This document shows, in pieces, positions 1 through 64,000 of a DNA stretch of 64,000 bases. Numbering within the stretch: position 1 is the first letter of the stretch; every line of letters begins with the position of its first letter. Made by a program: the position numbers and the translations under genes. This DNA is from a virus. The notes under the pieces were generated by a model. The model was not told where the DNA came from and searched no databases. It saw only the letters and a program-made list of their open reading frames with translations. The DNA lies in IMG/VR virus record IMGVR_UViG_3300035703_000021, positions 1-64,000 of that record; one strand, given 5' to 3'.

Positions 1-210
1 CCCGACTGGCCCCCCCCCGGCTTTTTCACGACCTCGCGTTTTTCACCCGCGCTAAAAAATGCCGAAGCCTGAAAAACTCAGTGGCCGCCCAGGCCGGGAG
101 GGGGGGTGGCTGTAGGATCGGACCCCCCGGGTGGCCTGGGACCCCTGCCAGACCCCTACGCGCACACGCACTTTTTTTGAATGGGCAATCTGCGATTACA
201 AATCGCCCGA

Positions 211-1020
211 TCACTCCACCTCGATAGTGAGCAACGGGTCGAAGGATAGGTTCAGGCCAGCATTATTGTACCCATTATAGTAACCACGAGGATTGCACAC
301 AACTCTGCAATGATCGCCGATCATGTAGTCAAAGGAGGTGTGGGTGTGGCCATGGGACCAGTAGCGGACCTGGGGATACGCCAGGATGAGCTCATCGAGG
401 TCGGAGACATAGGCGCCATTGGCTATGCCATTGGTCCGATACATAGCCGCCACGGACTGGTAGGAAGGCGCATGGTGCGTTAGCACCCAGACCTTGGCGT
501 CAGGGCCAAGACGCTCCAGTTCAGAAACAATATACGCTTTGGAGGCTTTGTGGAACTTAAGAGTATCGTCCGGGTTCATCTTCCTGTACTTAGGCGTAAT
601 CCTCACCGTCTTGTAGTCGTTCATGCACTGAGCCGCCTCCATCATTTCCAGTGGATTGGCGTTTCTGAAGTCGGTCCACAAGGTGCTGCCGATGAAGTGC
701 CAGTCCCCGATGCTCGCAGTATCGTCCTCCATGAGCCGGATGTTGGATGGAAGCGCCTCCGCAATCGCGCCAAAGGCGCCCTCGTAGTTGTACCCGTACG
801 GCTCGTGGTTGCCGGCCACATAGAGGATGGTGTCAAAGCCCTTAGAGCACTTCTCCAGGAACGCCTGGTACACCTCGCGAAGCCTCCCATCGCGTTTGAG
901 ATGGCGAGCGCACAGTATATCTCCACCAAGAATGAGGAGGTCGCCCTCACCCAAATCTGGCACACCATGCCCCATCTCACAACACTCTAGATGGAGGTCG
1001 CTTACCACTCTGACTCTCAT
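211..1020 (-). CDS. Calcineurin-like metallophosphoesterase
   Basis: Motifs VSDLH, GGDI, GNHE, THHAP, HGHTH, CNPRGY. Confidence 0.9.
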   Translation of the reverse strand: MRVRVVSDLHLECCEMGHGVPDLGEGDLLILGGDILCARHLKRDGRLREVYQAFLEKCSKGFDTILYVAGNHEPYGYNYEGAFGAIAEALPSNIRLMEDDTASIGDWHFIGSTLWTDFRNANPLEMMEAAQCMNDYKTVRITPKYRKMNPDDTLKFHKASKAYIVSELERLGPDAKVWVLTHHAPSYQSVAAMYRTNGIANGAYVSDLDELILAYPQVRYWSHGHTHTSFDYMIGDHCRVVCNPRGYYNGYNNAGLNLSFDPLLTIEVE

Positions 1021-1286
1021 TGGCTACACTCCAGCTCAGTGGCGATGGCGAGAATCGCCTCACGGATCGCGTCGTTTCTTGCTTCCATGCCTTTGTCCCA
1101 GTCACGATGACCTGTGTACGAAAAGTAAACTTCAGGGGCAACCTGATCCGCAGCAGCTCGCAGGGCGGCGGCGACGGTTGGTGCGTCAAGTTGCCAGCCC
1201 CAATCGCGAATCTGCGGTTGATCGCTTTTGTATAGCGCAAGCACGGCGTCTTTTACTGCCTGCGCGGCGGGGAAGAGGTTAGTCAT
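1017..1286 (-). CDS. Hypothetical protein (PAAQAV family)
   Basis: ORF coupled to neighbours; N-terminus shared with 1782..2093. Confidence 0.65.
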   Translation of the reverse strand: MTNLFPAAQAVKDAVLALYKSDQPQIRDWGWQLDAPTVAAALRAAADQVAPEVYFSYTGHRDWDKGMEARNDAIREAILAIATELECSQ

Positions 1287-1515
1287 CGTCGGAAGTCTCT
1301 TCACTTGTTGGTTCAGGTAGTACAGAAAAGTAACCTCTTGCTTCTAAAAGCGTGTAAGCAAAAAGTTCGGCTTTAGAAAAGGTGTCCAGACCAGCATTTA
1401 CCACAAAGGCTTTCTGCTGAATCTCTTGTTCGACTTCCCGCAAGAAATGAGCATAGAAGTAGGTGTTATCTACTTTGACCACCTTAGGTGGGGTTTCTGT
1501 AAGGATCCCAGTCAT
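1279..1515 (-). CDS. Hypothetical protein
   Basis: ORF in tightly packed minus-strand operon. Confidence 0.6.
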   Translation of the reverse strand: MTGILTETPPKVVKVDNTYFYAHFLREVEQEIQQKAFVVNAGLDTFSKAELFAYTLLEARGYFSVLPEPTSEETSDDD

Positions 1516-1775
1516 TGGCACCCCCAGAGAGCGAGGGCGTCAACGATTAGAGCGTGTACGCACTCCAGCCCTTCGTCACCACCGTCGTATACAAAGCTGT
1601 GCTCTGCGCACAGATCATCTACCTCGGCAAGCGTCGGCCCTTGCGGCTCGGGCTGGGCCAGGGCGAGGCGGGCGCGATCTACAACGGCCTGAAACCTTGG
1701 GCCATCGTTGGTGTCAATCACATCGTCTTCAATCGCTTGTAGCAGCTCAGCGCACAGTGCTCGGAAGTAAGTCAT
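1512..1775 (-). CDS. Hypothetical protein (MTxFRxLCAEL/QPEPQGPT family)
   Basis: Paralog of 2090..2332. Confidence 0.7.
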   Translation of the reverse strand: MTYFRALCAELLQAIEDDVIDTNDGPRFQAVVDRARLALAQPEPQGPTLAEVDDLCAEHSFVYDGGDEGLECVHALIVDALALWGCQ

Positions 1776-1781
1776 TAGTTT

Positions 1782-2093
1782 TCAGTGGTAGAGGTTTGCA
1801 ATCCGGCCAAAGGCTAAAAGTTGTTCCCCCTTGGCAGTGATTTTAAAGTCGCCACGGCAACCGCAGCCACAGCCGTCGACGAGGCCACGGCGCATGAGCT
1901 GGCGCATCTTGGCCAAGACCAATTTGTCTGGCGTACCAGGTGGCATACAGCGATGAACGTCGCGTTCGTCTTCAAAGAACCAGTTGCACCATTTGCCTTT
2001 GTGGCGCTGCAAGAATTTAAGGATCGGATGGTCCGGAATGTCTTTGCATTGCTTGGGCGCCGCCTGCGCGGCGGGGGAGAAAGGTTCAGTCAT
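1782..2093 (-). CDS. Hypothetical protein with GCGCGCRGD motif
   Basis: ORF with ATGA overlap. Confidence 0.7.
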   Translation of the reverse strand: MTEPFSPAAQAAPKQCKDIPDHPILKFLQRHKGKWCNWFFEDERDVHRCMPPGTPDKLVLAKMRQLMRRGLVDGCGCGCRGDFKITAKGEQLLAFGRIANLYH

Positions 2094-2332
2094 CGTAACT
2101 CCAGTACAGAACGAGCAATGTCAAGGAAAGTTTCTGGGCTGATGTAGTTCCAGTCGTTCTCATTGAAGAGTTCAACCAGTTCCTCATCCGTCGGCCCCTG
2201 CGGCTCGGGCTGAGTCAAAGCGGCTCGGGCGTCGTCAAGGCAGATCCCAAAGACAGTCTTATGCCGCAAGGGCCAGTTGGCTTTTTCCAAACAGTCAACA
2301 AGCTCAGCGCAAAGTGTTCGGAAGTCAGTCAT
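2090..2332 (-). CDS. Hypothetical protein (MTxFRxLCAEL/QPEPQGPT family)
   Basis: Paralog of 1512..1775; start taken at MTDFRT. Confidence 0.7.
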   Translation of the reverse strand: MTDFRTLCAELVDCLEKANWPLRHKTVFGICLDDARAALTQPEPQGPTDEELVELFNENDWNYISPETFLDIARSVLELR

Positions 2333-2678
2333 CGAGTTGCTCCAGTGCGCGGCGGATGGCGTCACGGTCACCTTCATTGCCAAATGAATGAACGGCATCT
2401 AGGGCCTTTAGCGCCTGCTCCTTCAAGCTCGGCGGCTTGGGGCGGCGGGCGGCGCGAAGGGAAAAACATGTGCCTGCATAACCACCGCTACCAAGCCACT
2501 CACAGCACGCCTCTAGTTCTTGGTCAGCGCCCCATTGGGCGGCACAGGTGGCGACATAGATGTCTGAATCCTCCTCTTCAATGGACAAGTCGCAATTCCA
2601 CTCCTGAAACCACTGCTGCACCAGCTCCGGCGGTGGGGTGATGGGATGAGAGGAGGCCATGGGGTGGGTTTCTGTCAT
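2325..2678 (-). CDS. Hypothetical cyanophage protein (HPITPPPELVQQW)
   Basis: ORF directly downstream of a TATAAT promoter. Confidence 0.7.
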   Translation of the reverse strand: MTETHPMASSHPITPPPELVQQWFQEWNCDLSIEEEDSDIYVATCAAQWGADQELEACCEWLGSGGYAGTCFSLRAARRPKPPSLKEQALKALDAVHSFGNEGDRDAIRRALEQLDD

Positions 2679-2680
2679 GA

Positions 2681-2741
2681 GACTATTATACTACGAAAAA
2701 AGCCCCGTCGCCGGGGCCAGTGGACCAGTTCACGAGGTGGC
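2681..2741 (-). promoter_or_regulatory. Early/middle-type promoter with embedded terminator hairpin
   Basis: GCCACCT-N4-AACTGGTCCAC box, GCCCCG/CGGGGC hairpin plus T-tract, TATAAT. Confidence 0.65.
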
Positions 2742-2924
2742 TCTCGCCCCTCCTCCGAACAGACACCCGATCAGGAACGCGATGAGGAAGCATTTCCAGA
2801 AGCCGAGCGTAACCCCAAACCACCCGAGCACGATGCCGATCAACCATGCCTGAAAGGCTAGAACACCAAACCCCAGAAGGAGGATGAGGGGAACGCCGAG
2901 AAGAATGAGGGTCTTACGGTTCAT
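2730..2924 (-). CDS. Small membrane protein
   Basis: Two or three hydrophobic segments. Confidence 0.7.
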   Translation of the reverse strand: MNRKTLILLGVPLILLLGFGVLAFQAWLIGIVLGWFGVTLGFWKCFLIAFLIGCLFGGGARATS

Positions 2925-3337
2925 TTGTCAACGCTCAAAGTAGGGACGGGCATACCACCCTCGGTGGGAACGTAGATGGTCTTGTTGCCATTCTTCGCCC
3001 CATCTTCCAGGCCGGTGATGTACAGATACTGAAGGTACTCGCGGTTGCCCTTGAGACTGTCGCCGATAATCTGGTTGGCCTGGGCAACGCCCTTGGCCCT
3101 CTCCACTTCCGCCATAGCGAGCTCTTTCGCGGAGTCGAGTTTGGCTTTGGCCTCGAGCACAGCGACCTGGCGGGTGAACTCCGCCTCCTGGAGTTGGGCC
3201 TTACCGTTCAGCGTCTTCGTGTAGACGCCGTACTGCGGCAGGCCAAATCCCAGCAGAGTGATAACCGCCACGCCGGCGATTACAGCGAGGATGGTGGTGG
3301 CGTAGCCGGATTCGTTGCGATTGATGCGATTAGTCAT
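2921..3337 (-). CDS. Membrane protein, SPFH/band-7 C-terminal-like
   Basis: TM helix, Ala/Glu coiled coil, AKGVAQANQIIGDSL..YLQYL..IYVPTEGGMP. Confidence 0.7.
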   Translation of the reverse strand: MTNRINRNESGYATTILAVIAGVAVITLLGFGLPQYGVYTKTLNGKAQLQEAEFTRQVAVLEAKAKLDSAKELAMAEVERAKGVAQANQIIGDSLKGNREYLQYLYITGLEDGAKNGNKTIYVPTEGGMPVPTLSVDK

Positions 3338-3612
3338 TGCGAGAGCTCGTTGAGTTTTTCGTAGATTGCGTCGGTGAGCTGGCTGACCAGCTCGGTGAAG
3401 AGTTCGGGTGAGATGTCCTCACCGGAGAACCCGATCTCCTGCTCGATGACGGTGCTGGAGACCAGCACAGCCACCTCCTGGAGGTTATCTGGGTCGGAGA
3501 AGTAACTCTTCATCGCGGCGAAGGCTATGTTGCTCTTGGCCGATACTGACAGGGACATTGGAGACGGAGGGGATAACGTATCAGGGGAGATGATCGAAAA
3601 CGTGTTTGTCAT
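3334..3612 (-). CDS. Hypothetical protein
   Basis: ORF with ATGA overlaps. Confidence 0.65.
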   Translation of the reverse strand: MTNTFSIISPDTLSPPSPMSLSVSAKSNIAFAAMKSYFSDPDNLQEVAVLVSSTVIEQEIGFSGEDISPELFTELVSQLTDAIYEKLNELSQ

Positions 3613-4118
3613 AAGGATTTCTTATCCCAGCCACTGAGGCTCGATTTCTCATCCACTCTATACCGAGTTGGGATCGGATCGCCCATCCTCCAGCCACTTC
3701 CCCATCTGGCCAGGAAGAGGCTCAGCGGGCCGTCATTGACCGCCTCCGGCCTATCGCCTCTGACGAAGATACACCAGGAGTCGTAGGCGTACTGACCGCA
3801 TCCATAGAGGTCCCGTGGGTCGGCGCCCGGGGCGCTTCCATCCCAAGTGAGGTACCCGAGGGACATGCCCCTCAGCCTCTTGGCCTTCACATTCATGAAA
3901 CCAAACGGCTTCAGCAGCTCCTCGAGCGAAGAATCGGACTGACTCAATGCCTTGGCATCCGGCCACCTCCCGAATAGGTCGTAGAGCGTATGATCCCAGG
4001 CCACGGTGCGCCGGGACTGATTAAGCAGAATAGCGGCCACGAGGATATGCCAGGCCGTAGGCAGAGCCTCCTGGACGAGCCATCCGCCCCTCGGGTACGG
4101 ACCCTGCGCGCTAGTCAC
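3609..4118 (-). CDS. MBD4-like HhH-GPD DNA glycosylase
   Basis: LVQE..W.ILVAAILLNQ..ELLKPFG..KAK..LYGCGQYAYDSWCIF..ND parallels the MBD4 catalytic domain; GTG start at 4118 inferred. Confidence 0.85.
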   Translation of the reverse strand: MTSAQGPYPRGGWLVQEALPTAWHILVAAILLNQSRRTVAWDHTLYDLFGRWPDAKALSQSDSSLEELLKPFGFMNVKAKRLRGMSLGYLTWDGSAPGADPRDLYGCGQYAYDSWCIFVRGDRPEAVNDGPLSLFLARWGSGWRMGDPIPTRYRVDEKSSLSGWDKKSL

Positions 4119-4359
4119 GCAGCACCTCCTGGCACCTTCGGATCTGCTCGAGGGGCGTGTAGGTGAACCAGATGTGCAGCGCCTGGGGCACCGGGAGTTT
4201 CTCGGCGTAGAACTCGTAGAGGAGTTCGTCGGGCACACGCCAGGCGGTCGGGCCTCCCTCATCGTCCCAGGCGCGGATGTACGCCGACAGCGATGGATAG
4301 GAGCGGATGAACGGATCGTCGTCGATGAGCGCCTCGAGTACTTCGATGGGGTTCATCAC
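4111..4359 (-). CDS. Hypothetical protein
   Basis: ORF with phage-like codon usage. Confidence 0.65.
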   Translation of the reverse strand: MMNPIEVLEALIDDDPFIRSYPSLSAYIRAWDDEGGPTAWRVPDELLYEFYAEKLPVPQALHIWFTYTPLEQIRRCQEVLRD

Positions 4360-4616
4360 TTGCTCACCTCAGCGTCTTTGGCACCGCTGCCTTCGGCAAC
4401 AACTGGAATGCGCCACTTCATATCCACGTCGTAACCCTCGGCGAGGGAGTAGGAGATTTGGGCCAGGCGGTGAAGCTCGGCCAGATCGTCACAGGGGATG
4501 GCGACCGTGCCTCCCTCCTCCGACTCGAGGGCGATGGAGTTGGTCCCGGCGTCGAACACGACGGACACTAGGTTCTCCCACGAGCCGATGGACGGAACAG
4601 CGGTTTGGTTGGCCAT
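4356..4616 (-). CDS. Hypothetical protein
   Basis: Start taken at MANQT, downstream of a TATGAT promoter. Confidence 0.6.
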   Translation of the reverse strand: MANQTAVPSIGSWENLVSVVFDAGTNSIALESEEGGTVAIPCDDLAELHRLAQISYSLAEGYDVDMKWRIPVVAEGSGAKDAEVSK

Positions 4617-4650
4617 GAAGATCAGGTAGTCAGTAGTATCCACCCACCAT

Positions 4651-4706
4651 TCTATCATAGCACAAAGGCCCCTGTAAAGGGGCTGTGGGCCAGCCTGCGG
4701 ACTGGC
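4651..4706 (-). promoter_or_regulatory. Early/middle-type promoter with hairpin
   Basis: Degenerate upstream box, GCCCCT/AGGGGC hairpin, TATGAT. Confidence 0.5.
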
Positions 4707-4731
4707 CATGGCACCTCAGTGCCTCGGCGCC

Positions 4732-4977
4732 TCAGAGCTTGCCACCCACCACGCCGTCGTACTTCCGGGCGCCATCGGCACTATCGCCCCACCCCTCCTG
4801 TAGCCCTTTGAGGTAGAACCGCGTGGCGGCAACGCACATCTCCAGCGTCAGAGATGTGATAAGCTCCCGATCTTCCGCCACTAAGCAGGAGACATACGTT
4901 CCCCAGCGCTGCTTCCGTACCGTGAAGGTCTCGTCGTAGGGCCCGAGCGTCTCCGATGCTTTGATCTCGTTGGTCAT
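4732..4977 (-). CDS. Conserved cyanophage hypothetical protein
   Basis: RWGTY..LITSLT..ATRFYLKG..YDGVVGGKL. Confidence 0.75.
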   Translation of the reverse strand: MTNEIKASETLGPYDETFTVRKQRWGTYVSCLVAEDRELITSLTLEMCVAATRFYLKGLQEGWGDSADGARKYDGVVGGKL

Positions 4978-5203
4978 AATTCTGGTCGTTCCAGTGCCGG
5001 ATCACTCCGGCCACAATAAAGATGTTAGTTGCTAAGTACGTAGTGAAGATGAGGGTGCGGATCACCGCCACCCTATCCGACTCTCGGTCGCAGGGCGAAG
5101 CCTTCTCACCGAGCGCCAGAGCCCACAGACGCCAGCGCGTGTATGCAGGCCGCTTGGGCCTTTTGTGTTTCCGATCCGTGGAGGATGGTGAATGTCTTCC
5201 CAT
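4781..5203 (-). CDS. Cyanophage small membrane protein overlapping both neighbours
   Basis: WRLWALALGEKAS.CDRESD.VA.IRT..VAGVIRHWN core; boundaries uncertain. Confidence 0.5.
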   Translation of the reverse strand: MGRHSPSSTDRKHKRPKRPAYTRWRLWALALGEKASPCDRESDRVAVIRTLIFTTYLATNIFIVAGVIRHWNDQNYDQRDQSIGDARALRRDLHGTEAALGNVCLLLSGGRSGAYHISDAGDVRCRHAVLPQRATGGVGR

Positions 5204-5672
5204 TTCTTGCCAGATAGTCTTTCAGGAACTCATCGAACTCCGCCGCCTGCTCCGCGGTCTCGTAGCGGCCGCGGGGGTCGAACGCCCCGTCGCGGTGGAG
5301 GACGTAATCTAAGTACCTCACGGTGCCGTCGGAGGCGGATACGTTGTAGTAGGAGTTGGCGGCCGCGGTGACGTAACTCCCGGCCTCTCCGTTGTGCCAC
5401 TCCGCGTAGGCGCCGGCGAGCATGACAGGGGAGTCGGTGACGATGTAATCAACCTTGCCGTAGAGCAGGGACTCGTAGGCGGACTGCTTGCCGAGGAGGT
5501 ATATCTGGTCGGTGGGGCGGACCTGTTTGCCTGACCACGCCCAGAGTTTGACATACTCGCGGACTAACTCAACGTGAAGGCCCTGCATCTTCATGTGGGC
5601 GAAGAGCAAAGCCGCCACGGTGGATTTGCCGACCCCGCTCCCGCCGTAGAGGTTGATGACGGTGGTGGTCAT
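5106..5672 (-). CDS. P-loop kinase (NadR/AAA_28-like), possible nucleotide kinase
   Basis: INLYGGSGVGKST, ELVREYVK, IVTDSP, GRYET. Confidence 0.8.
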   Translation of the reverse strand: MTTTVINLYGGSGVGKSTVAALLFAHMKMQGLHVELVREYVKLWAWSGKQVRPTDQIYLLGKQSAYESLLYGKVDYIVTDSPVMLAGAYAEWHNGEAGSYVTAAANSYYNVSASDGTVRYLDYVLHRDGAFDPRGRYETAEQAAEFDEFLKDYLARNGKTFTILHGSETQKAQAACIHALASVGSGAR

Positions 5673-6163
5673 TTGCTTGGGTAGGGCGCTGGTTTAATAT
5701 CGAGGTAGTTGGCAATCGCCTTGAGGTGGTTGAGTAGCTCGTAGGCGCCATTCCCATCCACCGGGCCGTGGGGTGAGGTGCAGTGGTTCTCGAGCCTCCA
5801 CAGTTCGTGGGCTACGCGTTTCTGAACCTCAGGCCCCATGAACTTAACCTGGCAGAAGTCGCTCTCATCCAGCTCCATGGGGGCGGGGGCAACGCTCTCT
5901 CCGTAGGTCTCCAGGATGTGCCTGGCCACCTTCTTGGCCATCTCGGGGGTCGCGATGCAGAGCGTCTCGGTGGCGCGTCCGTCTTTCGACTCGATGAAAG
6001 CGCCGTCGTCATCGAGTGAGATCTCGATGCGCTCCTCCCGAAGCTCGTAGTCAGTGCGCCGTCCGGTGTCCTCGTCGTCGTCGACTATGTAGTACTTCTG
6101 CCGGAAGACTTTGATGGTGGATTCGTGGATGGTGGGATCGTTGTGGTCTGGGATGTTTGCCAT
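5669..6163 (-). CDS. Hypothetical protein
   Basis: 164-aa ORF. Confidence 0.7.
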   Translation of the reverse strand: MANIPDHNDPTIHESTIKVFRQKYYIVDDDEDTGRRTDYELREERIEISLDDDGAFIESKDGRATETLCIATPEMAKKVARHILETYGESVAPAPMELDESDFCQVKFMGPEVQKRVAHELWRLENHCTSPHGPVDGNGAYELLNHLKAIANYLDIKPAPYPSK

Positions 6164-6196
6164 AGCGAGACTGTAATTGTTAAGAGAATGTTAAGA

Positions 6197-6490
6197 TCAG
6201 CGGTTGCGGAAGCTCTCCAGGTACTCGTTCATCTCCTCCAGATGCCGCGGAGTGTGCACTCTCAGATACGGAGTGTACTTGAGATGGGAGTTGCCATTGT
6301 GCACCCAGTGTCGCATGAGCTCCTCATCCCCGCCGAACTGGATGGCGAGATTGTCGTAGAGACGGATAAGCCCGATGGGGTTGGGGTTGGGGAGATTGGG
6401 GTCGAGCCCCAGCGCTGCGACAACCTCCCGTACGGCGTTATTGATGATTCGTCTGTCTTCTTCTGAGAGGGGTAAGCGTTCGGCTTCCAT
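6197..6490 (-). CDS. MbcA/ParS/Xre antitoxin C-terminal-like protein
   Basis: LIRLYDNLAIQFGGDEELMRHWVHNGN..L.YTP. Confidence 0.6.
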   Translation of the reverse strand: MEAERLPLSEEDRRIINNAVREVVAALGLDPNLPNPNPIGLIRLYDNLAIQFGGDEELMRHWVHNGNSHLKYTPYLRVHTPRHLEEMNEYLESFRNR

Positions 6491-6984
6491 TTAGCTCCGG
6501 TGAGTGTAGATATGAGAAAGCGGCGGATGGGGTGGAGGGTGGACTCGGTCTCCACTATAATCCCTTCCCACTCCCACTGGCCCGTGGGTTGGCCACTTCG
6601 CGCAGTGATCGAGAGCCGGGCGGAGGGGAAGGGGATTACAGTGCCCAGGCCCACGAACCCGCTCGTGTTCACGGTGAACTGCGGCGAACCACCGGTCCCG
6701 ATGACGAGGTCGTTACCGTACCCGGTGGTCAGGTTCTCCCCCGCGCTGAAGGTGCGCTCCAGCTCCGAGGCGACCCGGCGCTCCTCTATGTGTTCGGGTA
6801 TGAGAACATGCTCCTCCTCCCACCACCACGACAGCGCGCCCCAGAAGTCGCCGGGAGCGTTTTCGCCAATCCGGCGCCCGAAGCGCGACTCAGCGGCCAA
6901 GCGTATAAGCGCAGCGCCCACCACCAACCGGCGTATGAGCCTGGGGTTAGAAGGGCAGGCCTGGAAGGGTGTCGTAAGGGCCAT
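6262..6984 (-). CDS. Hypothetical protein with fibre-like GFVGLGT..P repeat
   Basis: ORF; 3' end overlaps 6197..6490 by about 230 nt. Confidence 0.45.
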   Translation of the reverse strand: MALTTPFQACPSNPRLIRRLVVGAALIRLAAESRFGRRIGENAPGDFWGALSWWWEEEHVLIPEHIEERRVASELERTFSAGENLTTGYGNDLVIGTGGSPQFTVNTSGFVGLGTVIPFPSARLSITARSGQPTGQWEWEGIIVETESTLHPIRRFLISTLTGAKWKPNAYPSQKKTDESSITPYGRLSQRWGSTPISPTPTPSGLSVSTTISPSSSAGMRSSCDTGCTMATPISSTLRI

Positions 6985-7243
6985 AGTTGGTGCCTGGGTC
7001 GTAGACGGGGTTGATGCACCCCTGGGGTTTGGAGGCGTTCCCTCCTATCTTACCATCCCGGCGGTCCGCTGCGTACGCCCACTGGCACACTTTGCGGGCG
7101 AGCGTCTTGCCATCCGAGGGGAGGTCGGGGCGGTGGGCGAAGTACACGCAGCCGTTGGCAATGCGTACCTCGCAGCGAGGGCATATGGACCAGGGGGATA
7201 GGTCGCCGGGGGCACCATCAGCGCCCGATGTAGATTCATTCAT
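6947..7243 (-). CDS. Cys-containing hypothetical protein
   Basis: CPRC..ARKVCQW..GCIN. Confidence 0.65.
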   Translation of the reverse strand: MNESTSGADGAPGDLSPWSICPRCEVRIANGCVYFAHRPDLPSDGKTLARKVCQWAYAADRRDGKIGGNASKPQGCINPVYDPGTNYGPYDTLPGLPF

Positions 7244-7581
7244 TTGAGTCGGAGTCCAGTGATCTGATTAGGGAGACGATTTTGGAGAGCTTCTCGCGCT
7301 TGTTGGTGGCGTCCTTGAGGTCGGCGTTAAAGTCCCGTGCGGAGCTCGGAGCTCCCTCGACGAAGGTGTTACTCAGGACTCTCTCGGTCATCGTCTCCTC
7401 GTACTTAACGTACTCCTGCTCGTAGGATTGGGCCAGGCGGAGAAGCAGCTCCTCGGTAAACCCTTCATCTCCCATGGACTCGTCGATGGCCATGATGAAG
7501 TTGATGGGGGTCGTTGTCGCCGTAGCCGTAGGTGAGGGATTCGATGATGTCGGTGATGTCGATCTCAGCGGTGATCTGCAT
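7236..7581 (-). pseudogene. Hypothetical gene with a +1 frameshift at a C5 run
   Basis: MQITAEIDITDII..GDNDP joins INFIMAIDESM if one C of GAC CCC C ATC (7506-7510) is skipped. Confidence 0.55.
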
Positions 7582-7625
7582 GATGAGTATAAGTACCTAG
7601 AGAGAGGGTGAGATGGCGATTGGGG

Positions 7626-8090
7626 TTACGAATCCCGGCTACCCTTGCGCCACGTGGCGTTGATGGAGGCTTTGCGAAGCTCCATCTCGGCGGCGGTTGG
7701 CGGGGCTTTGGGCTCCGGGGCGGGGACGATGAGCACATGCCCCGTCTCCTCGTCGAAGTGGTGGCCCTTGATCCATATGGTGATGGTCAGCTCAGCCGCG
7801 GTGACCCGGCGCTTGAGCTTGGTCTTCGCCTGCTTGGAGGCCTCTATGTCCTCCCACAGCAGCTTCTGGAGTTTGGTGTAGAGCTGGTTGAATTCGCTAC
7901 ACATCACCCACAGGTGGTTCCAGGAGTACTGCATGCCCGGCGGCGGCGGATTCCTGTAGAAGGACATGAGCGCGATGCATCGCTGCTCGAGCTCCGCGGG
8001 CATCTCCTTCTCATCGAGGAGGGCTTCGATGTTCCGGAGCATGCGGCTCCGGGTCTCGATGGCGTCGAAGTAGGGTTTCTGTTTTGCCAT
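7626..8090 (-). CDS. Hypothetical protein
   Basis: 154-aa ORF. Confidence 0.7.
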   Translation of the reverse strand: MAKQKPYFDAIETRSRMLRNIEALLDEKEMPAELEQRCIALMSFYRNPPPPGMQYSWNHLWVMCSEFNQLYTKLQKLLWEDIEASKQAKTKLKRRVTAAELTITIWIKGHHFDEETGHVLIVPAPEPKAPPTAAEMELRKASINATWRKGSRDS

Positions 8091-8105
8091 GGGGGGACGT
8101 TTACC

Positions 8106-8519
8106 TTACCAGGATGCTGTGTAGAAGACTTCGGACTTGCCCCTCCTCACCACTCGGATGAGGTGGTCGATGGCCCTGATCTCAGCATCGACGTGGTCCT
8201 GGGCGGATAGTTTGAGCGCGGGGTTGTCCCGGTCCTCCCAGTACTTGCGCAACGTGGTTCCGAATAGCAACTCCACCTTGAGGCCGAGGAGGTCCTGCTC
8301 GTCGAGGGGAATGTGGGCGCCGGTCATAACGGACTCGGCGTTTATGCCGTGGCGCTCCGCAGCTATCCCCAGCATCCAGCTATTCATCTCGCGATGGTTT
8401 CTCCAGTAGAGGATCTCGGAGGCGGCGGCGTGGTAGCCGGGGATGCGCCACAGCGGGCAGCGACCGTACTTGGCTATCTTGGCCTTGGAGAGTTTTCGTA
8501 TCGTGGCGTCGAGGCCCAT
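8106..8519 (-). CDS. Hypothetical phage protein (MGLD..YWRNH..W..FYTASW type)
   Basis: Recognisable N- and C-terminal motifs. Confidence 0.75.
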   Translation of the reverse strand: MGLDATIRKLSKAKIAKYGRCPLWRIPGYHAAASEILYWRNHREMNSWMLGIAAERHGINAESVMTGAHIPLDEQDLLGLKVELLFGTTLRKYWEDRDNPALKLSAQDHVDAEIRAIDHLIRVVRRGKSEVFYTASW

Positions 8520-8624
8520 GGAGGGGTGGTGGGGTTATATGGCTATCATACTATGGCCTGGTGGACCTGTTCCGTAGCGGTGACCACCTCGCCCACTGGC
8601 TACTCCTGAAGTACCCCCGCTCTC

Positions 8625-8640
8625 GGGTTAAAGTCTAAGT
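8625..8640 (+). promoter_or_regulatory. Late-type promoter motif
   Basis: GGGTTAAAGTCT; recurring GGTTTAAAGAC consensus. Confidence 0.6.
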
Positions 8641-8676
8641 AACTAAACTACCAAACTACTACGCTACTACATCACC

Positions 8677-9378
8677 ATGGGATTATTCGATGATTCCGCT
8701 AAGCTCTTCAATATGTCGTTCCCGTGGGGATTGGGGAGGTACAGAGCGGATATAGACGCTGACTACGACGCCGAGGTGCCTCCTCCCGACCTCGACTCCA
8801 TCTCCGTGTACGTGGACGACGAGGGGAAGGTTAACTTCGACAAGGCCATCGTCTCCTACGAGACCAAGGACCCCATCGATGTCCCCACCGAGCACACCTA
8901 CTCCCCCGACAATAGCTTCATCGCCCAGCTCAATCGCACGCTGACGACTGTGCCAATCGGGGGCATCATCCTCTACCCCACCTACAACACCGGGAGCGCC
9001 TCCGTCTCCCAGAGGAGGTACTGGTTCGCTGGCATCGCACCGCGCTACCAGGGACGTGTGCGGTACCCGGAGGACACTCCACCTGGGTTTGTTCCGTGTA
9101 TCGGCCAGGTGCTCAAGTACCCGGACGGTTCGGCGTTCCAGGTAACCGACCTGGCGCCCCCTATCACATCCTGGGGAGGGTGGTTTGGCGGGAGGTTAGG
9201 TGGGTATTGGGGCGGGAACTACGCTCCTGGGTATAATTACCTACCCGCGGTGAGGTACCTGCAGAGGGTGCCGGAGGGGTGGGATGTGGATCCGGTGGTG
9301 GATGGGAGAGGGAGCGTGTATCTGGATGATGCGAAGCCGGATCGGGTCTGGGATTGGTGGTGGGGGTACGGGGACTAG
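8677..9378 (+). CDS. Tail-collar-like virion protein with VPEGW motif
   Basis: PIGGIILY..PPGFVPCIGQ..VTDL collar pattern. Confidence 0.6.
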   Translation: MGLFDDSAKLFNMSFPWGLGRYRADIDADYDAEVPPPDLDSISVYVDDEGKVNFDKAIVSYETKDPIDVPTEHTYSPDNSFIAQLNRTLTTVPIGGIILYPTYNTGSASVSQRRYWFAGIAPRYQGRVRYPEDTPPGFVPCIGQVLKYPDGSAFQVTDLAPPITSWGGWFGGRLGGYWGGNYAPGYNYLPAVRYLQRVPEGWDVDPVVDGRGSVYLDDAKPDRVWDWWWGYGD

Positions 9379-9554
9379 GGGCGTAGGAGTGTAGAAGTGT
9401 AGAGTACCCGGCGCGGAGGCGCGAGGCGCCCTAACGCACGGCCGTGGCAGGCTGAAGCGCACAGCGAGGCCAGGCCTCTACGCCAGGCCAATTGTCACAG
9501 TTAGGGGGCGGGGGTTACAGCGTGCTGGGCAAAGACTCACAGCTGTGCGATTGC

Positions 9555-9567
9555 GGGTTTAAAGACC
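9555..9567 (+). promoter_or_regulatory. Late-type promoter motif
   Basis: GGGTTTAAAGACC. Confidence 0.65.
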
Positions 9568-9588
9568 AACTGAATACTAGTGCACGTT

Positions 9589-10041
9589 ATGCTTACAACA
9601 CTATTCACGACTCAGATCCTTCCTGGGCTCGTATCCGCTGCCAGTGGTGCTATCTTCGGTGCCGTGATTGCCGGCTGGGATAAACTCGCAGCCAAGTACA
9701 TGCTGGCCAAGATCGGCCCTTCCATCAAAACCGTTTACAACATCATCGACCCCATCCTCGACGCCAATCTGGCCTCGTGGGAAGGATCGGATGTTGATCA
9801 GGTTATCGGTCTCGTGATCAATACCGTGGCCGATGGCAAACTCTCGGCTGAAGAAGTCAATAAGGCCGTTAAGCTTGTTTCCCAGCTCTGGCTACCTCAG
9901 ATCGCCACTCAGAAGACCAAGGACGGCGTGATCGGTACCAAGGAACTCGCCATCGCAGAAAAAATTCGGGCTGCCGTAGAGACTAAGACTCTCGACACAC
10001 CCGAATTGATTAAGACTGTTAAGGAACTGTACGTAGGCTGA
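9589..10041 (+). CDS. Membrane-anchored late protein, paralog of 39728..40294
   Basis: N-terminal hydrophobic helix; alignable to 39728..40294. Confidence 0.7.
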   Translation: MLTTLFTTQILPGLVSAASGAIFGAVIAGWDKLAAKYMLAKIGPSIKTVYNIIDPILDANLASWEGSDVDQVIGLVINTVADGKLSAEEVNKAVKLVSQLWLPQIATQKTKDGVIGTKELAIAEKIRAAVETKTLDTPELIKTVKELYVG

Positions 10042-10112
10042 TCTGATCCCGTGGGATCATAGATCGAACACGTGCTTCATAAACCACGCTTTGAACCTCT
10101 GCCTCCGAGTCT

Positions 10113-10814
10113 TCATGGGCTCGGGGCTTTTTGCTGTGGAGGTTCGATCTTCTCCACTACTTTAACTTGCTCTAACTCATCGAGAGCTTGGGCGATCGCA
10201 GGAAACTGCTCGTTGAAGATCTTGCGACAGGCAATGGCAATATCCATGTGCTCCTTCTGCGTGCCGTTAGCGCCCCGGAGGTCGATGTAGTGCATCCATG
10301 AGCGGAGAGTGCCGTGCATGTAGATCCGACTCGGGGAGTTCATCGGCAGGATCTTGCGAGCGCACTCCTTCGCCACTCCGGCCTCGAGCATATCATCGTA
10401 GAGCTCCTGGGCCTCGGAGAACAGCATCCGGGTCCGCTGCTGGAAGGCGATGACCAACTCTGGATCCAAGTCGTCCACGGAGTTCTGGCGGTTTTTGGTG
10501 TCCTGGCGGCGCAGTTCGGGGAGCTGGAGCTGACCCAGATCCTTCACATCGGCGTATCGCTGCGAGAACTCCTGAAATCCACAGAATGATTTGTGGCGAA
10601 TTATTTGAGCAGCAATATCCCTAGTAGTATTAATCTCAACGCACATAGTAGCCATTTCAAATGGACTCCAGTGTTTATGCTTGATAAGGTACTTAATCAA
10701 GCGAGGAGCAGTTTCATAATTACCCTGGTTTTTGGGTGCGGAGACCCGAGCCATATCGGTGATGAGATGTTCAGCTTCGGGGGTCACATGAATGAGCTTG
10801 ACTAATTGCGTCAT
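10113..10814 (-). CDS. thyX: Flavin-dependent thymidylate synthase
   Basis: ARVS, HWSPFE, RHKSF..QEFSQRY, KECAR, RSWMHY..R. Confidence 0.95.
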   Translation of the reverse strand: MTQLVKLIHVTPEAEHLITDMARVSAPKNQGNYETAPRLIKYLIKHKHWSPFEMATMCVEINTTRDIAAQIIRHKSFCGFQEFSQRYADVKDLGQLQLPELRRQDTKNRQNSVDDLDPELVIAFQQRTRMLFSEAQELYDDMLEAGVAKECARKILPMNSPSRIYMHGTLRSWMHYIDLRGANGTQKEHMDIAIACRKIFNEQFPAIAQALDELEQVKVVEKIEPPQQKAPSP

Positions 10815-11610
10815 TGTATAGTTTCTTTGAAAGGTCTCTTTCAGCCTTATTGGCTGCTTTACGTCTCAATTCTACTCCACATCTCTTCAAAAGTAAAGAG
10901 ACCGTTTGATGGTTCGTAACAAAAAGCTTTGCAAGATGGGCGGTTGACATTCCCATACTATAGTGTTTCGCAATAAGTGGTAAATTTTGTTCTAAATCTG
11001 GTCTTTTTGGCTTTCTTATAGCTTTACTCATTTTTTGTCTTATTTGGGGAGGCAAACCTTGTTCCCATAAAGAAGCATTCGGGTTACTTTTAAAGTATCT
11101 AAATTCGTGAGTATCTTTTCTGTAAAAAGCTCTTAATCCTCTAATAGCTCCTTCAGCGTTCTTAAGAGCTTCGCTATTAAGCACCGATTTATCCCTGCCT
11201 CTTATAAAACCCGCAGGAATCTCTCCCTCTTTTACCATTTTCTCTTTACCAGAGATAGGATCGTGTACCCAGAAAGTCTTACGTGTATTTGTGCGCGAAT
11301 AACCGAGCCTTTTAACTTCTTCCCACCATTGATTTCCGCCAAACAGGCATATTATCCATTCCTCGTTTATTAAAAACTCGCCGGTGTCCCCAAATATCTG
11401 TGGGGCTTTCATAGAACAAACTCTATATGGAACAAAGGCATTGCTTTTTGCCTTATTATAATCCAGATCACTTTGTATAATATTCTGTTGGATATCGAGC
11501 CCGCAGATAAACTCGCTTTTAAGCGGATCAATATGATCTACGCCTTTAAATTGACTACACATCGTAGTATTAAGTACCAGGATATATAGTCTATAAACCG
11601 ATTTAGACAA
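10771..11610 (-). mobile_element. Freestanding HNH-type homing endonuclease
   Basis: AT-rich; DHIDPL..CGL..N..N..KSN, NUMOD-like PAGFIRGR, C-terminal HTH; overlaps thyX start. Confidence 0.75.
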
Positions 11611-11655
11611 AAAAAAGAGCGGTCAGGCGCCAATGGCGTCCCTCCGCTGATTTTT
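11608..11655. terminator. Intrinsic terminator (possibly bidirectional)
   Basis: A-tract, AGCGG..CCGCT stem, T-tract. Confidence 0.55.
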
Positions 11656-11697
11656 CCTTACGAGCGTGATTACACGACGTTTACGTTGTGCGCCTTC

Positions 11698-11916
11698 TTA
11701 CATGTAGACGTCTTTTTCCCAGACGATGCTTCTCGTCGCGACCACATGGTTACCGTCGTATGTAATCGTCTCGGTGGCCACAAGTTTGCCACTCGCGCCA
11801 CCTTTCTTGTAGAGGATCTGAGTCGGTCCGTGGTTGGAGGTAGCGCCACTGTGGGCTTGGTAGTCGTGATCTGGTACTGACCATCCGTTATCAAAGCTAG
11901 GAGTCGGAACTGCCAT
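11698..11916 (-). CDS. Small late protein
   Basis: MAVPTPSFDNGWSVPD; late motif at 11939-11949. Confidence 0.65.
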   Translation of the reverse strand: MAVPTPSFDNGWSVPDHDYQAHSGATSNHGPTQILYKKGGASGKLVATETITYDGNHVVATRSIVWEKDVYM

Positions 11917-11950
11917 GAGGAACTGAATTCGTATAGGAGACTTTAAACCA

Positions 11951-13159
11951 CTACTTGAGGATCCTAACCACTTCACCGAAGGGGAGGTCGTCGCTCTTCA
12001 CACCACCCGGCGAGATGCACCACAGAACCGGGCAATCCGGCTCATCAAAGTCATTGAGGCGGGCGTAACCATCGGTAAAAACGATGCCCAGTGTCTGCAC
12101 GGTGGAGTCTTCTCCGTGGTCGTTTTGGATCTTTTTCATCACATCGACGAACGACGTACCTCCACCACCCTGGATCTTAGGAGTCTCCAGAATGTCCGCG
12201 ATGTCGCCTTGGTGGTAGAGGTCGGTGTCGAAGTACCACAGTTCGCCTGAGATCTGCGGCAAGGCGTTCACAGCGAAGCGGAGTTCCGCGATGAACTCCG
12301 ACAGGATCTCCTCGTCGACGCTTCCCGACGTGTCCATGAACACCATGACGTGAATCCTACCGCCTCCGAGGTCATCGAGGTACTGCCCGGAATGAATGAA
12401 GCGGCGATCGTAGCCCTCGAAGTCGGTGTGGGAGGCGGTGATGTACTTGTACAGAGCGTCCCTCCAGTCGATTGTTGGCTCGAGGAGGTCGTTGAAGATG
12501 CGCTTCAGTCCTGCTCCGTGGAGCCCGAAGGACTTCGTCCGGGCGATCGTGGCAGCTTTGTTGAGGATGTCCTTCCAGTTAATCTTTCTCCCAGGGCCGT
12601 CCTTAGGGTCACCGGATTTGTCAGCGGAGTTGCCAGGCTTGCCGCTACCACCGGGCTGAAGGCAGTAATTAACGTCACCTTCTCCTGTACCGTACTTCTT
12701 CCTGAGGTAGTCAGGATCCTTCTGCTGCTTCTGGCGCAGGATGTTGTAGATCTCGCGGACACTCAGGTGCTTGAGATCGTCGTCGTGGATCGCTTCTTCG
12801 GGCAGGGACATGCGGTTATCGCGGATGATCCCATTGACGACGATATCCGCAGCGATGTTGGAGGTCATCGGGTCGGTCATGAACACGTCCTTCATCCGCT
12901 CGATATGCTCCAGGGCCATGTGCAGTACCTCGTGGAGCAGGATGGACTGAAAGTGCTCCTGGGTCTGCGACTCCATGAAGGTGGGGTTGAGCATCAGGGT
13001 ACCGCCATCGGTGGCGGCGGTGGAGATGTCATCGGTGACTCGGTAGGGGGCGTTGAGCAGCAGGGTGCCGAAGAACGGCGACTCGCGTAGGAGCTTTACC
13101 CTGGACTTGACGAGGCGTTCTTCGATGGTTGGCATAAGCACTTCGGGGTATACAGTCAT
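11951..13159 (-). CDS. DUF2201-type metallopeptidase plus vWA domain protein
   Basis: TAATDG, HEVLH, DTSGS MIDAS, GGGGT, FTDG. Confidence 0.9.
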   Translation of the reverse strand: MTVYPEVLMPTIEERLVKSRVKLLRESPFFGTLLLNAPYRVTDDISTAATDGGTLMLNPTFMESQTQEHFQSILLHEVLHMALEHIERMKDVFMTDPMTSNIAADIVVNGIIRDNRMSLPEEAIHDDDLKHLSVREIYNILRQKQQKDPDYLRKKYGTGEGDVNYCLQPGGSGKPGNSADKSGDPKDGPGRKINWKDILNKAATIARTKSFGLHGAGLKRIFNDLLEPTIDWRDALYKYITASHTDFEGYDRRFIHSGQYLDDLGGGRIHVMVFMDTSGSVDEEILSEFIAELRFAVNALPQISGELWYFDTDLYHQGDIADILETPKIQGGGGTSFVDVMKKIQNDHGEDSTVQTLGIVFTDGYARLNDFDEPDCPVLWCISPGGVKSDDLPFGEVVRILK

Positions 13160-13178
13160 TCTATACTAGAAAACGCCC

Positions 13179-13421
13179 TCAAGGGGCGTCTTGTAGTCGG
13201 TTTGTAATGTGGCTACCGCTCTCGTACCCCGCAACGTACGCCGCGTGGACCCATTTGTACATGGCCTCCTTGAGTGTTTTTTCGTCTTTGGTTTCGCAGT
13301 CCGTATAGAACCACTCACTGCGGAAGGAGAAGTTGAAGAGTTCGTGGAACCACTCAGCAAATTCCTCCTCGGCGTTGTCGCTCCAGTTCCAGTCGTTGGC
13401 GGGGTGGCGTGGTGTTGTCAT
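13179..13421 (-). CDS. Hypothetical protein
   Basis: MTTPRHP start with ATGA overlap. Confidence 0.6.
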   Translation of the reverse strand: MTTPRHPANDWNWSDNAEEEFAEWFHELFNFSFRSEWFYTDCETKDEKTLKEAMYKWVHAAYVAGYESGSHITNRLQDAP

Positions 13422-13594
13422 TTGGCCCTCATGCAGGCGATCACCGCGTCCCTCGCGCTTCGGCCCTTGGCATGGAGCATGGGCCACCCGCTACTTATAA
13501 ACCTCCAGGAGTGCTGTCCGTTCATCTGAGGGGAGTGCATCTGGAATTGGTTGAGCAGGAATTCTAGGATCTCAGCGTCTGTCGGTTCAGTCAT
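13418..13594 (-). CDS. Hypothetical protein (58 aa)
   Basis: MTEPTDAEILEFLL, read manually. Confidence 0.6.
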   Translation of the reverse strand: MTEPTDAEILEFLLNQFQMHSPQMNGQHSWRFISSGWPMLHAKGRSARDAVIACMRAK

Positions 13595-13758
13595 CGTATG
13601 CCAGCGTCAAAGAGTTTTTTGAGTTCATTATACACCAAAATCAAATCCCTGTCAACAGACAAATGACCGACATCTTTTGCTCCTCGTAGAAATTCATAGA
13701 GTTCTCTCGCTTGATTTTCTGAGAGTGTGAGTTTGTAGTTCTTTTGGATTTCAATCAT
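13591..13758 (-). CDS. Hypothetical protein (55 aa)
   Basis: MIEIQKNYKLTLSE, read manually. Confidence 0.6.
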   Translation of the reverse strand: MIEIQKNYKLTLSENQARELYEFLRGAKDVGHLSVDRDLILVYNELKKLFDAGIR

Positions 13759-13964
13759 TGTGGGTCTCCTACAAGTCCAGTTGGATAAGATGAGTTGAAG
13801 TATTCTGCTTCTTCACGACCTTGCCAACCATTGTCATTACCCATTTCGTAGATTGCTCGGGCAAAGTTCAAGAGGTCTCCATTCTCTCCACACCATTCAT
13901 TCACAGAAGTAAGAACATAAAGATGTTCTCGGGCAATTTGAAAAATTTGTTCGTCAGTAATCAT
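13755..13964 (-). CDS. Hypothetical protein
   Basis: MITDEQI..LLNFARAIYE. Confidence 0.65.
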   Translation of the reverse strand: MITDEQIFQIAREHLYVLTSVNEWCGENGDLLNFARAIYEMGNDNGWQGREEAEYFNSSYPTGLVGDPQ

Positions 13965-14134
13965 TAGAAATAACCTCCATTGTTAATAGCACTTTGTTCA
14001 TAACCCCGTTCATAAGCAATCTCGGCAACTTTCATAGCAAAATCCATACGAGAAGGTTCAAAAGGAAGTAGTTTTGCTACTTTACGTTCTTCCATCATTT
14101 CAAGGAAGATTTGGTAGATTTCGTCTTCGGTCAT
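13964..14134 (-). CDS. Hypothetical protein (56 aa)
   Basis: MTEDEIY..FAMKVAEIAYERGY, read manually. Confidence 0.6.
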   Translation of the reverse strand: MTEDEIYQIFLEMMEERKVAKLLPFEPSRMDFAMKVAEIAYERGYEQSAINNGGYF

Positions 14135-14298
14135 TCCAAAACACCAAGAGCATAAAGTTGTCGTTCAATCCTTTGACTGGGAGAACCAGTAAAGGCACCA
14201 ACAAGTTCAGGATTTAGAGTATCAAGTTTTTGAGCAAGTTCCCAACATTTCTCAACTTCTTTTTGATAGTCTTTGAGAAGTTCTTGTTGTTCAGTCAT
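14131..14298 (-). CDS. Hypothetical protein (55 aa)
   Basis: MTEQQELL, downstream of promoter. Confidence 0.6.
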   Translation of the reverse strand: MTEQQELLKDYQKEVEKCWELAQKLDTLNPELVGAFTGSPSQRIERQLYALGVLE

Positions 14299-14320
14299 CA
14301 GGTGTCTTTGTGTATGAAAG

Positions 14321-14378
14321 TATTATAAGGCATCACAGACCACTCTGGATGCCTACTGTGCCAGTTCTTCAAGTGTCC
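14321..14378 (-). promoter_or_regulatory. Early/middle-type promoter with hairpin
   Basis: GACACTT-N4-AACTGGCAC, GGCATC/GATGCC hairpin, TATAAT. Confidence 0.7.
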
Positions 14379-14536
14379 TCTGCTTTTACCCATTCGGCGG
14401 TTCGCCATTCAGACCATTTCATATCAGGATTTGGTGGACACAAATAACCACCCTGACCCATACAAAACAACATAAAACGATACTGGATTTCTGGTTTCAC
14501 TCCCAGTTCGTGCTCAACAATACGAAGTTCAACCAT
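14369..14536 (-). CDS. Hypothetical protein (55 aa)
   Basis: MVELRIV..IQYR..WSEWRT, read manually. Confidence 0.6.
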   Translation of the reverse strand: MVELRIVEHELGVKPEIQYRFMLFCMGQGGYLCPPNPDMKWSEWRTAEWVKAEDT

Positions 14537-14741
14537 AGATTCTGGGTTGCTGCGGGTCCTCTTTCCAACTCCTTATAAAACACAGGTGCGGCTCCGTCTT
14601 ATGATCCATCTGAGCCATCCAGTGCACGCCATTCTCGTCGATGGCATCGAGGTAGTGGATGCGGGTCTTGGGGTCTATGGTACGCGTGACCGAGACAAAT
14701 TTCACTGTTCTTGTCATCTCATCCTCCGATGTCACCGTCAA
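14529..14741 (-). CDS. Hypothetical protein
   Basis: IDPKTRIHYLDAIDENGVHW. Confidence 0.6.
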   Translation of the reverse strand: MTVTSEDEMTRTVKFVSVTRTIDPKTRIHYLDAIDENGVHWMAQMDHKTEPHLCFIRSWKEDPQQPRIYG

Positions 14742-14904
14742 TTATAACAGGTTCTACCTCACCGCAGACAACTTCTGCGCTCATATTCTCCATAATCGCG
14801 ATTATCTTTTCCATAGTTCGTTCTCTAGTTTCTTGTTTCCACTTGCTATGTCCAATAACATTCAGGCTTCTGTGCCAACCTTCAAGTATTTGGTTCATCA
14901 TCAA
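14719..14904 (-). CDS. Hypothetical protein
   Basis: ORF in AT-rich island. Confidence 0.45.
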   Translation of the reverse strand: MMMNQILEGWHRSLNVIGHSKWKQETRERTMEKIIAIMENMSAEVVCGEVEPVIIDGDIGG

Positions 14905-15278
14905 ACACCCAATAGTTCTCTTTCTCTTTGAGTAAGTTTAGCAAGAACTTTTTGTCGTTCTTCTTCTTTTAGTTGGTCTTCAAGTTTTTGAATATCAGCA
15001 ATAATAAAATCAACTGCCTCATCAATACTATGAACTTTATGAGTGGTTTCAAAATCTATCCTCAATTGTCTTACCACCATCTTGTGAGCAAAAATTGGTT
15101 GAGTAGAACCTTTATAAAACTCAATATCATACTGAACTCCACCAAAGGCAAGTCCAGAGCAGACATCAGCATAAGCAAATCTTACAAAATAAGTTTTATC
15201 ATCTGCATCAATAGAATGGATTTTATATCCATACTTTTGAAGTTTGATTGATGCATCAAAAAATTGTGTTAGGTTCAT
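14901..15278 (-). CDS. Hypothetical protein
   Basis: AT-rich; C-terminal LAKLTQRERELLGV. Confidence 0.7.
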   Translation of the reverse strand: MNLTQFFDASIKLQKYGYKIHSIDADDKTYFVRFAYADVCSGLAFGGVQYDIEFYKGSTQPIFAHKMVVRQLRIDFETTHKVHSIDEAVDFIIADIQKLEDQLKEEERQKVLAKLTQRERELLGV

Positions 15279-15475
15279 TTCTGGTTCTCCACAAGTTTTA
15301 GGTAATCATAAGCAATCTTACACTCTTTGGGTTTCTCTACACAATACACAATACCTTCATTCTTCCCTTCTACCACACCATCATCAAAACCAAACCGAGT
15401 GCCCAAAAGAAATGCAACACCAATGGTCGCGAGAATACCAAGACAAACCGTTCCAATAGCGAAATCATCGTTCAT
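15275..15475 (-). CDS. Small membrane protein
   Basis: TM helix; IVYCVEKPKECK. Confidence 0.65.
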   Translation of the reverse strand: MNDDFAIGTVCLGILATIGVAFLLGTRFGFDDGVVEGKNEGIVYCVEKPKECKIAYDYLKLVENQK

Positions 15476-15476
15476 T

Positions 15477-15695
15477 TCACTTCACCTCGTTAAAGAATAC
15501 GGGAAGTTCGCCACAGATCTTGTCCGCCGAATTACCCACGGTATAAGACTTCCTACATTCTATCACAATCTCATAGGTTTTTTGGAACATCAGTCGGTCC
15601 TGTTGAGTATTGTAAGTGTTCAGTAGTTCTACTGAAAGAAAATAGCCGGTCACGATGAGAAGTGGAATGACAAAGGCAAAGATAAGTGGTTTCAT
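15477..15695 (-). CDS. Small membrane protein
   Basis: N-terminal TM helix. Confidence 0.6.
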   Translation of the reverse strand: MKPLIFAFVIPLLIVTGYFLSVELLNTYNTQQDRLMFQKTYEIVIECRKSYTVGNSADKICGELPVFFNEVK

Positions 15696-15883
15696 AACGC
15701 GTCGATCTCGTTGGCGATCTCCTCAAGGACGTCTGAGGGGTGCTGGAGTTCTCCCCAGTCGGTGCAGAGCCGGTTGGCGCACTCGTGGATCGCGGTGGCC
15801 AGGGCCTCTCTCATGTCATCGGTGGGTGGTTCGATCAGCTCACCGCAGAACTCGTTCCAGATGTGCTTCGCTCTCTCAGTCAT
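15692..15883 (-). CDS. Hypothetical protein
   Basis: Coupled ORF. Confidence 0.6.
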   Translation of the reverse strand: MTERAKHIWNEFCGELIEPPTDDMREALATAIHECANRLCTDWGELQHPSDVLEEIANEIDAL

Positions 15884-16079
15884 AGTAAGCTCCCTCCTCG
15901 ATCATTTTACGCATGGTCTTCTCGCTGATGATGTCCTCCTCCAGCTCGTGAGGCGGGGCGACTTTCAGATAGATCTGGTAGTGATACTCGTTCATGCACT
16001 CGGATGGAATGTAGCCATTGTACGAGCTAAGTTTCTTGATCGCTTTCATCATCAGCTCGTCCTCCTCCAGCTCCGTCAT
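15876..16079 (-). CDS. Hypothetical protein
   Basis: Coupled ORF. Confidence 0.6.
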   Translation of the reverse strand: MTELEEDELMMKAIKKLSSYNGYIPSECMNEYHYQIYLKVAPPHELEEDIISEKTMRKMIEEGAYYD

Positions 16080-16519
16080 CGCACCCTCTCCATCTTAGGC
16101 AGTGGCTCGTCACCCCACTTCAGCGGCGGGTCGTAGTTCACGGTCATCATCTCCGGCCACTTACGCTCCGAATCCTCCGACTCCACAACTCCCTGCTCCA
16201 CGGCCCTCTCCCACGACAGTTTGTGGCGGATGACGCAGTGCAGGTCGTACAGGATCCCGTTGTCTTCGGGCAGGGAGGGGTGACCGATCCCCAGCGACGA
16301 GGCCCCTCCGTCGATTCCGGCAATCATGTACCTGGAGAGGATCTGGCCGATCAGCCTCATGTCCTCGTGGAGGTTTGTGTAGTCGACGGGATAGCGCAGA
16401 GGAAGGTAGTCCTCGATCTCGCGCCATTGCCCCAGCTGCACCCTCTGGAGCAGGTCCGTGGCATCTTGGATGGCTTTAGCCTGCTTCTCGGTGATCGTGA
16501 GTGTGTAGGTTTTGGTCAT
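16076..16519 (-). CDS. Hypothetical protein
   Basis: 147-aa ORF with ATGA overlaps. Confidence 0.7.
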   Translation of the reverse strand: MTKTYTLTITEKQAKAIQDATDLLQRVQLGQWREIEDYLPLRYPVDYTNLHEDMRLIGQILSRYMIAGIDGGASSLGIGHPSLPEDNGILYDLHCVIRHKLSWERAVEQGVVESEDSERKWPEMMTVNYDPPLKWGDEPLPKMERVR

Positions 16520-16833
16520 TGCTCTGCGGCGACAGTTTGAGGAGGTGCTGGAGGAACTGGTGGAGGAGGGAGGACGGGTGGCTGCACCACCGGTTGTTTA
16601 GGGGCAACAGGATGGGGAAGTTGCGCAGGGGCAGGAGGGTCTACGGTCTTGGTCTGTTGCTCAAGGTCTGTGATCTGTTTTTGAAGTTCTGTGATATGCT
16701 GCTCGTAAGGGTTACTCTGCTCCTCGGCGGGTTTTACGCCGCTGTCCTGTGCTAACTTCCATCCTGCTGCCCCGGCGCCGAAGATGCTGGCCAGGGCTGC
16801 AACTACGGAAACAGTGGATTGGAACTTGCTCAT
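16516..16833 (-). CDS. Membrane-anchored Pro-rich protein
   Basis: N-terminal TM, coiled coil, poly-Pro tail. Confidence 0.7.
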   Translation of the reverse strand: MSKFQSTVSVVAALASIFGAGAAGWKLAQDSGVKPAEEQSNPYEQHITELQKQITDLEQQTKTVDPPAPAQLPHPVAPKQPVVQPPVLPPPPVPPAPPQTVAAEQ

Positions 16834-16876
16834 ATGGCGGGTTGGAGTTTGTGAGTTGGAAGGGAGTCAGCGGAGC

Positions 16877-17872
16877 TCAGCGAAGGAGCTCCTGGTACTT
16901 GGTGATGAAGGCCTTGATCTGCGGGTCCTTAGCAACCAGCTTGACAAAAGTCCCCTGGAGGTTGTTGGCTTTCATGGCGATCATAGCGTCCCCCATGAAC
17001 AGGCCGACGTAATCCTCCGTGGTGCCACCGATCAACCACTTCATGGCGTTGAAGAACGCCTGGGCCGACTTGGCGCGGGAGACAAGCGAGCCGCACACGG
17101 CGTACATCAACGAGGGTTCCTTAGGCACATCGATCTTCTCACCGGCGAGAACGGCGTCAACATCCGGCAGGCGGGAGTAGATGGATTGGTAGGCGTAGAA
17201 CTCAGCGGCGGTACCTTCGCCAACTGCCGCGTCTACTTCCAGGCCGATGTTGAGGAGCGTGCTGGCAAAATCCCAGCTACGTGGCGATGGCCACGCGGTG
17301 GCATTCTTATTGAAGCTGAACAGCAACTGCGGGCGGAAGTTCAGGAAGGAGACGATCTGCTCGTTCACCCCGCTGCCGATGGCGTACTCCTTCCACGAGG
17401 AGAGATCCGACTCCACATTGAAGTGGATGAAGCGGTTGGCCACAGGCGCGGGCATCTGGGAAACAGCGGCTCGGTCCTCGGCGCGGTTCCCCGCGGCGAC
17501 AATGAACCAGCCTTCGGGCACGACGTAATCGCCGACCTGTCGGTCGAGAATGAGCTGCTGAGCGATGCTCATCATCGAAGGCGAGGCCATGTTGAACTCG
17601 TCGACAAAGAGAATGCCCTTGCCCTCGGTGGGTAGGAAGGACGGAGGGGCGAACTTGGCCTGCCCATCCTCGATGTAGGGGAGGCCACGGATGTCCGTGG
17701 GAGCCAGCTGGGAGATGCGGAGGTCGGTGAGCTGGAGATCGTTCTCCGTGGCGACTTTCCTCACGATGGAGCTCTTACCGATACCCGGAGGCCCCCACAG
17801 GAACACCGAGTGCTTAATGCCATTGGAGATGACCTTGGTGAGGGCGGACTGGACGTCGGAGATGGTTGCCAT
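16877..17872 (-). CDS. MoxR-like AAA+ ATPase
   Basis: GPPGIGKS, ILFVDEFN, AAGN, ANRF, PSPRSW. Confidence 0.92.
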   Translation of the reverse strand: MATISDVQSALTKVISNGIKHSVFLWGPPGIGKSSIVRKVATENDLQLTDLRISQLAPTDIRGLPYIEDGQAKFAPPSFLPTEGKGILFVDEFNMASPSMMSIAQQLILDRQVGDYVVPEGWFIVAAGNRAEDRAAVSQMPAPVANRFIHFNVESDLSSWKEYAIGSGVNEQIVSFLNFRPQLLFSFNKNATAWPSPRSWDFASTLLNIGLEVDAAVGEGTAAEFYAYQSIYSRLPDVDAVLAGEKIDVPKEPSLMYAVCGSLVSRAKSAQAFFNAMKWLIGGTTEDYVGLFMGDAMIAMKANNLQGTFVKLVAKDPQIKAFITKYQELLR

Positions 17873-17894
17873 GGAGGATTCAGGTTTGTCCCCT

Positions 17895-17953
17895 CATCCT
17901 ACCAGAGACAAGGGGCCCCTCGCGGGACCCCTGTGACAGTTCTTAAAGTGGCC
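17895..17953 (-). promoter_or_regulatory. Early/middle-type promoter with hairpin
   Basis: GCCACTT-N4-AACTGTCAC, GC-rich hairpin, TAGGAT. Confidence 0.6.
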
Positions 17954-17984
17954 TCGGGGCTACGCCCCTCGGAGTAAGACCGAC

Positions 17985-18440
17985 TCAGGTGATCTCCACG
18001 GACTTGGGTTTCTGCTCCTCAGGCACGAGCTTCTCCAGCTTCACGGTGAGAAGGCCGTCGGCGAATCGCGCGCTTCTTACCTCTACGTCCTTGCCAACAT
18101 AGAACCTGGCAGAGAAATCCCGGCGTGCCATGCCGCGATAGGTGTACTCCCGCTCCTCTTTCTTATCGGAGTTGGTCTTACTCGAGACGACGAGATGGCT
18201 GTTGTCCATCTTGACGTCGAGAGAGGCTTTGTCGTAACCCGCCAGGGCGAACTCCATGAAGTAGGTGTACGGGCTTCCGTCGGGCATCCTGTACACGTTG
18301 TACTTCGGGAACGAAGTCTGCTGCTTAGGCACCTCGAGCATGCTCATGGCCAGGTCGAGTAGGTCCTTCTCGTGCTTCATGGAAGCCTCCGAGTTGAATC
18401 GTTTGTAGGATTGCGGGGTTGTGAAGAATAGGTCGATCAT
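17985..18440 (-). CDS. Small heat shock protein Hsp20
   Basis: FPKYNV, EFALAG, YRGMARRDF, A.F.DGLL, VPEEQKP. Confidence 0.93.
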   Translation of the reverse strand: MIDLFFTTPQSYKRFNSEASMKHEKDLLDLAMSMLEVPKQQTSFPKYNVYRMPDGSPYTYFMEFALAGYDKASLDVKMDNSHLVVSSKTNSDKKEEREYTYRGMARRDFSARFYVGKDVEVRSARFADGLLTVKLEKLVPEEQKPKSVEIT

Positions 18441-18500
18441 TGGTTTACCTTAGATAAGCGTAAGTAGGGTCGGCCCGAAGTGGCGCCTTCCCTATCTATA

Positions 18501-18698
18501 TTATAATCCAAGGCTGAGCTGAATCGCCGGTGGAGATCCCCACTCTTTAGGTAGCAATTCCCCACCCACCACCTCGCGGGCGAAGATCTCCTTCATCTCC
18601 TGGTGCGGAAGTCCGCAATAGTCGGCGGCGCGGGGAACGTTCCAGCGTGCGGTATAGAGCATCTCAAGAGCCTCGCGAAGTCTGGCTCTGTCCCTCAT
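18501..18698 (-). CDS. Conserved cyanophage hypothetical protein
   Basis: EMLYTARWNVPRAADYCGL..EMK. Confidence 0.7.
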   Translation of the reverse strand: MRDRARLREALEMLYTARWNVPRAADYCGLPHQEMKEIFAREVVGGELLPKEWGSPPAIQLSLGL

Positions 18699-19975
18699 AC
18701 CTCGATGATGACTCCCCAGCCCGTGCCTGGGCCCTCAACCATCCATCTCTTATCGAAGTTGGCGTAGGAGTAGCGCTGATTAGCGCCATTGGTGGAGCCG
18801 TAGTACCCGCCGTTTGTAAGATCGAGCTCACCGTACGGATCATGAACGATGTACTGATCGGCGTTGTCATCGTAGCCGATGATGCACACCCAGTGCCCGC
18901 CGCCTTTGGGCGCTGATACGTGGCCGTGGTGGAGAATGCCCACGGGGACAGGAATGTTCCTGTCGATCTGGGCCTTAATATCGTCCCGGTCTAGATTATC
19001 CACCTTTTTCGCTTTGATTCCTAGGTCTCTAAGCGCGGCGATCTGGGCGGTAGGATTGGTGGTGTCTCCGTGGCGGAAGACGTAATTCTTCATGTAGTAG
19101 TCGTCTTCCTGCTCCGAGACTTTGATCGCGTCGGGTTTCACGTAGTCAGCCGCCATCGCGCAGGAGCTGGAGAAGCACATGCGGTGAGCGTGGGTGGTGG
19201 CGCTGTCGCGCTGGGGAAAGTACTTAGCAGTCAGGATGCGAGAGCACGGGGCACTTTCGTTGGGACGGGCGCTGCCGGTGTGGGACACCTGCCAGTGGGG
19301 GTTGTAGATGTACCACACTCCCGCCCCGTGGTCAAGAGTGACTTTGGAGTGTGAGCCTTCGTCGACGATGCTCGTGACGCCGTATCCTTTGCCCTTCTGC
19401 ACCTCCTTTCTCTGGTTGTAGGAGAGCTGGTAGGATTGGGCGGGCTCCTTTTTCAGGAGTGTGTCCTGCAGAGCGATGATCTGTGTTTTTACCATTTTGT
19501 CTTTGATAGAACCTTTGGACCATAGCGCACCTTCAGCGATACGGCGTCTTTTCAACCCGGCCTCAACATTAGATCCTGGGTTGCGGTAGAGGAGCAGGGC
19601 CTCGGGCACGAGGTCCCATTCCTTGTTACGTAGCCTGCGGCTGATAGTCTCGAAGCCGTCGGATCCGTAGAAGTTGGCGCCCAGGTTGTAGGCGAAGCTG
19701 AGAAGCGCTCCGACCTGCTCGTCGGACATGGAGCCAAAGTGCGGGATCTTCGCCAGTGCGGGCAGGTACGCTGTTTGGAGTTGATGCTCGAGGAGATCGT
19801 CGGCCTCCTCCTGTGTGATTGTCTCGCCAAGGGTGAAAGGTGACCCGTCCTTTTTGCGGGTGGATCCCCACCCCACGGTGTAGGGCTTGCCGCCAGAGAG
19901 CGGATCCGGATACGCTTTGAGGTGGCAACCCTCGAACCTCTTGATGAGGTCTACGCCTGATCTTGGTAGTTTCAT
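18695..19975 (-). CDS. Endolysin: GH24 lysozyme plus C39-like peptidase
   Basis: IKRFEG..AY.D..TVGWGST..GLKRRR; QRD..CFSSSCAM..GHW..HDPYG. Confidence 0.9.
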   Translation of the reverse strand: MKLPRSGVDLIKRFEGCHLKAYPDPLSGGKPYTVGWGSTRKKDGSPFTLGETITQEEADDLLEHQLQTAYLPALAKIPHFGSMSDEQVGALLSFAYNLGANFYGSDGFETISRRLRNKEWDLVPEALLLYRNPGSNVEAGLKRRRIAEGALWSKGSIKDKMVKTQIIALQDTLLKKEPAQSYQLSYNQRKEVQKGKGYGVTSIVDEGSHSKVTLDHGAGVWYIYNPHWQVSHTGSARPNESAPCSRILTAKYFPQRDSATTHAHRMCFSSSCAMAADYVKPDAIKVSEQEDDYYMKNYVFRHGDTTNPTAQIAALRDLGIKAKKVDNLDRDDIKAQIDRNIPVPVGILHHGHVSAPKGGGHWVCIIGYDDNADQYIVHDPYGELDLTNGGYYGSTNGANQRYSYANFDKRWMVEGPGTGWGVIIEV

Positions 19976-20352
19976 TCTTCGTCGTCTCCGTCGCCAAAGC
20001 CCGGAGGATAGTTCTCAGCCTCGAAGCGAACGCCGAGGATCTGGTCGGAGCTGTCGATCTCGTCCACCTCCGGGTGGTTGGGGGAGGATTTCATGAGCTC
20101 GCGGATCTTCTCTGGAATCGCGTCCTTGCTAGGAGCTTGGATTGCTTGAGGGCCCGGGATCGAGAATCCGGAGCGCATCGAGGCCGTCGACTCGAACTTC
20201 TCGAAGAGGACTTTCTTCTGCTCGATATCGAGCTCTCTCTCGGTGGATTCCAGGTTCCACTTAGTCAGGAGGTGTCCTAGACCCACAACCCAGGAGAGGA
20301 GTCCTAGGCCCCAGGTCGAGAACAGGAAGATGTGCAAGAGGACCGTGGTCAT
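19972..20352 (-). CDS. Membrane protein next to endolysin (holin/lysis accessory candidate)
   Basis: N-terminal TM helix; late motif at 20389-20399. Confidence 0.5.
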   Translation of the reverse strand: MTTVLLHIFLFSTWGLGLLSWVVGLGHLLTKWNLESTERELDIEQKKVLFEKFESTASMRSGFSIPGPQAIQAPSKDAIPEKIRELMKSSPNHPEVDEIDSSDQILGVRFEAENYPPGFGDGDDEE

Positions 20353-20435
20353 ATGGACTCCCGCTTTCGCGATAAGTATTACTATACCTACTTTAAACCA
20401 CGAGGCCGGATCTGTCAACCCCCGCCAGGGGCGGA

Positions 20436-20954
20436 TTATACCGACTTAGCTCCTCTGCATCTCCACTTCTTACGGGATAGGCACATGGGAGTGTTGCGGT
20501 CGGGACCGGAGCAGTCCATACCTTCAGACTTCATGTCCCCGAGCGACCTCGCGCAGTAGGAGTCGCCGCGCTTGGTGCCAGGGGCGATCTTGTAACCCTT
20601 GGCTCCGTAGCGAACTTTGCGGGTGTTGCCAGTCTTGGGATCCTTGTAAGTGTGAGTGTACTTCTTGCCGTCGTCGGCGTACTTCACCTCGCCTTGGGTG
20701 AGGGGATCGCCGGTGGCTAGGGTGCGCCAGTACTCGTACTCGTTGTCGGACATGTCGGCGTTGTCGTCGGGGTTCATTTCCGCGTCAAGCATATCCGACT
20801 TATCCTGATCACCACGGCGATGCTCCTCACGATCGGAGCGCCAACCTTCGGGGATTCGTGGTTCGGCCATTGAGGCCGCCTTGGTAATTTTTAGTCCTTC
20901 AATGTTGGACATTCTACGCCCAAAGGAGGATTGTTCTTCTGATCTTCTATTCAT
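20436..20954 (-). CDS. Putative internal head protein with IPEGW motif
   Basis: GKKY..RKVRYGAKGY..SYCARS..SRKKWRC. Confidence 0.7.
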   Translation of the reverse strand: MNRRSEEQSSFGRRMSNIEGLKITKAASMAEPRIPEGWRSDREEHRRGDQDKSDMLDAEMNPDDNADMSDNEYEYWRTLATGDPLTQGEVKYADDGKKYTHTYKDPKTGNTRKVRYGAKGYKIAPGTKRGDSYCARSLGDMKSEGMDCSGPDRNTPMCLSRKKWRCRGAKSV

Positions 20955-20966
20955 AATCCTATTTTA

Positions 20967-21962
20967 TCAGAGTTGTTGTAATTTTATCACGGTATGTTTA
21001 CCGGCGTTTCTACTAAATCCCTCTTTTTTACCTATGACTTTGAACTTCGCTCCTGGAGGGAGCATGTGCTCCTTTTCATTTTCAAAGCGACTAATAGGCG
21101 AAATGTTTCGCATCTGATCGCTTTCAACCTCGAAGACAATGTTTTGGTCGGAGTCTCTGTCGCCCTTGAGAAACCGATCGATCACTGGCGCGCCTCCGCT
21201 GGTAAAACTCGAAAAACCTGGATCTTCGATTACGTCCCCTTCACCGAGAGAGTTAAGTTGGCGGATAAAGTCACTAGCTTTCCTACCCGTACCACTTTCT
21301 TCCCACACAGATCCACTCACGGCTCTATGGAAGGTTCCTGCGGGGGCTTTTGGAAGAGCCTCTATAGCGCTTTTAAGATCCTCAGTGGCCTTTCTTATCT
21401 GGGCCTCGGAGGGTTTTGGTTTATTGCCAAATCGTTGGTCTGGTGAAAATTGAATCTTACCTGTTCTAAGGAGGGAGTTCATGTTTAAGTCCCACTCCGA
21501 GGTATAAGCGTTAAGACCGGAAAGTTGCTCATCGGATAGTGCGGCATACGGAGCAAATCTGCGCTTCCTGTTCTCTTCGTCTGTTTTGGCCTGCTCTGGA
21601 TTGGGATATATGGACTTTCTAGTTCCATCGGCAATTTTCTCTCTTGCCCAAGCGGAAAACCTACCGTATTGCTCCGCCTCTTCTGGCGAGAGCTCAATTT
21701 TTTTCTGAGAGTTGGTATTGGGCTGACGCGTTTGCGCGGAACGCCCGCCCTTCTGAGAGACTTCTTCAGGTGAGAGTTTTCTTGGAGGAGCCGGTTTTTG
21801 TCTTTGTAATTTCCAAGTACGACCAGATTTTACAACCGGCCTGCCATCAACGTCGAACCAAGTCGTTGCCTCGGCTGGTTTACCTGGTTTAAGCCTTACT
21901 GAAAACTCTGTGGACTTAACCCCCCAGCCCTCTGGAACGTTAATCTTTGTAGACACGATCAC
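20967..21962 (-). CDS. ADP-ribosyltransferase (R-S-E class) with N-terminal VPEGW motif
   Basis: AYT..MNSLLR, FHR, GFSSFTS, ISPIS..ENEKE, PGAKFKV. Confidence 0.88.
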
Positions 21963-22566
21963 TCACGCTCCAGCCGTCGGGCACGGCGATCTCGGAGTAG
22001 GAGGACTCGTCGCAGTCGCACTCACCGCTATCCGAGGATTTGGGCACGCAGTTGGGAACCTTGCCCCCACCTTTGCCCTTCTTCATCCCCACCATCTCGT
22101 AATCCTTCCAGCAGGGGTCGAAGTCCTCGCCGGCCTCGGTGGTAGCGCCCTTGATGGCTTTGTCTCTGGCCATCTTCCAGTCCTCCGAGTCCACGTCCCC
22201 GTCCTTGTCGTGGTCCTTCTTCTCGCCCATGTCCTGTGCCATTTCATCTTCTCCTGGATGTGATAGGTGCTGGGTAACTGATGTTAGGTAGTCCTGAGCT
22301 TTGGTGATCTTGGCCTGGACCCACTCGGGCAGGTCGGTCATCTCTGACACCATACCATCGATCTTCTTGGCCATAGCCACGATCGAGCGGATGTCACCCT
22401 GGGCCATCTGGCCCTCCTCGGGCTCGGCGTTATCCGAGGAGTCCTTGGACTTCCCGGCTTTGTCAAGCGCGATGGCGATAGCCTGCTTCTGAGGCTTACC
22501 GGACTCCATCTCGGTCTTGATGTTCTTGGAGATGGTCTCCTGACTCGATCCTTCTTTGAGTGGCAT
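21940..22566 (-). CDS. Putative internal head protein, multi-motif, C-terminal VPDGW
   Basis: [46 protein letters not shown]. Confidence 0.75.
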
Positions 22567-22575
22567 GGGAGTAAA

Positions 22576-22890
22576 TTACTGTACGGAGCGGCCGGATACC
22601 GTCCTCCAGCCCTCGGGGACCATGGGCCCTCCCTGCTCGCAGTTATCGGAGGTGCTATCCTCGGTCTTAGGAGCGGGCTTTTTGGACTGAGTCTGTTTAT
22701 TACCCTTGAGCGTCTCGTCGCTGGGTTTGCGCTTGCCCGCCTTTGCGTAAGCAATCGCAGCGGCCTGGGCCGGAGTGTACTCCTTACGAGCCGGATCTTT
22801 GTACGGTGGATCGTAACCCGCGTCGCCGTCAAGCAGGGCCCTAATGTTCTCCTGAATGACTTTGTCGGAAGATCCTTCGCGTAGGGGCAT
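22576..22890 (-). CDS. Putative internal head protein, C-terminal VPEGW
   Basis: MPLREG..QAAAIAYAKAGK, N-terminus paralogous to 21940..22566. Confidence 0.75.
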   Translation of the reverse strand: MPLREGSSDKVIQENIRALLDGDAGYDPPYKDPARKEYTPAQAAAIAYAKAGKRKPSDETLKGNKQTQSKKPAPKTEDSTSDNCEQGGPMVPEGWRTVSGRSVQ

Positions 22891-22906
22891 AAACAGTACC
22901 TTTGTT

Positions 22907-22918
22907 AGACTTTAAACT
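22907..22918 (-). promoter_or_regulatory. Late-type promoter motif
   Basis: AGTTTAAAGTCT, 17 nt upstream of ATG. Confidence 0.6.
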
Positions 22919-22936
22919 CCGCGGAAGCGTTTGTCG

Positions 22937-23035
22937 CTAGAGTTGGGGGTGGGAGTAGGCGTGAGTCAGCGCCCACGAGATCCCAGTTATCACCATGGTG
23001 AAGATGGACACCGCCGAGATGATCGCGTTGGTCAT
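22937..23035 (-). CDS. Small membrane peptide
   Basis: MTNAIISAVSIF..WALTHAY. Confidence 0.5.
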   Translation of the reverse strand: MTNAIISAVSIFTMVITGISWALTHAYSHPQL

Positions 23036-23142
23036 TCTTTCATCTCCGTATGCGCGAGGAGTAGGATGCGATAGATGATGTAGGCCGTGCCGGACAACCC
23101 GAGGCCCAGGATGATTATAACTCCCCACGGTAAAGCGTCCAT
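23032..23142 (-). CDS. Small membrane peptide
   Basis: MDALPWGVIIILGLGL, read manually. Confidence 0.55.
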   Translation of the reverse strand: MDALPWGVIIILGLGLSGTAYIIYRILLLAHTEMKE

Positions 23143-23336
23143 CAGGATCTAGACTCCTGTTCGTGAATCCATGTTTTTAGCCCAGAGACGTACTCTCTGA
23201 GCAGGATCGCCTGCTTCATGTGCCACACATCCCCCGTCTTAAAGTACAGGTTGATGTGATTGTCTATGGCCTTGAGTATGTTGTGTATTGGAGCGTTCCA
23301 ACACTCTCGGACCGGAGTGTTCCACTCGCGAGGCAC
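23142..23336 (-). CDS. Conserved cyanophage hypothetical protein
   Basis: MPREWNTP..WNAPIH..LKAIDNH. Confidence 0.7.
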   Translation of the reverse strand: MPREWNTPVRECWNAPIHNILKAIDNHINLYFKTGDVWHMKQAILLREYVSGLKTWIHEQESRS

Positions 23337-23337
23337 G

Positions 23338-23520
23338 TTACTCCTCCTTGACGGACCAACCGTCCGGCACTGCGATCTTCAGCTCTTTCTCCTCGCACTG
23401 GAGGACGGGTGATTCCTCCTCCAGCTCTACGTTCTTATCTTTGCCTTTGGGGCTCTTCTTGACGCCGACCATGCCTTCCCCACCGGCACGTGCCTGATCC
23501 ATGTTAAGCATTTTTACCAC
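23338..23520 (-). CDS. Small charged protein with C-terminal VPDGW
   Basis: [13 protein letters not shown]. Confidence 0.65.
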   Translation of the reverse strand: MVKMLNMDQARAGGEGMVGVKKSPKGKDKNVELEEESPVLQCEEKELKIAVPDGWSVKEE

Positions 23521-24123
23521 CTATGTTAATGTTCCTCGTCGCTGTAGCGCGAGAGATATTTTTTGTTTATGTTCTTCTGTGAGAGGTTTTCTTTTTTCGG
23601 AAAGATACTCGTATCTTATCCTACCTTTCACCCATCCATAAGGAGCTTCTTTGGCAAAGATTTCATCATTACCATTATTCCACCATTTTTTGCCAAAGTT
23701 ATGGTTATTTTTTCCTCTTTTGTATCCCGTTGAGTTTTGCAACTTACCTCTCTTCCATTCTTCTCCAGGGCAGTTAGTAGAGCGCTGGTTTTTAGTTCCG
23801 TTGTTCCACCACTTCATACCATATACGTGATTATCTTTACCTCTGCCATTCAGGAAAGCCCTTCCCGCGCATGCATTTAAACAATTAGGATCTTTACCCA
23901 TGAAATGCTTAATGATTCTTTCCTCTATTACGGCAGCTTGTTCCCATGAATTAAACTCTTGCAGGATTTGTTTTTTAGGGGTATAAGTCTTCCAGACCCA
24001 CTTATTCTTTATGGGTGAGCCCATGTAGTACTCATCATACTTTTTTTCGCTGTGAATACCGTAATAGAAGTACGGAACTTCTTCAAAAGTTATTTTATAC
24101 AAGTAGATCCTTGGTTTTGTCAT
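23521..24123 (-). mobile_element. Freestanding GIY-YIG (Seg-like) homing endonuclease
   Basis: AT-rich; IYLYKIT..YYGIH..YMGS; WWNNG repeats; EEHKQKIS (NUMOD3-like). Confidence 0.85.
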
Positions 24124-24138
24124 ACATTTATACTAATG

Positions 24139-24570
24139 TTAAATACCTAGCATCTCGTCGAGGATCTTGTCCTCGATAATCTTTCCACTATTGATCTCCG
24201 CGAGAGCATCACGTTTCTCCTCCGCGTGGCAGACCTTGGTGATCTCCTGGAGCAGACTGAGCACGTTCGCTCTCTCCCATTCTGGGATCTCGCCCATGAC
24301 GCTCAGCTCCTCAAACTTCTGCAGGATCTCGACCAGGATGATGTGCGACAGCTCGCGGATCGTGATCCAGTTATCGCGGACCTCCTCTGTCTCCACCTCC
24401 TCCTGGAGCTGGTTGGAGGATTTCACTAACGAGATGAGAGTCTTGCCAACGTGGGCAATGGACTTAGGGCCGATCTTCTCCAGGTCGATGTTCTGGAGCT
24501 GGGTGATAATCATTTGCTGAGCGTCGGCGCCAAAGTCAGCGAAGTTCTTGTGGATTTTTGTTCTTGACAT
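24139..24570 (-). CDS. Helical hypothetical protein
   Basis: ORF in structural operon. Confidence 0.7.
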   Translation of the reverse strand: MSRTKIHKNFADFGADAQQMIITQLQNIDLEKIGPKSIAHVGKTLISLVKSSNQLQEEVETEEVRDNWITIRELSHIILVEILQKFEELSVMGEIPEWERANVLSLLQEITKVCHAEEKRDALAEINSGKIIEDKILDEMLGI

Positions 24571-24576
24571 TATGTC

Positions 24577-25104
24577 TTATATGGAGAAGGAGTAACGGAC
24601 CATCGCCTGTTCACTACCTTCAACCGAATAAACCACAATTATGTACGCCGAACCGTCCTCGCGGAGAGACACTCTCACCTCGAGCTCCTGGACTACGGGC
24701 AGGGAGCTCAGTAGCTGGGATTTGATGGACTGAGCGAGTGTGTACTCGTCGATGGTCTCGAACATCATTTCCTGGATGCCGAAGAACGGCCTGTAGACCC
24801 TTTCTCCTATACGTGTGTCCAGGATCTCCAGGATCTGCTCGCCGATGCGGTCGTAGTTCGCTGAGAGCTTGAGCCCTCCCCTCCCATCCAGCTCGAGGGG
24901 GTACTTGAGCCCACGCATGGTGGATTGGGTAATCGTGGCGGGAGGAGTGCCGGAGTCGAAGAGCACCTGAGGGTTGCGCCTCTCGGTCTGGGTCAGCTCG
25001 TAACGGTCGGAGTTGATGCGGTCGCGGAGCGCGAACTGGTTCTTGATGGCTTTTAGCTCGGTGGTGTCGATGCGCGATGTGATCTGCGGAAATTGCTGTG
25101 TCAT
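24577..25104 (-). CDS. Baseplate wedge protein, gp25-like
   Basis: GLKYPL..ILDTRIGERVYRPFFG. Confidence 0.85.
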   Translation of the reverse strand: MTQQFPQITSRIDTTELKAIKNQFALRDRINSDRYELTQTERRNPQVLFDSGTPPATITQSTMRGLKYPLELDGRGGLKLSANYDRIGEQILEILDTRIGERVYRPFFGIQEMMFETIDEYTLAQSIKSQLLSSLPVVQELEVRVSLREDGSAYIIVVYSVEGSEQAMVRYSFSI

Positions 25105-27911
25105 GCCATTGATCCTCTAGATACTGTGCCTTGGGTCGCGGAGGCCCAGGCCTCTTCCACGATCCTCAAGACCGGGCCGCGGAGCATCTCAACGTCCCCT
25201 GCTCCCATGTTGCCGTTGACTTGGATGGTGATGTTGAAATTCGCAGAGACGGGAGAGGTGGATCCGCCAGAACGCATTGCCATTAGGTCTCTATTACTTG
25301 AGATGGAGCCTGTAGCGCCTGGAGTGAAGATCTCGGGGCCTCTTTCGCCGACAATGTACGATGTTCCCCTTATAACTGTGCCACCGGCCTCTTTCATTCC
25401 TATAGCCCCTAATAGCCAATTTTTTAATCCGCCAAGAGGTCCTTCGTCTTTTGTTTCTCGGCTCAAGCCAGCGGCTTCGGCTCCTGCCCTTATCAGAGCT
25501 CTGCCAGGCAAGAAGGTGTCTAAGAGCACGTTCTTCCAGTCTATTGACCCTGCAAAACTCTTTATCCCGTCAAACGTCTTCATGACGTTGGATACGAGCC
25601 CGTCCCACAGTTTTTTCGTGTTACTCAGTGTTCCTGTAGTAAACCAGCCAATAGACTTAGATATGGCGTCTCTAATACCTTTATCGAAAAGCGTAACTCC
25701 TGCTCCAATAGCGGCGCCTAAACCCGCTCCTAGCGCGGTTCCTACTCCTGGTATAACAGAGCCAATTTGAGCTCCCATAAGTCCGCCTTGAGCGGCGCCT
25801 ATCCCCACCTGCCCCCAGGCCTCACCAGCACCTACTTCTGGTGCTTCACCATTGCCTTCTCCTCCTTGGCTTGAAAAAGCAGGGCCTGCGTTTAAAGCAA
25901 TGCTACCAGCTGCAAGGACCGCTCCTGTAAGTAAAGCCCCTCTGCCAAACTCACGCATTCCGCGCCTTAGTTGACCTCTCCTGCCATATCTTCTATTAAA
26001 TCTCTCCCTTGTGGTCAGGCCCCGCGCATCAGTACGGCGGCCATCAGACGTCATGTACGGTAGATCCTCGCCCTCCCAAGGTTCCGCAGAATTGTGAGGT
26101 AGTGGCCCTATAGGCCCGTAGTAAGGTCTCCTGCCACGAGTACTCCGTCTTCTGCTTCTTCCGCCGCCTCCGCCGCCGCCACTATCGTCATCACCGCCTC
26201 CTCCTCCTCCTCTTCTACCCCTCCTAGGACCACCGTCTACGGGCGAACTTGGTCCACCGTAATCGATGTCGGTGGCGCCTCCTCCGGCAAGGATACGAAT
26301 TATAGCATCCATTCTTGCAATGACTTGACCCTGAAAGGCTGCTCTTCCAGTCATAGGGTTCAGATCAGGGTCTGCGTTACTCCCACCACCACCAAGTAGC
26401 CTATTAACAAACCCACCGACCCCGCCACCACCTCTTCCCAGGGCCTGAATTGGCCTGAGAATAGACTCGAGTGCTCCGCGAATCCTCCTAACAAACAGCA
26501 CACCAAGAGCAGCCATCGCGGCTCCGCCCAGCACCGCTCCGGCACCCTGGTTTCCGCCAAACAACCCGGTGAAGAACTTACTAAGGCCCTCGTAGAGGAC
26601 TTTTACCGCCCCGCCAAGAACCGCTAAGCCTTTACCACTAAAGACAACAAGAATGGCTTCCTTAATCGCCGTGCCCAGAGTCTGGGCCACCTCCCCCACC
26701 AGTATGGTGAAGGTGTTAAGGAATTTGGTGCCCTGCTCTTCTACGTTAGCCTCGCGAATGCTCTTGCCTACGTTCTCTATGAATTCGCGTATCTGCTTCC
26801 CAATGCCCTTGATGGAAGCGTCGATGTCTATGGGGTTGCTGAATGTCTCTGTTACTGAGCTGTATAGGGACGTGGCAAAATCCTTGACCGTATTAAAAAC
26901 TTCCTGGAGTTTTTTGACTATGCCCTGGACCTCGGGGCTCTGGATGAAGGCATTGAGTCTGTCGAACTGGCGGGTGACAAAGCGGATGCCGATTATGATC
27001 GCTTTGAGCGGGTCCTCGATCCCAAAGATCTTGCCGATCTGCTTGAAGAAGTTGACGAATAGCCCCTGCTGACCGAACACCGAGTTTATCAGCTTCTCCG
27101 TCTCGTCGAAGATGGTAGTCTTGTCCCTGACGGACATTGTAACCTGCCGCAGGGAGCCAAAGATACCCTTCTCGGGGTTGAAGAGTCTTGTATTAAGGTC
27201 TTCGATAATCGCTCTAAACCCGTAGGCCCTTCTGGCCATCTCTGTGAGCTGCTTGTTGAAAGCTGGGTCCTGGACTATGTTTAGAAGCGCCTCGGATCTC
27301 TGCTGAGCGTTAGTGATAAGACCAACTGTACCCGTGGATCTTGCTAGTTGATTACCTAGAAACGCCTGGGCGGCATCTCCGGAGTTTATCATCTGCTGAG
27401 CGGAAAGCTGACCCATGAGGAACTGGCGAGCGATTCCGCTAAAATCCTCGCCCAGTCCAGCACGGCGGAAATCTCTCTGGAATGTGAGAACGCCCTGGCC
27501 CAGGGCCTTGCGCATATCCTCGGAAAGATCTGTGGAGATGAACGGCGTGGCTGCTAAAGCTTTCTGAATATCCTGGGCTGTTCCTCCAGCCTTAATCGCC
27601 ACCTCGTTAAACGCTGAGGAGAATTGGGTTGCGATGTCCATGGACGCCGCCGACGAGAATCCCTGGAATGTCCGTGTGAGTAGCGCGGCTTGGTTCTGAG
27701 CGGCGCGAAGGCTCTGCCCGGCTTGCAGGCCCTGTTCTCCTATCGCTTTCTGAAACTCGCGGTTGATCTGCCCGAGCGCGCTGCGAACAACATCGAGCTT
27801 GAGCCCGCTGACGAGGAATTTGTTATCGAGCTGTGAGGAGAACCGTTTGAACTCGTTGAGAGCGCGGTCGGTGTTTGCCCGAATATCAAGAACGACTGAA
27901 GTTACTGCCAT
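25101..27911 (-). CDS. Tail tape measure protein
   Basis: Long helical Ala/Gly-rich protein; C-terminal YIVGERGPEIFTP. Confidence 0.85.
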   Translation of the reverse strand: MAVTSVVLDIRANTDRALNEFKRFSSQLDNKFLVSGLKLDVVRSALGQINREFQKAIGEQGLQAGQSLRAAQNQAALLTRTFQGFSSAASMDIATQFSSAFNEVAIKAGGTAQDIQKALAATPFISTDLSEDMRKALGQGVLTFQRDFRRAGLGEDFSGIARQFLMGQLSAQQMINSGDAAQAFLGNQLARSTGTVGLITNAQQRSEALLNIVQDPAFNKQLTEMARRAYGFRAIIEDLNTRLFNPEKGIFGSLRQVTMSVRDKTTIFDETEKLINSVFGQQGLFVNFFKQIGKIFGIEDPLKAIIIGIRFVTRQFDRLNAFIQSPEVQGIVKKLQEVFNTVKDFATSLYSSVTETFSNPIDIDASIKGIGKQIREFIENVGKSIREANVEEQGTKFLNTFTILVGEVAQTLGTAIKEAILVVFSGKGLAVLGGAVKVLYEGLSKFFTGLFGGNQGAGAVLGGAAMAALGVLFVRRIRGALESILRPIQALGRGGGGVGGFVNRLLGGGGSNADPDLNPMTGRAAFQGQVIARMDAIIRILAGGGATDIDYGGPSSPVDGGPRRGRRGGGGGGDDDSGGGGGGGRSRRRSTRGRRPYYGPIGPLPHNSAEPWEGEDLPYMTSDGRRTDARGLTTRERFNRRYGRRGQLRRGMREFGRGALLTGAVLAAGSIALNAGPAFSSQGGEGNGEAPEVGAGEAWGQVGIGAAQGGLMGAQIGSVIPGVGTALGAGLGAAIGAGVTLFDKGIRDAISKSIGWFTTGTLSNTKKLWDGLVSNVMKTFDGIKSFAGSIDWKNVLLDTFLPGRALIRAGAEAAGLSRETKDEGPLGGLKNWLLGAIGMKEAGGTVIRGTSYIVGERGPEIFTPGATGSISSNRDLMAMRSGGSTSPVSANFNITIQVNGNMGAGDVEMLRGPVLRIVEEAWASATQGTVSRGSMA

Positions 27912-27927
27912 GATTTATCTACGTCTC

Positions 27928-29805
27928 TTAAGGTCTGTATGTGGATGCATTTTTTAAATATCCGTCAGCACCACAAATCAATCCGACTCCACTGCAGGTG
28001 TAAATTCTTTGACCAGGAGAAATATTCACGGATGAACATAGATTTCCAGGTTGTTTCTTCTCACAAACACTATTTGCTTTTTGATCTTTAGTTACTTTAT
28101 CAACCTTTTGTCGTTCTGTCACACAAGCTGGACTTGTTGAGAATTGTTTTGCTGCTTGTCTACTAGAATCCGCCGCGTTCTGTACCATAGACATAGCAGC
28201 GGAATAATTTCTTGTTAATGCATTCAGCCCAGTCTTAGCATCTTCGGATTTCATAGAAGTATCAGTAGCTACCATTAAGTTTCTTGAGTCTGCATTAGGA
28301 TAAGTTGAGCGCGATGTTAACTCAGAACCCAAGTCCCCTCTTGCTTTGTTATAAAGAGAGTTATATTCCCCTCTTACATTAACCACTATTGTTTTTGTTT
28401 CCGATCCTGTTGGCTTGCTCTTTTGCTGAATTTGATAGAATTGGTCGGCGTATACGGCAGCTCTTTGGCATTTTTGGTAGAATTCTGTGGGGGTCAGTCC
28501 GTTTTGGCCAGTGGGTTTCTGGTTTGGTTGTCCTCCCCCTCCTGGATTGGAGTTTGCACCGGACGGGCTTGCGTTTCCGGAGGGATTCGAAGCCGAACTG
28601 CCAGGAGTGGCCGCACTGCCTTCAGTGGATAGGCGACCGGGCCTGGCCACGTCAACAAAGCCATCATTTATCGTCCACTCCGGCACCTGCTCCAGAGTAA
28701 AGGAGAGCTCGGCATTGACCACCTCCCCCTCGTCCCACATCTTCTCCTTGATATTAACGTTCTTGATCACACACGGGCCGAACACCCTCTTCCCCCACAC
28801 GAACTCGAGAACGTGGGGGCCATGCTGGCCTTCACCGTCGCGGGCCATAAAGAGCTCGATGAGTCCCTGCTCCAGGGCCTCGACCTTGCGCCCGAACACG
28901 AACCCATTGAGCAGTACGGAGTTGAATTTGAGCTGGGCGTTCTTGTTGTGGCTCCAGTGTAGAGGTTGACCAGAGTTGCCCTTATCGCTCACTCCCCACG
29001 TCTCGGCGTTCTTAAACTCCGGACCCACCTCCAGTTCTAACTCCGAGGGGTTGAAGAGGAACTGCCACATCATCTCGCCGGTGGCCGGGGCCGTAGTCCC
29101 TGCGCCCATAGCCCCTCCGGTGTAGGGTGGTTTGCCCTGCGAGATGCCAATAAGCGACTTTCCCACTCTTCCCAGGGCGCCCCAGAACCCGTTAGGGTTG
29201 GCGGATTTCACCGTGCCTAGCGCTGCGCCCTTAGCCGCCGATGCACCACGGGGCTGAGGTGTGGCGACATTCGACTGGGTGGTTTGTGCTGTGCTACTAG
29301 TCGGGGTTTGCGACGCCAGGGCCTGCTGCCTGCCAAAGTCGATCTGGGCTTCTAGAGTCTGTATATTGGCCTCGGCGACCTCGATGGGATTATCCACATC
29401 GCCATACGGATTGAAACCGTAGGTGCCTTTGACAGGATCGTAGTTGTTCGCCACCGAGTCGCGGTTCTCTATCGCCGCTTCGAGTTGTTCTCTCAGCTCC
29501 TGCTGTGAGTCGGCCGACGCGTTAGTCGCGGGTGCGGTATTGGCGGCTTGCTGAGCGGTGCCCGCTCTCTTCCAGATTCTTATGTACGCTGTATTGCCAC
29601 GCATCGATCCATCACCCAAAGCTTTCTGAAATCCGATAGTTTCTAGAGCTGAGTATACCTCAAGATTACCACCAAAGAAACTACGAGGTGCCCCAAAACC
29701 CGAGGAGGCGGGCGCTTGACCCTGACTCTCCTGAGGACTTGGGGCTTGGGAGTTAGCCTGGGCCCGGGCTGTATTCTGTTGGATGAGTTCGTCTCTTCCG
29801 GGCAT
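27928..29805 (-). CDS. Tail tube initiator / CIS-tube-domain protein
   Basis: FLFNPSEL..FVWG..CVIKNV..AELSFTLEQ. Confidence 0.75.
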   Translation of the reverse strand: MPGRDELIQQNTARAQANSQAPSPQESQGQAPASSGFGAPRSFFGGNLEVYSALETIGFQKALGDGSMRGNTAYIRIWKRAGTAQQAANTAPATNASADSQQELREQLEAAIENRDSVANNYDPVKGTYGFNPYGDVDNPIEVAEANIQTLEAQIDFGRQQALASQTPTSSTAQTTQSNVATPQPRGASAAKGAALGTVKSANPNGFWGALGRVGKSLIGISQGKPPYTGGAMGAGTTAPATGEMMWQFLFNPSELELEVGPEFKNAETWGVSDKGNSGQPLHWSHNKNAQLKFNSVLLNGFVFGRKVEALEQGLIELFMARDGEGQHGPHVLEFVWGKRVFGPCVIKNVNIKEKMWDEGEVVNAELSFTLEQVPEWTINDGFVDVARPGRLSTEGSAATPGSSASNPSGNASPSGANSNPGGGGQPNQKPTGQNGLTPTEFYQKCQRAAVYADQFYQIQQKSKPTGSETKTIVVNVRGEYNSLYNKARGDLGSELTSRSTYPNADSRNLMVATDTSMKSEDAKTGLNALTRNYSAAMSMVQNAADSSRQAAKQFSTSPACVTERQKVDKVTKDQKANSVCEKKQPGNLCSSVNISPGQRIYTCSGVGLICGADGYLKNASTYRP

Positions 29806-29833
29806 CTGACTCGGCCTGCTGGCACTATACTGA

Positions 29834-29845
29834 GTCTTTAAACCC
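29834..29845 (-). promoter_or_regulatory. Late-type promoter motif
   Basis: GGGTTTAAAGAC. Confidence 0.65.
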
Positions 29846-29852
29846 TAACCCG

Positions 29853-30149
29853 TCATTGGTACTTCCAGATGTAAGGACGAGTGGATGGAGGAGAGGGCTC
29901 TGTTTGATTAGAAGTTGTCGTTTGATTAGTGTTAGAAGCTGTGCTAGACTGGGGAGTAAACAGCGGAGAACTGTCAAAGGCTATTAGACCCTTATCCACC
30001 GAGAACTCTCCCCTGAACACTTCAGAACCGAGCTTGTTAAATAGCTCCGAGTCTTTAGTGGTGAAGTACTGACTTCCAGCAGCCAGTTCCTGCTGGGTAA
30101 CTGATACAGAGTTTCCAGATCCAAAGCCGTAGGTGTAGGAGTTTACCAT
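29853..30149 (-). CDS. Hypothetical late protein
   Basis: ORF with GATTAAAGAC motif upstream. Confidence 0.6.
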   Translation of the reverse strand: MVNSYTYGFGSGNSVSVTQQELAAGSQYFTTKDSELFNKLGSEVFRGEFSVDKGLIAFDSSPLFTPQSSTASNTNQTTTSNQTEPSPPSTRPYIWKYQ

Positions 30150-30169
30150 GCCTTTTCTTCGTCTTTAAT

Positions 30170-31159
30170 CTACACCGGGTCGTCGGCATGTGTGCTACTC
30201 CACTCGATGGCGTTCATCACAACACTTTTAGCATCCCAGTCCCAATCCGCGAAGTACGCGTTCTTCTCGATGGATTCTAGCATCCACTGGTACGCGGCGC
30301 TCCCAACCACCTCTGGCATTCGGGATAATCGACTGGCGTTACGCCACACGCATTCGTACCTAGATCCCTTGGAACCGTCGAAGGTCTCCACGTCCTTGAG
30401 AATCCCTAGGACCTTACGTTTGACGTAGGAGCGTTTGGATGCGGAGAGGCCGGCGAGCAGTGCCCTCTGGACCTTGGCATCTCCCCACTCGGTGCTGTCA
30501 GGCTTGGAGACGTTCCGCTCCCCCTTTACCAGGAATTTTTCCGCCTCGACGGATTTGGCGATCTTCTCCAGCGTTGCCACCTCCGCAACTGAGTCGGAAC
30601 TCACGCTGACGATGGAATCGGCGCGTGAGCCGAAGTAGAGCCTGGCGACATCGATGCACTGCCTATCCGCCCCTTCGAAAGCATGGGCTAGTGCCGTAGA
30701 GTAGAGCCGAGCAGTATCGAACTCGACGATTTCCTTCTCGACAAAGAGGATCCCACGGAGCTTGAAGTGCTCCGGAGTGCTGGAGAAGGAGTGATGGATG
30801 AGGTTGAAGGAGAGGCCTAAGGCTTCGGCTTGGGCCACTACGTCCTCCACGCTCTCGCCATTATCGAAGTCCAGCGCAAACACCTGGCAGCTCTTAAAGA
30901 GAGCCTCGATGCGGCGCGGACGTTTCCACTGCGGGCATTCGTTGAATACGAAAGGGCTCCAGGTCTGGCCACGAGAAACAAATCGTGCCAGGGAGGTTGG
31001 AGTGACCTTCTCGATCTCGGAGCCGATACGGGCGCCGATGACACGGACTTCGGAACGCGGGTTACCGAATTTGTCTACCTGGTCCTTGTACTGGAGTTTG
31101 GTGGAGGGTTTATGGTCCCACTGCTCGTGGTCGAGGGAGATTAGGGCGGAAGTTTTCAT
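30170..31159 (-). CDS. AEP-superfamily primase/polymerase-like protein
   Basis: ALDFD, HHSFSS..KLR, D..C.D.ARLYF. Confidence 0.75.
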   Translation of the reverse strand: MKTSALISLDHEQWDHKPSTKLQYKDQVDKFGNPRSEVRVIGARIGSEIEKVTPTSLARFVSRGQTWSPFVFNECPQWKRPRRIEALFKSCQVFALDFDNGESVEDVVAQAEALGLSFNLIHHSFSSTPEHFKLRGILFVEKEIVEFDTARLYSTALAHAFEGADRQCIDVARLYFGSRADSIVSVSSDSVAEVATLEKIAKSVEAEKFLVKGERNVSKPDSTEWGDAKVQRALLAGLSASKRSYVKRKVLGILKDVETFDGSKGSRYECVWRNASRLSRMPEVVGSAAYQWMLESIEKNAYFADWDWDAKSVVMNAIEWSSTHADDPV

Positions 31160-31312
31160 GGGACTATTATAGGATGAGAGGAAGGGGCCCCCTTCACATT
31201 TTTAACAAACCTAAACTGTGACAATGTGTGAGATCGTAAATTTATAACTTTTTATACTAAGTTGCCATAGAAAGAGCTTTTCTGACAAGCCTTAGGTAGG
31301 TTCTAAGGTAGT

Positions 31313-31450
31313 TCATCTCTTCTCTGCTTTATCCAGATAGTGCCTAATTGTTTGTGAGAGATTTTTAAAACCATTAGAAGCTTTCAGGATAAGTAATTGT
31401 TGATGGAGTGATTCGTCCACCTGGATAATTTTAGTGGATGCTTTTTTCAT
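31313..31450 (-). CDS. Ribbon-helix-helix DNA-binding protein (45 aa)
   Basis: MKKASTKIIQVDESLHQQLLILKASNGFKNLSQTIRHYLDKAEKR, read manually. Confidence 0.6.
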   Translation of the reverse strand: MKKASTKIIQVDESLHQQLLILKASNGFKNLSQTIRHYLDKAEKR

Positions 31451-31497
31451 AGGAACATGAAGTATTATAAATAATATATTCTATAAACTATAATTAT

Positions 31498-33342
31498 TTA
31501 TACTTTTTGAGGGTCGTAGGTAGGATCGTAGATCCAGTCAACGTTGGCCTTGGTGGTGTCGGAGAAGATCGGCTCCAGCTCCTCCTCGGTCATCTTGGAG
31601 ACGATAGACTGGGCCAGTTCGTAGATCTTGTTCTTCTCACCCTTCACCATCTCCCAGGTCCGAACGATGTGCGTCATCTTCTTGCCCATGGAGAAACCGT
31701 CGCGGAGTCGGAGGACTTCGAACACGTTCTCGGTTGTTAATGCTACGTCCTTATCATTCTTGTAGGCGTTGAAGATCTCGTAGGCTTTGTCGATGGAAGT
31801 GATAAGAAGCTTGCGCTGGGCCCAGTATGGGTGCCACTGAGACCGCTTGCGATCATTCCAGTTGTCCTTGAGAAGGTTGCGGAAGTTATCGGCTCGTTTG
31901 TCGATCATCAGAAACCGGGTGGCCTCCAGCACCTCGGCGAGGGAGCCGAGTGTCAGCTCCGGCAACCAGTTGCCCTGGGCCTGGCGATGGCGAATGGCGT
32001 AGGCCAGGAACCCGAACCGGATGAAACACTCGAGGGAGTTCTTGTGGATCTGGATTCCCATGTAGGGGAGAAGGGACTCGGAGTAGAAGTGGACATCATC
32101 GGCCTGGAGGCACTTACTCAGGAAGAAGTCGGTGCTGTCGCGAAGCACGCGAAGATAGAGCGACATCGGGTCAGTCTCGTATTTCTCACAGAGCCACTTA
32201 ATGTGGGAACCTGGATGGACGTCGTGGCCCTCCTTGTCGCTGATCTCCTCCAGCTCGAAGAGCCGGTAGGTGGAGATGGGCGCCAAGCGGCTGATCGCCC
32301 CGCTGTCGAGCGAGTAGGTGATCTCTGGTTTCCATTCGTTGCAGTTCGCCAAAATTACGGTATTGGCAACCACCTCAATAGCATCAACACCCTTCTGCTC
32401 GACCTTCTCCGTACCGCCGGTGACCACGGACTTGAAGCTGTGCGCTTTCAGCATCCGCTCAAGGCTATCGAGAGTCAGGTCGTCGTTGTAGGCTAGGTGG
32501 GATGTCACCACGCTTCCCTGATTGAAGCGGGAGCCGAAGTCGCCCATGGAGGAGACATCGTAACCGACGTACTTCATAGCGTTGAGGATGCCATTAAGCG
32601 TCAGCGTCTTGCCGACTCCGGGCTCGCCGATCACCACCCCAGCTTTACGGAATCCGTGCTCGAGGACTTTGTGAGTGCCCGGGTGGACTGCGCCCGTCCG
32701 GCCAACGCACGCCCGGCCGATGATCAGCTTCATCATCTGAGCCTCGTGGTGAGGGAAGATGCGGATGATGTTCTCAAATCCTAACTTTTGCAGCTCCTCC
32801 GAGAACCACTCCTTCTCCGGAACGTAAGCGTAGGTTTCCCTCACGGCGTCCTTGCGACCCTGCATAGTCGCCGGAGAGTGGGCGATACCGAGCTGGTACT
32901 GTCCACCTCCGAGCTTCTTGTGCCTCATGGCTTTGAGGTTCTCGACGCCTAGCACGTGGTCGGTGATCTCGCTGCTGCGACCGGATCGGTAGACGAAGAG
33001 CGGGGTCGCAAACTCCTGCTCGTCAGCGGAGAGCTCGTGGAGAACATCCTCGTCGAGGATTGTTTCCTGAGCGGTCTCTAGGCGGATCTCTGACGCGGGA
33101 ACGAGAAACTGGAACCAGTCGGGAAACTTCACCGACTTCGGAGCCATGGGGTCCTTGCCCGGATTATGCTCCTCGTAGAGGGAGTGGTAGCCGGTGAGTT
33201 TAGCGTCGTAGTTGAATCGGAGATAGTAGCCTCTGTTCTCGGCCCAGGCCAAGATCTTCTTGTACATCCGAGATGGGCCAATGGCGTCGGACGCGAGCGT
33301 ATCCTTCGCCGATGAGTGTCCTTGATTCTTCGATTCTGCCAT
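31498..33342 (-). CDS. SF3/D5-like P-loop helicase
   Basis: GEPGVGKT, AYNDD, FKSVVTG..VEQKG, ILANCN, GAISR. Confidence 0.8.
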   Translation of the reverse strand: MAESKNQGHSSAKDTLASDAIGPSRMYKKILAWAENRGYYLRFNYDAKLTGYHSLYEEHNPGKDPMAPKSVKFPDWFQFLVPASEIRLETAQETILDEDVLHELSADEQEFATPLFVYRSGRSSEITDHVLGVENLKAMRHKKLGGGQYQLGIAHSPATMQGRKDAVRETYAYVPEKEWFSEELQKLGFENIIRIFPHHEAQMMKLIIGRACVGRTGAVHPGTHKVLEHGFRKAGVVIGEPGVGKTLTLNGILNAMKYVGYDVSSMGDFGSRFNQGSVVTSHLAYNDDLTLDSLERMLKAHSFKSVVTGGTEKVEQKGVDAIEVVANTVILANCNEWKPEITYSLDSGAISRLAPISTYRLFELEEISDKEGHDVHPGSHIKWLCEKYETDPMSLYLRVLRDSTDFFLSKCLQADDVHFYSESLLPYMGIQIHKNSLECFIRFGFLAYAIRHRQAQGNWLPELTLGSLAEVLEATRFLMIDKRADNFRNLLKDNWNDRKRSQWHPYWAQRKLLITSIDKAYEIFNAYKNDKDVALTTENVFEVLRLRDGFSMGKKMTHIVRTWEMVKGEKNKIYELAQSIVSKMTEEELEPIFSDTTKANVDWIYDPTYDPQKV

Positions 33343-33370
33343 GCAATAAAAAAGTCCCATGCTAGATGGG

Positions 33371-33430
33371 ACTATTATAGATCAGTTGAGGGGCCCGAGT
33401 CAAGAGCCTGTGACCAGTTGTGATAGTTGC
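33371..33430 (-). promoter_or_regulatory. Early/middle-type promoter
   Basis: AACTGGTCAC box and TATAAT. Confidence 0.55.
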
Positions 33431-34674
33431 TCCTTGATGGAGGTTCGGAGGTCCTTGAGGCCGCGGAGCAGGGCTCTCAGCTCCTTAACGCACTTCTTAT
33501 CGTCGGCCTCGCGACACTGCCGCAGGTTCTCCGTCTCCTCTTTTATCTTGGAGTGCGTCTCAGAATCCTTGAGAGCGAGGTCTTTGCACTTCTCAAAAAT
33601 CTCAATGTCGGAGACTTTCTCCATGCAAAGAGTCCTATTCCGGCCGGTGAGCTCGGGGTGGGAGTTCTCGCGTCTGGACTTAGAGGCTCTGGAGAAGAAA
33701 GAGGTCTTGTCCTCGTGCCATGTTGCAGGGATTTCCGGGAGGAAAAGTCCCTTTCGTAAGAGAAAGGTTCTTGCGGACAGCATGTGATCTGACCGGTTGG
33801 ATGGAGTTGTATTGTTAAGTACTTTGAGTAGGCGTTTGGTATCTTCTTCTGTAAAACGCCATGTAGTATCTTCGTCATAAAGATCAAAAAATCGTAGCGG
33901 AGTGCCAGGGTAGAGATTATCGCCGAGGTCACCGTACTCGACTTTGAAGTCGTAGCAGCCTCTGGCGGTGGTGATATGCATTCCCTCCTTGCGGAGATAG
34001 TAATCGCAGACCTCGCGTTCCGAGCGAAGCCTAGGCAACCAGGGGCCGGTGTTGGCCCAGATGATCTGATGCTCGTCGGAGACGAGGCCCTGCCAGTCAC
34101 CATCCAAAGTCCCGAGAAGGATCTGGCGCTTGGCGAGTTTGGAGTTCTTGCGAGCTTTGCGCTTGAGCCTGCACACGTGCCCGGCGATGTCATCCGCCTC
34201 AAAGAACTCCTTGGCGAAGTAGTGGAAGGTGGAGCCGGGGGAGTTGATGTACTTGTACCCCTCGTCCTGGATGAGGTCGAAGAACTCGGTCTTCTCACCC
34301 CGCCCGCCTTTGTACTCAGCCATGTCGAGCTTGTGGGCCTCGATATGCCGCCAGTACCCCTTGCCACTCACGGAGGCTTCGGAGAAGTCCGCTGGAAGTT
34401 TGCCCTTAAGGTCGTCTGCCACAAGCCCCACGAAGGGCATGGGGCTAAGCATATCCGGCCCTCGGTTGAGGCGATAGGCCCACATGGCCTTGATTATCTT
34501 GCGAAGCTCCTCCTCAGAGCCATTCGCCACGTCCACAGCCGCTTCCGCGTAATTATTGATAAAGTGCGCACAGACCTTGAAATCGATGACGTAGACCGGA
34601 CAATAAGGATCGAGGACGGGCTCAAATACATCTTCGAGTAGGGTGGCGGTGTGGTCGTATTCGGGTAGGGGCAT
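33400..34674 (-). CDS. 5'-3' exonuclease / RNase H (FEN-like)
   Basis: VID, YWRH..YKGGR, EADD, DGDW, GD.GDN. Confidence 0.85.
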   Translation of the reverse strand: MPLPEYDHTATLLEDVFEPVLDPYCPVYVIDFKVCAHFINNYAEAAVDVANGSEEELRKIIKAMWAYRLNRGPDMLSPMPFVGLVADDLKGKLPADFSEASVSGKGYWRHIEAHKLDMAEYKGGRGEKTEFFDLIQDEGYKYINSPGSTFHYFAKEFFEADDIAGHVCRLKRKARKNSKLAKRQILLGTLDGDWQGLVSDEHQIIWANTGPWLPRLRSEREVCDYYLRKEGMHITTARGCYDFKVEYGDLGDNLYPGTPLRFFDLYDEDTTWRFTEEDTKRLLKVLNNTTPSNRSDHMLSARTFLLRKGLFLPEIPATWHEDKTSFFSRASKSRRENSHPELTGRNRTLCMEKVSDIEIFEKCKDLALKDSETHSKIKEETENLRQCREADDKKCVKELRALLRGLKDLRTSIKEQLSQLVTGS

Positions 34675-35519
34675 CAGTTCGCTACTTCCATCTTCGTTGC
34701 CGGGTGGGAGACGTAGTCGATGAGCTCGAAGTCGGTCTCGGGATCGAGGTCGAAGATGGGCTTCTCGTTATTGATCCATACATCGCACTGGGCCATAGGT
34801 GAGTTGGTGATGATCGACTTGATGGCGAGTTCGTTCTGGGAGTAGATGTGGTTGTTGGCCGAGGCGAACATCACGAACCGGGGAACCAGGTTGGCGTCCT
34901 GAGCCATCTTGGTGACAAGAAGGCCGTAGCGGAACATATCCAACGGCACCCCCGTCGCCATGTCGTTACTCCGGGCATTGACCATCAGATCAAGATGAGC
35001 CCCATCGCTAGAAAAAGTGAGGTTAGGATGACAAGGAGGGCAGTGAAGAGAATCGTAAGCAGGATTAAAAGTCTGAAGCACCAGTTGGCGATTGGTCGGG
35101 TTGGTGCGGAGCTGCTCCCAGATCCACTTGAGTTGGTCGAATGGTTCGGCACGGAAGTTCTCCCACTGCATATTCTGCTCGGGGCAGACTTGAGGCCAGG
35201 CCCTCCAGCTCCGGCCATAAGCCCCGGCCAGGCGTCCTTCGGCGTCGGCGAGGAAGTCCCAGAAGTGCTTGGCGGGGCCTAGATTGGTTACCTGGTAGTC
35301 GCCATTGACATCCCACATGAACTCACGGAAGAGGTTACGGACGGGCATCTTGCGGAGGGTAAGGGCTGGGAAGCCGTTCCGCAGATCGACTTTGATGGTC
35401 TGGCCGAACATCTGCTTGTATCGCAGATTGTTCCGGCCTACAACCTCGGTGCCCTCATCGAGGATCTCTCTGGCGATTTTGATGTACTGGAGGTCGAAGG
35501 ACAGGCAGGGCTGTGGCAT
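34674..35519 (-). CDS. Thymidylate synthase homolog, predicted dCMP methyl/hydroxymethyltransferase
   Basis: GFP.LT.RK, YG..WR, PPCH, RSNDMATGVPLD (Asp at the Asn177 position), HIY. Confidence 0.85.
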   Translation of the reverse strand: MPQPCLSFDLQYIKIAREILDEGTEVVGRNNLRYKQMFGQTIKVDLRNGFPALTLRKMPVRNLFREFMWDVNGDYQVTNLGPAKHFWDFLADAEGRLAGAYGRSWRAWPQVCPEQNMQWENFRAEPFDQLKWIWEQLRTNPTNRQLVLQTFNPAYDSLHCPPCHPNLTFSSDGAHLDLMVNARSNDMATGVPLDMFRYGLLVTKMAQDANLVPRFVMFASANNHIYSQNELAIKSIITNSPMAQCDVWINNEKPIFDLDPETDFELIDYVSHPATKMEVAN

Positions 35520-35572
35520 GGCTCACTGGTATGGGTTATGAGACCATTTTACCACAGCCGGGCCGGATTTGT

Positions 35573-35812
35573 CTAGGGTCCGAAATACTTCTCAACGAGG
35601 AGGCGCTGGAGCTTGACGAACTTGCGGAGGGGGTAGTTGTATTCCATGGCCCACTGGAGCAGGGACCGACTCCCCATCTCGATGAGTTCCATCTCCGGGT
35701 CCTCGGAGATCACTTCCTCCTTGGCGACGAAGAACTTCTCTCCGTCGTGGGCTACTACGAGCCAGGGCACGTCCTTATCAAACCGGACGGGCTTTGCGAT
35801 TCTTTCGATCAT
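35573..35812 (-). CDS. Hypothetical protein
   Basis: Coupled ORF. Confidence 0.65.
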   Translation of the reverse strand: MIERIAKPVRFDKDVPWLVVAHDGEKFFVAKEEVISEDPEMELIEMGSRSLLQWAMEYNYPLRKFVKLQRLLVEKYFGP

Positions 35813-36285
35813 TTGTTGTTAGATTTCTTGTGGGCTTCAATGATGTCCTCGGTGGATCGGGCTTTGGATAGAGCTTGGACTTGAGCCCGTGATAGTCCGC
35901 CGAGGTCTGTTTGTTTGTACCCGGGGCCTTTCGGCGTGGCTGAGGCACCAGGGACGCACGTTTTACCAGCACGTGTCGTTCCTGCCGGGCAGCGCCCCAG
36001 CGCTTTCCCCTTATAGAATACCATGGAATCGGCGTAATTGGCACCCCCGCCTTCGACATTGGAGGCAGATGAGGCTCTCTTAGCTTTAAGAATCTCCATG
36101 TAGTCTGCCTGGGAGAGTTTTGTTAACTTATCTCCAAAGAATAGATTTACATCCTCTGGTGACATCTTCTTGATGTAGAAGTAGTTTAACAGACTTTCGT
36201 GCTTTGACATCACGGACTTGGGATCTTTTACCCCAGAATCCTTCAAATACTGAAATATGGAGTTTTTCCAGTCTTTTATTCCCAT
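35809..36285 (-). CDS. Putative internal head protein
   Basis: RCPAGTTRAGKTCVP motif. Confidence 0.65.
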   Translation of the reverse strand: MGIKDWKNSIFQYLKDSGVKDPKSVMSKHESLLNYFYIKKMSPEDVNLFFGDKLTKLSQADYMEILKAKRASSASNVEGGGANYADSMVFYKGKALGRCPAGTTRAGKTCVPGASATPKGPGYKQTDLGGLSRAQVQALSKARSTEDIIEAHKKSNNK

Positions 36286-38450
36286 TAGAATTGACTCCTG
36301 AGTATGTTGATTTCGGCATCGGAAACATTCCTTCCGATGAATTGAGAAAGTTTTTCAACTCCAGCTTTAAAGATACTCTCTGCATCTTGATTAGATGCGC
36401 CGCCTATCTTAGATAGGTATCTGTTTCCTGCCACCGTTCCTGATAGCAAAGAGGCCGCTAAAGTATTTTTGATATCTGATATCGCGTTATTTATTTCATC
36501 GAAGGATTGCCCTTCTTTGAGTTTGGAGGATATTCCTCCCCAAAGCAGATTTTGCATTGGAGAAGACATGCCTTTTTCGCTTGGGGCTGGTGCGTTGGGG
36601 TGAGAAGTTCCAAAATACGATATTCCAAGAATCTTAAGAGCCTGTTTTTTAACAAATTCTTGCACTTCCGCCGAGGATGGATCCAAAGAAGTTGCATTTG
36701 CTTCTCGAAGATCATTATCAAGAACGTTTTTTGAGATCATTCCGATGTCCTTCCGCATATCTCCAGTCAAACTACCTCTTGAATTATTAAGAGCACCCTC
36801 ACTCAATTTTTTACCAGTGCCAGCTTGCGATAATGCCACCGAGGTTCCAAATTGAGACTTATACGCGGCGCTTTGAGCGTCATTGTATAAGCGTTTTTGT
36901 TCCTCTGGATTCTCGGAAAGCTGATTAAGCCTTTCCTTCTCTCCTAATGCTGATCTATATAACCACAGGAAATTATTATCGCTTAGATGGGTGTTCAACC
37001 CTCCTCGCGTAAAGACTCCATTATCAGGATGATCCCCACCACCCCTAGCTGACGGAAGTACGTGGTCCAACGTTAAAGTAAAAGGACCCATAATAGTTGG
37101 GTCTTGGGTGTATCCATCTATTCCTCCTTGAACAAGGTATTTTTTTAGCATACCTTTACCGCGGGTTGAGGTAATTTTGTCAGCGTAAACTGGTATTTTT
37201 TTGCCATCTTGGATTTCGTATCCGCCAAATATGTTTTTCCTAGGACTTCCAACCTTATCGAATCTGCCTTTAAGAGTGGGAGGAAGAAGCGGATAAATAA
37301 TGTCAACTATTTGATCCTGCTCTTCGGGGGTTAAATCTTTGAACGAATCTAGCGGAGATCCGAAGGTCTTTCTCTCGGATTCCTGCAGGTGCTCCTGCAT
37401 TACATCGGAGGATAGGTTTTCCGCCAACGCCGCTCTTTTCTTTTCCCTCTGGTTATAGGCGGAGAGTTTTTGTTCGTATTCTGCTTTAACAGCTTCTTTC
37501 TGTTCTTTGGGGAGCCCTTTCAAATTAGGTTTCTGCGGAGGATGCTCCGATAGATCTTCCTCCGTTAATCCAGCAGCTAATAGGGCTTTCTTAATGGGGC
37601 CATTTAGTACGGACTCTAGTTCACTGTAATTTCTAAACGCTCTCTGCTCCCCTTCTTCACTTGGATCTACCTGCGATACCGATCCATCTGAATTTAATTT
37701 GTATTCTAGGCTAAATTGTTTTACGTCCTGAGCGGTTTTGCCTTCTTTTACAGTATCTCCAGATATTCTTTTTCCGTCTCCGTCTACCCACAGAGACATG
37801 AATTCTAACACGCTAGTTGCACTATTTTTAAGTTTTGGATTACTGCCTAACTTTGATTCTACGTAGTTTCTAATGGTTGTTCTTTCTTTTCCTCTACCGA
37901 CCATTTGTGTGTCTATATACATAGACGGGTTACGATTACGATCTTTTAGAAAAGCTCCTCTCTGGGAGTGGGCTTGATTTAAAGTAGTAGATCCAGTTGC
38001 TTCTCCGCTGGGCTTTGGCCGCTTTTCTGATTTAGGTTCTGGTTTTGGTTTGGGTTGCTCTTCTTGCTTAGGTTGAGATTGCGTTTCTTCAGTTGCTCCT
38101 TTTCTATCGAGAGCCTTTGACATTCCCTCCTGGATCTGCGCCCCGGTTCTTTTTTGAGGAAGAGTTCTTACATTACCTTTTGGCTTAGGAGCCGTGCTAC
38201 TTTGAACGCACTGATCCCCTTGGGCATGGAATCCAGGATCGCATTTATGGACCATAGCTGCCTGCTTCCTGTTGCCATGAGCCGGCTGTTGCTTTAGTTG
38301 CCCAACAGCAAAGCTAACTGCCTCAGAAAACCCAACAACATCCCTACCCTCAAGAGCGGGCATCCTAGCCTCACCCTCAAACAGCTGTTCCGCTACCCAT
38401 TCAGTTTTATCCGCGATTCCCCAATCCTGAGGGGCATAATCCCCGAGCAT
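36285..38450 (-). CDS. Large late protein with HNH-like domain
   Basis: AT-rich; QGGIDGYT..LDHVLP..GG.DHPDN..N. Confidence 0.7.
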   Translation of the reverse strand: MLGDYAPQDWGIADKTEWVAEQLFEGEARMPALEGRDVVGFSEAVSFAVGQLKQQPAHGNRKQAAMVHKCDPGFHAQGDQCVQSSTAPKPKGNVRTLPQKRTGAQIQEGMSKALDRKGATEETQSQPKQEEQPKPKPEPKSEKRPKPSGEATGSTTLNQAHSQRGAFLKDRNRNPSMYIDTQMVGRGKERTTIRNYVESKLGSNPKLKNSATSVLEFMSLWVDGDGKRISGDTVKEGKTAQDVKQFSLEYKLNSDGSVSQVDPSEEGEQRAFRNYSELESVLNGPIKKALLAAGLTEEDLSEHPPQKPNLKGLPKEQKEAVKAEYEQKLSAYNQREKKRAALAENLSSDVMQEHLQESERKTFGSPLDSFKDLTPEEQDQIVDIIYPLLPPTLKGRFDKVGSPRKNIFGGYEIQDGKKIPVYADKITSTRGKGMLKKYLVQGGIDGYTQDPTIMGPFTLTLDHVLPSARGGGDHPDNGVFTRGGLNTHLSDNNFLWLYRSALGEKERLNQLSENPEEQKRLYNDAQSAAYKSQFGTSVALSQAGTGKKLSEGALNNSRGSLTGDMRKDIGMISKNVLDNDLREANATSLDPSSAEVQEFVKKQALKILGISYFGTSHPNAPAPSEKGMSSPMQNLLWGGISSKLKEGQSFDEINNAISDIKNTLAASLLSGTVAGNRYLSKIGGASNQDAESIFKAGVEKLSQFIGRNVSDAEINILRSQF

Positions 38451-38470
38451 AATTCAAGCGCTATTTACTT

Positions 38471-38504
38471 AGTCTTTAAACCCGTGTCTTTCAGTCTAAA
38501 GACC
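38471..38504. promoter_or_regulatory. Divergent late-type promoter pair
   Basis: GGGTTTAAAGACT on minus strand; GTCTAAAGACC on plus strand. Confidence 0.55.
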
Positions 38505-38523
38505 TCCGTAAACCAATTCTACC

Positions 38524-39723
38524 ATGTCATCATACACCCACGGCCACATCATCCCCCTGGTAGGAGGGAGCGTGGTCGGCACGACCCTGGCCCTGGAGAA
38601 GGATCCGGAGTGGATCGCGTCCTGGAGCGACTCATTCGGCGCCAATGATCAGTACTGCCTGAAGTACTTCGACAAGACCCCCTTCCACAATCTCGATGAG
38701 GGGAACTACCCCACAAAGTACGTCGATATTGTTACGTCCCTGCCGCCCTGCGCCGGCCTCTCGATGGCCAATACCACTTCCGGCGAGAAGGTCAACAACC
38801 CACGTGGTTGCTCGGCGCCCAGCAACATGCACATGTACCACGCAGCTGAGTTCGCCATGTCCAAGATCAAGCCTAAGGCCATGATGGTGGAGAATGCGCC
38901 GGCCCTCTACTCGAAGATGGGAGAGGAGTTCGCGGAGCGGATCAACTCACTGGCCGCGGAGCACGACTACTCCATGAGCCTGGTGAAGACCACCTCGATC
39001 AATCACGGGGTGCCCCAGGAGCGTACTCGCTCGTTCTTCTTCCTGTGGCAGGGGGACAAAGTCCCGGTGCTCTCTCCTGTGAAGCGTGACTTCGAGCCCT
39101 TCCACAAGTTCCTGAAAGCTGGTGGATTCGCTAAATCCGAGCCGGTCAACTCCAAGGGAACACCTAGCGCCGATCCGCTGTGGCAATTTATCGAGGAGAA
39201 GTACGCCGGCTACACCAAGCAGGACATTCTCTCCAAGGTGGCCTCGAAGCGCATGACGTCAGTCTGGAACGTTATCTACGAGTCGGGTTGGTTGGAGGAG
39301 GCCGCGAGAGTGGTCAAGGATGAGAAGGCCAATCGCTGGCTCAACTACACACTTGAGAAGAAGCGCGCCGGCAAGAACATCATGGACGGTAGTATGAAAC
39401 TGGCTTGGTATAGAACGCAGAGTCTGATGTGGAAGTCACTTCCGTATCTTATGCATCCCTACGAGGATCGTTGGCTAACAGTGGCCGAGGGCCTCGCGCT
39501 GATGGGGTTCCCGAAGGAGTACGCCGAGAAGGTCTCTATTCCCACCAAGCACAGCAATGTTATTGCGCAGAACGTGCCCGCGTGCACAGCCCGCGACTGG
39601 ATCCTGGAGGTGGAGGAGGCGCTCAAGGGCAATCGCGAGTGGGTGGAAAGGCCTAATGGCGCGATCCTGAGACAGAACAATACCACCTCCACTAAGCCCA
39701 TGGAGCCGATCTGGGCGCTCTGA
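38524..39723 (+). CDS. Atypical DNA cytosine-C5 methyltransferase-like protein
   Basis: PPCAGLS (IV), ENAP (VI), Q.R.R (VIII), RWLT..E (IX), AQNVP (X); motif I is IPLVGG. Confidence 0.85.
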   Translation: MSSYTHGHIIPLVGGSVVGTTLALEKDPEWIASWSDSFGANDQYCLKYFDKTPFHNLDEGNYPTKYVDIVTSLPPCAGLSMANTTSGEKVNNPRGCSAPSNMHMYHAAEFAMSKIKPKAMMVENAPALYSKMGEEFAERINSLAAEHDYSMSLVKTTSINHGVPQERTRSFFFLWQGDKVPVLSPVKRDFEPFHKFLKAGGFAKSEPVNSKGTPSADPLWQFIEEKYAGYTKQDILSKVASKRMTSVWNVIYESGWLEEAARVVKDEKANRWLNYTLEKKRAGKNIMDGSMKLAWYRTQSLMWKSLPYLMHPYEDRWLTVAEGLALMGFPKEYAEKVSIPTKHSNVIAQNVPACTARDWILEVEEALKGNREWVERPNGAILRQNNTTSTKPMEPIWAL

Positions 39724-39727
39724 GCGC

Positions 39728-40294
39728 TCAGTACACCAACTTATTCTTGATCTGCATCATCCCACCGAGAAGCGCCTGAGCTTCGCTCCCGTCCGGCTCG
39801 TGGAAGATGATCTCCGCTGTACTGGCCACGAACTCCTCTGGGGTCTGTGGCCTTTCCTCGTATGTTTTCTCGTAGAGCTCGATGGCCTGGTCCACTGTGG
39901 CTTCCACTCGTGCCTCGATGACCTCGTCGGTCATAGTGAAGGTTTTGTGAAGCGCCTCCGACTGTACCCACTTGCGCTGAACGAAGTCCACAAGAGCGAG
40001 AAGCTCCTTGCGGGTAAGAGTCTCGTCCTCCACGGCCTTCAGCAGCATGGAGATGATGAGCCGGGTCTGGGACTCGGAGTAGTTCCTGTGTGCAGTATTC
40101 CTCAGCCAGAAGATGTCTAACTCGTCGAAGAGGATCTTAAGGTTCTTAGCGCCGATCTTCTTTATCGCCTTTCTGTTCACGAAGTCGAGGATGAGGTCGA
40201 GCGCCGGTTCGAGCAGGCCCCACAGCACAGCGGCCTGGATGATGATTCCCCTCTCCGAGGGTCTCTTCTTCCCAAACGAAAAGTAAAAATCCAT
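39728..40294 (-). CDS. Membrane-anchored protein, paralog of 9589..10041
   Basis: Alignable core region. Confidence 0.7.
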   Translation of the reverse strand: MDFYFSFGKKRPSERGIIIQAAVLWGLLEPALDLILDFVNRKAIKKIGAKNLKILFDELDIFWLRNTAHRNYSESQTRLIISMLLKAVEDETLTRKELLALVDFVQRKWVQSEALHKTFTMTDEVIEARVEATVDQAIELYEKTYEERPQTPEEFVASTAEIIFHEPDGSEAQALLGGMMQIKNKLVY

Positions 40295-40302
40295 CTCTGA
40301 TA

Positions 40303-40332
40303 CAAAAAAAAAGAGGGAGTCGATGCTCCCTC
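40303..40332 (-). terminator. Intrinsic terminator
   Basis: GAGGGAG/CTCCCTC stem followed by long T-tract. Confidence 0.75.
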
Positions 40333-40338
40333 CGATCT

Positions 40339-40458
40339 TTAGACCACTACTGCGGCTTCTGATTTTCTAACTAACTGGGCCAGAGAGGCCGCTTGTCTGC
40401 GGTTCTCTTTCTCTTTCTGCTCCTTGATGAGCTGGAGGACGTTGATTGTTTTTGACAT
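40339..40458 (-). CDS. 39-aa peptide downstream of riboswitch
   Basis: MSKTINVLQLIKEQKEKENRRQAASLAQLVRKSEAAVVV with GGAG RBS. Confidence 0.7.
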   Translation of the reverse strand: MSKTINVLQLIKEQKEKENRRQAASLAQLVRKSEAAVVV

Positions 40459-40490
40459 TAGGTTGCTCCGTTACTTTTTAGGGTATTGGT

Positions 40491-40591
40491 GCGTTCCTTC
40501 AGTCGGCTTTTGCGGCCGTGGTGAGCGGCTGAACGATCCGTTCCGAGTCGGCTTACTTCCGTCGGAGAGGACTAACTCCCCGATGAACGAT
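40491..40591 (-). ncRNA. Tandem glnA-type glutamine riboswitch
   Basis: AUCGUUCAUC-stem-GACGGAAGUAAGCCGACUCGGAACGG followed by AUCGUUCA-stem-GCAAAAGCCGACUGAAGGAACGC. Confidence 0.75.
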
Positions 40592-40602
40592 CTATAGGTC
40601 CT

Positions 40603-41100
40603 TTAACCGAATGTGTACTGAAGCCACTCGGGAGAGCCTGAGTCAATAAGATTGAGCAGGAATCTGTTAGTGGGAACAAAAGGCTTTCTAGCGAGCTTCA
40701 TTCCGGTCTGCTCGAGAAGGGTGTCTCCCTTCTTCGTGTTGCACGTTGAGCAGGCTACCACCATATTCTCCCAGGTATCCTGACCTCCTCGGCTTCTGGG
40801 GATCACATGGTCGATGGTCAGGCGCCTTGTCGATCCGCAGTACTGGCACTTGTGCCCGTCTCGCTTGTATATAAGAGTCCGGGATGGTTTGACGGAATTG
40901 ATCTTGGTAAAAGGAATCCTTATGTACTCCACGAGCCGGATGACTTTTGCCGACACCACCGCCGCCTTCTCCTTGAGAAGCAGGATGATTGCTCTCTTCC
41001 AACTCGTGATATGAAGGGGCTCGTAGGACGCGTTGAGGACTAATACTTGTGTATTAGGCCTGATCGCTTTTACGTTTTCCGGTACCATCGCAGACTCCAC
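40603..41100 (-). CDS. HNH endonuclease (McrA-like)
   Basis: VLVLNASYEP, RD..CQYCG, TIDHVIPRSRGG, CSTCN.KKG. Confidence 0.9.
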   Translation of the reverse strand: MESAMVPENVKAIRPNTQVLVLNASYEPLHITSWKRAIILLLKEKAAVVSAKVIRLVEYIRIPFTKINSVKPSRTLIYKRDGHKCQYCGSTRRLTIDHVIPRSRGGQDTWENMVVACSTCNTKKGDTLLEQTGMKLARKPFVPTNRFLLNLIDSGSPEWLQYTFG

Positions 41101-41236
41101 ATTCTATTACTTCGTTAGGTAGTATACGCCCGTCAGGCGTGTTTTTCTCGATAATGAGGAATCCCCTGCCAGCGCAATTCCTACAAGACGATCTGTCAAT
41201 TTTGTCGATGAGACGCTGGCGAGGGATGGGGACCAT
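41054..41236 (-). CDS. Small zinc-finger protein (CxxCxGxG twice)
   Basis: CRNCAGRG..CGVCDGTG. Confidence 0.65.
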   Translation of the reverse strand: MVPIPRQRLIDKIDRSSCRNCAGRGFLIIEKNTPDGRILPNEVIECGVCDGTGKRKSDQA

Positions 41237-41240
41237 TGGT

Positions 41241-41738
41241 TTAGAACGATGCTGATTCGCAGTTGCCCTGGAGCTCCTCTGCTGGGTTCGCGGTGACGGG
41301 AGCATCACCGTTCACATTGTGATCCGGCCGGACCTGATTGTAGGCTTGTTTCTCCGCGGCGACGCGAGCGAACTCCTCGCCCGTCACCCCACCATAGGCG
41401 AGGACGGCACGATGAAATAGCAGTACGTCATACATCTCAGCGATGAATTCCTTGCGAAGTTCCGCGTTATCCATGAAACTACGCTCGCCGTTCTTCCAGC
41501 TCCGACGAGGGACGTAGACGCGGGCTTCGATCATCTCCTCTCCCATGTGACCGAAGTGCTCGATCATTTTCTGGTAGCGGAAGGAGAGTCCGTCGTCGTG
41601 GCGGGGAAGGCCAAGCTCGACCATCTTGTCGATGGCGACTAGATCATCGGGACCCATTTCGCCGACCTTGGACGCGTACTTCTGCTGTGCACCGAAGCCA
41701 TCATTGATGAATTGCACGTAATCGAAGGAAGCAGTCAT
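41241..41738 (-). CDS. All-alpha dCTP/dUTP pyrophosphatase (T4 gp56-like)
   Basis: EEMIE..WK..EMYD..F..G..EE..K..N..R. Confidence 0.7.
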   Translation of the reverse strand: MTASFDYVQFINDGFGAQQKYASKVGEMGPDDLVAIDKMVELGLPRHDDGLSFRYQKMIEHFGHMGEEMIEARVYVPRRSWKNGERSFMDNAELRKEFIAEMYDVLLFHRAVLAYGGVTGEEFARVAAEKQAYNQVRPDHNVNGDAPVTANPAEELQGNCESASF

Positions 41739-41792
41739 AGAGCTCTTAGTGAGTAAAGTTTGAATCCATCATATCACAGATGGGGGAGTATG

Positions 41793-43706
41793 TCAACCCT
41801 CGCAGGCCACGCATTCCCCGTAGGTCTTCTCCTTAGATCCGAAGTGCTCCGATAGGTGCTTGTACCCGCCGATGTACCGGTCATTAAGCCAGATCTGGGG
41901 CACCGTTTTCCAGTGCCATTCGGAGTCGGGAACGTCGGCTCTGTCAGTCTCGTTGATCGTCCAGCCCTGGCTCTTGAGCAGGGATTTAGCCATGGAGCAG
42001 TAGGGGCACTCCTGCTTGGTGATGATCCTGGCGATCTTCTGCTGTCCCAACGGTCTCTTCTTAACAAGCAGAGACGAGCTCTTCAGGTAATAGAGGGACT
42101 TAAGCCCAGCTTTCCAGGCGCTCAGGTGGAGCTTGAAGAGGTACTCGGGTGTGGATTCTGGGTCGACGAAGAGGTTGATGGATTGGCCCTGGCAGACGTA
42201 CTTCTGGCGGTCAGCGGCTTGCCTGATAATCTCGAACTGGTCGATCTCGCGGGCGGTCTTGAATACCTCCTTGGTATGAGGATCAAGAAACTCGAGGTGC
42301 TGAACCGACCCTCTGAACTCTAGAATCGCCTCCCAGGTCTCCTCGGTGTTGCGGCCGATCCGCTCTAGGTGCTCCACCAGGTACCTGTTCTTGCGAACAA
42401 AGGTCCCCTTGGCCTGCCTAGCAACGTAGTAGTTAGCGTCGATAGGCTCGATGCCTTCGCTCCCCGCTCCGCAGATGGCGGAGTTGGACTTGGTTGGGGC
42501 GATGGCCATGAGATGGGTGTGGCGAAGGCCGGTACCCTGGCACCACTCGGGCTCGCCGTAAGCGGCAGCCATCTCACGCGAGGCCTTCTGCGCCTTCTCC
42601 TTGATGAACCTGTGCATGTCGGTGTTGAGCTGGCGAGCCTCGTCGGAGGCGAATGGGAGCCCCTTCGACTGGTAGAGGGCGTGAAGGCCCATGGTACCCA
42701 GGCCGAGTGCCCTGGACTTGCGGGCGAAACGTACGGCTCTGCCTAGGGAGGTGATGCGATCGGCCTTGTGGCAGAACTCCTCGACAACCGCGTCGAGAAG
42801 GTACACCGCTAGCTCAGGGGCAGTCTTGCCAGTTGCAGGACCTTTCCAGTCCTTCCACTCCTCCCAGCGGGAGAGATTGAGCGATGAGAGAACGCAGACG
42901 AAGGTGTGGTTCTCGTCGGTGTGAAGGAAGATCTCGGAGCAGAGATTGCTTAGCTTAACGCTAAGCCCGCGCTGAAGGTAGCACTCTGGATTGGCTTTGT
43001 TGGCGTTGTCGGTGAAGATGATGTAGGGAGACCCTGACACCAGGCGGGCCTTAAGCACCTCGCCGAACAACTTCTGCTTCTCCCGGTCTCCGGCTAGCAG
43101 CTCCTCCACCCACTCGTTGGAGACGGTGATGGCTATGTTGCTGTCGATGAAGTCACGAGGGTCACCCTGCGAGTGGTCCTTGGAGCGAAGCACTTCAGGC
43201 AGGTCCGGGTGGTCGATAGGGAGATATAGGGCAAAACTGCCCCGCCTCACCCCACCCTGGGAGACTACCGCGGCGCACTGATCGAACTGCCTCATCCAGG
43301 GCACCACTCCGGTGCTCTTGCCCCCGCTCGAGATGGGAGCCCCGGCCGGGCGGATGTCCCCGAAGTAAGTCCCCACTCCGCCGCCATGCTGCGAGAGCGC
43401 AGCCGACTCCTTGAGGTGGGAGTAGATGGAAGGAACGGAGTCGGAGATGTGGTTCGAGTAGCAGCTGATTGGCAGGCCGCGTGACGTGCCGAAGTTGCTG
43501 GCCACCGGCGTCGCTAAACCGAGAAACCCGCGCCACAGCATCTCGAAGATGTCCCCGGAGAGTTCGGGGTAGTTGAGTAGCTTGGCGGCCTGATTGGCCA
43601 CCCGCTCGTACATACCCCTAGGCGTCTCGCCCTGATAGAGATAACCCCTTGAGAGGGTGTCGATGGCTTCTTTTGACATCCACGAGGGGACTTGGGGTTC
43701 GGACAT
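41793..43706 (-). CDS. nrdA: Ribonucleotide reductase class Ia alpha subunit with fused glutaredoxin
   Basis: ATP..NFG, ISC, QGG.RRG, SNLCSE, APT, QSIN, KSLYY; CPYC..TVPQI..IGGY; terminal CVACEG. Confidence 0.95.
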   Translation of the reverse strand: MSEPQVPSWMSKEAIDTLSRGYLYQGETPRGMYERVANQAAKLLNYPELSGDIFEMLWRGFLGLATPVASNFGTSRGLPISCYSNHISDSVPSIYSHLKESAALSQHGGGVGTYFGDIRPAGAPISSGGKSTGVVPWMRQFDQCAAVVSQGGVRRGSFALYLPIDHPDLPEVLRSKDHSQGDPRDFIDSNIAITVSNEWVEELLAGDREKQKLFGEVLKARLVSGSPYIIFTDNANKANPECYLQRGLSVKLSNLCSEIFLHTDENHTFVCVLSSLNLSRWEEWKDWKGPATGKTAPELAVYLLDAVVEEFCHKADRITSLGRAVRFARKSRALGLGTMGLHALYQSKGLPFASDEARQLNTDMHRFIKEKAQKASREMAAAYGEPEWCQGTGLRHTHLMAIAPTKSNSAICGAGSEGIEPIDANYYVARQAKGTFVRKNRYLVEHLERIGRNTEETWEAILEFRGSVQHLEFLDPHTKEVFKTAREIDQFEIIRQAADRQKYVCQGQSINLFVDPESTPEYLFKLHLSAWKAGLKSLYYLKSSSLLVKKRPLGQQKIARIITKQECPYCSMAKSLLKSQGWTINETDRADVPDSEWHWKTVPQIWLNDRYIGGYKHLSEHFGSKEKTYGECVACEG

Positions 43707-43796
43707 AGCGATTTGATGGGGTTCTATATTATAACAAGGTTAAGGCGACATAGTCGCTAAGTTAGTAAATAGTTTACTAACCGAGCGACCACGCTA

Positions 43797-44213
43797 CTAT
43801 TTTTTCTTTTTGATCAGCCCGTCATCGTGGGCCTGCTGTACGTTCTCTGAGCGCGTACCCCACTCCAGATTGGAGATGGCGTTGTTGGTTCCGTCGTTGT
43901 CCTTGTGGAGGATGACGATGTGCTCGCCCTTGGGCTTGGGAGGGCCGAATAGCTCCATCACCATCTGGTGCAGGGGCGGCTCCTCGCGTTTGCCATTCCA
44001 AGTGAGGTTGACGCGCTGGTGTTTGCGATCGTCGTCGCGGGGCTTGCGGTTCTCGCTGTCGCCTTTACGACGCACTTTGCCACTACTACTCACCTCGTAG
44101 GGAGAGTCCTTCCACTGCTTCCAGGTTTCCTTGGAGTCGGAAAAGCTCCGGCCACCCTGATCCCTTCCTTTGACCTTCCAGCCCTCGGGTACGTTCATGC
44201 TCAGATCGTCCAC
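43797..44213 (-). CDS. NUMOD4-HNH endonuclease with N-terminal VPEGW
   Basis: YEVSSSGKVR, HQMV..F, HKDND..NN..NLEW..EN. Confidence 0.85.
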   Translation of the reverse strand: MDDLSMNVPEGWKVKGRDQGGRSFSDSKETWKQWKDSPYEVSSSGKVRRKGDSENRKPRDDDRKHQRVNLTWNGKREEPPLHQMVMELFGPPKPKGEHIVILHKDNDGTNNAISNLEWGTRSENVQQAHDDGLIKKKK

Positions 44214-44516
44214 GCGTCGGTGATCTTCTTCTTATCCTGAAGAGCTCTCTTGTGAGCTTCGGCTAGAAGCCTATCGGCCTTGGGGTCCGTGATCAGGTAC
44301 GATGTCCCGTAGGTCTGGGACATGTACTTTTTGTCAGTGTCTGGGATCGGGTGAATTGCCATTGGAGAGTTGTTTTTCGCGATGCTTGTTAATCAGGTAG
44401 AAGTCGTGGGCTGTTTCTCCATCCTCAAAGATCTTGGGGCCGTGGGAAGTCTCCACAAGCCACCTTCCGTTTTGAATGCTGATCGGTTTTGAAATGGACA
44501 CGGGTCCTCCTTGCGA

Positions 44517-45527
44517 TTAAGCGTAGGAGAGGCAAGACTCTAAATCCAAAGTTGAAAGATCCACACTCATATAATCCTGAGTGGGCTTGGCTACGTAATT
44601 GTCACCAGATTTGCTTTGAGCGAAGAAATCAGAGCTACTTGCCCCTTTGATCATAGGGTCAAACCAAGCGCTGATGGACTTTGCCCGTGAGAGCTCCTCG
44701 GTGGACAGATGGAAGATCTGCTGAAGCCCGAGCGTGATAAGCCGTTCATTAGCGCGGTTGGTTATGTAAGCTTTCAACTCGTCAGCGTCAATCGAGCTAA
44801 TATATGCAGAGTTAAAAATGTGGTCAATAAAAGCGAACTCCTTGCCCACCACAAGGCGGAAGCCCTCGTAGATCGCTTGCTCCTCGGCCTCAGTAAGCCC
44901 CGTCTCCTCGACAAGGCGGCGGAAAAGCCCGCACCCAGCTTCCGAGTGAGTCTGCTCGTCGATTGACGACCACGAGATGATCTGCGCGAGGCCTTTGTAA
45001 CGTCCATCTCTGTTAAAGCTTAGTAGTACTGCGAAGGAGCTGAATAGCGACACGCCCTCTCCGGCGCCCGAGAACACCGCGAGGGAGACTTTGTCCTGGT
45101 ACTTCTGGAAGAAGGTATCGATCTTGGAGCAGGCGACAGGGTCATTGATGAACTCCTCGTACTCCTTCAGGCCGAGGACATCATTCAGGTAGGAGTAAGC
45201 CGCGGCGTGGATCGTCTCGAAGAACGAGAAGGCGCGGGCCATGGCTTGGATCTCGGGCTTGGGGAAGATCCTGCAGACCTCATCCGCCCAGTAACAACCA
45301 ATCCCCAGCTCAGCGCTTACAAAGCCCTTTAGAATCCCGGCTATAACCGCTCTTTCGTCCGGTGTTGAGTTGAATTGCCAGTCGCGAAGATCTCCCTCCA
45401 TGGCAACCTCCTGGTGGCGCCATACGCTGGCCACGGTGCGCTCGTAGTAATCGTAGAACTCCGGAAAGTCGAATCCGTCGTCCTTCTTGAAGATCATTCT
45501 GTTGTGCTCGAGAATGCTGTTGCTCAT
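44517..45527 (-). CDS. nrdB: Ribonucleotide reductase class Ia beta subunit
   Basis: W..E, E.IH..AY, EGVSLFSSF, DE..H. Confidence 0.95.
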   Translation of the reverse strand: MSNSILEHNRMIFKKDDGFDFPEFYDYYERTVASVWRHQEVAMEGDLRDWQFNSTPDERAVIAGILKGFVSAELGIGCYWADEVCRIFPKPEIQAMARAFSFFETIHAAAYSYLNDVLGLKEYEEFINDPVACSKIDTFFQKYQDKVSLAVFSGAGEGVSLFSSFAVLLSFNRDGRYKGLAQIISWSSIDEQTHSEAGCGLFRRLVEETGLTEAEEQAIYEGFRLVVGKEFAFIDHIFNSAYISSIDADELKAYITNRANERLITLGLQQIFHLSTEELSRAKSISAWFDPMIKGASSSDFFAQSKSGDNYVAKPTQDYMSVDLSTLDLESCLSYA

Positions 45528-46261
45528 CTGTTTTCGTGGATTGTGAGATTATGGTTATCGCAGTCGAAGACGCCGAGTGTTCCGTCTGTAGCTTCTCCGC
45601 CTGGGTCGTTAACTACGCAATTATCCTCTACGAGTACTCTGGCCCAGTGGCCGGAGCAGAGAACGTCGGAGCCGGTAGCTCCCCAGCGTTGAGGATTCCT
45701 CCAGAACCCCGTTCTCTTTGTGATCTTGCGTCCCTGCCAGAGCCAGGACGATTTTCTTCCTCTCAGTGTCAGATCCAGCTCCTCGGGAGTAACGTCTCCC
45801 TCGGAGTATTTTGCTTCGATGTCCTTCTGGTAGAAGGCGTGGGCGATCTTATATGTCTTTCCGTTACCGGAGTTATAGGTGTAAGTAAGAGGCCTTGAAT
45901 CCAACCACAGGATCATTTCGTCCCGAGTAGGTCCGTCCAAAGTCTCGATTTCGTTAATTGTATCCTTAAATCCCACGATACTCTTTCGAACATCGCGACG
46001 CTTAAGGTAGTAGTCGGTTAGGTTCTGAGCGTGATTGGAATGGAGGAGGGTGGCGTAACCCTCGTCGCAGAGCTGGCGAACCAGCTTGTACACCTTAATA
46101 AACGAGCAGTTTGGCCTGTAGAGCTTATCCCTGCAGTCGGACAGATCACCCAGAAAGACGATATGGGCTCCGGAGTTGAGCGGCTTAGAGAGCCGGTCGG
46201 TCAGGCGGAGGAGCGCGTCGTCCCTGGAGTGGACGTCGGAGACAAGCAGAACGTTGGACAA
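45524..46261 (-). CDS. Metallophosphoesterase
   Basis: SDVH, LGDL.D, SNH, AHA, GH. Confidence 0.8.
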   Translation of the reverse strand: MSNVLLVSDVHSRDDALLRLTDRLSKPLNSGAHIVFLGDLSDCRDKLYRPNCSFIKVYKLVRQLCDEGYATLLHSNHAQNLTDYYLKRRDVRKSIVGFKDTINEIETLDGPTRDEMILWLDSRPLTYTYNSGNGKTYKIAHAFYQKDIEAKYSEGDVTPEELDLTLRGRKSSWLWQGRKITKRTGFWRNPQRWGATGSDVLCSGHWARVLVEDNCVVNDPGGEATDGTLGVFDCDNHNLTIHENR

Positions 46262-46324
46262 GGGAGCATCGGGCCTAGTACTCTCATTCTATCATGAGCT
46301 GGTCTTTACGGCCGAAGGCCGTGG

Positions 46325-46879
46325 TCACATGTGCTGCTGGCTGGCCGTGGACTTGACTACGATCTCCGTCTCCGGATACGTGTAGTGCATCTGGTCGGAG
46401 ACCGACTCCGGGAGTGTAGCGTTGAGGACCTTGTAGGCCATCTCCAGAGCCTCGGAGCGGGTGCGCTTTCTTGGGCTTCTGTACTCCTCGGACGTGCTTT
46501 TCACCTTGGGGATCACTGAGTAGAAGTACTCCTCGTCGGGGTGAGTGACTAGGAAGTAAGCGCGTCTGTGCTGAACGCCCTGCTCCACGACAATCTCACC
46601 CGGCTCAACGTGGAGCTGGCCGACATCGTAGCCGGGCTTGCCCTTGGGATTCATGTCCTTATCGTGAGGGCCTTCGTACGAAGGCTTCTCCCCACCGTCG
46701 ACCTTGGCCGCGCCGAAGGCACCCTCGGGATCGACGTACTGAGAGTGGTAGTCGTCCTCACCGGACTGCGGGCCGGGTTTCACCAGCTCGAGGTTCTTCT
46801 CTGTTTTTCCTGTGTCGGAGCCAGGCTCGGCGTAGGAGGCGATCTCCCAGCCCTCCGGAACGACTAACTCATGATCCAT
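46325..46879 (-). CDS. Late protein with N-terminal VPEGW
   Basis: MDHELVVPEGWEI; late motif at 46901-46912. Confidence 0.7.
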   Translation of the reverse strand: MDHELVVPEGWEIASYAEPGSDTGKTEKNLELVKPGPQSGEDDYHSQYVDPEGAFGAAKVDGGEKPSYEGPHDKDMNPKGKPGYDVGQLHVEPGEIVVEQGVQHRRAYFLVTHPDEEYFYSVIPKVKSTSEEYRSPRKRTRSEALEMAYKVLNATLPESVSDQMHYTYPETEIVVKSTASQQHM

Positions 46880-46900
46880 GGGTGTACGCGGTCTGTATGA

Positions 46901-46945
46901 GTCTTTAAACCCAAAAGAAAAAGCCCCGAGGAATCCTCGGAGCTC
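46901..46945 (-). terminator. Terminator followed by late promoter motif
   Basis: CCGAGG/CCTCGG stem, T-tract, then GGGTTTAAAGAC. Confidence 0.7.
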
Positions 46946-46984
46946 CTTCGTTACTGATTCGAAGTTGGATCAGAAGTCTAGACC

Positions 46985-47923
46985 TTAAAAATCAAGGTTG
47001 AGATCGTTTTCGCCGGTCTCCTGGCGGGACAGAAGCAGAGTCGAGCGGATACGAATCTTGCCATCGGGAAGCTCCTCCTTGGAGCGCAGAGTCAGAGTCG
47101 CGGGCTTCTCGCGGTTGATCTCCGGCTTAGTGGAAAGCAGCGGGCGGATGGAGCTGTGGGCCCATGCGCCGGCGACTTGCCCTTCCTCGGGATAGTTGGC
47201 GATCATGATCCGGTACGTAAGCCCGTAGGAGGTCTTACACGGGTAGTAGTTGATCACCTCGTAGGGGAAGTTTACTTCGAGCTCGCGGAAGTCGACTTCG
47301 CTATCGGCTTCGATGCGAGGACCGCTGGAGCCCGTCCCCTTGGCGGCTACCTTCTGGATCAGAGAGACCACATCCTCGGGCTTCTTCTTGAGAAGGGCGT
47401 TCAGAGCTTTAGGCTCGGTAGGATTCTCCCAGTCGCTGAAACGAACTGCCACTGGAAGAACCAATTGGCCACTCTCAGTATCAACGCTTACGAACAGAGC
47501 GGGATCTTCGCCACGACCCGAGAAGTTATACGAGCCGAATTCAGCTTCGATCTCGGTGCCGTCGGCCTTCACAAAACCACCCTTAACGACGTTCAGGGCG
47601 ATGTAACGTGGCCCCCACTGGATGTAGAGTTGGCCATCGGAGGTGCCTTCGACTCCTTCAACGCCGGACTTCAGCACGGGGCCGAAGAGACGGAAGTAGA
47701 TGCCGTCGCGGGACTTGATGAGGAAGGTGTTCTCGTCGAGGGGAAGCTCCTCCCCGGTCAGGAACTGGAACACGGTATCGAGGTCCTTACGCAGGCCTTT
47801 AGGCAGGTTGGCGTTAGGAAGCGAGGTGTATTCCGAGGTGTATTCACGGCCACTGAGAGGGGCGAGTTGCGGAGCGTTGGTGCTCAGGTCAATGGTCGTG
47901 ACGGAAAAAGTTGCTGCGGACAT
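46985..47923 (-). CDS. Putative ssDNA-binding/replication protein
   Basis: Strong codon bias; beta-rich; acidic C-terminus ending LDF (function inferred). Confidence 0.5.
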   Translation of the reverse strand: MSAATFSVTTIDLSTNAPQLAPLSGREYTSEYTSLPNANLPKGLRKDLDTVFQFLTGEELPLDENTFLIKSRDGIYFRLFGPVLKSGVEGVEGTSDGQLYIQWGPRYIALNVVKGGFVKADGTEIEAEFGSYNFSGRGEDPALFVSVDTESGQLVLPVAVRFSDWENPTEPKALNALLKKKPEDVVSLIQKVAAKGTGSSGPRIEADSEVDFRELEVNFPYEVINYYPCKTSYGLTYRIMIANYPEEGQVAGAWAHSSIRPLLSTKPEINREKPATLTLRSKEELPDGKIRIRSTLLLSRQETGENDLNLDF

Positions 47924-48025
47924 TTGAAAAGTTCTCTTAGTAGGTGTCTCTTTGGAGCGAAAGATCTCTCTTTGACTCTCTGTATATTATACCACACAAG
48001 CTCCCACGTGTGGGGTGGTGGTATG

Positions 48026-48346
48026 TCAGTCTTTAAACTGGCTATCGTCGGATTGGAGGGTGGCGAGGTAGGTCTGGGCCTCGAGCCTGATGTCGTAGAG
48101 CTGGGAGGATAGCGGGTTGAGTGGGCAGAGCGGCGGGACGTAGAGGACGAGCCACTCCCCCCACCACACCTGCCTCTCGAACGGGCACTTAGATGGAATC
48201 GAATCTACCCACTTCTGAGCCAGTTCTGGAGTCCATGATTTAGGCCTCAGCGCGGGCACGTAGAGTCGCGGAAGATTCTCAAGCAGTATACCCCACCACC
48301 ACGGCGCTCTCGCTCTTCTTCCGGCTGAGGATCGTGTAGTCAGCAT
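48026..48346 (-). CDS. Mo-dependent nitrogenase C-terminal-domain protein
   Basis: IPSKCPFER..PPLCPLNPL..L..IR..A.TYL. Confidence 0.8.
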   Translation of the reverse strand: MLTTRSSAGRRARAPWWWGILLENLPRLYVPALRPKSWTPELAQKWVDSIPSKCPFERQVWWGEWLVLYVPPLCPLNPLSSQLYDIRLEAQTYLATLQSDDSQFKD

Positions 48347-48364
48347 GGATCTGTACGGGCCTAT

Positions 48365-49354
48365 TTATGTAAAGGATCCTACAGCAGTTGTGGATCCTTT
48401 TACCGTTCCGCCACTATTTGTAACAGAAACCAATAAGTTGCTGGAGAGCCTAACTACAGCAGCGCCTCCTAGCCCTTTATTTCCGCCGCTTCCTAAGCTC
48501 TCCGATTCCCCGCCAAGAATCCCAGAAGTCCTTGCCGGGCAGCCATTATTTCCGTTCTCTCCCCAGTCCCCGCCATTTCCTCCATATCCTGCTCCGCCTC
48601 CCTGCCCGCCGCCGTTACAATTATTTCCAGAGGCTCTACAGAAGTTAGAAGGACCGTTTCCGCCGTCCGCGCCGTCTTGATTGTTGTACCCGGCTCCTTT
48701 TCCTCCCGCCCCTCCGCTAGCGGAGCAGGCATAGTTGCCAATAATAGCATTCTGGTTGAATGAGTACGCACCTCCTCCGCCTCCGCCGCCTCCACCGCCT
48801 TGAACCTGTCCACTGGATTCCACAAGTAACTCACATGAGTATTGCACTCCTAATGCTGGAGATCCCGCCTGTCCAGTCCCACCATTAGCCGAGCCTCCAT
48901 TCCCCCCTCTACCCCAAAGTCTGCCACTAGAAGTGACAATATACTTTAGAAGGGTTGTTGATGAGTCCCAGGTTCCGGTTTTTAATGCTGCCGCTGTGGT
49001 TGATTCAGTGGCGCCAATAACGCTTCTGACCACGTGATATACTTTTTTAGTCTGACTGCTATCTCCCCTACTAGGGCGGGGCTTAAATCCTCCGATTACA
49101 ACAGCAGAACTATCGAATTTGGATCCTGAATCTACATTTGTTTCTTCCGCTGAATAATCCACTACGCAGTTAAGAGTTTTACCTCTAAGCTGGGAGAAGG
49201 ATATCGTCCCAGAGCTAGGAATACCTTCATCCAGAGGCCAGTTCCTGCCCGCGACACTCTGACTAACTCTGTACGCTCCCAGATTCTTGCCTGGCGGAGC
49301 GCCAAACTCCGCCGTTATATTGCTCCAGCTAATCTGACCGGTAGGTGTAGTCAT
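48365..49354 (-). CDS. Gly-rich tail fibre adhesin-like protein
   Basis: GQISW..EFG, IPSSGTISFSQLRG, polyglycine loops. Confidence 0.75.
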   Translation of the reverse strand: MTTPTGQISWSNITAEFGAPPGKNLGAYRVSQSVAGRNWPLDEGIPSSGTISFSQLRGKTLNCVVDYSAEETNVDSGSKFDSSAVVIGGFKPRPSRGDSSQTKKVYHVVRSVIGATESTTAAALKTGTWDSSTTLLKYIVTSSGRLWGRGGNGGSANGGTGQAGSPALGVQYSCELLVESSGQVQGGGGGGGGGGAYSFNQNAIIGNYACSASGGAGGKGAGYNNQDGADGGNGPSNFCRASGNNCNGGGQGGGAGYGGNGGDWGENGNNGCPARTSGILGGESESLGSGGNKGLGGAAVVRLSSNLLVSVTNSGGTVKGSTTAVGSFT

Positions 49355-49370
49355 TCAGCCAACCCTCTAC

Positions 49371-52300
49371 TCACTTGGATCTCTTTAAATCTTCAACTTC
49401 CTGCTTGAGCTCCTTCACCGCCTCGATGAGGAGCGGGATGATCCTGTCGTAGGAGACGGCCAAGTACCCACTGTCTCGGCGGGTTACGGCCTCCGGCAGA
49501 ACCTCAAGCACCTCCTGAGCGATGACACCCACATCCGGACCAGTCTTGCCTGAGTCCTCGTTCCAGTCGAAAGTGTTCCCGCTGAGCGAGGTTAGCTTGT
49601 CGAGAGGCGAAGAGATCGGTACGATGTTGTCCTTCAGTCTGGCGTCAGAGGTGTAGAACGCGTAGATGTCCCCTCGGACGTACAGGTTGCCAGAACTCGA
49701 TGGTCCTCCAGCTTCTCCGATGTAAACATTCTGCTTGAACGTGATGTCCGCGTTAGCGATCTTGTCGGATGTAACGCCTCCATCTTGGATATTGATGGTG
49801 AACTGCAGAAGATCATCACCAGTATCCTCGGTACCATCTACGTCGAACGTCTGGGACGTTACCTCTATTCCCTCCCCGGCAAGGACGGAGTTATTGAATC
49901 TCGCGTTTAGCTCCCTGGCGAGGGAGGCCGCTGTGATTACGGCTTTCTCCGAGATACCCAGAGCCGTACCGGTGGCCGTCTGGCCGGAGCTCAGTCTCCT
50001 AGTCCCCTTAATAACGGCCTCGTTCGCGATCTGGATCAGTCCAGCGGCGCTGGTGCTAGCGTACACTTCCGCGGTGCTCTCGGCCGTGATACGACCGGTG
50101 AGGGTGTTGAACGTTGTTGATGGATCGAAGTAAACCTTCGTGTCTTGGCCAAAGTACAGGCTGCTAGCGCTGTTGCCGTCGCCGATCAGAAGCGACGACT
50201 TAATAACCACGCTATTAAATACCTGGTTGGTTACCGAGCCGGGCTCGTTATCCGCCTCGAGCGGAATGGCGAATTGCTCGCCGCTTCTCAGATCGAATAC
50301 GGTGGTACCGATGTAGAAGTTACCTTCCTCGTTCATACCAGTGGCGTACACCTTGCCGCCATTGCTCTCCACGATGATTTTGCCGAGGGCAAAGTCCTGC
50401 TCCAGAGGATCGCCCTGGAAGGTCGGGAAGGCGGTGTCGTAGTTCAGGTAACCGGTCCACTCCCACGTGTGTCCAGACGCTCTGATGACGGAGGGTCTGC
50501 GGAGACCGATCAGGACACCCGTAAAACTGGAGCTATTGCTTACCTTCAAGGAGATAGGTGTTTCACTGGGCTCGATGTCCTTGTCGAAATAGAACCCGGG
50601 GCGAGACTTCATCTCCGCGATAGCGACTCTGGTGATGGAGTCGACGGGGTCGGCTGTGTTCTCCGGCTCGTCGAAATCGATATCGGGGTAGAGTTCACCG
50701 GCGATAACGCGCCGGGCTTGGGATCCCTGAGTCAGGTAGGCTACGTACCGGCCGTCGGAAGGCTGCTTATTCTCGATTCTTTTCCTGTACGCGGCGGGAT
50801 CGAATACTTCGTCCCAATCCCTGATCTGGGATACGGTCAGTGGATCGGAGAGAAGAGTAGAGCTGCCGTTGATGGGATAGCCACTCACACCGAGCTGCTT
50901 CTCCAGTACGTAGAAGTTCTGGGGTCTTCTTACTCCTTGGTCCTTGATAAATCCGGAGAGAACAACTCTGTATACTCTCTCGTCGTTCTTTCTCTTATCC
51001 AGAGTTCTTACAGTGGTGATGGTGGAGCCATCGCTTATAAACTCAAGCAGTGAGTACTGCTGCTGGAGTACTGTTCTCTGAGCTTCTGGAATGATTACGT
51101 ATTTGAAGGCAGCGTCTAGTTTCTTGAGAAGGTACCCGTCACCGTCGAGATCCTGGACCTCCTCCACCACGGTTCCCGTTCTGACGTTGAAGTACCAGCT
51201 ATTTTTTGCTGAATCCCAGATAAAGATCTTCGATTCATCGTTGAGATTCTGGAACCCAGGGCTACTAGAGGGGGCTAGTTGCAGATCCCCGCAATAGGAG
51301 ATCGGATCTCCCTCAGCGCTAAATCCCCGGATGTAGATTCTCTTTCTCTCGGCCTTTGTCCCACCGGAGAGAACGTAAGAGCCGTCGGACTTCTTCCTGG
51401 TGTAGCTGAATTGCCCGAATCCCATATCCTCTGCTGTAGGAGGAACGTTCAGGCTGTAGTCCTTTATGTAGACTCTGACGTCCACAGGAGCGATGACGTT
51501 GCCACCATTATAGCTGGCGTTATCTACGTAATACTCCTTGGTCAGATCGTAGTCTAGGACTAATCCGGTATTTACCTGCGTATCCACGAGGGTAGCAGGT
51601 TCGGAGAAACTCAGAGCCTCGTATCTCAGAGGCTTAGGAGGGATGATCTCAAGAAGCTTTGTTCCGGCGTACGCGCCTGTAGGAGCCGATTCGTCCTGGC
51701 TGAAGGACCGGGTCTTGTAGCCGATGGAGTGTAGCGAAACATCACCGAAGTCCGAGCACGAGTTGGTGATGGACAGGTCCGCTCCGCTCTCAGCCACGAA
51801 GTGGTCAGCGTTACCGATGACAAAGCAGCTAACAATCTGGATGGTGGCGTTATTGCTACCTTTGAAGCCGAAGTGGCGGTACTTGAGAGGGTCGGTTGGG
51901 CACGGTCTGTACTGCTTACCCACTCCGTCATCTTTGTTGACCGGAGGATCCAGGTAGTACGAGTCGTCGTTGAAGCAGGTCGGGTCGGTCTGCAGCGACA
52001 CCTGGGTGAAGTTGGCGGTGACCATGGACCTGAAACCTGCCACCAGAGCGCCGTCAGCGTGGAGTCCGTTGAGGCCGAAGATCGATCTCACGGAACAGTT
52101 AAAGATGTACGGTGACGACGATCTTGTGGAGTTGATGTCAGGCAGATCGAAAGCTCTCTGGTCCCCGGAACCCTGCTTGCGGATCTTTGTCGCACCAGGA
52201 TAGGCGACCGGTGAGTCGGTGCGGGAGTCCGAGAAAGGAATACCTGTCAGGTTCTCCTCGGCGTCTGTCTGCCGGAGGTCCTTGGAGTCGTAGATTGGGG

Positions 52301-54431
52301 CGACGATTGTTGTCTCGGCGGAGATGGACTCCAGTCCCTGCGATCCCCAACCATCGTACTGGGCGAATAGAGTGTTAAGTTTGGAGTAGTAGGAGGTCTC
52401 TACCGAGCTACCAGCAACCTCGGACTGGGAGGCGAATCCGACCGAGGTTACAGTGTTGTGGCTTCTCGGAATCTGAGGGTTGTCAGTAAACGTGATGAGT
52501 GAGATATAGCTACCACCCGTCACCTTGAAGATGCAGGTTTTCTCGCGCTGAGGCTCCTCCTGGATCGGGTTGAGCTCGGGCACGTACATCGGCCTTACAC
52601 GAACCTTTCTCAGATCAACGCCGTTGATGGAGATACCACGAGGGACGATCAGACCGCCACCGGTGGGGTTGATGAGGGACAGACCATCGTAGTAGAGCTT
52701 GTCGTTGAGGGAGAAGTTGCCTCTAACATACTCCAGAGTCACGCTCCAGATTGAGGAGCTCAGACTATCCTTCTGGATCTTGACGATATTGCCCACTCCT
52801 CCCGACTCGGAGTAAAGAATACGGCCAAGGTTCAGCGCCTTGGGCGGTTGGGATAGAGTGGGGTTGAGTGAGTCGACCTGGATCACGATGGCTCTGTCCA
52901 ACTCGGTCACCGCGAGCACTTCGTACCCTGTATCCACTCGCTGGATCAGGCCGGTGTCCGCTGTTAGACCGGGAACGCTTCCTGATCCCGGAGAGTTGTC
53001 AACGTAGTAATCTCCAGGGGAGAGCTCGATCACGACTCGATCGTAGCGATCGTTGTACTGACCGGCTCTGCGGCTCTCCCTTACGGCCTCGACGATGGCT
53101 CTCTCGATCGAGCGGAAGGGCTTGGACTGATTGAAACCGTTGTTGGTGAGAGCGTCGTCGCCGGTAGCGGGATCGACGTAGATGATATTGCGTACTGTTG
53201 GGTCGGCCGTGGCTCCCTGGCGGTCGCATCTGGGAGTGTTCTGGACTTTGATCAGTCCTCCCTGACCGTCAGCGTAAACAGCGACCGACGGGTAGAATTC
53301 CTTATAGCACTTGGAGGTGGAGGCTTCGTAGCGATAGACGCCCTCGGGAGGGTTAGGATAGACCGCGGGAATGGTTGATCCGTCGGGGCACTCAGTGGCG
53401 AGACGAGTGCCGATGAACTCACGGCCTCCGCAGCTCAGGAACGTACCGAGAACAGGCGAGCAGTCACCACCGGGAGTCTCCTCGAACTTCCACTCGGACG
53501 TCGCGGCGTGGAAGAACAGCTCGATGTGCGCGTCCTTGATGTTGATGATCCAGTCATCCACGGAGTTGGCGATCTTGGTATCGCCGCCTGGGCGGATAAT
53601 GATGGGGAACCGATCGAAGGTACCGGAGATGTCAACGATGGCGACTCTGTCGGAGTCAGTGGGAACGGCAGGAAGTGAGACGATGAGGGAGCCGTTTGAT
53701 GTGTCCGCGATGACTCTCTCCCAGCTCTTAGCGGCGTAGGAGTCCGACTTGATCGCCGTGTTGCGAAGGGTGCGTGGGTAGGTGTTTAGGTTGCCGACGT
53801 AAAGGTTGGGGCGAAGGTCGACGTATCCGGTTCCGACAACATCACCGTCCTCGTTGGTTGCTAGGGCGGTTCCGCTTGGCGCGAGAGTTAACTTGGCAAG
53901 AGGGACGTGAGGGATCGAAACGGACGGAAGTGCGGCACCAATAGAGATCTCTACCGGCTCATCGTCTGCGATGTTCTCCTTTGCCGCGGCCTCATTCACG
54001 TACAGGTACGTTGTCGAACTCAGGCTAGCGTCGATCAGTTTTACAATGTACCTAGGCCACGAGATAACGCTGCCGTCCGACCCGACGATACTCCCGGCCT
54101 CTACCCAAACGCCATATCCGCCGCCCGTCACAGGCACGAGCGTAGGAGGCCCTTGGATTACTTGCTGCGTTACTAAGTCCCATCCGAGCACGATACCATC
54201 GTGGGCCAGTCGTCCCAGCGCGGTCTCGTTATCCTCGCGAGGATCCGCTACTTCCCAGTCCTTGAGACTGTCCCTCTGGCCGATCTTCCAGCCGGCGTGA
54301 TCGGAACTAGTCGGTTCTGAGTAGTAGTTGTCGCGAGACGAGGTCGCCGAAAAGCTAGTGCCTTTCTGCGTCTCATTGAGATATTCTTTGGAAACGATTG
54401 TTCCATTCTGGAACTGGATCTTATCTAGCAT
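49371..54431 (-). CDS. Long tail fibre with C-terminal peptidase S74 chaperone
   Basis: IYVDP..G.D..G..PFRSIERA; SDARLKDNI..GVIAQEV..VSYD..LLIEAVKEL. Confidence 0.9.
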   Translation of the reverse strand: MLDKIQFQNGTIVSKEYLNETQKGTSFSATSSRDNYYSEPTSSDHAGWKIGQRDSLKDWEVADPREDNETALGRLAHDGIVLGWDLVTQQVIQGPPTLVPVTGGGYGVWVEAGSIVGSDGSVISWPRYIVKLIDASLSSTTYLYVNEAAAKENIADDEPVEISIGAALPSVSIPHVPLAKLTLAPSGTALATNEDGDVVGTGYVDLRPNLYVGNLNTYPRTLRNTAIKSDSYAAKSWERVIADTSNGSLIVSLPAVPTDSDRVAIVDISGTFDRFPIIIRPGGDTKIANSVDDWIINIKDAHIELFFHAATSEWKFEETPGGDCSPVLGTFLSCGGREFIGTRLATECPDGSTIPAVYPNPPEGVYRYEASTSKCYKEFYPSVAVYADGQGGLIKVQNTPRCDRQGATADPTVRNIIYVDPATGDDALTNNGFNQSKPFRSIERAIVEAVRESRRAGQYNDRYDRVVIELSPGDYYVDNSPGSGSVPGLTADTGLIQRVDTGYEVLAVTELDRAIVIQVDSLNPTLSQPPKALNLGRILYSESGGVGNIVKIQKDSLSSSIWSVTLEYVRGNFSLNDKLYYDGLSLINPTGGGLIVPRGISINGVDLRKVRVRPMYVPELNPIQEEPQREKTCIFKVTGGSYISLITFTDNPQIPRSHNTVTSVGFASQSEVAGSSVETSYYSKLNTLFAQYDGWGSQGLESISAETTIVAPIYDSKDLRQTDAEENLTGIPFSDSRTDSPVAYPGATKIRKQGSGDQRAFDLPDINSTRSSSPYIFNCSVRSIFGLNGLHADGALVAGFRSMVTANFTQVSLQTDPTCFNDDSYYLDPPVNKDDGVGKQYRPCPTDPLKYRHFGFKGSNNATIQIVSCFVIGNADHFVAESGADLSITNSCSDFGDVSLHSIGYKTRSFSQDESAPTGAYAGTKLLEIIPPKPLRYEALSFSEPATLVDTQVNTGLVLDYDLTKEYYVDNASYNGGNVIAPVDVRVYIKDYSLNVPPTAEDMGFGQFSYTRKKSDGSYVLSGGTKAERKRIYIRGFSAEGDPISYCGDLQLAPSSSPGFQNLNDESKIFIWDSAKNSWYFNVRTGTVVEEVQDLDGDGYLLKKLDAAFKYVIIPEAQRTVLQQQYSLLEFISDGSTITTVRTLDKRKNDERVYRVVLSGFIKDQGVRRPQNFYVLEKQLGVSGYPINGSSTLLSDPLTVSQIRDWDEVFDPAAYRKRIENKQPSDGRYVAYLTQGSQARRVIAGELYPDIDFDEPENTADPVDSITRVAIAEMKSRPGFYFDKDIEPSETPISLKVSNSSSFTGVLIGLRRPSVIRASGHTWEWTGYLNYDTAFPTFQGDPLEQDFALGKIIVESNGGKVYATGMNEEGNFYIGTTVFDLRSGEQFAIPLEADNEPGSVTNQVFNSVVIKSSLLIGDGNSASSLYFGQDTKVYFDPSTTFNTLTGRITAESTAEVYASTSAAGLIQIANEAVIKGTRRLSSGQTATGTALGISEKAVITAASLARELNARFNNSVLAGEGIEVTSQTFDVDGTEDTGDDLLQFTINIQDGGVTSDKIANADITFKQNVYIGEAGGPSSSGNLYVRGDIYAFYTSDARLKDNIVPISSPLDKLTSLSGNTFDWNEDSGKTGPDVGVIAQEVLEVLPEAVTRRDSGYLAVSYDRIIPLLIEAVKELKQEVEDLKRSK

Positions 54432-54442
54432 GATGAGAAGCT

Positions 54443-55006
54443 TTATGTCTCAGGGATCGAACTCACCCAAAGTAGTCTTCCGATCCACTCAGCGCTTGGA
54501 CCGAAAGAGCACAGTTCTACGAGGATTTTTCTTCCTTGGGTTTTGTAGAAATCAATAGGATTGTCAGCTTCAAGATTAAGCTGATCGGCATCTCCGCCCC
54601 AGGTCACCATCGTCGCTCCTAGCTTCCAAGTCGTGTCGGCTCCCCAGTTCACCGGGTAGTCGAAGTAGGTCTGGAAGCTCTGGAGCGGATTCTGGACGAA
54701 CCTGAGCAGAATTCGCTGCTGTCTGTAGAAGCCTGGAGGAATGTCCAACGGATTCGTGTTCGCGATCGGAAGATTATCCGCGGTCGTAACATCGACATCC
54801 AAGTAGTTGGAGTAGAGCAACGGGCCTATGGGGGAGTTCTTCACCGCTCCGCCCAGCTCCACAGGAGTGCCGATAGAGTCACCGGCCCACATCCTTCCGT
54901 CCGCAACGTTAACGCAGACCTCGCCCTCGCTGAGGTCGCCAATGAAAGGCTCCTCGCCAGGAAGTGAGGCTGTTATCTGCTGGAGAGTCGCTTCCGCCAT
55001 TAACAA
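54443..55006 (-). CDS. Tail fibre-associated protein
   Basis: LSEGEVCVNVADGRMW motif. Confidence 0.6.
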   Translation of the reverse strand: MLMAEATLQQITASLPGEEPFIGDLSEGEVCVNVADGRMWAGDSIGTPVELGGAVKNSPIGPLLYSNYLDVDVTTADNLPIANTNPLDIPPGFYRQQRILLRFVQNPLQSFQTYFDYPVNWGADTTWKLGATMVTWGGDADQLNLEADNPIDFYKTQGRKILVELCSFGPSAEWIGRLLWVSSIPET

Positions 55007-55024
55007 CGAACAATGTGTCTGATA

Positions 55025-55054
55025 ACCTTTAACCTACCTTTCGCGGTTTAAATT
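55025..55054. promoter_or_regulatory. Divergent late-type promoter pair
   Basis: GGTTAAAGG on minus strand; GGTTTAAAT on plus strand. Confidence 0.5.
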
Positions 55055-55068
55055 ATAAATAGACACAG

Positions 55069-56118
55069 GTGGTTTCGGCTTTGAAAACAGGGTACGTCAC
55101 AAACAGTTTTAGCACGCTAGGCGGACTAGCCTCGGTAGCCTATGGCGACCCCGAGTACTTTCGCGAGGTGCAGAACCAAGTCTACGCCCAGTCTCCGACA
55201 AGGTTTCTGGATATGCACAGGCCCTCCGCTGTGGTGGCAGACTTCTTTGGATCCTCGGAGAGAATCGTGCGAGAGATAATGGCCGCTTTGGAGTCTAGGT
55301 ATCAGACCGACTCCGTGTTCTCGGACTACGTGGATATAGAGTTCGGAGCGGATTGGAGAGACGTGCTGGAGGATAGAATCAGCGTCGAATTCTTCCTGGT
55401 CGTTGACGCTCAGGAAACCTACAACCTGACAATGTCCGACTACCTTGGAGTGACTTTCTCCAACGTCCTTCCGCTTTTCCCAGACGTCCGATCCCTGTCC
55501 GCTGGAGTGCTGGAGAGGCTGCAGGATCTCGCGGATGTGGGGGAGGATGTCCAACTTATCTCCAGAGTGGCGTCCAACAACCCACAGACGAAACTCTCCG
55601 TTCCTCCTCTGGACTCACGTGTGGATCTTGAGAGCTCGGTGGATCTAGGATCGGATTACAGAGGCGTTGAGTTCACCCTGGGTTACATAACTCCTCAGGA
55701 ATACTGGAAGGACGTAGCCTACCCAGGATTGACCAGCGCGGTTATTCCTACGGCTCTGCGAGATAGCATAAACCAGGGGTACGTAGGGTACTCCTCACAG
55801 ACACCGTTGGAGGCTCTATTCAATCCTGTCGGTGCTCAATCCGTATCCAGCACCGATCTCCCTGTAGAGAGTACATCTCCGACAAATTCTCCGGCCTCGT
55901 ATCTGAACCAGTTCCCAGAGCAGCTTCAAGCCGATAAGGACGTATATTCGATCTCGCTGATGGGAGAGACTCTCAATGGCTACACAACCTTCGACCCAGC
56001 GACCATGTCCAATGGTGACCTGATCGATCAGAGCCAAGTTCCGCAATTCGAGGAGGAGAATGCGGATCCACTGGGTGGTTTGACATCCTCATCCAGAAAC
56101 TTTACAACCGCATTCTAA
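55069..56118 (+). CDS. Baseplate protein with LysM/tail-X-like N-terminus
   Basis: TLGGLASVAYGDPEYFREV. Confidence 0.6.
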   Translation: MVSALKTGYVTNSFSTLGGLASVAYGDPEYFREVQNQVYAQSPTRFLDMHRPSAVVADFFGSSERIVREIMAALESRYQTDSVFSDYVDIEFGADWRDVLEDRISVEFFLVVDAQETYNLTMSDYLGVTFSNVLPLFPDVRSLSAGVLERLQDLADVGEDVQLISRVASNNPQTKLSVPPLDSRVDLESSVDLGSDYRGVEFTLGYITPQEYWKDVAYPGLTSAVIPTALRDSINQGYVGYSSQTPLEALFNPVGAQSVSSTDLPVESTSPTNSPASYLNQFPEQLQADKDVYSISLMGETLNGYTTFDPATMSNGDLIDQSQVPQFEEENADPLGGLTSSSRNFTTAF

Positions 56119-57401
56119 TGGCTAACATCTACGGTCCCATACTTCCGCTACAGCTTGACAGCAGAAATACTGAGGCTTTGGTGCGAGCCATTCAGACTCG
56201 CATATACCTGGAGTCCGGTGGGCAGCTCAACGACTTTACGCCCTCCTCACCACTTTCGGCCATTAGCGAGGGCCAAGCGTTCGCTCAGGCCGAGCTACTC
56301 TACTACTTGAATAATCTCCCTGAGGCTTTTAGTCTGCAGTGGTTGAGGCAGCTCGGCGTGCAGAGGAAGATCGGAAGCAGGGCGCTGGTCGATGTGACTT
56401 TCTACAAGGTACCGGGTTACCAGAGACCGCTGATAATCCCCAAGGGGACAAAACTCGTTGCCAGTGGCGGGCAGGTTTTTGTAACACTCGAGGAGGTTAG
56501 GGTGCTGGAGTCGCAGTTCTCTGCGTCAGCATCCTGTCAGTCCGAGAGGTGGGGCCAAGCCTACAACGTTGGGGCTGGTGAGATAAATAAGATCGAGAGG
56601 AATTTTGCTGGGTTGGAGTTTCTTAGGAACGAGTCCTCCGCGGTGGGAGGCACCGATACCGAGTCTGTATCCCAGATGAAGCAGAGAGCGTTCGAAGTTC
56701 TCAGCAGGAGAAATCTTACTACCTCAGCGGACTTTGAAAACGAAGTTAGAACCCTGGTTCCGGAGACGAGCATTGTTAAGGTTCTCACTTACGAGGAGAG
56801 AAATAATCTCTCCGAGGCGTTCTCCGGCAATGTTGTTATCTGTGTAGGCGACCAGAATGGAGGCGCGCTCAGCTCTTCCAACCTCTCCTACCTAGTCAGC
56901 TCTATGAAACCGAGAGTGACCATAGGAACTAACATCTCCTTTATCTCCCCTGACGTTGTTCCTGTAGATCTCAGAGTGCAGTTGTACTACGACCCAGCCA
57001 CGACGGAGGGGGGCGCTGACTTTCTAGCGTCACAAGTGCTAGAGGCGATGAGAACGTACTTAGACCCGCAGAACCTCTCACTAGGTTCCGATCTTTCCTA
57101 CCAGGATATGCTCAAGATCCTGTACTCCTTTGACTTTGTGGACTCGGTTAATCGGCTGGATGTTCTGAGCATGCTTAAGAACCCCGCTGTTATCGAGGGA
57201 TTCTGCGCTGGGTTCTCCGGCGAGGAGACCGATGACGGGTGCGACTACGAGTACATCGGGGCCGTAGATGAGGATAATCAGATTCAGACGGCGTTCTCCT
57301 CCATCTCGTCGTATAAGCTTTACAGAGCCCAGATAGCTTTTATCTCAGTCAAGGATTCCTCCCCTCTGACCTTCTACTATGAAAACCTGTACACCCCATG
57401 A
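56118..57401 (+). CDS. Baseplate J-like wedge protein
   Basis: DFTPSSP, IPKGT, G..YNV, GGTDTES, T..DFE. Confidence 0.9.
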   Translation: MANIYGPILPLQLDSRNTEALVRAIQTRIYLESGGQLNDFTPSSPLSAISEGQAFAQAELLYYLNNLPEAFSLQWLRQLGVQRKIGSRALVDVTFYKVPGYQRPLIIPKGTKLVASGGQVFVTLEEVRVLESQFSASASCQSERWGQAYNVGAGEINKIERNFAGLEFLRNESSAVGGTDTESVSQMKQRAFEVLSRRNLTTSADFENEVRTLVPETSIVKVLTYEERNNLSEAFSGNVVICVGDQNGGALSSSNLSYLVSSMKPRVTIGTNISFISPDVVPVDLRVQLYYDPATTEGGADFLASQVLEAMRTYLDPQNLSLGSDLSYQDMLKILYSFDFVDSVNRLDVLSMLKNPAVIEGFCAGFSGEETDDGCDYEYIGAVDEDNQIQTAFSSISSYKLYRAQIAFISVKDSSPLTFYYENLYTP

Positions 57402-59512
57402 ATCTCTCGAGTTGGAATAGTGTAAGAGCACCAGGGAGACGCAATCCAGCGCTTCTGCCCGCCCACGTGATCGTAGAGTTCGAAAGAACTAAGCAGAATA
57501 AGATATTCGCTCACAAGCTCGGCAATGTTAATTTCTCTCGCGCGAAGGATATTAACGCCGAGAGACAGAAGGTCGTAGACTATGAGATTGATAATCTGAC
57601 CACCAACGGCTTCGTGTTCAAAAATGTGGGGCACGTATACTCAGAGGAGCTCGTGACACCCGACAGCGGCTCCTACTCCTACGAGATACTGGCCCATGGT
57701 CATCCGCTCGGAGGCACCGAGCATGGGGGTATGGAGTCGTGCTCCAGAGAGGGCCTGGAGTGCGCTGGGGGCGAGGGTACAGATTCCCTATGTAATCCGG
57801 GCAAGTGCGTTATAGGAACTCTTGAGAGAGTCAGCGGGTCGAAGTGGAAGTACACCTCAGCAAACACGTACGGAGATGATGACCTCCCGCTCACTTACTA
57901 CCTCCCTGCTTCCGAATCGGTGAGGCTCCGGACAGTGACTAGAGGCAACCATGCAACCTACTCATCCACCGGCGCCGCTAGCACGATTCAGATCACCAGG
58001 CCGGCGAGCATTTCGTCGACGATCTTTTTACCACCCAAGTTCTACTTCTCTGAGGATTTTATCGACTCCGCGTTGATCCGCATAGACGAAAGGCTGAACA
58101 GTGTGGCTCAAAGCCCGCAGTCTAACGTAATCGGGATAGAAGACAGAAAGACCAGGTTCGTTCAGAAGATCATATCCTCCTCCTACTACGGCGCTTCGGA
58201 GACGTACTTAAACGAGAAGCTGTACTCCACCGCCACTGAGGAGATCAGAGATACTCTAGTGGAGGCGTTTGAGGATATAGACGAGAAGTGGAAGGAGAGG
58301 TGCCTTAGTGTCATAGACGAGGAGTTCTTGTACAGATTCGCTAGGATCTATAATGGCCTGGATTTTATCTCCGTGGTTTTTGACAGAGTAAAGGAACTCT
58401 TCGACTCCATCATCCAAGTCACCAAGAGTTCGATAAGGATGGCGTCGCTCGAGTACGAAAAAGAACTCATATCGAGGCCCGTCTACTCCAGGCTGCCTGG
58501 GATCTCCGAGGGCTACAGATCCGACCCAGCTTTCTCCGACGTGGAGACCCCTGCGCAGTGGCTGACCTCGGGCGTTGACGAGTTTCTATCCAAAAAGAAG
58601 GATTCCATAGCATCCTTCTACGCTGACTACCTCGATCCGGATTCTTGCAATCCCGCCCTACTGGACTGGTTGGCTCAGCACGTCGGGCTCTTCGGAGGTC
58701 TGTGGAACCCGGAGTGGGATGTAGAGGTGAAGAGAGCCATGCTTCGCAACGCGTTCGGCTGGTGGGATAGAGCCGCGAGCGTGAATCTGCCGGGAGAGGG
58801 CGATGTTCTCACGCCAAAGGGTGAGGCGTTGAGCAAGTTTCCGTTCAATAGCTCTGACTGGGTGGCGAGTTCCGCGTCCAACTTCCTCAACATCAAGCTC
58901 GACGAGATCGGAGTTATAAGAATCAACCAGGGAGAGGTGCAGTCTTCCTCTGAGATCGTAAGAACAAAGACGTTCTCTTCTACGACGAACAAGGTAACGG
59001 TGGGAACCGTCTCGTCGCCTAAGGTGGATAAGTCGCTCTGGAACGGCCTCATAGAGGCGAAAGGAAGCCTGCTTGGAGCTTTCTTCCTGTGTTCCGTGTT
59101 TGGGTTAAAGTCCCATAGTCCTCTTGAGCTTCGTGTTGTTGACGCTAATCGCGGCATTCTTCAGCCGAGAACGGGCCTTCGGGAGTCGGAGATACAGGCC
59201 CCAACACTGATCCCTTACAAGCAGGATGTTATTCAGGTCGGTACCCTATCCGACGCAGCGATAGGTAACTTCAACAATCAGCTCGTTGCTGATGTAAGCC
59301 TGGCCAGTAGCACCGAGGGTAGCCGCAATGTCTTCTTCAGAGTCCCCTACTACTATAACAGGGACGGGAAGTCGTGGGACCGAGTATCCTACATCGCGTC
59401 CAACTGGATGCCTTCCAATCTCAACGTGAGAGTCCAGTACGCCTACCTCTCCGCCGATCTGTGGGCGGTGGGGGACGCTTTCTTCGAAGCGAAAGTAATC
59501 ATCACTGGGTAA
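57398..59512 (+). CDS. Baseplate wedge protein (P2 gpI-like domain)
   Basis: YLDPDSC..LLDWLAQHVG..W; KGS. Confidence 0.8.
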   Translation: MNLSSWNSVRAPGRRNPALLPAHVIVEFERTKQNKIFAHKLGNVNFSRAKDINAERQKVVDYEIDNLTTNGFVFKNVGHVYSEELVTPDSGSYSYEILAHGHPLGGTEHGGMESCSREGLECAGGEGTDSLCNPGKCVIGTLERVSGSKWKYTSANTYGDDDLPLTYYLPASESVRLRTVTRGNHATYSSTGAASTIQITRPASISSTIFLPPKFYFSEDFIDSALIRIDERLNSVAQSPQSNVIGIEDRKTRFVQKIISSSYYGASETYLNEKLYSTATEEIRDTLVEAFEDIDEKWKERCLSVIDEEFLYRFARIYNGLDFISVVFDRVKELFDSIIQVTKSSIRMASLEYEKELISRPVYSRLPGISEGYRSDPAFSDVETPAQWLTSGVDEFLSKKKDSIASFYADYLDPDSCNPALLDWLAQHVGLFGGLWNPEWDVEVKRAMLRNAFGWWDRAASVNLPGEGDVLTPKGEALSKFPFNSSDWVASSASNFLNIKLDEIGVIRINQGEVQSSSEIVRTKTFSSTTNKVTVGTVSSPKVDKSLWNGLIEAKGSLLGAFFLCSVFGLKSHSPLELRVVDANRGILQPRTGLRESEIQAPTLIPYKQDVIQVGTLSDAAIGNFNNQLVADVSLASSTEGSRNVFFRVPYYYNRDGKSWDRVSYIASNWMPSNLNVRVQYAYLSADLWAVGDAFFEAKVIITG

Positions 59513-59513
59513 T

Positions 59514-62450
59514 ATGGGATTTTTCGACGAACTTCAGCAGCTCAAGGAGCTAAGCTCTCGCACCTCGGAAGCGATGGGAGGGGTGTACTCCGACCCGTTC
59601 AATGAGATCGCCGCGGTTATATCCGTGTCCGATCCCAAGAAGCTCGGTAGGGTCAAGGTCGAGTATCAAGATGGCACGACTAGCGACTGGGTGTACGTGC
59701 TGGGAAGCGGCAAAGGATTGCTTAGTGCCCAGCTCATCGGCTCGTCGTGCCTGATCGGCAAAGCCCACGGCAACTCCGGAGACGCGTTCGTATTAGGGTT
59801 CTTTAACAAGAATCCGAATGTGTCGTCGGGTGGCGCGCCGCTCCAACTCACTTTACTCGACGAGCAAGTAGACTCGTACAGAGCGCCCCAGTCCCCAGGC
59901 AAACGGGGTGACCAGGGCCTGAGATGCAATAAGGGCAATGCTGGTCGCATCTACCTCCTCCAGAACGAGACCAACCACGACGTTGTCGTCTGCATGAGAC
60001 GCAATAACCCACAGGAAGGAGGGGGAGAAGTCTGGAACTGGAAGTCACTAACTGGTGGTAAGTGGATCGAGAAAGGTTTTGATCCTGGAGTCTCCAGCCC
60101 CACCATCACAGACTACTCGGAGAAAAAAGGAATCCCCGAGTGTAGTCAGGCAATGGACGGGGATGTTAGGGACTTTGCGGAGGATAGAAAGTTTAGAACG
60201 TTCCAGATTAAGTGCGGTAAAGACGAGAACGGTACTTATAATTGGAAACCGGTCGGGGCCCCTCCTGTGCAAATTAGGCGAACTTTGCCCCCATGCACGG
60301 AAAGGACTCACGGGATAACTGCGGTGCTTGACGAGGGACTTAACTCCCAACACGTTGTCTGCTTACGGTACCAAGGACAGATGAAGTGGGTCAACGCTGG
60401 AAAGAGGGAGCCTATACAGTTTCATAGGCAGGACCCGCCTATGACAAAAGAGGAGTTTCTGAATAGTAAGAAGCCCGTACCCGCTTTCAAGGAATCCTCG
60501 GGCATGGGTGCCAATGATTACGTAGGCAATTCAGCGGCTCAGGTGCTTCAAGCCGCGGCAAAAGCCATCCCGGCAGCGATTCCGACAACACCTCTCGGAG
60601 CCGCTCTTAAAGCAGCCAACGCGCTCTCCGGGGCGTTCGATGGAGCTAAGTTGCTCAGCGATATCGCCAAGACCGTTATTGTTAATAACGGCACGGTGCC
60701 TGTGGATAGCCTAGTATCCCAGATCTCCTCCGCTCTGAACAGCGGCGGGGTTATCGATGACAGCACATCGGCCGTCCTGAGCACTCTCGGTGGGGTGGGC
60801 GCTGAGCTTCTCAGAGGTACGCAGAATGGTACGGTAGATTCAGCGCTGGAGAATATAGGTCGGCGAGCGCTCAACCAGAGCATCAGAGCCTTGTCTCCCG
60901 AGGCTTCGAGCGTTTACTTTGGGTACATGGCCGGCGGGATCGCTGGGGCGATGGACGCTACTGCGGCTCTAAAGCTTCCGTTCATACCCGAGGAAGTTGC
61001 GAGTATTATAAAACCCGCTCTCAGTATTGGAGCGTCAGTCGTGAGGCTACAGCCCAAGGCCGTGAGCTCGATGGTGAATAGCTCGGTCGGAGCCTCCGGA
61101 TCCCAGTCGCTTAACGACGCGATCGCCACCGTGTCCGGAGTTGCCCTAGCCACTCCGCAGTTAGCCACAGAGATTGTCGGGGCGATGAACTCCGGCGACC
61201 TAGGCAAGGTGGCGCAGTCTCTAGGATCTTTCTCCAACCTGGCCACTATGGCAAAGTTAGGTGGCGATCTATCTAATGTCCCCCAGATGGCATCGACCGC
61301 GCTTGAAGTGGTAGGCTTGGGAAGTGAGTTTATCAAAGCTTTCGAGGGAGGCATCTCGCTGGATGAGATCAGCGGGCTGCTCGGATCAAACCCCATAACA
61401 GGACTGCTTTCAGGCTTGGCTAAAGGCCTGGGGATTGGCGGAAGTGGAGGGGATTGCCCATGTGACCCTAAGTGCAGAAAGACGGAGCATTTTGAAGACT
61501 CAGATGGTAATGCACTTTTAGAAAAATGCGGAAACGTGGTGGCAAACAGCCACAGCTCGTACGCTCCCGAGGGTGATCCTACCGACAACAACAACAACAC
61601 GGTGGCTAAAGTCCTCGACCTGATCCCCACAAAGCTTGGAGAGGAGCTCTGCGTCCCTAACAACTTTGATCTCACTCAACTCATTCAGAATGTTAAACGG
61701 TTGAATGAGATGGCGGATAGGTTAGATAGCGCTAGAAACGCGGACTGGCCCGAACTCTGGACCGAGATGATGTACACCTTCGAGACCATCGAGAAAGCGT
61801 TCAAGCAGGCGGACAATAACATCACCAAAGTCGAGTCGGTGGAGAGGAAACTGATAGACGCGCAGTACAGGCTGATCAACAAACTCATGGTGGGAAATGG
61901 ATCATTTTTCTCAAAAACGCTTCTGAGCATTATAGAGACCTCTAAGGCTATACGAGATACTTATAACTACGTAAAGAGACTCGATAACGCCAAGAATGGA
62001 GGTAGGGTGGGCGTGGTAGCCACCGATAGCCTTCTCAACGTATTCAAAAATATCACCAGAATAGCCGCACTTAACTCCCTATCTAAGAAAGAAGCCAACT
62101 ATATCACGTCAAACTTCATATCCAAAGCGGACAAGGAGTGGAAGTCACTGGAGCCTGGAGGTGGTCTTGTCGATATCACGAGCTTTGTTCTCGGCCTTAT
62201 TCCCATCGACGTACCTCCAGTGTTTGACAAGTGCCTAACAAAAAGGGATAAGAGTAAGGCTCTTAATGACTCCCTATCCGCGAAGATAAACTCACCCACC
62301 CCTCCTCAACCGGAGTCACTATTCGACTCTAAATTGCCCAGTTACTTAACCTCACCGCAGGCTAGGGCCGATAACCCCAGTCTAGGATCCCTCCTCGATC
62401 AGATCACCTACCAACAGAACCGAGCCCAAACCGGCGAGGCGGAATGCTAA
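59514..62450 (+). CDS. Baseplate hub/spike protein (gp5/gpV OB-fold N-terminus)
   Basis: V.SVSDPKKLGRVKV..SDW..G..FVLG. Confidence 0.75.
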   Translation: MGFFDELQQLKELSSRTSEAMGGVYSDPFNEIAAVISVSDPKKLGRVKVEYQDGTTSDWVYVLGSGKGLLSAQLIGSSCLIGKAHGNSGDAFVLGFFNKNPNVSSGGAPLQLTLLDEQVDSYRAPQSPGKRGDQGLRCNKGNAGRIYLLQNETNHDVVVCMRRNNPQEGGGEVWNWKSLTGGKWIEKGFDPGVSSPTITDYSEKKGIPECSQAMDGDVRDFAEDRKFRTFQIKCGKDENGTYNWKPVGAPPVQIRRTLPPCTERTHGITAVLDEGLNSQHVVCLRYQGQMKWVNAGKREPIQFHRQDPPMTKEEFLNSKKPVPAFKESSGMGANDYVGNSAAQVLQAAAKAIPAAIPTTPLGAALKAANALSGAFDGAKLLSDIAKTVIVNNGTVPVDSLVSQISSALNSGGVIDDSTSAVLSTLGGVGAELLRGTQNGTVDSALENIGRRALNQSIRALSPEASSVYFGYMAGGIAGAMDATAALKLPFIPEEVASIIKPALSIGASVVRLQPKAVSSMVNSSVGASGSQSLNDAIATVSGVALATPQLATEIVGAMNSGDLGKVAQSLGSFSNLATMAKLGGDLSNVPQMASTALEVVGLGSEFIKAFEGGISLDEISGLLGSNPITGLLSGLAKGLGIGGSGGDCPCDPKCRKTEHFEDSDGNALLEKCGNVVANSHSSYAPEGDPTDNNNNTVAKVLDLIPTKLGEELCVPNNFDLTQLIQNVKRLNEMADRLDSARNADWPELWTEMMYTFETIEKAFKQADNNITKVESVERKLIDAQYRLINKLMVGNGSFFSKTLLSIIETSKAIRDTYNYVKRLDNAKNGGRVGVVATDSLLNVFKNITRIAALNSLSKKEANYITSNFISKADKEWKSLEPGGGLVDITSFVLGLIPIDVPPVFDKCLTKRDKSKALNDSLSAKINSPTPPQPESLFDSKLPSYLTSPQARADNPSLGSLLDQITYQQNRAQTGEAEC

Positions 62451-64000
62451 TGAACAAAAAAGAACTCAAGCAGGAAAAAGAACAAGTCATCGAGATGGAG
62501 AAGAGCATCAAGTCTCTCTCCGCGTCCGACAAGCAGGAGCTTCTCAGGCTTAAGTGCCGCACCGACTTTCTCACCTTCGCGAGGTACATCACCTCCGAGG
62601 TGCCGATCGCGGGCAAATTCACACCATTCAAAGTCCATCACGTCATCGGCGACTTCCTACAGCATATCGGTGACGGCGAGAAGAACTACAAGCAGTCGGC
62701 CATCTCCCTACCTCCACGTACCGGAAAGTCGTTGCTCATCTCCAAAATCTTCCCAGCGTGGCAGATGGGCCGGAGCCCTACAGCGCAGTTTATCATGAGC
62801 TCCTACGCCCTTCAGCTGACGAATGAGAACTCGCGTGCCGTCATCGAGTACATCTCCCACGAGCAGTTTAAGTGGCTCTTTCCGGAGTGCGAGATCGACC
62901 GAGATAAATGTAACCTGAGCGCCATACGCAACAACAACGGCGGGCTGATTAAGATCGCCTCGGCCGGCGGTAGTGTGACGGGTTTTGGTTTTGGAGTGAT
63001 CAGCGACGACGATCTGCCGGGAGTGGGTATTCTGGACGACCTTCTGGCGGACGGTAACTCCGCCACCATCATGGAGACGACCTTTGCCTGGACTCAGGCC
63101 CAGTTCCTCACCCGTGGACTTCCCAACCACGCCATCATCTCCATGGGCACGAGGTTCCACGTCGATGATGTGATCGGCCGGTTGCTTAAGGCCGACCCCG
63201 AGGGCTGGAGAGAGCTTAATGTTCCGGCTCTGTGCGTCGACGAGGACAACGACGTTCTAGAGCGGAAGCTCGGGGAGTCGCATTGGCCCGAGTTCTTCCC
63301 CGTGGAGAACCTGGAAGCGGTTAAGAAATCCATCGGTGACCGGGACTTCAACTCCCTGTACCAGGGCAGGCCGGCTGGTGAGCAGGGCGCCATCTTCAAG
63401 GAGATGTGGTTTGATTACCACGGCAAGAATCTCGGCAAGTACGCGTTCATCTACGCCACGATCGACACGGCGTACAAAGCGGATAGGATGAACGACTACA
63501 CGGCGATATGCATCTGGGGCTACGATAGGGCTCACACCAAGCTCCACCTCATCCACTACATATTGGAGCGGTTAGAGTTTCCTGACCTGGAGAAGATCTT
63601 TCCCAACCTCATCAAGCAGTGGAAGATCAGGTGTATTTACATCGAGGGGCGGGCGCAGGGAGTCCCGCTCATCCAGACTCTGAAGCGCACCGTTAATATC
63701 TCCATCAAAGAACTGGTACCAAACAAAGATAAGGTGCTGCGAGCCAACGCCATCGCTCCCATCATCGAGGACGGCGCGGTGTCCCTCTACGAGAACCTAC
63801 CCAACCTGGCCGACAGGATCTCCGAGCTTACCTCCTTCCCGTTTATCAAGAACGATGACTTTGTCGACGCTTTCGTCTACGGCGTCACAGTTTATAGAGA
63901 TGAGATAATGGGTGGTCGAACTGTTCACGGAGGGGACAGAGGGCGCCTGCCACGTCTAGTCCACGATCCCTTCTTCCAGGGAGGAAGCAGAAGGATCTCG
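62450..64000 (+). CDS. terL: Terminase large subunit (truncated by window end)
   Basis: Read manually: ISLPPRTGKS, ILDD, MGTRFHVDD, LYQGRP, IDTA, DK..RA, NDDFVDA. Confidence 0.95.
   Translation, partial: MNKKELKQEKEQVIEMEKSIKSLSASDKQELLRLKCRTDFLTFARYITSEVPIAGKFTPFKVHHVIGDFLQHIGDGEKNYKQSAISLPPRTGKSLLISKIFPAWQMGRSPTAQFIMSSYALQLTNENSRAVIEYISHEQFKWLFPECEIDRDKCNLSAIRNNNGGLIKIASAGGSVTGFGFGVISDDDLPGVGILDDLLADGNSATIMETTFAWTQAQFLTRGLPNHAIISMGTRFHVDDVIGRLLKADPEGWRELNVPALCVDEDNDVLERKLGESHWPEFFPVENLEAVKKSIGDRDFNSLYQGRPAGEQGAIFKEMWFDYHGKNLGKYAFIYATIDTAYKADRMNDYTAICIWGYDRAHTKLHLIHYILERLEFPDLEKIFPNLIKQWKIRCIYIEGRAQGVPLIQTLKRTVNISIKELVPNKDKVLRANAIAPIIEDGAVSLYENLPNLADRISELTSFPFIKNDDFVDAFVYGVTVYRDEIMGGRTVHGGDRGRLPRLVHDPFFQGGSRRIS

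Follow-up and report, generated by a model that had tools for sequence, protein, structure and literature searches.

A ThyA-family enzyme with a predicted preference for dCMP in a freshwater TIM5-like cyanophage

The ThyA-family gene and its active site

The window analysed here is a stretch of 64,000 nucleotides (positions 1 to 64,000 of IMG/VR record IMGVR_UViG_3300035703_000021) from the contig of a freshwater TIM5-like cyanomyovirus, which is 86% complete, has a GC content of 53%, and whose DNA occurs in freshwater and subsurface metagenomes. On the minus strand, an ORF at 34674..35519 encodes a ThyA-family protein of 281 aa that we predict, from its Pfam match, alignments and clade, to be a dCMP-specific C5 one-carbon transferase. 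Its match to PF00303 (Thymidylat_synt) has an E of 3e-55 and takes in profile positions 2-265 of 266, and a phmmer search of the PDB gave a full-length alignment with E. coli thymidylate synthase. The alignment sets RSNDMATGVPLD over RSCDVFLGLPFN, placing Asp194 at E. coli Asn177 and Cys163 of the PCH motif at Cys146. The catalytic Cys163 (codon at 35031..35033, minus strand) is followed by His164 (E. coli His147), and both residues are invariant in 120/120 database homologues. Asp194, at the pyrimidine specificity position (codon GAT at 34938..34940, minus strand), is Asp in 117/120 homologues, with the other three truncated before that column, so it is neither a one-off nor a sequencing error; T4 gp42 (NC_000866) carries Asp in the same column. 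An earlier sequence-only reading of this DNA had noted the Asp at Asn177, the intact PCH and the match to gp42, all of which we found again in the alignments.

Asn177 is one of three canonical thymidylate synthase features absent from this enzyme, the others being Leu143 and Trp83. Three residues before the catalytic Cys (position -3), in place of Leu143, lies the clade-specific Cys160 (codon at 35040..35042, minus strand), and the family alignment has Cys there in 88/94 close and 25/26 more distant members; Trp83 is replaced by Leu, and in nearly every family member both Leu143 and Trp83 have given way to smaller residues. Fixed in this natural clade are Cys143, Leu83, Ala165, Asn168 and Leu176. 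The enzyme retains His207 and Tyr209 (deoxyribose binding) as well as Glu58, Trp80, Tyr94, Arg166, Ser167 and Asp169, the last found in 92/94 and 25/26 family members (the remaining rows are gaps). Its C-terminal tail of 10 residues ends where E. coli ThyA ends, and a tail of 9-10 residues in 116/122 rows suggests that active-site closure matters. Where T4-type hydroxymethylases have Ser/Thr-x-Tyr before the general-base Tyr, the enzyme has Gly-Ala-Tyr; the residue just before the general-base Tyr is Ser in many family members, an assignment that is alignment-dependent. The protein scores 137.9 bits against TIGR03284 and so passes the thymidylate synthase equivalog cut-off of 108.35, and tblastn with E. 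coli ThyA as query found one ThyA-family gene per genome in G000, G001, G006 and S-TIM61.

Orthologues of the gene are present in the marine phages S-TIM5, S-TIM54, S-TIM61 and S-TIM66 (Aurunvirus; GC ~41%), where annotation names them simply thymidylate synthase or 'ThyA' (e.g. UYE97116.1, OP053361.1). They share 80.5-81.6% aa identity over 99% of the protein, with the S-TIM61 and S-TIM5 proteins the closest at 81.6%, and their active-site signature is identical, including Asp177 and the Cys at -3. The flanks are also as on the contig, with a flap endonuclease downstream and a C5-methyltransferase ~3 kb upstream. At the nucleotide level, a megablast of 20 kb of the contig against isolate phages gave two 33-34-base matches and nothing more. 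Among other relatives, G003 shares ~85% nucleotide identity with this contig, G001 is a complete relative, and G006 is a group-B genome bounded by direct terminal repeats whose enzyme has the same active-site signature. In one study, contigs from two RNA-library runs span relatives of this gene at ~88-92% identity, which is not proof of transcription. According to PMC10087341, TIM5-like cyanophages are a distinct lineage that all of the photic-zone samples analysed contained, but persistently at low abundance; we found no mention of modified cytosine in the available part of that paper, and no report of it for the S-TIM5 lineage in the literature searched.

Companion genes on the contig and in its relatives

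The separate thyX that the sequence-only reading had picked out is present at 10113..10814 (minus strand), where the flavin-dependent thymidylate synthase ThyX matches the whole of PF02511 at 4.2e-43, and it is conserved in S-TIM61, G001 and G006 (tblastn). A dCMP deaminase is also encoded on the contig, ~82 kb from the ThyA-family gene, and these two enzymes would supply dTMP separately. In group B, the gene lying between those for the polymerase and the ThyA-family enzyme had been guessed to be a deaminase; this was rejected, as its product is a P-loop AAA_14 protein.

Adjoining nrdA, the ORF at 41241..41738 (minus strand) encodes a candidate MazG-like all-alpha NTP pyrophosphohydrolase for which we infer a dCTPase role; the functions given below to the other companion genes are predictions of the same kind. 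Its EExxE...ExxExxD motif is invariant, its atlas feature score to MazG/dUTPase_2 clusters is 0.92, and the predicted structure (AF2 pLDDT 88.8) has MazG-family proteins in the top five rows of VIA-align, with mouse RS21-C6 dCTPase the best at Z 7.6. Foldseek returned an E of only 0.3 and no row at E <= 0.001, no Pfam or NCBIfam match was obtained, and a profile search of the PDB brought up no relevant protein. The earlier reading called this a gp56-like dCTPase; the motif and the best structure rows are those of MazG-family pyrophosphatases, and the matches to T4 gp56 itself did not reach significance (phmmer E 4.9; hhalign probability 4%). The gene is conserved at 56-70% in S-TIM61, G001 and G006 (tblastn). 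The neighbouring ribonucleotide reductase subunits, NrdA (large; 41793..43706, minus strand) and NrdB (small; 44517..45527, minus strand), are 70% and 78% identical to their S-TIM61 counterparts.

The kinase, C5-methyltransferase and MBD4-like glycosylase of the sequence-only reading all have matches. The protein encoded at 38524..39723 (plus strand) resembles C5-cytosine methyltransferases, and its motif I is degenerate; it matches PF00145 at 1e-18, falls below the TIGR00675 cut-off (47.8 versus 100.65 bits) and has no PDB match at 0.001; PPC, ENA, QERTR and QNVP motifs can be read in its translation. An HhH-GPD DNA glycosylase at 3609..4262 (minus strand), a candidate for repair of deaminated modified cytosine, has MBD4 proteins as its 15 best phmmer matches in the PDB (E 6e-9 to 2e-8), with endonuclease III behind at 6e-3, and reaches only 19.8 bits against Pfam HhH-GPD, below the cut-off. 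The P-loop kinase-like ORF at 5106..5672 (minus strand), a candidate dNMP kinase, matches PF13521 (AAA_28) at 2e-12 and PHROG 2107 'thymidylate kinase' at 1.6e-10, with no PDB match. The further claim that such genes form one dispersed pathway fared less well, as each of these three is missing from some of S-TIM61, G001 and G006: in tblastn searches the methyltransferase-like gene is in S-TIM61 and G001 and absent from G006, the glycosylase has a 65% identical homologue in G006 and none in S-TIM61 or G001, and the kinase-like ORF has no match in any of them. Among the MazG-like, kinase-like, methyltransferase-like and glycosylase genes, only the MazG-like one is kept in all four genomes compared, and the conservation pattern argues against a fixed companion-gene unit.

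Three relatives (S-TIM61, G001 and G003) encode a homologue of T4 DNA alpha-glucosyltransferase (AGT). The S-TIM61 protein scores 37 bits against PF11440 (cut-off 25 bits), and T4 AGT is the sole significant PDB match of the G001 (1.8e-11) and G003 (1.5e-9) proteins; in G003, as in S-TIM61, the gene adjoins a gyrase A-like gene. No AGT homologue was found on this contig, but its absence is uninformative because the contig lacks the region that carries the gene in relatives. No AGT homologue was found in five group-B records, four of them fragments. The dCMP deaminase of the contig and the AGT homologue of the relatives are two more telling parts beyond those of the sequence-only reading. No Tet_JBP match was obtained in 8 records, in a search run without a positive control, so no other source of hydroxymethyl pyrimidine was found; dihydrofolate reductase (DHFR) was found in none of 12 records. 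The annotation of S-TIM61 includes a glutaredoxin.

Predicted substrate and product

Replacement of Asn177 by Asp is reported to switch thymidylate synthase to dCMP (PMC13326640, NAR 2026; PMC8670742, eLife 2021; citing Hardy and Nalivaika 1992 and Liu and Santi 1992), with N229D or N177D alone sufficing to turn it into a dCMP methylase according to work cited in both papers, and Asp177 is associated with modified-cytosine contigs (PMC8670742). Because the enzyme carries this dUMP-to-dCMP switch, the phage probably builds modified cytosine into its DNA, and we consider dCMP very likely to be the substrate. The sequence-only reading had proposed that 5-methyl- or 5-hydroxymethyl-dCMP is made; sequence logic and context support this, and it stays a prediction. 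Its claim of novelty was too strong, since the Asn177-to-Asp rule has already been used to mine IMG/VR for such enzymes, and 5/7 Asp177 homologues tested there are reported to have made 5-methyl-dCMP (preprint 10.1101/2024.12.05.627091).

The enzyme sits in an uncharacterised clade of 40 rows, every one with Asp177 (SH-like support 96), whose own signature combines Cys at -3, Leu for Trp83, a retained His147 and a C-terminal tail as long as that of thymidylate synthase. In a 175-row set, Cys at -3 occurs in 30/57 Asp177 rows and 0/117 Asn177 rows (one more Cys row is gapped at 177), Leu143 goes with Asn177 in 110 rows, and within the clade the Cys is nearly invariant down to ~40% identity. By overall sequence, canonical thymidylate synthases are closest (29% full-length identity to E. 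coli ThyA at 5e-39), compared with 27% to the enzyme of Xanthomonas phage Xp12 (8e-21, 229 residues) and 20% to T4 gp42 (1e-4). Published work places the -3 position among 12 residues within 6 Å of dUMP C5 (PMC13326640, NAR 2026), has Leu143 and the neighbouring Trp control solvent access for hydride transfer, proposes an Asp plus Ser/Tyr geometry as the hydroxymethylation signature, and finds T4 D145N inactive (PMC6400193, IUCrJ 2019). All six characterised hydroxymethyl or hydroxy formers that we aligned have an acidic residue at -3 and no thymidylate-synthase tail, with Asp in T4 gp42, SPO1 gp29 and the M6, CBA120 and phiW-14 enzymes, and Glu in RB69 gp48. Among methyl formers we aligned three (E. 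coli ThyA, RB69 td and Xp12), which have Leu or Asn at -3; the enzyme resembles them in its non-acidic -3 residue and in tail length. The clade is not assigned by the published product rules, as neither fits.

Sequence alone cannot settle whether the product carries a methyl or a sugar-bearing hydroxymethyl group: the lack of an acidic -3 residue and the kept tail point to methyl, while the AGT homologue in complete relatives, with no TET/JBP and no DHFR, points to hydroxymethyl. For 5-hydroxymethyl-dCMP, which we favour, the chances seem about even. In this mechanism, the thymidylate synthase fold would take dCMP in place of dUMP, and C5 of the dCMP would, through Cys163, receive the methylene carbon from 5,10-methylene-tetrahydrofolate, with N3 and N4 of the cytosine recognised and protonated by Asp194. 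The two clade-specific replacements, Leu143 by Cys and Trp83 by Leu, would open the active site, so that the exocyclic methylene intermediate could react with water to give 5-hydroxymethyl-dCMP; tetrahydrofolate would be released, and for that reason DHFR would not be needed. After phosphorylation, the phage polymerase would insert the modified nucleotide into DNA, which the T4 AGT homologue would then glycosylate; the gene for that homologue presumably lies in the genome portion missing from the 86%-complete contig. The MazG-like pyrophosphatase would deplete dCTP, and dCMP deaminase and ThyX would make dTMP apart. A cyanophage lineage unrelated to T4 would then have a layout parallel to the T4 one (gp42, gp56, cd, td, agt). 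Against it stand the missing acidic -3 residue and the retention of His147 and of a thymidylate-synthase tail. We also know of no Cys-based activation of water.

A possible, though less favoured, product is 5-methyl-dCMP, formed as in Xp12 by hydride transfer from tetrahydrofolate and yielding 5-methylcytosine DNA, with the AGT-like transferase acting on something else or on 5hmC from an unrecognised route. Such a dCMP methylase would agree with the closeness to canonical thymidylate synthases, with the retained His147, Asp169, Trp80, Tyr94 and tail, and with the reported ability of Xp12 to make 5-methyl-dCMP with a non-bulky Asn at -3. The single-substitution mutants and the products of the Asp177 homologues in the preprint described above also favour it, as does G006, which carries the enzyme and no AGT homologue; an MBD4-like glycosylase would suit T:G mismatch repair after deamination of 5mC. 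A methylase would, however, leave the AGT homologue of S-TIM61, G001 and G003 without a hydroxyl acceptor, with TET/JBP not found in the 8 records, and would yield dihydrofolate, yet DHFR was not found in the 12 records. Both residues described as guards of hydride transfer are replaced (PMC6400193), and a C5-methyltransferase would be superfluous if the genome were fully 5mC.

More speculatively, the clade-specific Cys160, which forms CPPC with the catalytic Cys163, could be a water-activating base, or could supply reducing equivalents for a methyl product without folate oxidation, or the product could be a different C5 adduct; even taking these forms together, we regard such chemistry as improbable. 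The restriction of the Cys to Asp177 rows, its near invariance, its proximity to dUMP C5 (PMC13326640), the failure of either published rule (PMC13326640, PMC6400193) to fit the clade, the missing DHFR and the S-TIM61 glutaredoxin are all in its favour. It nevertheless comes from pure inference, and a small hydrophobic Cys may do no more than adjust the packing near the amino group of cytosine; since PPCH is ordinary in thymidylate synthases, only one residue is changed in CPPC. We likewise think it unlikely that the Cys-at--3 clade is a third, mechanistically distinct dCMP-modifying class that retains His147 and the closing tail of thymidylate synthase and in which Cys160 activates water, giving a hydroxymethylase with a tail, or delivers reducing equivalents. 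If it were, making modified dCMP without dihydrofolate would fit cyanobacterial hosts that rely on ThyX and phages without DHFR, and a widespread cyanophage lineage of TIM5-like phages and a GC-rich sister group would have fully modified, partly glycosylated cytosine, with galactofuranose as a possible sugar in one relative.

An ordinary thymidylate synthase converting dUMP to dTMP redundantly with ThyX, in a phage with unmodified DNA, would fit the TIGR03284 score, the GenBank names of the S-TIM5 orthologues and the presence of every catalytic residue except Asn177, but is very improbable given that the clade-invariant Asp177 discriminates against dUMP in mutant studies (cited in PMC13326640 and PMC8670742) and is tied to modified-cytosine contigs (PMC8670742), that ThyX is already there, and that MazG-like and MBD4-like enzymes are present, with an AGT homologue in relatives.

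Comparison with known systems and significance

The Xp12 enzyme, a dCMP 5-methyltransferase from a phage whose DNA is fully 5mC, shares with the contig enzyme the fold, Asp177, Asp169, a non-acidic -3 residue and the tail, but falls in a separate clade (Xp12/PaMx74), and at -3, His147 and Trp83 it has Asn, Pro and Phe where the contig enzyme has Cys, His and Leu. Its gene lies beside those for dCMP deaminase and DHFR, with no second thymidylate synthase, whereas in the contig lineage ThyX is present, DHFR was not found and relatives have an AGT homologue. Engineered N177D E. coli and N229D L. casei dCMP methylases likewise have a thymidylate-synthase-like site, His147 and the tail, and retain Leu143 and Trp83, unlike the contig clade. 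T4 gp42 shares Asp177 and the RSND motif, and T4 matches in genomic logic (a separate dTMP synthase, dCMP deaminase, NTP pyrophosphatase and, in relatives, an alpha-glucosyltransferase homologue); its Asp145 at -3, Ser-x-Tyr, Thr for His147 and lack of a C-terminal tail have no counterpart in the contig enzyme. The 5-hydroxy-dCMP synthases RB69 gp48 and DLP3 gp80 (PMC13326640) have the same fold and Asp177, but differ in Glu at -3, the lack of a tail, and a diagnostic Asp169-to-Asn change that is absent from the contig family.

If modified cytosine is indeed present, it would bear on the escape of these phages from the restriction and CRISPR defences of Synechococcus and on their recovery by enzyme- and PCR-based methods, and would affect the naming in databases of a gene that currently passes as thymidylate synthase. 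Because the clade lies outside both published rules, the product of the S-TIM5 enzyme would extend them, and this enzyme could reveal a different steering of the exocyclic methylene intermediate.

The ThyA homologue, its source phage and its family

The 281-residue enzyme encoded on the minus strand at 34674-35519 matches nearly the whole Pfam Thymidylat_synt profile (E 3e-55), and in a PDB search that returned 120 distinct sequences at E ≤0.01 it aligned over its entire length with thymidylate synthases of known structure, led by 7ta9 (1.4e-35). Alignment with the E. coli enzyme places RSNDMATGVPLD of the query over RSCDVFLGLPFN; Asp194 (codon GAT, 34938-34940, minus strand) occupies the position of Asn177, and Cys163 of the PCH motif that of the nucleophile Cys146. 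This confirms the sequence-only reading, which had reported Asp at this site beside an intact PCH, and the sequence from NC_000866 bears out its statement on Asp at this position in T4 gp42. In blastp comparisons, E. coli ThyA (29% identity, full-length, 5e-39) is closer to the query than are the Xp12 enzyme (27%, 8e-21) and T4 gp42 (20%, 1e-4). The gene lies in a long minus-strand run, with primase and virion genes around it, and one base is shared between its stop codon and the start of a flap-endonuclease homologue. In one study, two libraries made from freshwater metatranscriptomes contain contigs that cover relatives of the gene and its neighbours (33400-36300) at ~88-92% identity, possibly through DNA carry-over.

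The source is a single IMG/VR virus record of 138,862 bases and 53% GC, whose first 64 kb make up the window; it has no terminal overlap and a CheckV completeness of 86%. Its proteins match gene for gene those of cyanophages S-TIM61, S-TIM5, S-TIM54 and S-TIM66 (genus Aurunvirus), whose orthologues of the enzyme are 80.5-81.6% identical to it. Close relatives of the enzyme occur in only five of 50,697 isolate phage records, the next best match being 33% identical. Published TIM5-like phages are described as marine, with ~41% GC (PMC10087341); the DNA studied here was found in 20 runs of 9 studies, all of them assembled contigs from freshwater or subsurface metagenomes. One genome end is absent from the record, which has no helicase, gyrase or psbA counterpart. 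Two relatives were used for comparison: G001, complete at 159 kb with terminal repeats (CheckV 100%), and G003, a freshwater phage with ~85% nucleotide identity to the record and a 95% identical enzyme.

Several other minus-strand genes were observed in the window. At the left contig end, a calcineurin-like metallophosphoesterase (211-1020; PF00149, 1.5e-8) and a match to PHROG 11227 'protease' (2921-3337; 2.9e-49) belong to a block with few S-TIM61 counterparts. The 426-residue protein at 18695-19975 joins a phage lysozyme domain (1.6e-20) to a C39-like papain-fold peptidase domain (1.3e-9); a G001 protein shares 77% identity with it, and tblastn gave no match in S-TIM61. The 331-residue product of 20967-21962 matches ADP-ribosyltransferase families (PF01129, 9e-6; PF03496, 3e-5), and that of 48365-49354 (329 residues), adjoining a 1686-residue tail-fibre gene, scores 30.1 bits (cut-off 25) with PF05268, the GP38 family of T-even tail-fibre adhesins.

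A word-indexed family search reduced 450 candidates to 165 proteins at E ≤1e-20, and residues were counted in the best 120 of these 165. Asp177 is found in 117 of the 120 listed homologues, the other three being fragments that end before this column, and Cys146 and His147 are invariant (120/120). Glu58, Trp80, Tyr94 and Asp169 are kept (E. coli numbering), as are His207 and Tyr209, which indicate a deoxyribonucleotide substrate. Phe176 is replaced by Leu and Asn177 by Asp; Trp83 is Leu in 93 of 94 close members and in all 26 of the 40%-identity group, and Leu143, three residues before the catalytic Cys (Cys160 in the query), is Cys in 88 of 94 and 25 of 26, respectively. In 116 of 122 rows the C-terminal tail runs 9 or 10 residues past a conserved His, the length it has in thymidylate synthase. 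The active-site signature is peculiar to the family and very stable.

When 1.84 billion cluster representatives were searched exhaustively, 7,711 relatives reached E ≤0.001 but only 38 reached ≤1e-30. A FastTree phylogeny of 175 rows was built from 21 family members (from the first 120), 143 new representatives (those of P0121-P0267 with a length of 230 residues or more) and 11 enzymes that were characterised or served as references, the query among them. The clade that holds the query has 40 rows and SH-like support of 96; 39 of its rows have Asp177, one has a gap there and 31 have Cys143. Xp12, T4 gp42 and the dUMP hydroxymethylases are not part of this clade. In the full set of 175, Cys143 accompanies Asp177 in 30, Asn177 in none and a gap at 177 in one, and Leu143 and Asn177 occur together in 110. 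The clade is uncharacterised, annotated as thymidylate synthase and outside both characterised subfamilies. One distant family member, P0126 (447 residues), is a fusion with homing-endonuclease domains (NUMOD4 and HNH_3).

Nucleotide-pool and DNA-acting companions

The separate thyX that had been proposed as a source of dTMP is present at 10113-10814 (PF02511, 4e-43). The record also encodes NrdA, NrdB and, outside the window (contig 117516-117926), a dCMP deaminase 79% identical to that of S-TIM61; the structure of the S-TIM5 deaminase has been solved (10.1101/2024.12.05.627091). HNH endonuclease genes at 40603-41100 and 43797-44213 (both minus strand) flank nrdA and nrdB, as in S-TIM61. Next to nrdA, 41241-41738 encodes a 165-residue protein with no Pfam match. 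It belongs to a large family of high conservation, with 387 members at E ≤0.001, and its EExxE...ExxExxD motif is invariant. Its predicted model is confident and all-alpha (pLDDT 88.8), and the best five VIA-align rows are all MazG-family pyrophosphatases, the top one being mouse RS21-C6 dCTPase (rmsd 4.1, 110/113 residues) with a Z of 7.6, a value that helical bundles can reach by chance. Since Foldseek gave an E of only 0.3 and the Z lies in the chance range, we call the protein MazG-like, with a putative role as dCTPase.

Three further genes may act on DNA or its precursors. The protein at 3609-4262 matches the glycosylase domain of MBD4: the top 15 PDB sequences are MBD4 without exception (6e-9 to 2e-8), and the HhH-GPD Asp falls within the alignment; the Pfam score is below cut-off. 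MBD4 removes T and 5hmU opposite G, so this glycosylase would fit either a methyl or a hydroxymethyl product. The P-loop protein at 5106-5672 matches a PHROG 'thymidylate kinase' (1.6e-10) and was found in this record only among the records compared. In the C5-methyltransferase-like ORF at 38524-39723 (family match 1e-18), PPC, ENA, QERTR and QNVP motifs are readable, and motif I is degenerate.

Substrate and product of the enzyme

Thymidylate synthase homologues that modify dCMP ahead of replication are already known as a kind of system. The MetaGPA study reported positions 177 and 147 as those differing most between modified- and unmodified-cytosine contigs (PMC8670742), and a 2024 preprint describes mining IMG/VR for contigs with a deaminase and an Asp177 thymidylate synthase homologue, and obtaining 5-methyl-dCMP from 5 of 7 tested homologues and from the Xp12 enzyme (10.1101/2024.12.05.627091). 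The Asp177 rule applied in the sequence-only reading is thus already in routine use. That dCMP is the substrate is well supported by inference, and we consider it highly probable.

Rules for the product are also available. In a NAR 2026 article, a bulky Leu143 goes with methyl and Asp or Glu at 143 with hydroxymethyl formation, while Asp169-to-Asn marks flavin-dependent 5-hydroxy-dCMP synthases (PMC13326640). From the T4 ternary complex, an IUCrJ 2019 article proposed Asp at -3 (position 143) plus a Ser-x-Tyr geometry as the hydroxymethylation signature, placed solvent access under the control of Leu143 and the neighbouring Trp, named tail loss as a major structural difference from thymidylate synthase, and reported D145N to be inactive (PMC6400193). 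By comparing position -3, His147 and the tail in nine characterised enzymes and the query, we found that the methyl formers have Leu (E. coli ThyA, RB69 td) or Asn (Xp12) at -3 and all keep the tail, whereas the hydroxymethyl or hydroxy formers have Asp (T4 gp42, SPO1 gp29 and the M6, CBA120 and phiW-14 enzymes) or Glu (RB69 gp48), and none of these six has His147 or the thymidylate synthase tail. In the query, position -3 is Cys, His147 and the tail are kept, and both residues said to protect hydride transfer have given way to smaller ones. Its product is left unassigned by the published rules.

Genome context favours hydroxymethyl, through a glucosyltransferase homologue, the lack of TET and DHFR matches and a T4-like logic with a separate dTMP route. 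The homologue of the T4 DNA alpha-glucosyltransferase (AGT) is the most telling context gene, though it is not on this contig: an S-TIM61 protein scores above the Pfam cut-off (37 bits versus 25), and the G001 and G003 homologues, which adjoin the gyrase gene as in S-TIM61, have T4 AGT as their sole significant PDB matches (1.8e-11 and 1.5e-9). In G001 a UDP-galactopyranose mutase gene (L028:7222-8346; PF03275, 2e-71) directly follows it, with no tblastn counterpart in S-TIM61, this record or the sister-group phage G006, which hints that galactofuranose may be put on G001 phage DNA. Tet_JBP matches were found in none of 8 records, in a search run without a positive control, and G001, G006, S-TIM61 and this record each have a single ThyA-family gene; the enzyme is thus the only visible source of a hydroxyl pyrimidine on which an AGT-type enzyme could act in the two complete TIM5-like genomes. 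Unlike Xp12, whose DHFR gene lies two genes from its methylase, none of 12 records here has a DHFR match (10 of 14 control genomes were positive).

On this evidence we give hydroxymethyl an even chance of being the product. A methyl product is less likely, although it is favoured by the enzyme's own markers: on position -3, His147 and the tail the query looks like a methyl former. New chemistry involving Cys160, the clade's characteristic residue at -3, is unlikely, and a plain thymidylate synthase, as the clade is annotated, is very improbable.

Sister group and conserved core

A sister group of uncultured GC-rich phages (55-66% GC) has the polymerase and several virion genes in common with TIM5-like phages and encodes an enzyme ~41% identical with the same signature. 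One of them, G006, has direct terminal repeats at both ends of its 149.9 kb, and CheckV nonetheless rates it 69% complete. G006 encodes the enzyme (41%), ThyX (38%), the deaminase, NrdAB, an MBD4-like glycosylase (65%) and, at L094:9542-10030, the MazG-like protein (70% identical to that of the window). That the MazG-like protein has diverged far less than the enzyme and ThyX suggests unusually strong constraint or recent exchange. Homologues of AGT, the C5-methyltransferase and the kinase are all absent from G006, so the AGT argument leaves some carriers of the enzyme uncovered. This gene content defines a conserved core of enzyme, ThyX, deaminase and MazG-like protein, and AGT, methyltransferase, glycosylase and kinase are lineage-specific additions. 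Of the single dispersed cytosine-modification pathway proposed earlier, the companion genes exist, while its standing as one fixed unit is weakened by these four.

A literature search, which did not cover the original 2012 paper, returned no article reporting that TIM5-like phages have modified cytosine. New here are the residue comparison of nine characterised enzymes, the presence across the clade of Cys at -3 with a retained tail, the negative DHFR and TET counts, the structural support for the MazG-like protein, and the GC-rich sister group, with four genes as its conserved core.

Follow-up and report, generated by a model that had tools for sequence, protein, structure and literature searches.

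The window analysed here, a stretch of 64,000 nucleotides, belongs to a contig about 86% complete that derives from a freshwater relative of cyanophage S-TIM5. The gene at 38524-39723 encodes a 399-aa protein with the C5-cytosine methyltransferase fold (Table 1). This protein matches the Pfam profile PF00145 (E 1e-18, 68.3 bits, cut-off 22), and its AF2 model (pLDDT 96.2) was paired by Foldseek, with a probability of 1.00, to MET1, M.HhaI, M.HaeIII and CmoX (8YF3). The match to TIGR00675 reached 47.8 bits, under the cut-off of 100.65. The Pfam and PDB sequence matches omit the first 40-50 residues or so, and the PF00145 alignment begins only at residue 51, beyond the N-terminal cofactor motifs. 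In the source databases the relatives are annotated as site-specific DNA-cytosine methylases, and the copies of cultured isolates as DNA methylase. With its orthologue in S-TIM5 the protein shares 71% identity.

Table 1. Features of the methylase-like gene and of the genes and motifs discussed with it.
Feature	Position	Strand	Basis
C5-cytosine methyltransferase-fold gene, cofactor site rebuilt	38524..39723	+	ORF, PF00145, AF2, Foldseek
Motif I equivalent IIPLVGG (canonical LFxGxGG), residues 9-15	38548..38568	+	translation, profile alignment, column counts
End of strand beta2, IASW, residues 31-34; Ser33 vs canonical ribose-binding Glu/Asp, aromatic kept	38614..38625	+	model secondary structure, column counts
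Family-specific Asn41-Asp42	38644..38649	+	N 64/69, D/E 65/69
Motif IV LPPCAGLS, residues 73-80, predicted catalytic Cys76; Ala for canonical Gln after Cys	38740..38763	+	translation, column counts
Motif VI VENAP, residues 122-126, Glu123	38887..38901	+	translation, column counts
Motif VIII HGVPQERTR, residues 161-169 (Gln165, Arg167, Arg169; family-invariant His161)	39004..39030	+	translation, column counts
HPYEDRWLTVAEGLALMGFP	residues 311-330 of methylase-like protein	+	translation
Motif X equivalent IAQNVP, residues 347-352 (Gly to Gln; Asn350 kept)	39562..39579	+	HMMER, column counts, translation
GTCTAAAGAC, one-mismatch variant of enriched motif GTTTAAAG[A/T], 30 nt before ATG	38494..38503	+	upstream k-mer count
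Perfect GTTTAAAGAC motif serving divergent 721-aa gene	38472..38481	-	upstream motif scan
Thymidylate-synthase homologue ('ThyA'), predicted dCMP type, RSNDMATGVPLD; Asp194 at E. coli Asn177 position, Asp169 kept	34674..35519	-	residue reading
ThyX homologue, 64% identical to S-TIM54 ThyX	10113..10814	-	sequence comparison

A preliminary description of this DNA had noticed a promoter-type motif before the methylase-like gene, and such a motif is present, one mismatch away from the enriched form. Only the k-mer count of the upstream regions brought the enriched motif to light: of the contig's 143 such regions, 16 contain the core GTTTAAA, where 0.95 would be expected; several large ORFs are among those preceded by this core. 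With one mismatch allowed, the 9-mer AGTCTAAAG showed no enrichment, occurring 14 times in the window where 13.2 were expected, and a scan for sigma-70-type promoters around the gene gave 0 sites. RNA-library contigs cover 39912-40290 as well as 35920-38733, the latter segment taking in the 721-aa gene and the intergenic region and reaching ~210 nt into the methylase-like gene. They miss the remainder of that gene, and contigs of this kind say nothing for or against transcription.

Few DNA enzymes are as well understood as the C5-cytosine methyltransferases, and the canonical ones (M.HhaI, M.HaeIII, Dcm, DNMT1/MET1; PF00145) share with this protein the fold and the order of motifs, together with the Cys, the Glu, QxRxR and motif IX. 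We have counted the conserved columns in a family alignment of 69 sequences that reaches down to 25% identity. Motifs IV, VI and VIII had been described as intact, and Cys76, Glu123, Gln165, Arg167 and Arg169 are indeed each found in 69/69. The machinery for covalent activation of cytosine, i.e., Cys76 for the attack on C6, Glu123, Arg167/Arg169 and motif IX, is intact. The loss of the cofactor signatures described below would fit a protein that retains the fold without catalytic activity and only flips bases or binds DNA, for example as a reader of modified DNA or a regulator, but we consider this very improbable, because the invariance of those five residues in 69 diverse sequences points to selection for covalent catalysis.

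The cofactor signatures themselves have changed. In a profile-profile alignment with four canonical phage C5-MTases, IIPLIGG pairs with LFxGxGG, Phe being replaced by Ile/Val and the first Gly by Leu, and the altered motif I that had been reported is almost fixed in the family (Pro11 and Leu12 in 68/69, Gly14 and Gly15 in 69/69). The acid of motif II had been reported as missing, and at this position, whose alignment register is uncertain by one residue, we found Ser33 in 61/69, one Asp and no Glu, the adjacent columns not being conserved acids. Position 34 is aromatic in 63/69, and Asp58 is present in 40/69. HMMER pairs iaQNVPvtTA with MIGNAVPVNLA of M.HaeIII, and the QN previously read in motif X corresponds to Gln349 (69/69) and Asn350 (68/69), so that the Gly is lost to Gln and the Asn retained. 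Among the cluster representatives listed, PLxGG occurs in 139/150 and QN[VC]P in 133/150. Since these changes are conserved across the family, they do not reflect chance or decay. Two further family-wide changes, PCQ to PCA/S/G and His before GxPQ, were not in the preliminary list: Ala, Ser or Gly follows the catalytic Cys, with Gln in 0 of the 141 representatives with this motif matched (of 150 listed), and His precedes GxPQxRxR in all 139 motif-matched representatives (of 150 listed). Compared with the canonical enzymes, the family reads hhPLhGG for LFxGxGG, QN for GN and HGxPQ for [F/Y]GxPQ, has PCA/S/G for PCQ, and lacks the acid at the end of beta2.

These data have to be weighed against the possibility that we are dealing with an ordinary SAM-dependent site-specific C5-methyltransferase of a divergent subfamily, producing 5mC on phage DNA, e.g., on leftover cytosines, as an anti-restriction measure. 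Almost every characterised member of this fold uses SAM, which confers on this reading a high prior, and the PF00145 and TIGR00675 matches (the latter below its cut-off), the database annotation of the relatives, the intact catalytic motifs and the fold match of probability 1.00 to solved SAM-dependent enzymes all speak for it. Substitute residues might hold SAM, the ribose being bound by Ser33 and Asp42, for instance, and the adenine by the aromatic residue 34: aromatic 34 and acidic 42 (65/69) are conserved, as is Asp58 to a lesser degree, so that adenine-type contacts may survive, and Asn41-Asp/Glu42 could substitute for the lost acid. However, FxGxG, the beta2-end acid and GN are all altered and fixed across the family down to 25% identity, and the residues that line the active site towards C5 have changed as well (PCQ to PCA/S/G, aromatic to His before GxPQ). 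We regard ordinary methylation, and with it the SAM-holding role of the substitute residues, as a serious contender that is nevertheless somewhat doubtful.

The genomic context points in another direction. A thymidylate-synthase homologue ('ThyA') lies 3 kb away from the methylase-like gene and, because Asp stands where thymidylate synthase has Asn177, it is assigned to the dCMP type according to the residue rules given in PMC8670742 and PMC13326640. Its product is a probable dCMP C5-hydroxymethylase, the choice of a hydroxymethyl over a methyl product being read only from these residues. The ThyX homologue can supply dTMP, and therefore the ThyA homologue would be free to act on dCMP. A set of 22 records, formed by the family-bearing records at least 45% complete plus our own contig, S-TIM54 and Pseudoalteromonas phage XG4, contains a TS-family gene in every case, with a dCMP-type (Asp) copy in 22/22. 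In a first set, 37 of the 41 family contigs 15 kb or longer contain TS-family genes, as do 24/47 searched family records of a second set, mostly fragments less than 30% complete; one record of this second set (G067, 26% complete, outside the 22) yielded only a canonical ThyA. The TS genes linked to the family are of at least six different sequence types. As a control, a TS-family gene of any type was found in 1/50 viral contigs with canonical PPCQ-type C5-methylases. Small temperate phages or proviruses make up most of these control contigs, so that genome size and lifestyle confound the figure.

The neighbours of the family gene include replication, nucleotide and glycosylation genes. Directly upstream, 49 of 173 loci encode a 419-aa protein; T4 beta-glucosyltransferase is the best match of its model (top six Foldseek matches, E 1.6e-9), and it gave no sequence-level match to the alpha-glucosyltransferase encoded by S-TIM54. 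In other lineages, the neighbours comprise a DNA alpha-glucosyltransferase (PF11440, E 1.6e-74), an NAD epimerase/dehydratase, a heptose-nucleotide-like cytidylyltransferase, and a 5-hmdU DNA kinase helical domain. The preliminary description had suggested a search for glycosyltransferase genes in this genome, but the PF11440, PF00535 and PF00534 profiles detected none in our contig, whether alpha-glucosyltransferase or GT1/GT2. Tblastn with the alpha-GT, GT, gyrase and SpeD of S-TIM54 gave no match either, and no TET gene was found. As the contig is about 86% complete, this does not establish the absence of glycosyltransferase genes from the phage. Across the lineages sampled, the TS homologue is the one constant partner, an argument against there being one dedicated nucleophile.

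The methylase-like family is tightly coupled in genomes to dCMP-type TS homologues and DNA glycosylation genes. An ordinary methylase leaves unexplained why this branch, and not the canonical one, is linked to the dCMP-type TS (22/22 vs 1/50), as well as the operon linkage to DNA glycosyltransferase-like genes. An ordinary methylase marking leftover cytosines would produce an identical genomic association. Because the family with the rebuilt site travels with cytosine-replacement genes, more than ordinary methylation is probable.

The family is found at no fewer than 589 loci in IMG/VR viral contigs versus 16 loci, all in MAGs, among species genomes, and its Atlas clusters are 100% viral. Cultured carriers are S-TIM5, S-TIM54, S-TIM61, S-TIM66 and Pseudoalteromonas phage XG4. 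Judging from the conserved columns, the rebuilt cofactor site defines a large virus-only branch of the C5-methyltransferase fold, tied to dCMP-type TS genes where canonical enzymes are tied to restriction enzymes. A role as a restriction-modification methylase was rejected on this distribution and on the lack of an adjoining cognate endonuclease. The HNH gene near the methylase-like gene (40603-41100) is of the small homing type. We found no published description of the family in the literature searched.

The preliminary description had also proposed the use of carboxy-SAM, as in CmoX, a structural and sequence neighbour of this protein. According to PMC12783734, CmoX was discovered in a Synechococcus phage (S-B43; PDB 8YF3), is a phage enzyme of the C5-MTase fold with an altered cofactor preference, and performs the first step of a hypermodification; it is defined by an Arg that occupies the position of HhaI Asn304 and contacts the carboxymethyl group, and it keeps the canonical Phe25, Glu47/Phe48 and Asp69 for adenosine. 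Both the likeness and the phage origin favour a CmoX-like DNA cytosine C5-carboxymethyltransferase. Yet CmoX changes only Asn304 to Arg and needs CmoA, whereas the family keeps the Asn (Asn350, 68/69), changes the adenosine and methionine signatures, with no equivalents of Phe25, Glu47/Phe48 and Asp69, and reads LPPC for the SPPC motif of CmoX. The CmoA-like gene whose search had been recommended was not found, since TIGR00740 exceeded its cut-off in 0/22 records (our contig, about 86% complete, and 21 others), with one 14.9-bit match containing four stops. On these two grounds, Asn350 and the missing CmoA, we discarded the proposal; it appears largely refuted, and we consider it hardly credible.

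Other phage systems offer closer parallels for the context. As stated in bioRxiv 10.1101/2023.12.21.572611, the C5-MTase/TET-like 5mYOX systems also have methylase-fold genes within DNA glycosyltransferase clusters, but these pathways are post-replicative, the MT producing 5mC and the TET 5hmC, and the clusters build sugar-modified 5hmC. The partner of the present family is instead the pre-replicative dCMP-type TS homologue, and Tet_JBP (PF12851) was found in 0/22 family-bearing records, a weak negative because 14 control genomes also gave no match. The T4-type hmC system (gp42, alpha- and beta-glucosyltransferases) resembles it in the dCMP-type TS homologue, in the AGT- and BGT-like neighbours seen in relatives, and in the AGT of S-TIM54. 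The T-even phages have no family member, there being no Escherichia phage among the family matches, and since these hmC phages do without it, the family would be an accessory and not a requirement.

A chemical precedent exists as well. The Klimasauskas laboratory has reportedly made cofactor-free C5-methyltransferases add or remove formaldehyde at C5 and couple thiols to 5hmC, that is, Cys-dependent C5 chemistry on C or 5hmC without SAM, there in vitro and with SAM-dependent enzymes. We know of no natural enzyme dedicated to these side reactions, and our literature search found none.

A role in cytosine-C5 replacement, rather than in restriction-modification or as an orphan methylase, is most likely. 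We lean, with modest confidence, towards a post-replicative step of a hydroxymethylcytosine-type pathway with non-canonical use of the cofactor. The earlier suggestions of action on pre-modified C or fill-in of residual C gain strong contextual support from the dCMP-type 'ThyA' of the contig itself, the dCMP-type TS in 22/22 records and the DNA-glycosylation clusters; the carboxy-SAM suggestion does not. In the pathway that we propose, the ThyA homologue would make 5-hydroxymethyl-dCMP before replication, ThyX would make dTMP, and 5-hydroxymethyl-dCMP would enter the phage DNA. The methylase-like enzyme would then flip a pyrimidine out of this DNA, Cys76 would add to C6, and the reaction at C5 would proceed in a pocket where SAM is no longer bound canonically.

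Two versions of this step can be conceived. The one we favour, tentatively, is a SAM-independent action on 5hmC itself, in which covalent activation would expel the hydroxyl, or the phosphate or sugar on it, and another group would add to the exocyclic methylene; space for the C5 substituent would come from the change of Gln to Ala next to the Cys, and the former methionine site would be taken up by Leu12 and Gln349. In the second version, which we consider unlikely, the enzyme would fill in the cytosines that escaped replacement with a one-carbon unit whose donor is not canonically bound SAM, and the variable downstream glycosyltransferases or kinases would then complete the modification. It is conceivable, at a rather speculative level, that the family is the first natural class to use the C5-methyltransferase covalent mechanism without SAM on 5hmC-bearing DNA, either exchanging groups or placing hydroxymethyl onto leftover C.

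To our knowledge, natural C5-cytosine methyltransferases are taken to use SAM to produce 5mC, apart from the recently described CmoX. The branch described here keeps the covalent catalytic apparatus, rewrites all the cofactor signatures and, in many unrelated lineages of phages, accompanies genes for pre-replicative cytosine replacement, thus indicating an undescribed DNA-hypermodification step. If the SAM-independent reading is true, phage cytosine hypermodification would have a post-replicative step of a new type; should the chemistry prove new, the enzyme would be a natural counterpart to the cofactor-free reactions of epigenomic labelling and a possible tool enzyme for 5hmC. Since cultured carriers exist, the question is directly testable. 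Our results suggest that the TIM5-like cyanophages, which are widespread in the oceans and, judging from this contig, in fresh water too, carry modified cytosine, with consequences for the way they resist host defences and for the behaviour of their DNA in sequencing.

The methylase-like gene encodes a protein that matches PF00145 in Pfam (E 1e-18), beginning only at residue 51. When PDB sequences were searched with phmmer and with the family profile, motifs IV-VIII and IX-X aligned to M.HhaI, M.HaeIII, DNMT1 and CmoX; the four printed alignments, to entries for M.HhaI and M.HaeIII, leave out the first ~40 residues, as do almost all the others judging from their listed ranges. The AF2 model built from a 69-sequence alignment (pLDDT 96.2, pTM 0.93) is matched by Foldseek with a probability of 1.00 to MET1, ZMET2, DIM2, M.HhaI, M.HaeIII and CmoX (8YF3). 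The preliminary description had read intact catalytic motifs together with IPLVGG, IASW and QN in motifs I, II and X, and the translation agrees exactly with these readings. In a profile-profile alignment against four canonical C5-methylases from phages, IIPLIGG falls opposite LFxGxGG, and HMMER pairs QNVP with the GNAVP of M.HaeIII. In the AF2 model beta2 comprises residues 31-33 and a helix starts at residue 35, which would place Ser33/Trp34 at the canonical Glu/Asp-aromatic pair, with a register uncertain by one residue. Neither the 69-sequence alignment nor the profile-profile alignment contains a conserved acid in the columns neighbouring Ser33.

Features of the contig and of related loci
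Feature	Position	Strand	Remarks
C5-methyltransferase-fold ORF	38524-39723	+	399 aa
IIPLVGG	residues 9-15		translation
IASW	residues 31-34		translation
LPPCAGLS	residues 73-80		translation
VENAP	residues 122-126		translation
HGVPQERTR	residues 161-169		translation
IAQNVP	residues 347-352		translation
Upstream motif site, divergent neighbour	38472-38481	-	at -31, perfect
Upstream motif site, focal gene	38494-38503	+	at -30
Other upstream motif sites, examples	upstream of 27928-29805, 46325-46879, 9589-10041
TS homologue ('ThyA')	34674-35519	-	3 kb upstream of focal gene
ThyX	10113-10814	-	64% identical to S-TIM54 ThyX
721-aa protein	36285-38450	-
165-aa ORF	41241-41738	-	adjoins NrdA
419-aa neighbour	L073:5888-7147 and relatives		often translationally coupled to methylase-like gene
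DNA alpha-glucosyltransferase	17 loci		recurrent neighbour; PF11440, E 1.6e-74
NAD-dependent sugar epimerase/dehydratase	38 loci		recurrent neighbour
Protein with 5-hmdU DNA kinase helical domain	L171:5882-7030 and 17 other loci		18 loci in all; PF18723, E 2.6e-11
Heptose-1-phosphate adenylyltransferase-like cytidylyltransferase			recurrent neighbour
Isomerase-like protein			recurrent neighbour
dCMP deaminase			recurrent neighbour
Tandem methylase-like genes	L031 5951-8321

A word-indexed search retrieved 253 relatives of the protein, and an exhaustive search over 50%-identity representatives retrieved 687 at E<=1e-3, of which 191 passed E<=1e-30. In the 69-sequence alignment, which reaches down to 25% identity, the catalytic residues Cys76, Glu123, Gln165, Arg167 and Arg169 are each found in 69/69 sequences. 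The altered positions are fixed too (Pro11 and Leu12 68/69 each, Gly14/Gly15 69/69, Ser33 61/69, Gln349 69/69), Asn350 is kept in 68/69, and Asn41 (64/69) and Asp/Glu42 (65/69) are newly conserved. Among the 150 representatives listed, PLxGG occurs in 139 and QN[VC]P in 133, most exceptions being truncated sequences. The changes in the cofactor motifs are a trait of the family. The protein might be an ordinary SAM-dependent methylase that uses substitute contacts, which we regard as quite possible, short of probable.

Two further changes adjoin the catalytic centre. Immediately following the catalytic Cys, the representatives have Ala (109), Ser (28) or Gly (4) and in no case the canonical Gln (motif matched in 141/150). 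Where GxPQxRxR was matched, in 139 of the 150, it is always preceded by His, at a position that Phe or Tyr occupies in canonical enzymes. In M.HhaI the adenosine is held by Phe18, Glu40/Trp41 and Asp60, the glycines of motif I, like motif X, face the methionine arm, and Gln82 and Asn304 line the space beside C5. On that reading, the changes in the family would affect the cofactor site and also the active site on its C5 side.

Some members are longer (557-1462 aa: P0220, P0172, P0159, P0170 and P0169); P0220 ends in a CXXC zinc finger (PF02008, E 6.6e-7), and the extra parts of the other four matched no Pfam family. Tandem duplicate methylase-like genes are found in some contigs, such as L031 and L140, as two adjacent family genes.

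The use of carboxy-SAM, put forward in the preliminary description, finds no support here. The hallmarks described for CmoX are an Arg at the position of HhaI Asn304 and a partner CmoA, and the enzyme retains the Phe, Glu and Asp with which canonical methylases contact adenosine (PMC12783734), whereas the focal protein keeps Asn350, and CmoA was found in 0/22 of the reasonably complete family-bearing records. Both observations rule against a CmoX-like carboxymethyltransferase, which we consider extremely improbable. TET/JBP proteins had no match in the 22 records, a weak negative since the control genomes gave no match either. A restriction-modification methylase was rejected, the family being virtually absent from cellular genomes and its Atlas clusters 100% viral.

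The viral contig (138,862 bp, an estimated ~86% complete), of which the window covers the first 64 kb, has the TIM5-like cyanophages (Aurunvirus) as its closest cultured relatives. Proteins of S-TIM5, S-TIM54, S-TIM61 and S-TIM66 share 71% identity with the focal protein and carry the annotation DNA methylase or hypothetical protein; the gene order around the focal gene is that of S-TIM54: primase, flap endonuclease, 'ThyA', large hypothetical protein, methylase (opposite strand), HNH, NrdA and NrdB. The G+C content of the window is ~54%, against ~41% given for S-TIM5-type marine isolates (PMC10087341), and near-identical DNA is present in runs labelled freshwater and subsurface metagenomes. 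Thus, the contig is a distinct relative of the marine isolates, from a non-marine, high-GC branch of TIM5-like phages.

Over the whole contig, the k-mer GTTTAAA occurs in 16/143 upstream regions (0.95 expected), and the motif GTTTAAAG[A/T], a candidate phage-specific promoter, lies 26-72 nt before 17 ORFs besides the focal gene, several of them encoding more than 600 aa. The focal gene carries the variant GTCTAAAGAC, in line with the promoter-type motif noticed initially, and its divergent neighbour carries the motif itself.

The 'ThyA' of this genome, named after the label that its counterpart bears on published maps of the isolates (PMC10087341), shows GVPLDMFRY opposite the GVPFNIASY of thymidylate synthases, and therefore has Asp at the position of E. 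coli ThyA Asn177; Asp169 is kept (RSND). The Asn177-to-Asp change is reported as the established dUMP-to-dCMP switch (PMC8670742), and 5-hydroxy-dCMP synthases are described as marked by Asp169-to-Asn (PMC13326640). These residues make it a dCMP-type enzyme, probably a dCMP hydroxymethylase. The methyl or hydroxymethyl product is reported to correlate with position 143 (PMC13326640), which is Cys, not Leu, in this homologue. The true thymidylate synthase of the contig is likely ThyX, and a dCMP deaminase is also encoded. S-TIM54 has a DNA alpha-glucosyltransferase (phrog_2888 E 1e-142, with a PF11440 match).

The 165-aa ORF may encode a dCTP pyrophosphatase acting in the replacement pathway; the contig copy has no Pfam match, and its S-TIM54 counterpart, along with apparent counterparts from four related contigs, shows weak PRA-PH/MazG-like matches (E 1e-4 to 7e-3), all under the cut-off. 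For the 721-aa protein, whose gene separates the TS homologue from the methylase-like gene, there is a weak match to phrog_3561; its sequence includes an HNH-like segment and a low-complexity stretch rich in Lys, Pro and Glu. RNA-library contigs cover its gene, and one DNA-run contig joins 36051 to 38306 (the shorter side being only 30 letters), omitting 2,254 nt, most of this gene; the junction may represent a population variant without it.

The association with TS extends over the family, which has at least 589 relatives in IMG/VR. We fetched 80 viral loci with a close alignment and another 80 with one of distant members; 16 more, all on MAG contigs, came from species genomes. When their 2,845 neighbouring ORFs were clustered, a TS-family protein was the commonest neighbour common to all four sets, in the flanks of 76/176 loci. 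Searching whole records with PF00303 gave a match in 37/41 set 1 contigs of at least 15 kb, in 24/47 set 2 records (the negatives all <= 30% complete) and in 22/22 of the records at least 45% complete together with our own contig, S-TIM54 and Pseudoalteromonas phage XG4. Each of these 22 encodes a dCMP-type homologue (RSxD...G...D), and four jumbo records encode a canonical ThyA in addition; outside them, the 26%-complete set 2 fragment G067 showed canonical ThyA only. The homologues fall into at least six sequence types, in records of about 26 kb to 389 kb, and therefore the link does not come from repeated counting of a single lineage. Of 50 viral contigs with canonical PPCQ-type C5-methylases, which served as a control, 1 had a TS-family gene (a canonical ThyA in a 673-kb record), a large contrast confounded by size and lifestyle, since small phages and proviruses make up most of the control set.

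A search of 50,697 phage records gave near-full-length matches (>= 93% of the query, >= 30% identity) in the five TIM5-like records and in XG4 alone. The match to Bacillus phage G is weaker and partial, spanning about 75-79% of the query at 24-28% identity, and eight further, more distant methylases were matched. No Escherichia phage was among the family matches, so T-even phages do without the family and the converse of the TS link fails.

A 419-aa protein is encoded directly upstream of the methylase-like gene in 49/173 loci and within three genes in 72/173, in T4-like and jumbo lineages. It has no Pfam or PHROG match and is predicted to fold like T4 beta-glucosyltransferase: the best Foldseek matches of its AF2 model (pLDDT 81) are six entries of that enzyme (E 1.6e-9 to 2e-7, probability 1.00). 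The PF18723 protein, close to the methylase-like gene in phages with a dCMP-type TS homologue, hints at phosphorylation of 5hmC in DNA. Thus, what stays constant across the family is the pair of methylase-like gene and TS homologue; the decorating enzymes vary.

Because Cys, Glu and Arg are invariant, the Cys would add to C6 of a flipped cytosine-type base, with chemistry at C5 to follow; a silent binder seems very unlikely. We lean towards a dedicated post-replicative role in the 5hmC pathway in which cofactor use is non-canonical. In one version of this role, put forward tentatively, the enzyme would act without SAM on 5hmC, either bare or already phosphorylated or glycosylated; the space left by the Gln-to-Ala change and the filled methionine site suggest it. 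A second version, the fill-in of cytosines that escape replacement, with a donor other than canonically bound SAM, would fit a constant core with variable decoration, and is rather unlikely. For TIM5-like phages, the simplest reading of the gene content would be a T4-like pre-replicative 5hmC pathway; our literature searches found no published statement of such a pathway or of modified cytosine in these phages. The dCMP-type TS homologue, together with ThyX, suggests that TIM5-like cyanophages may carry modified cytosine in their DNA.
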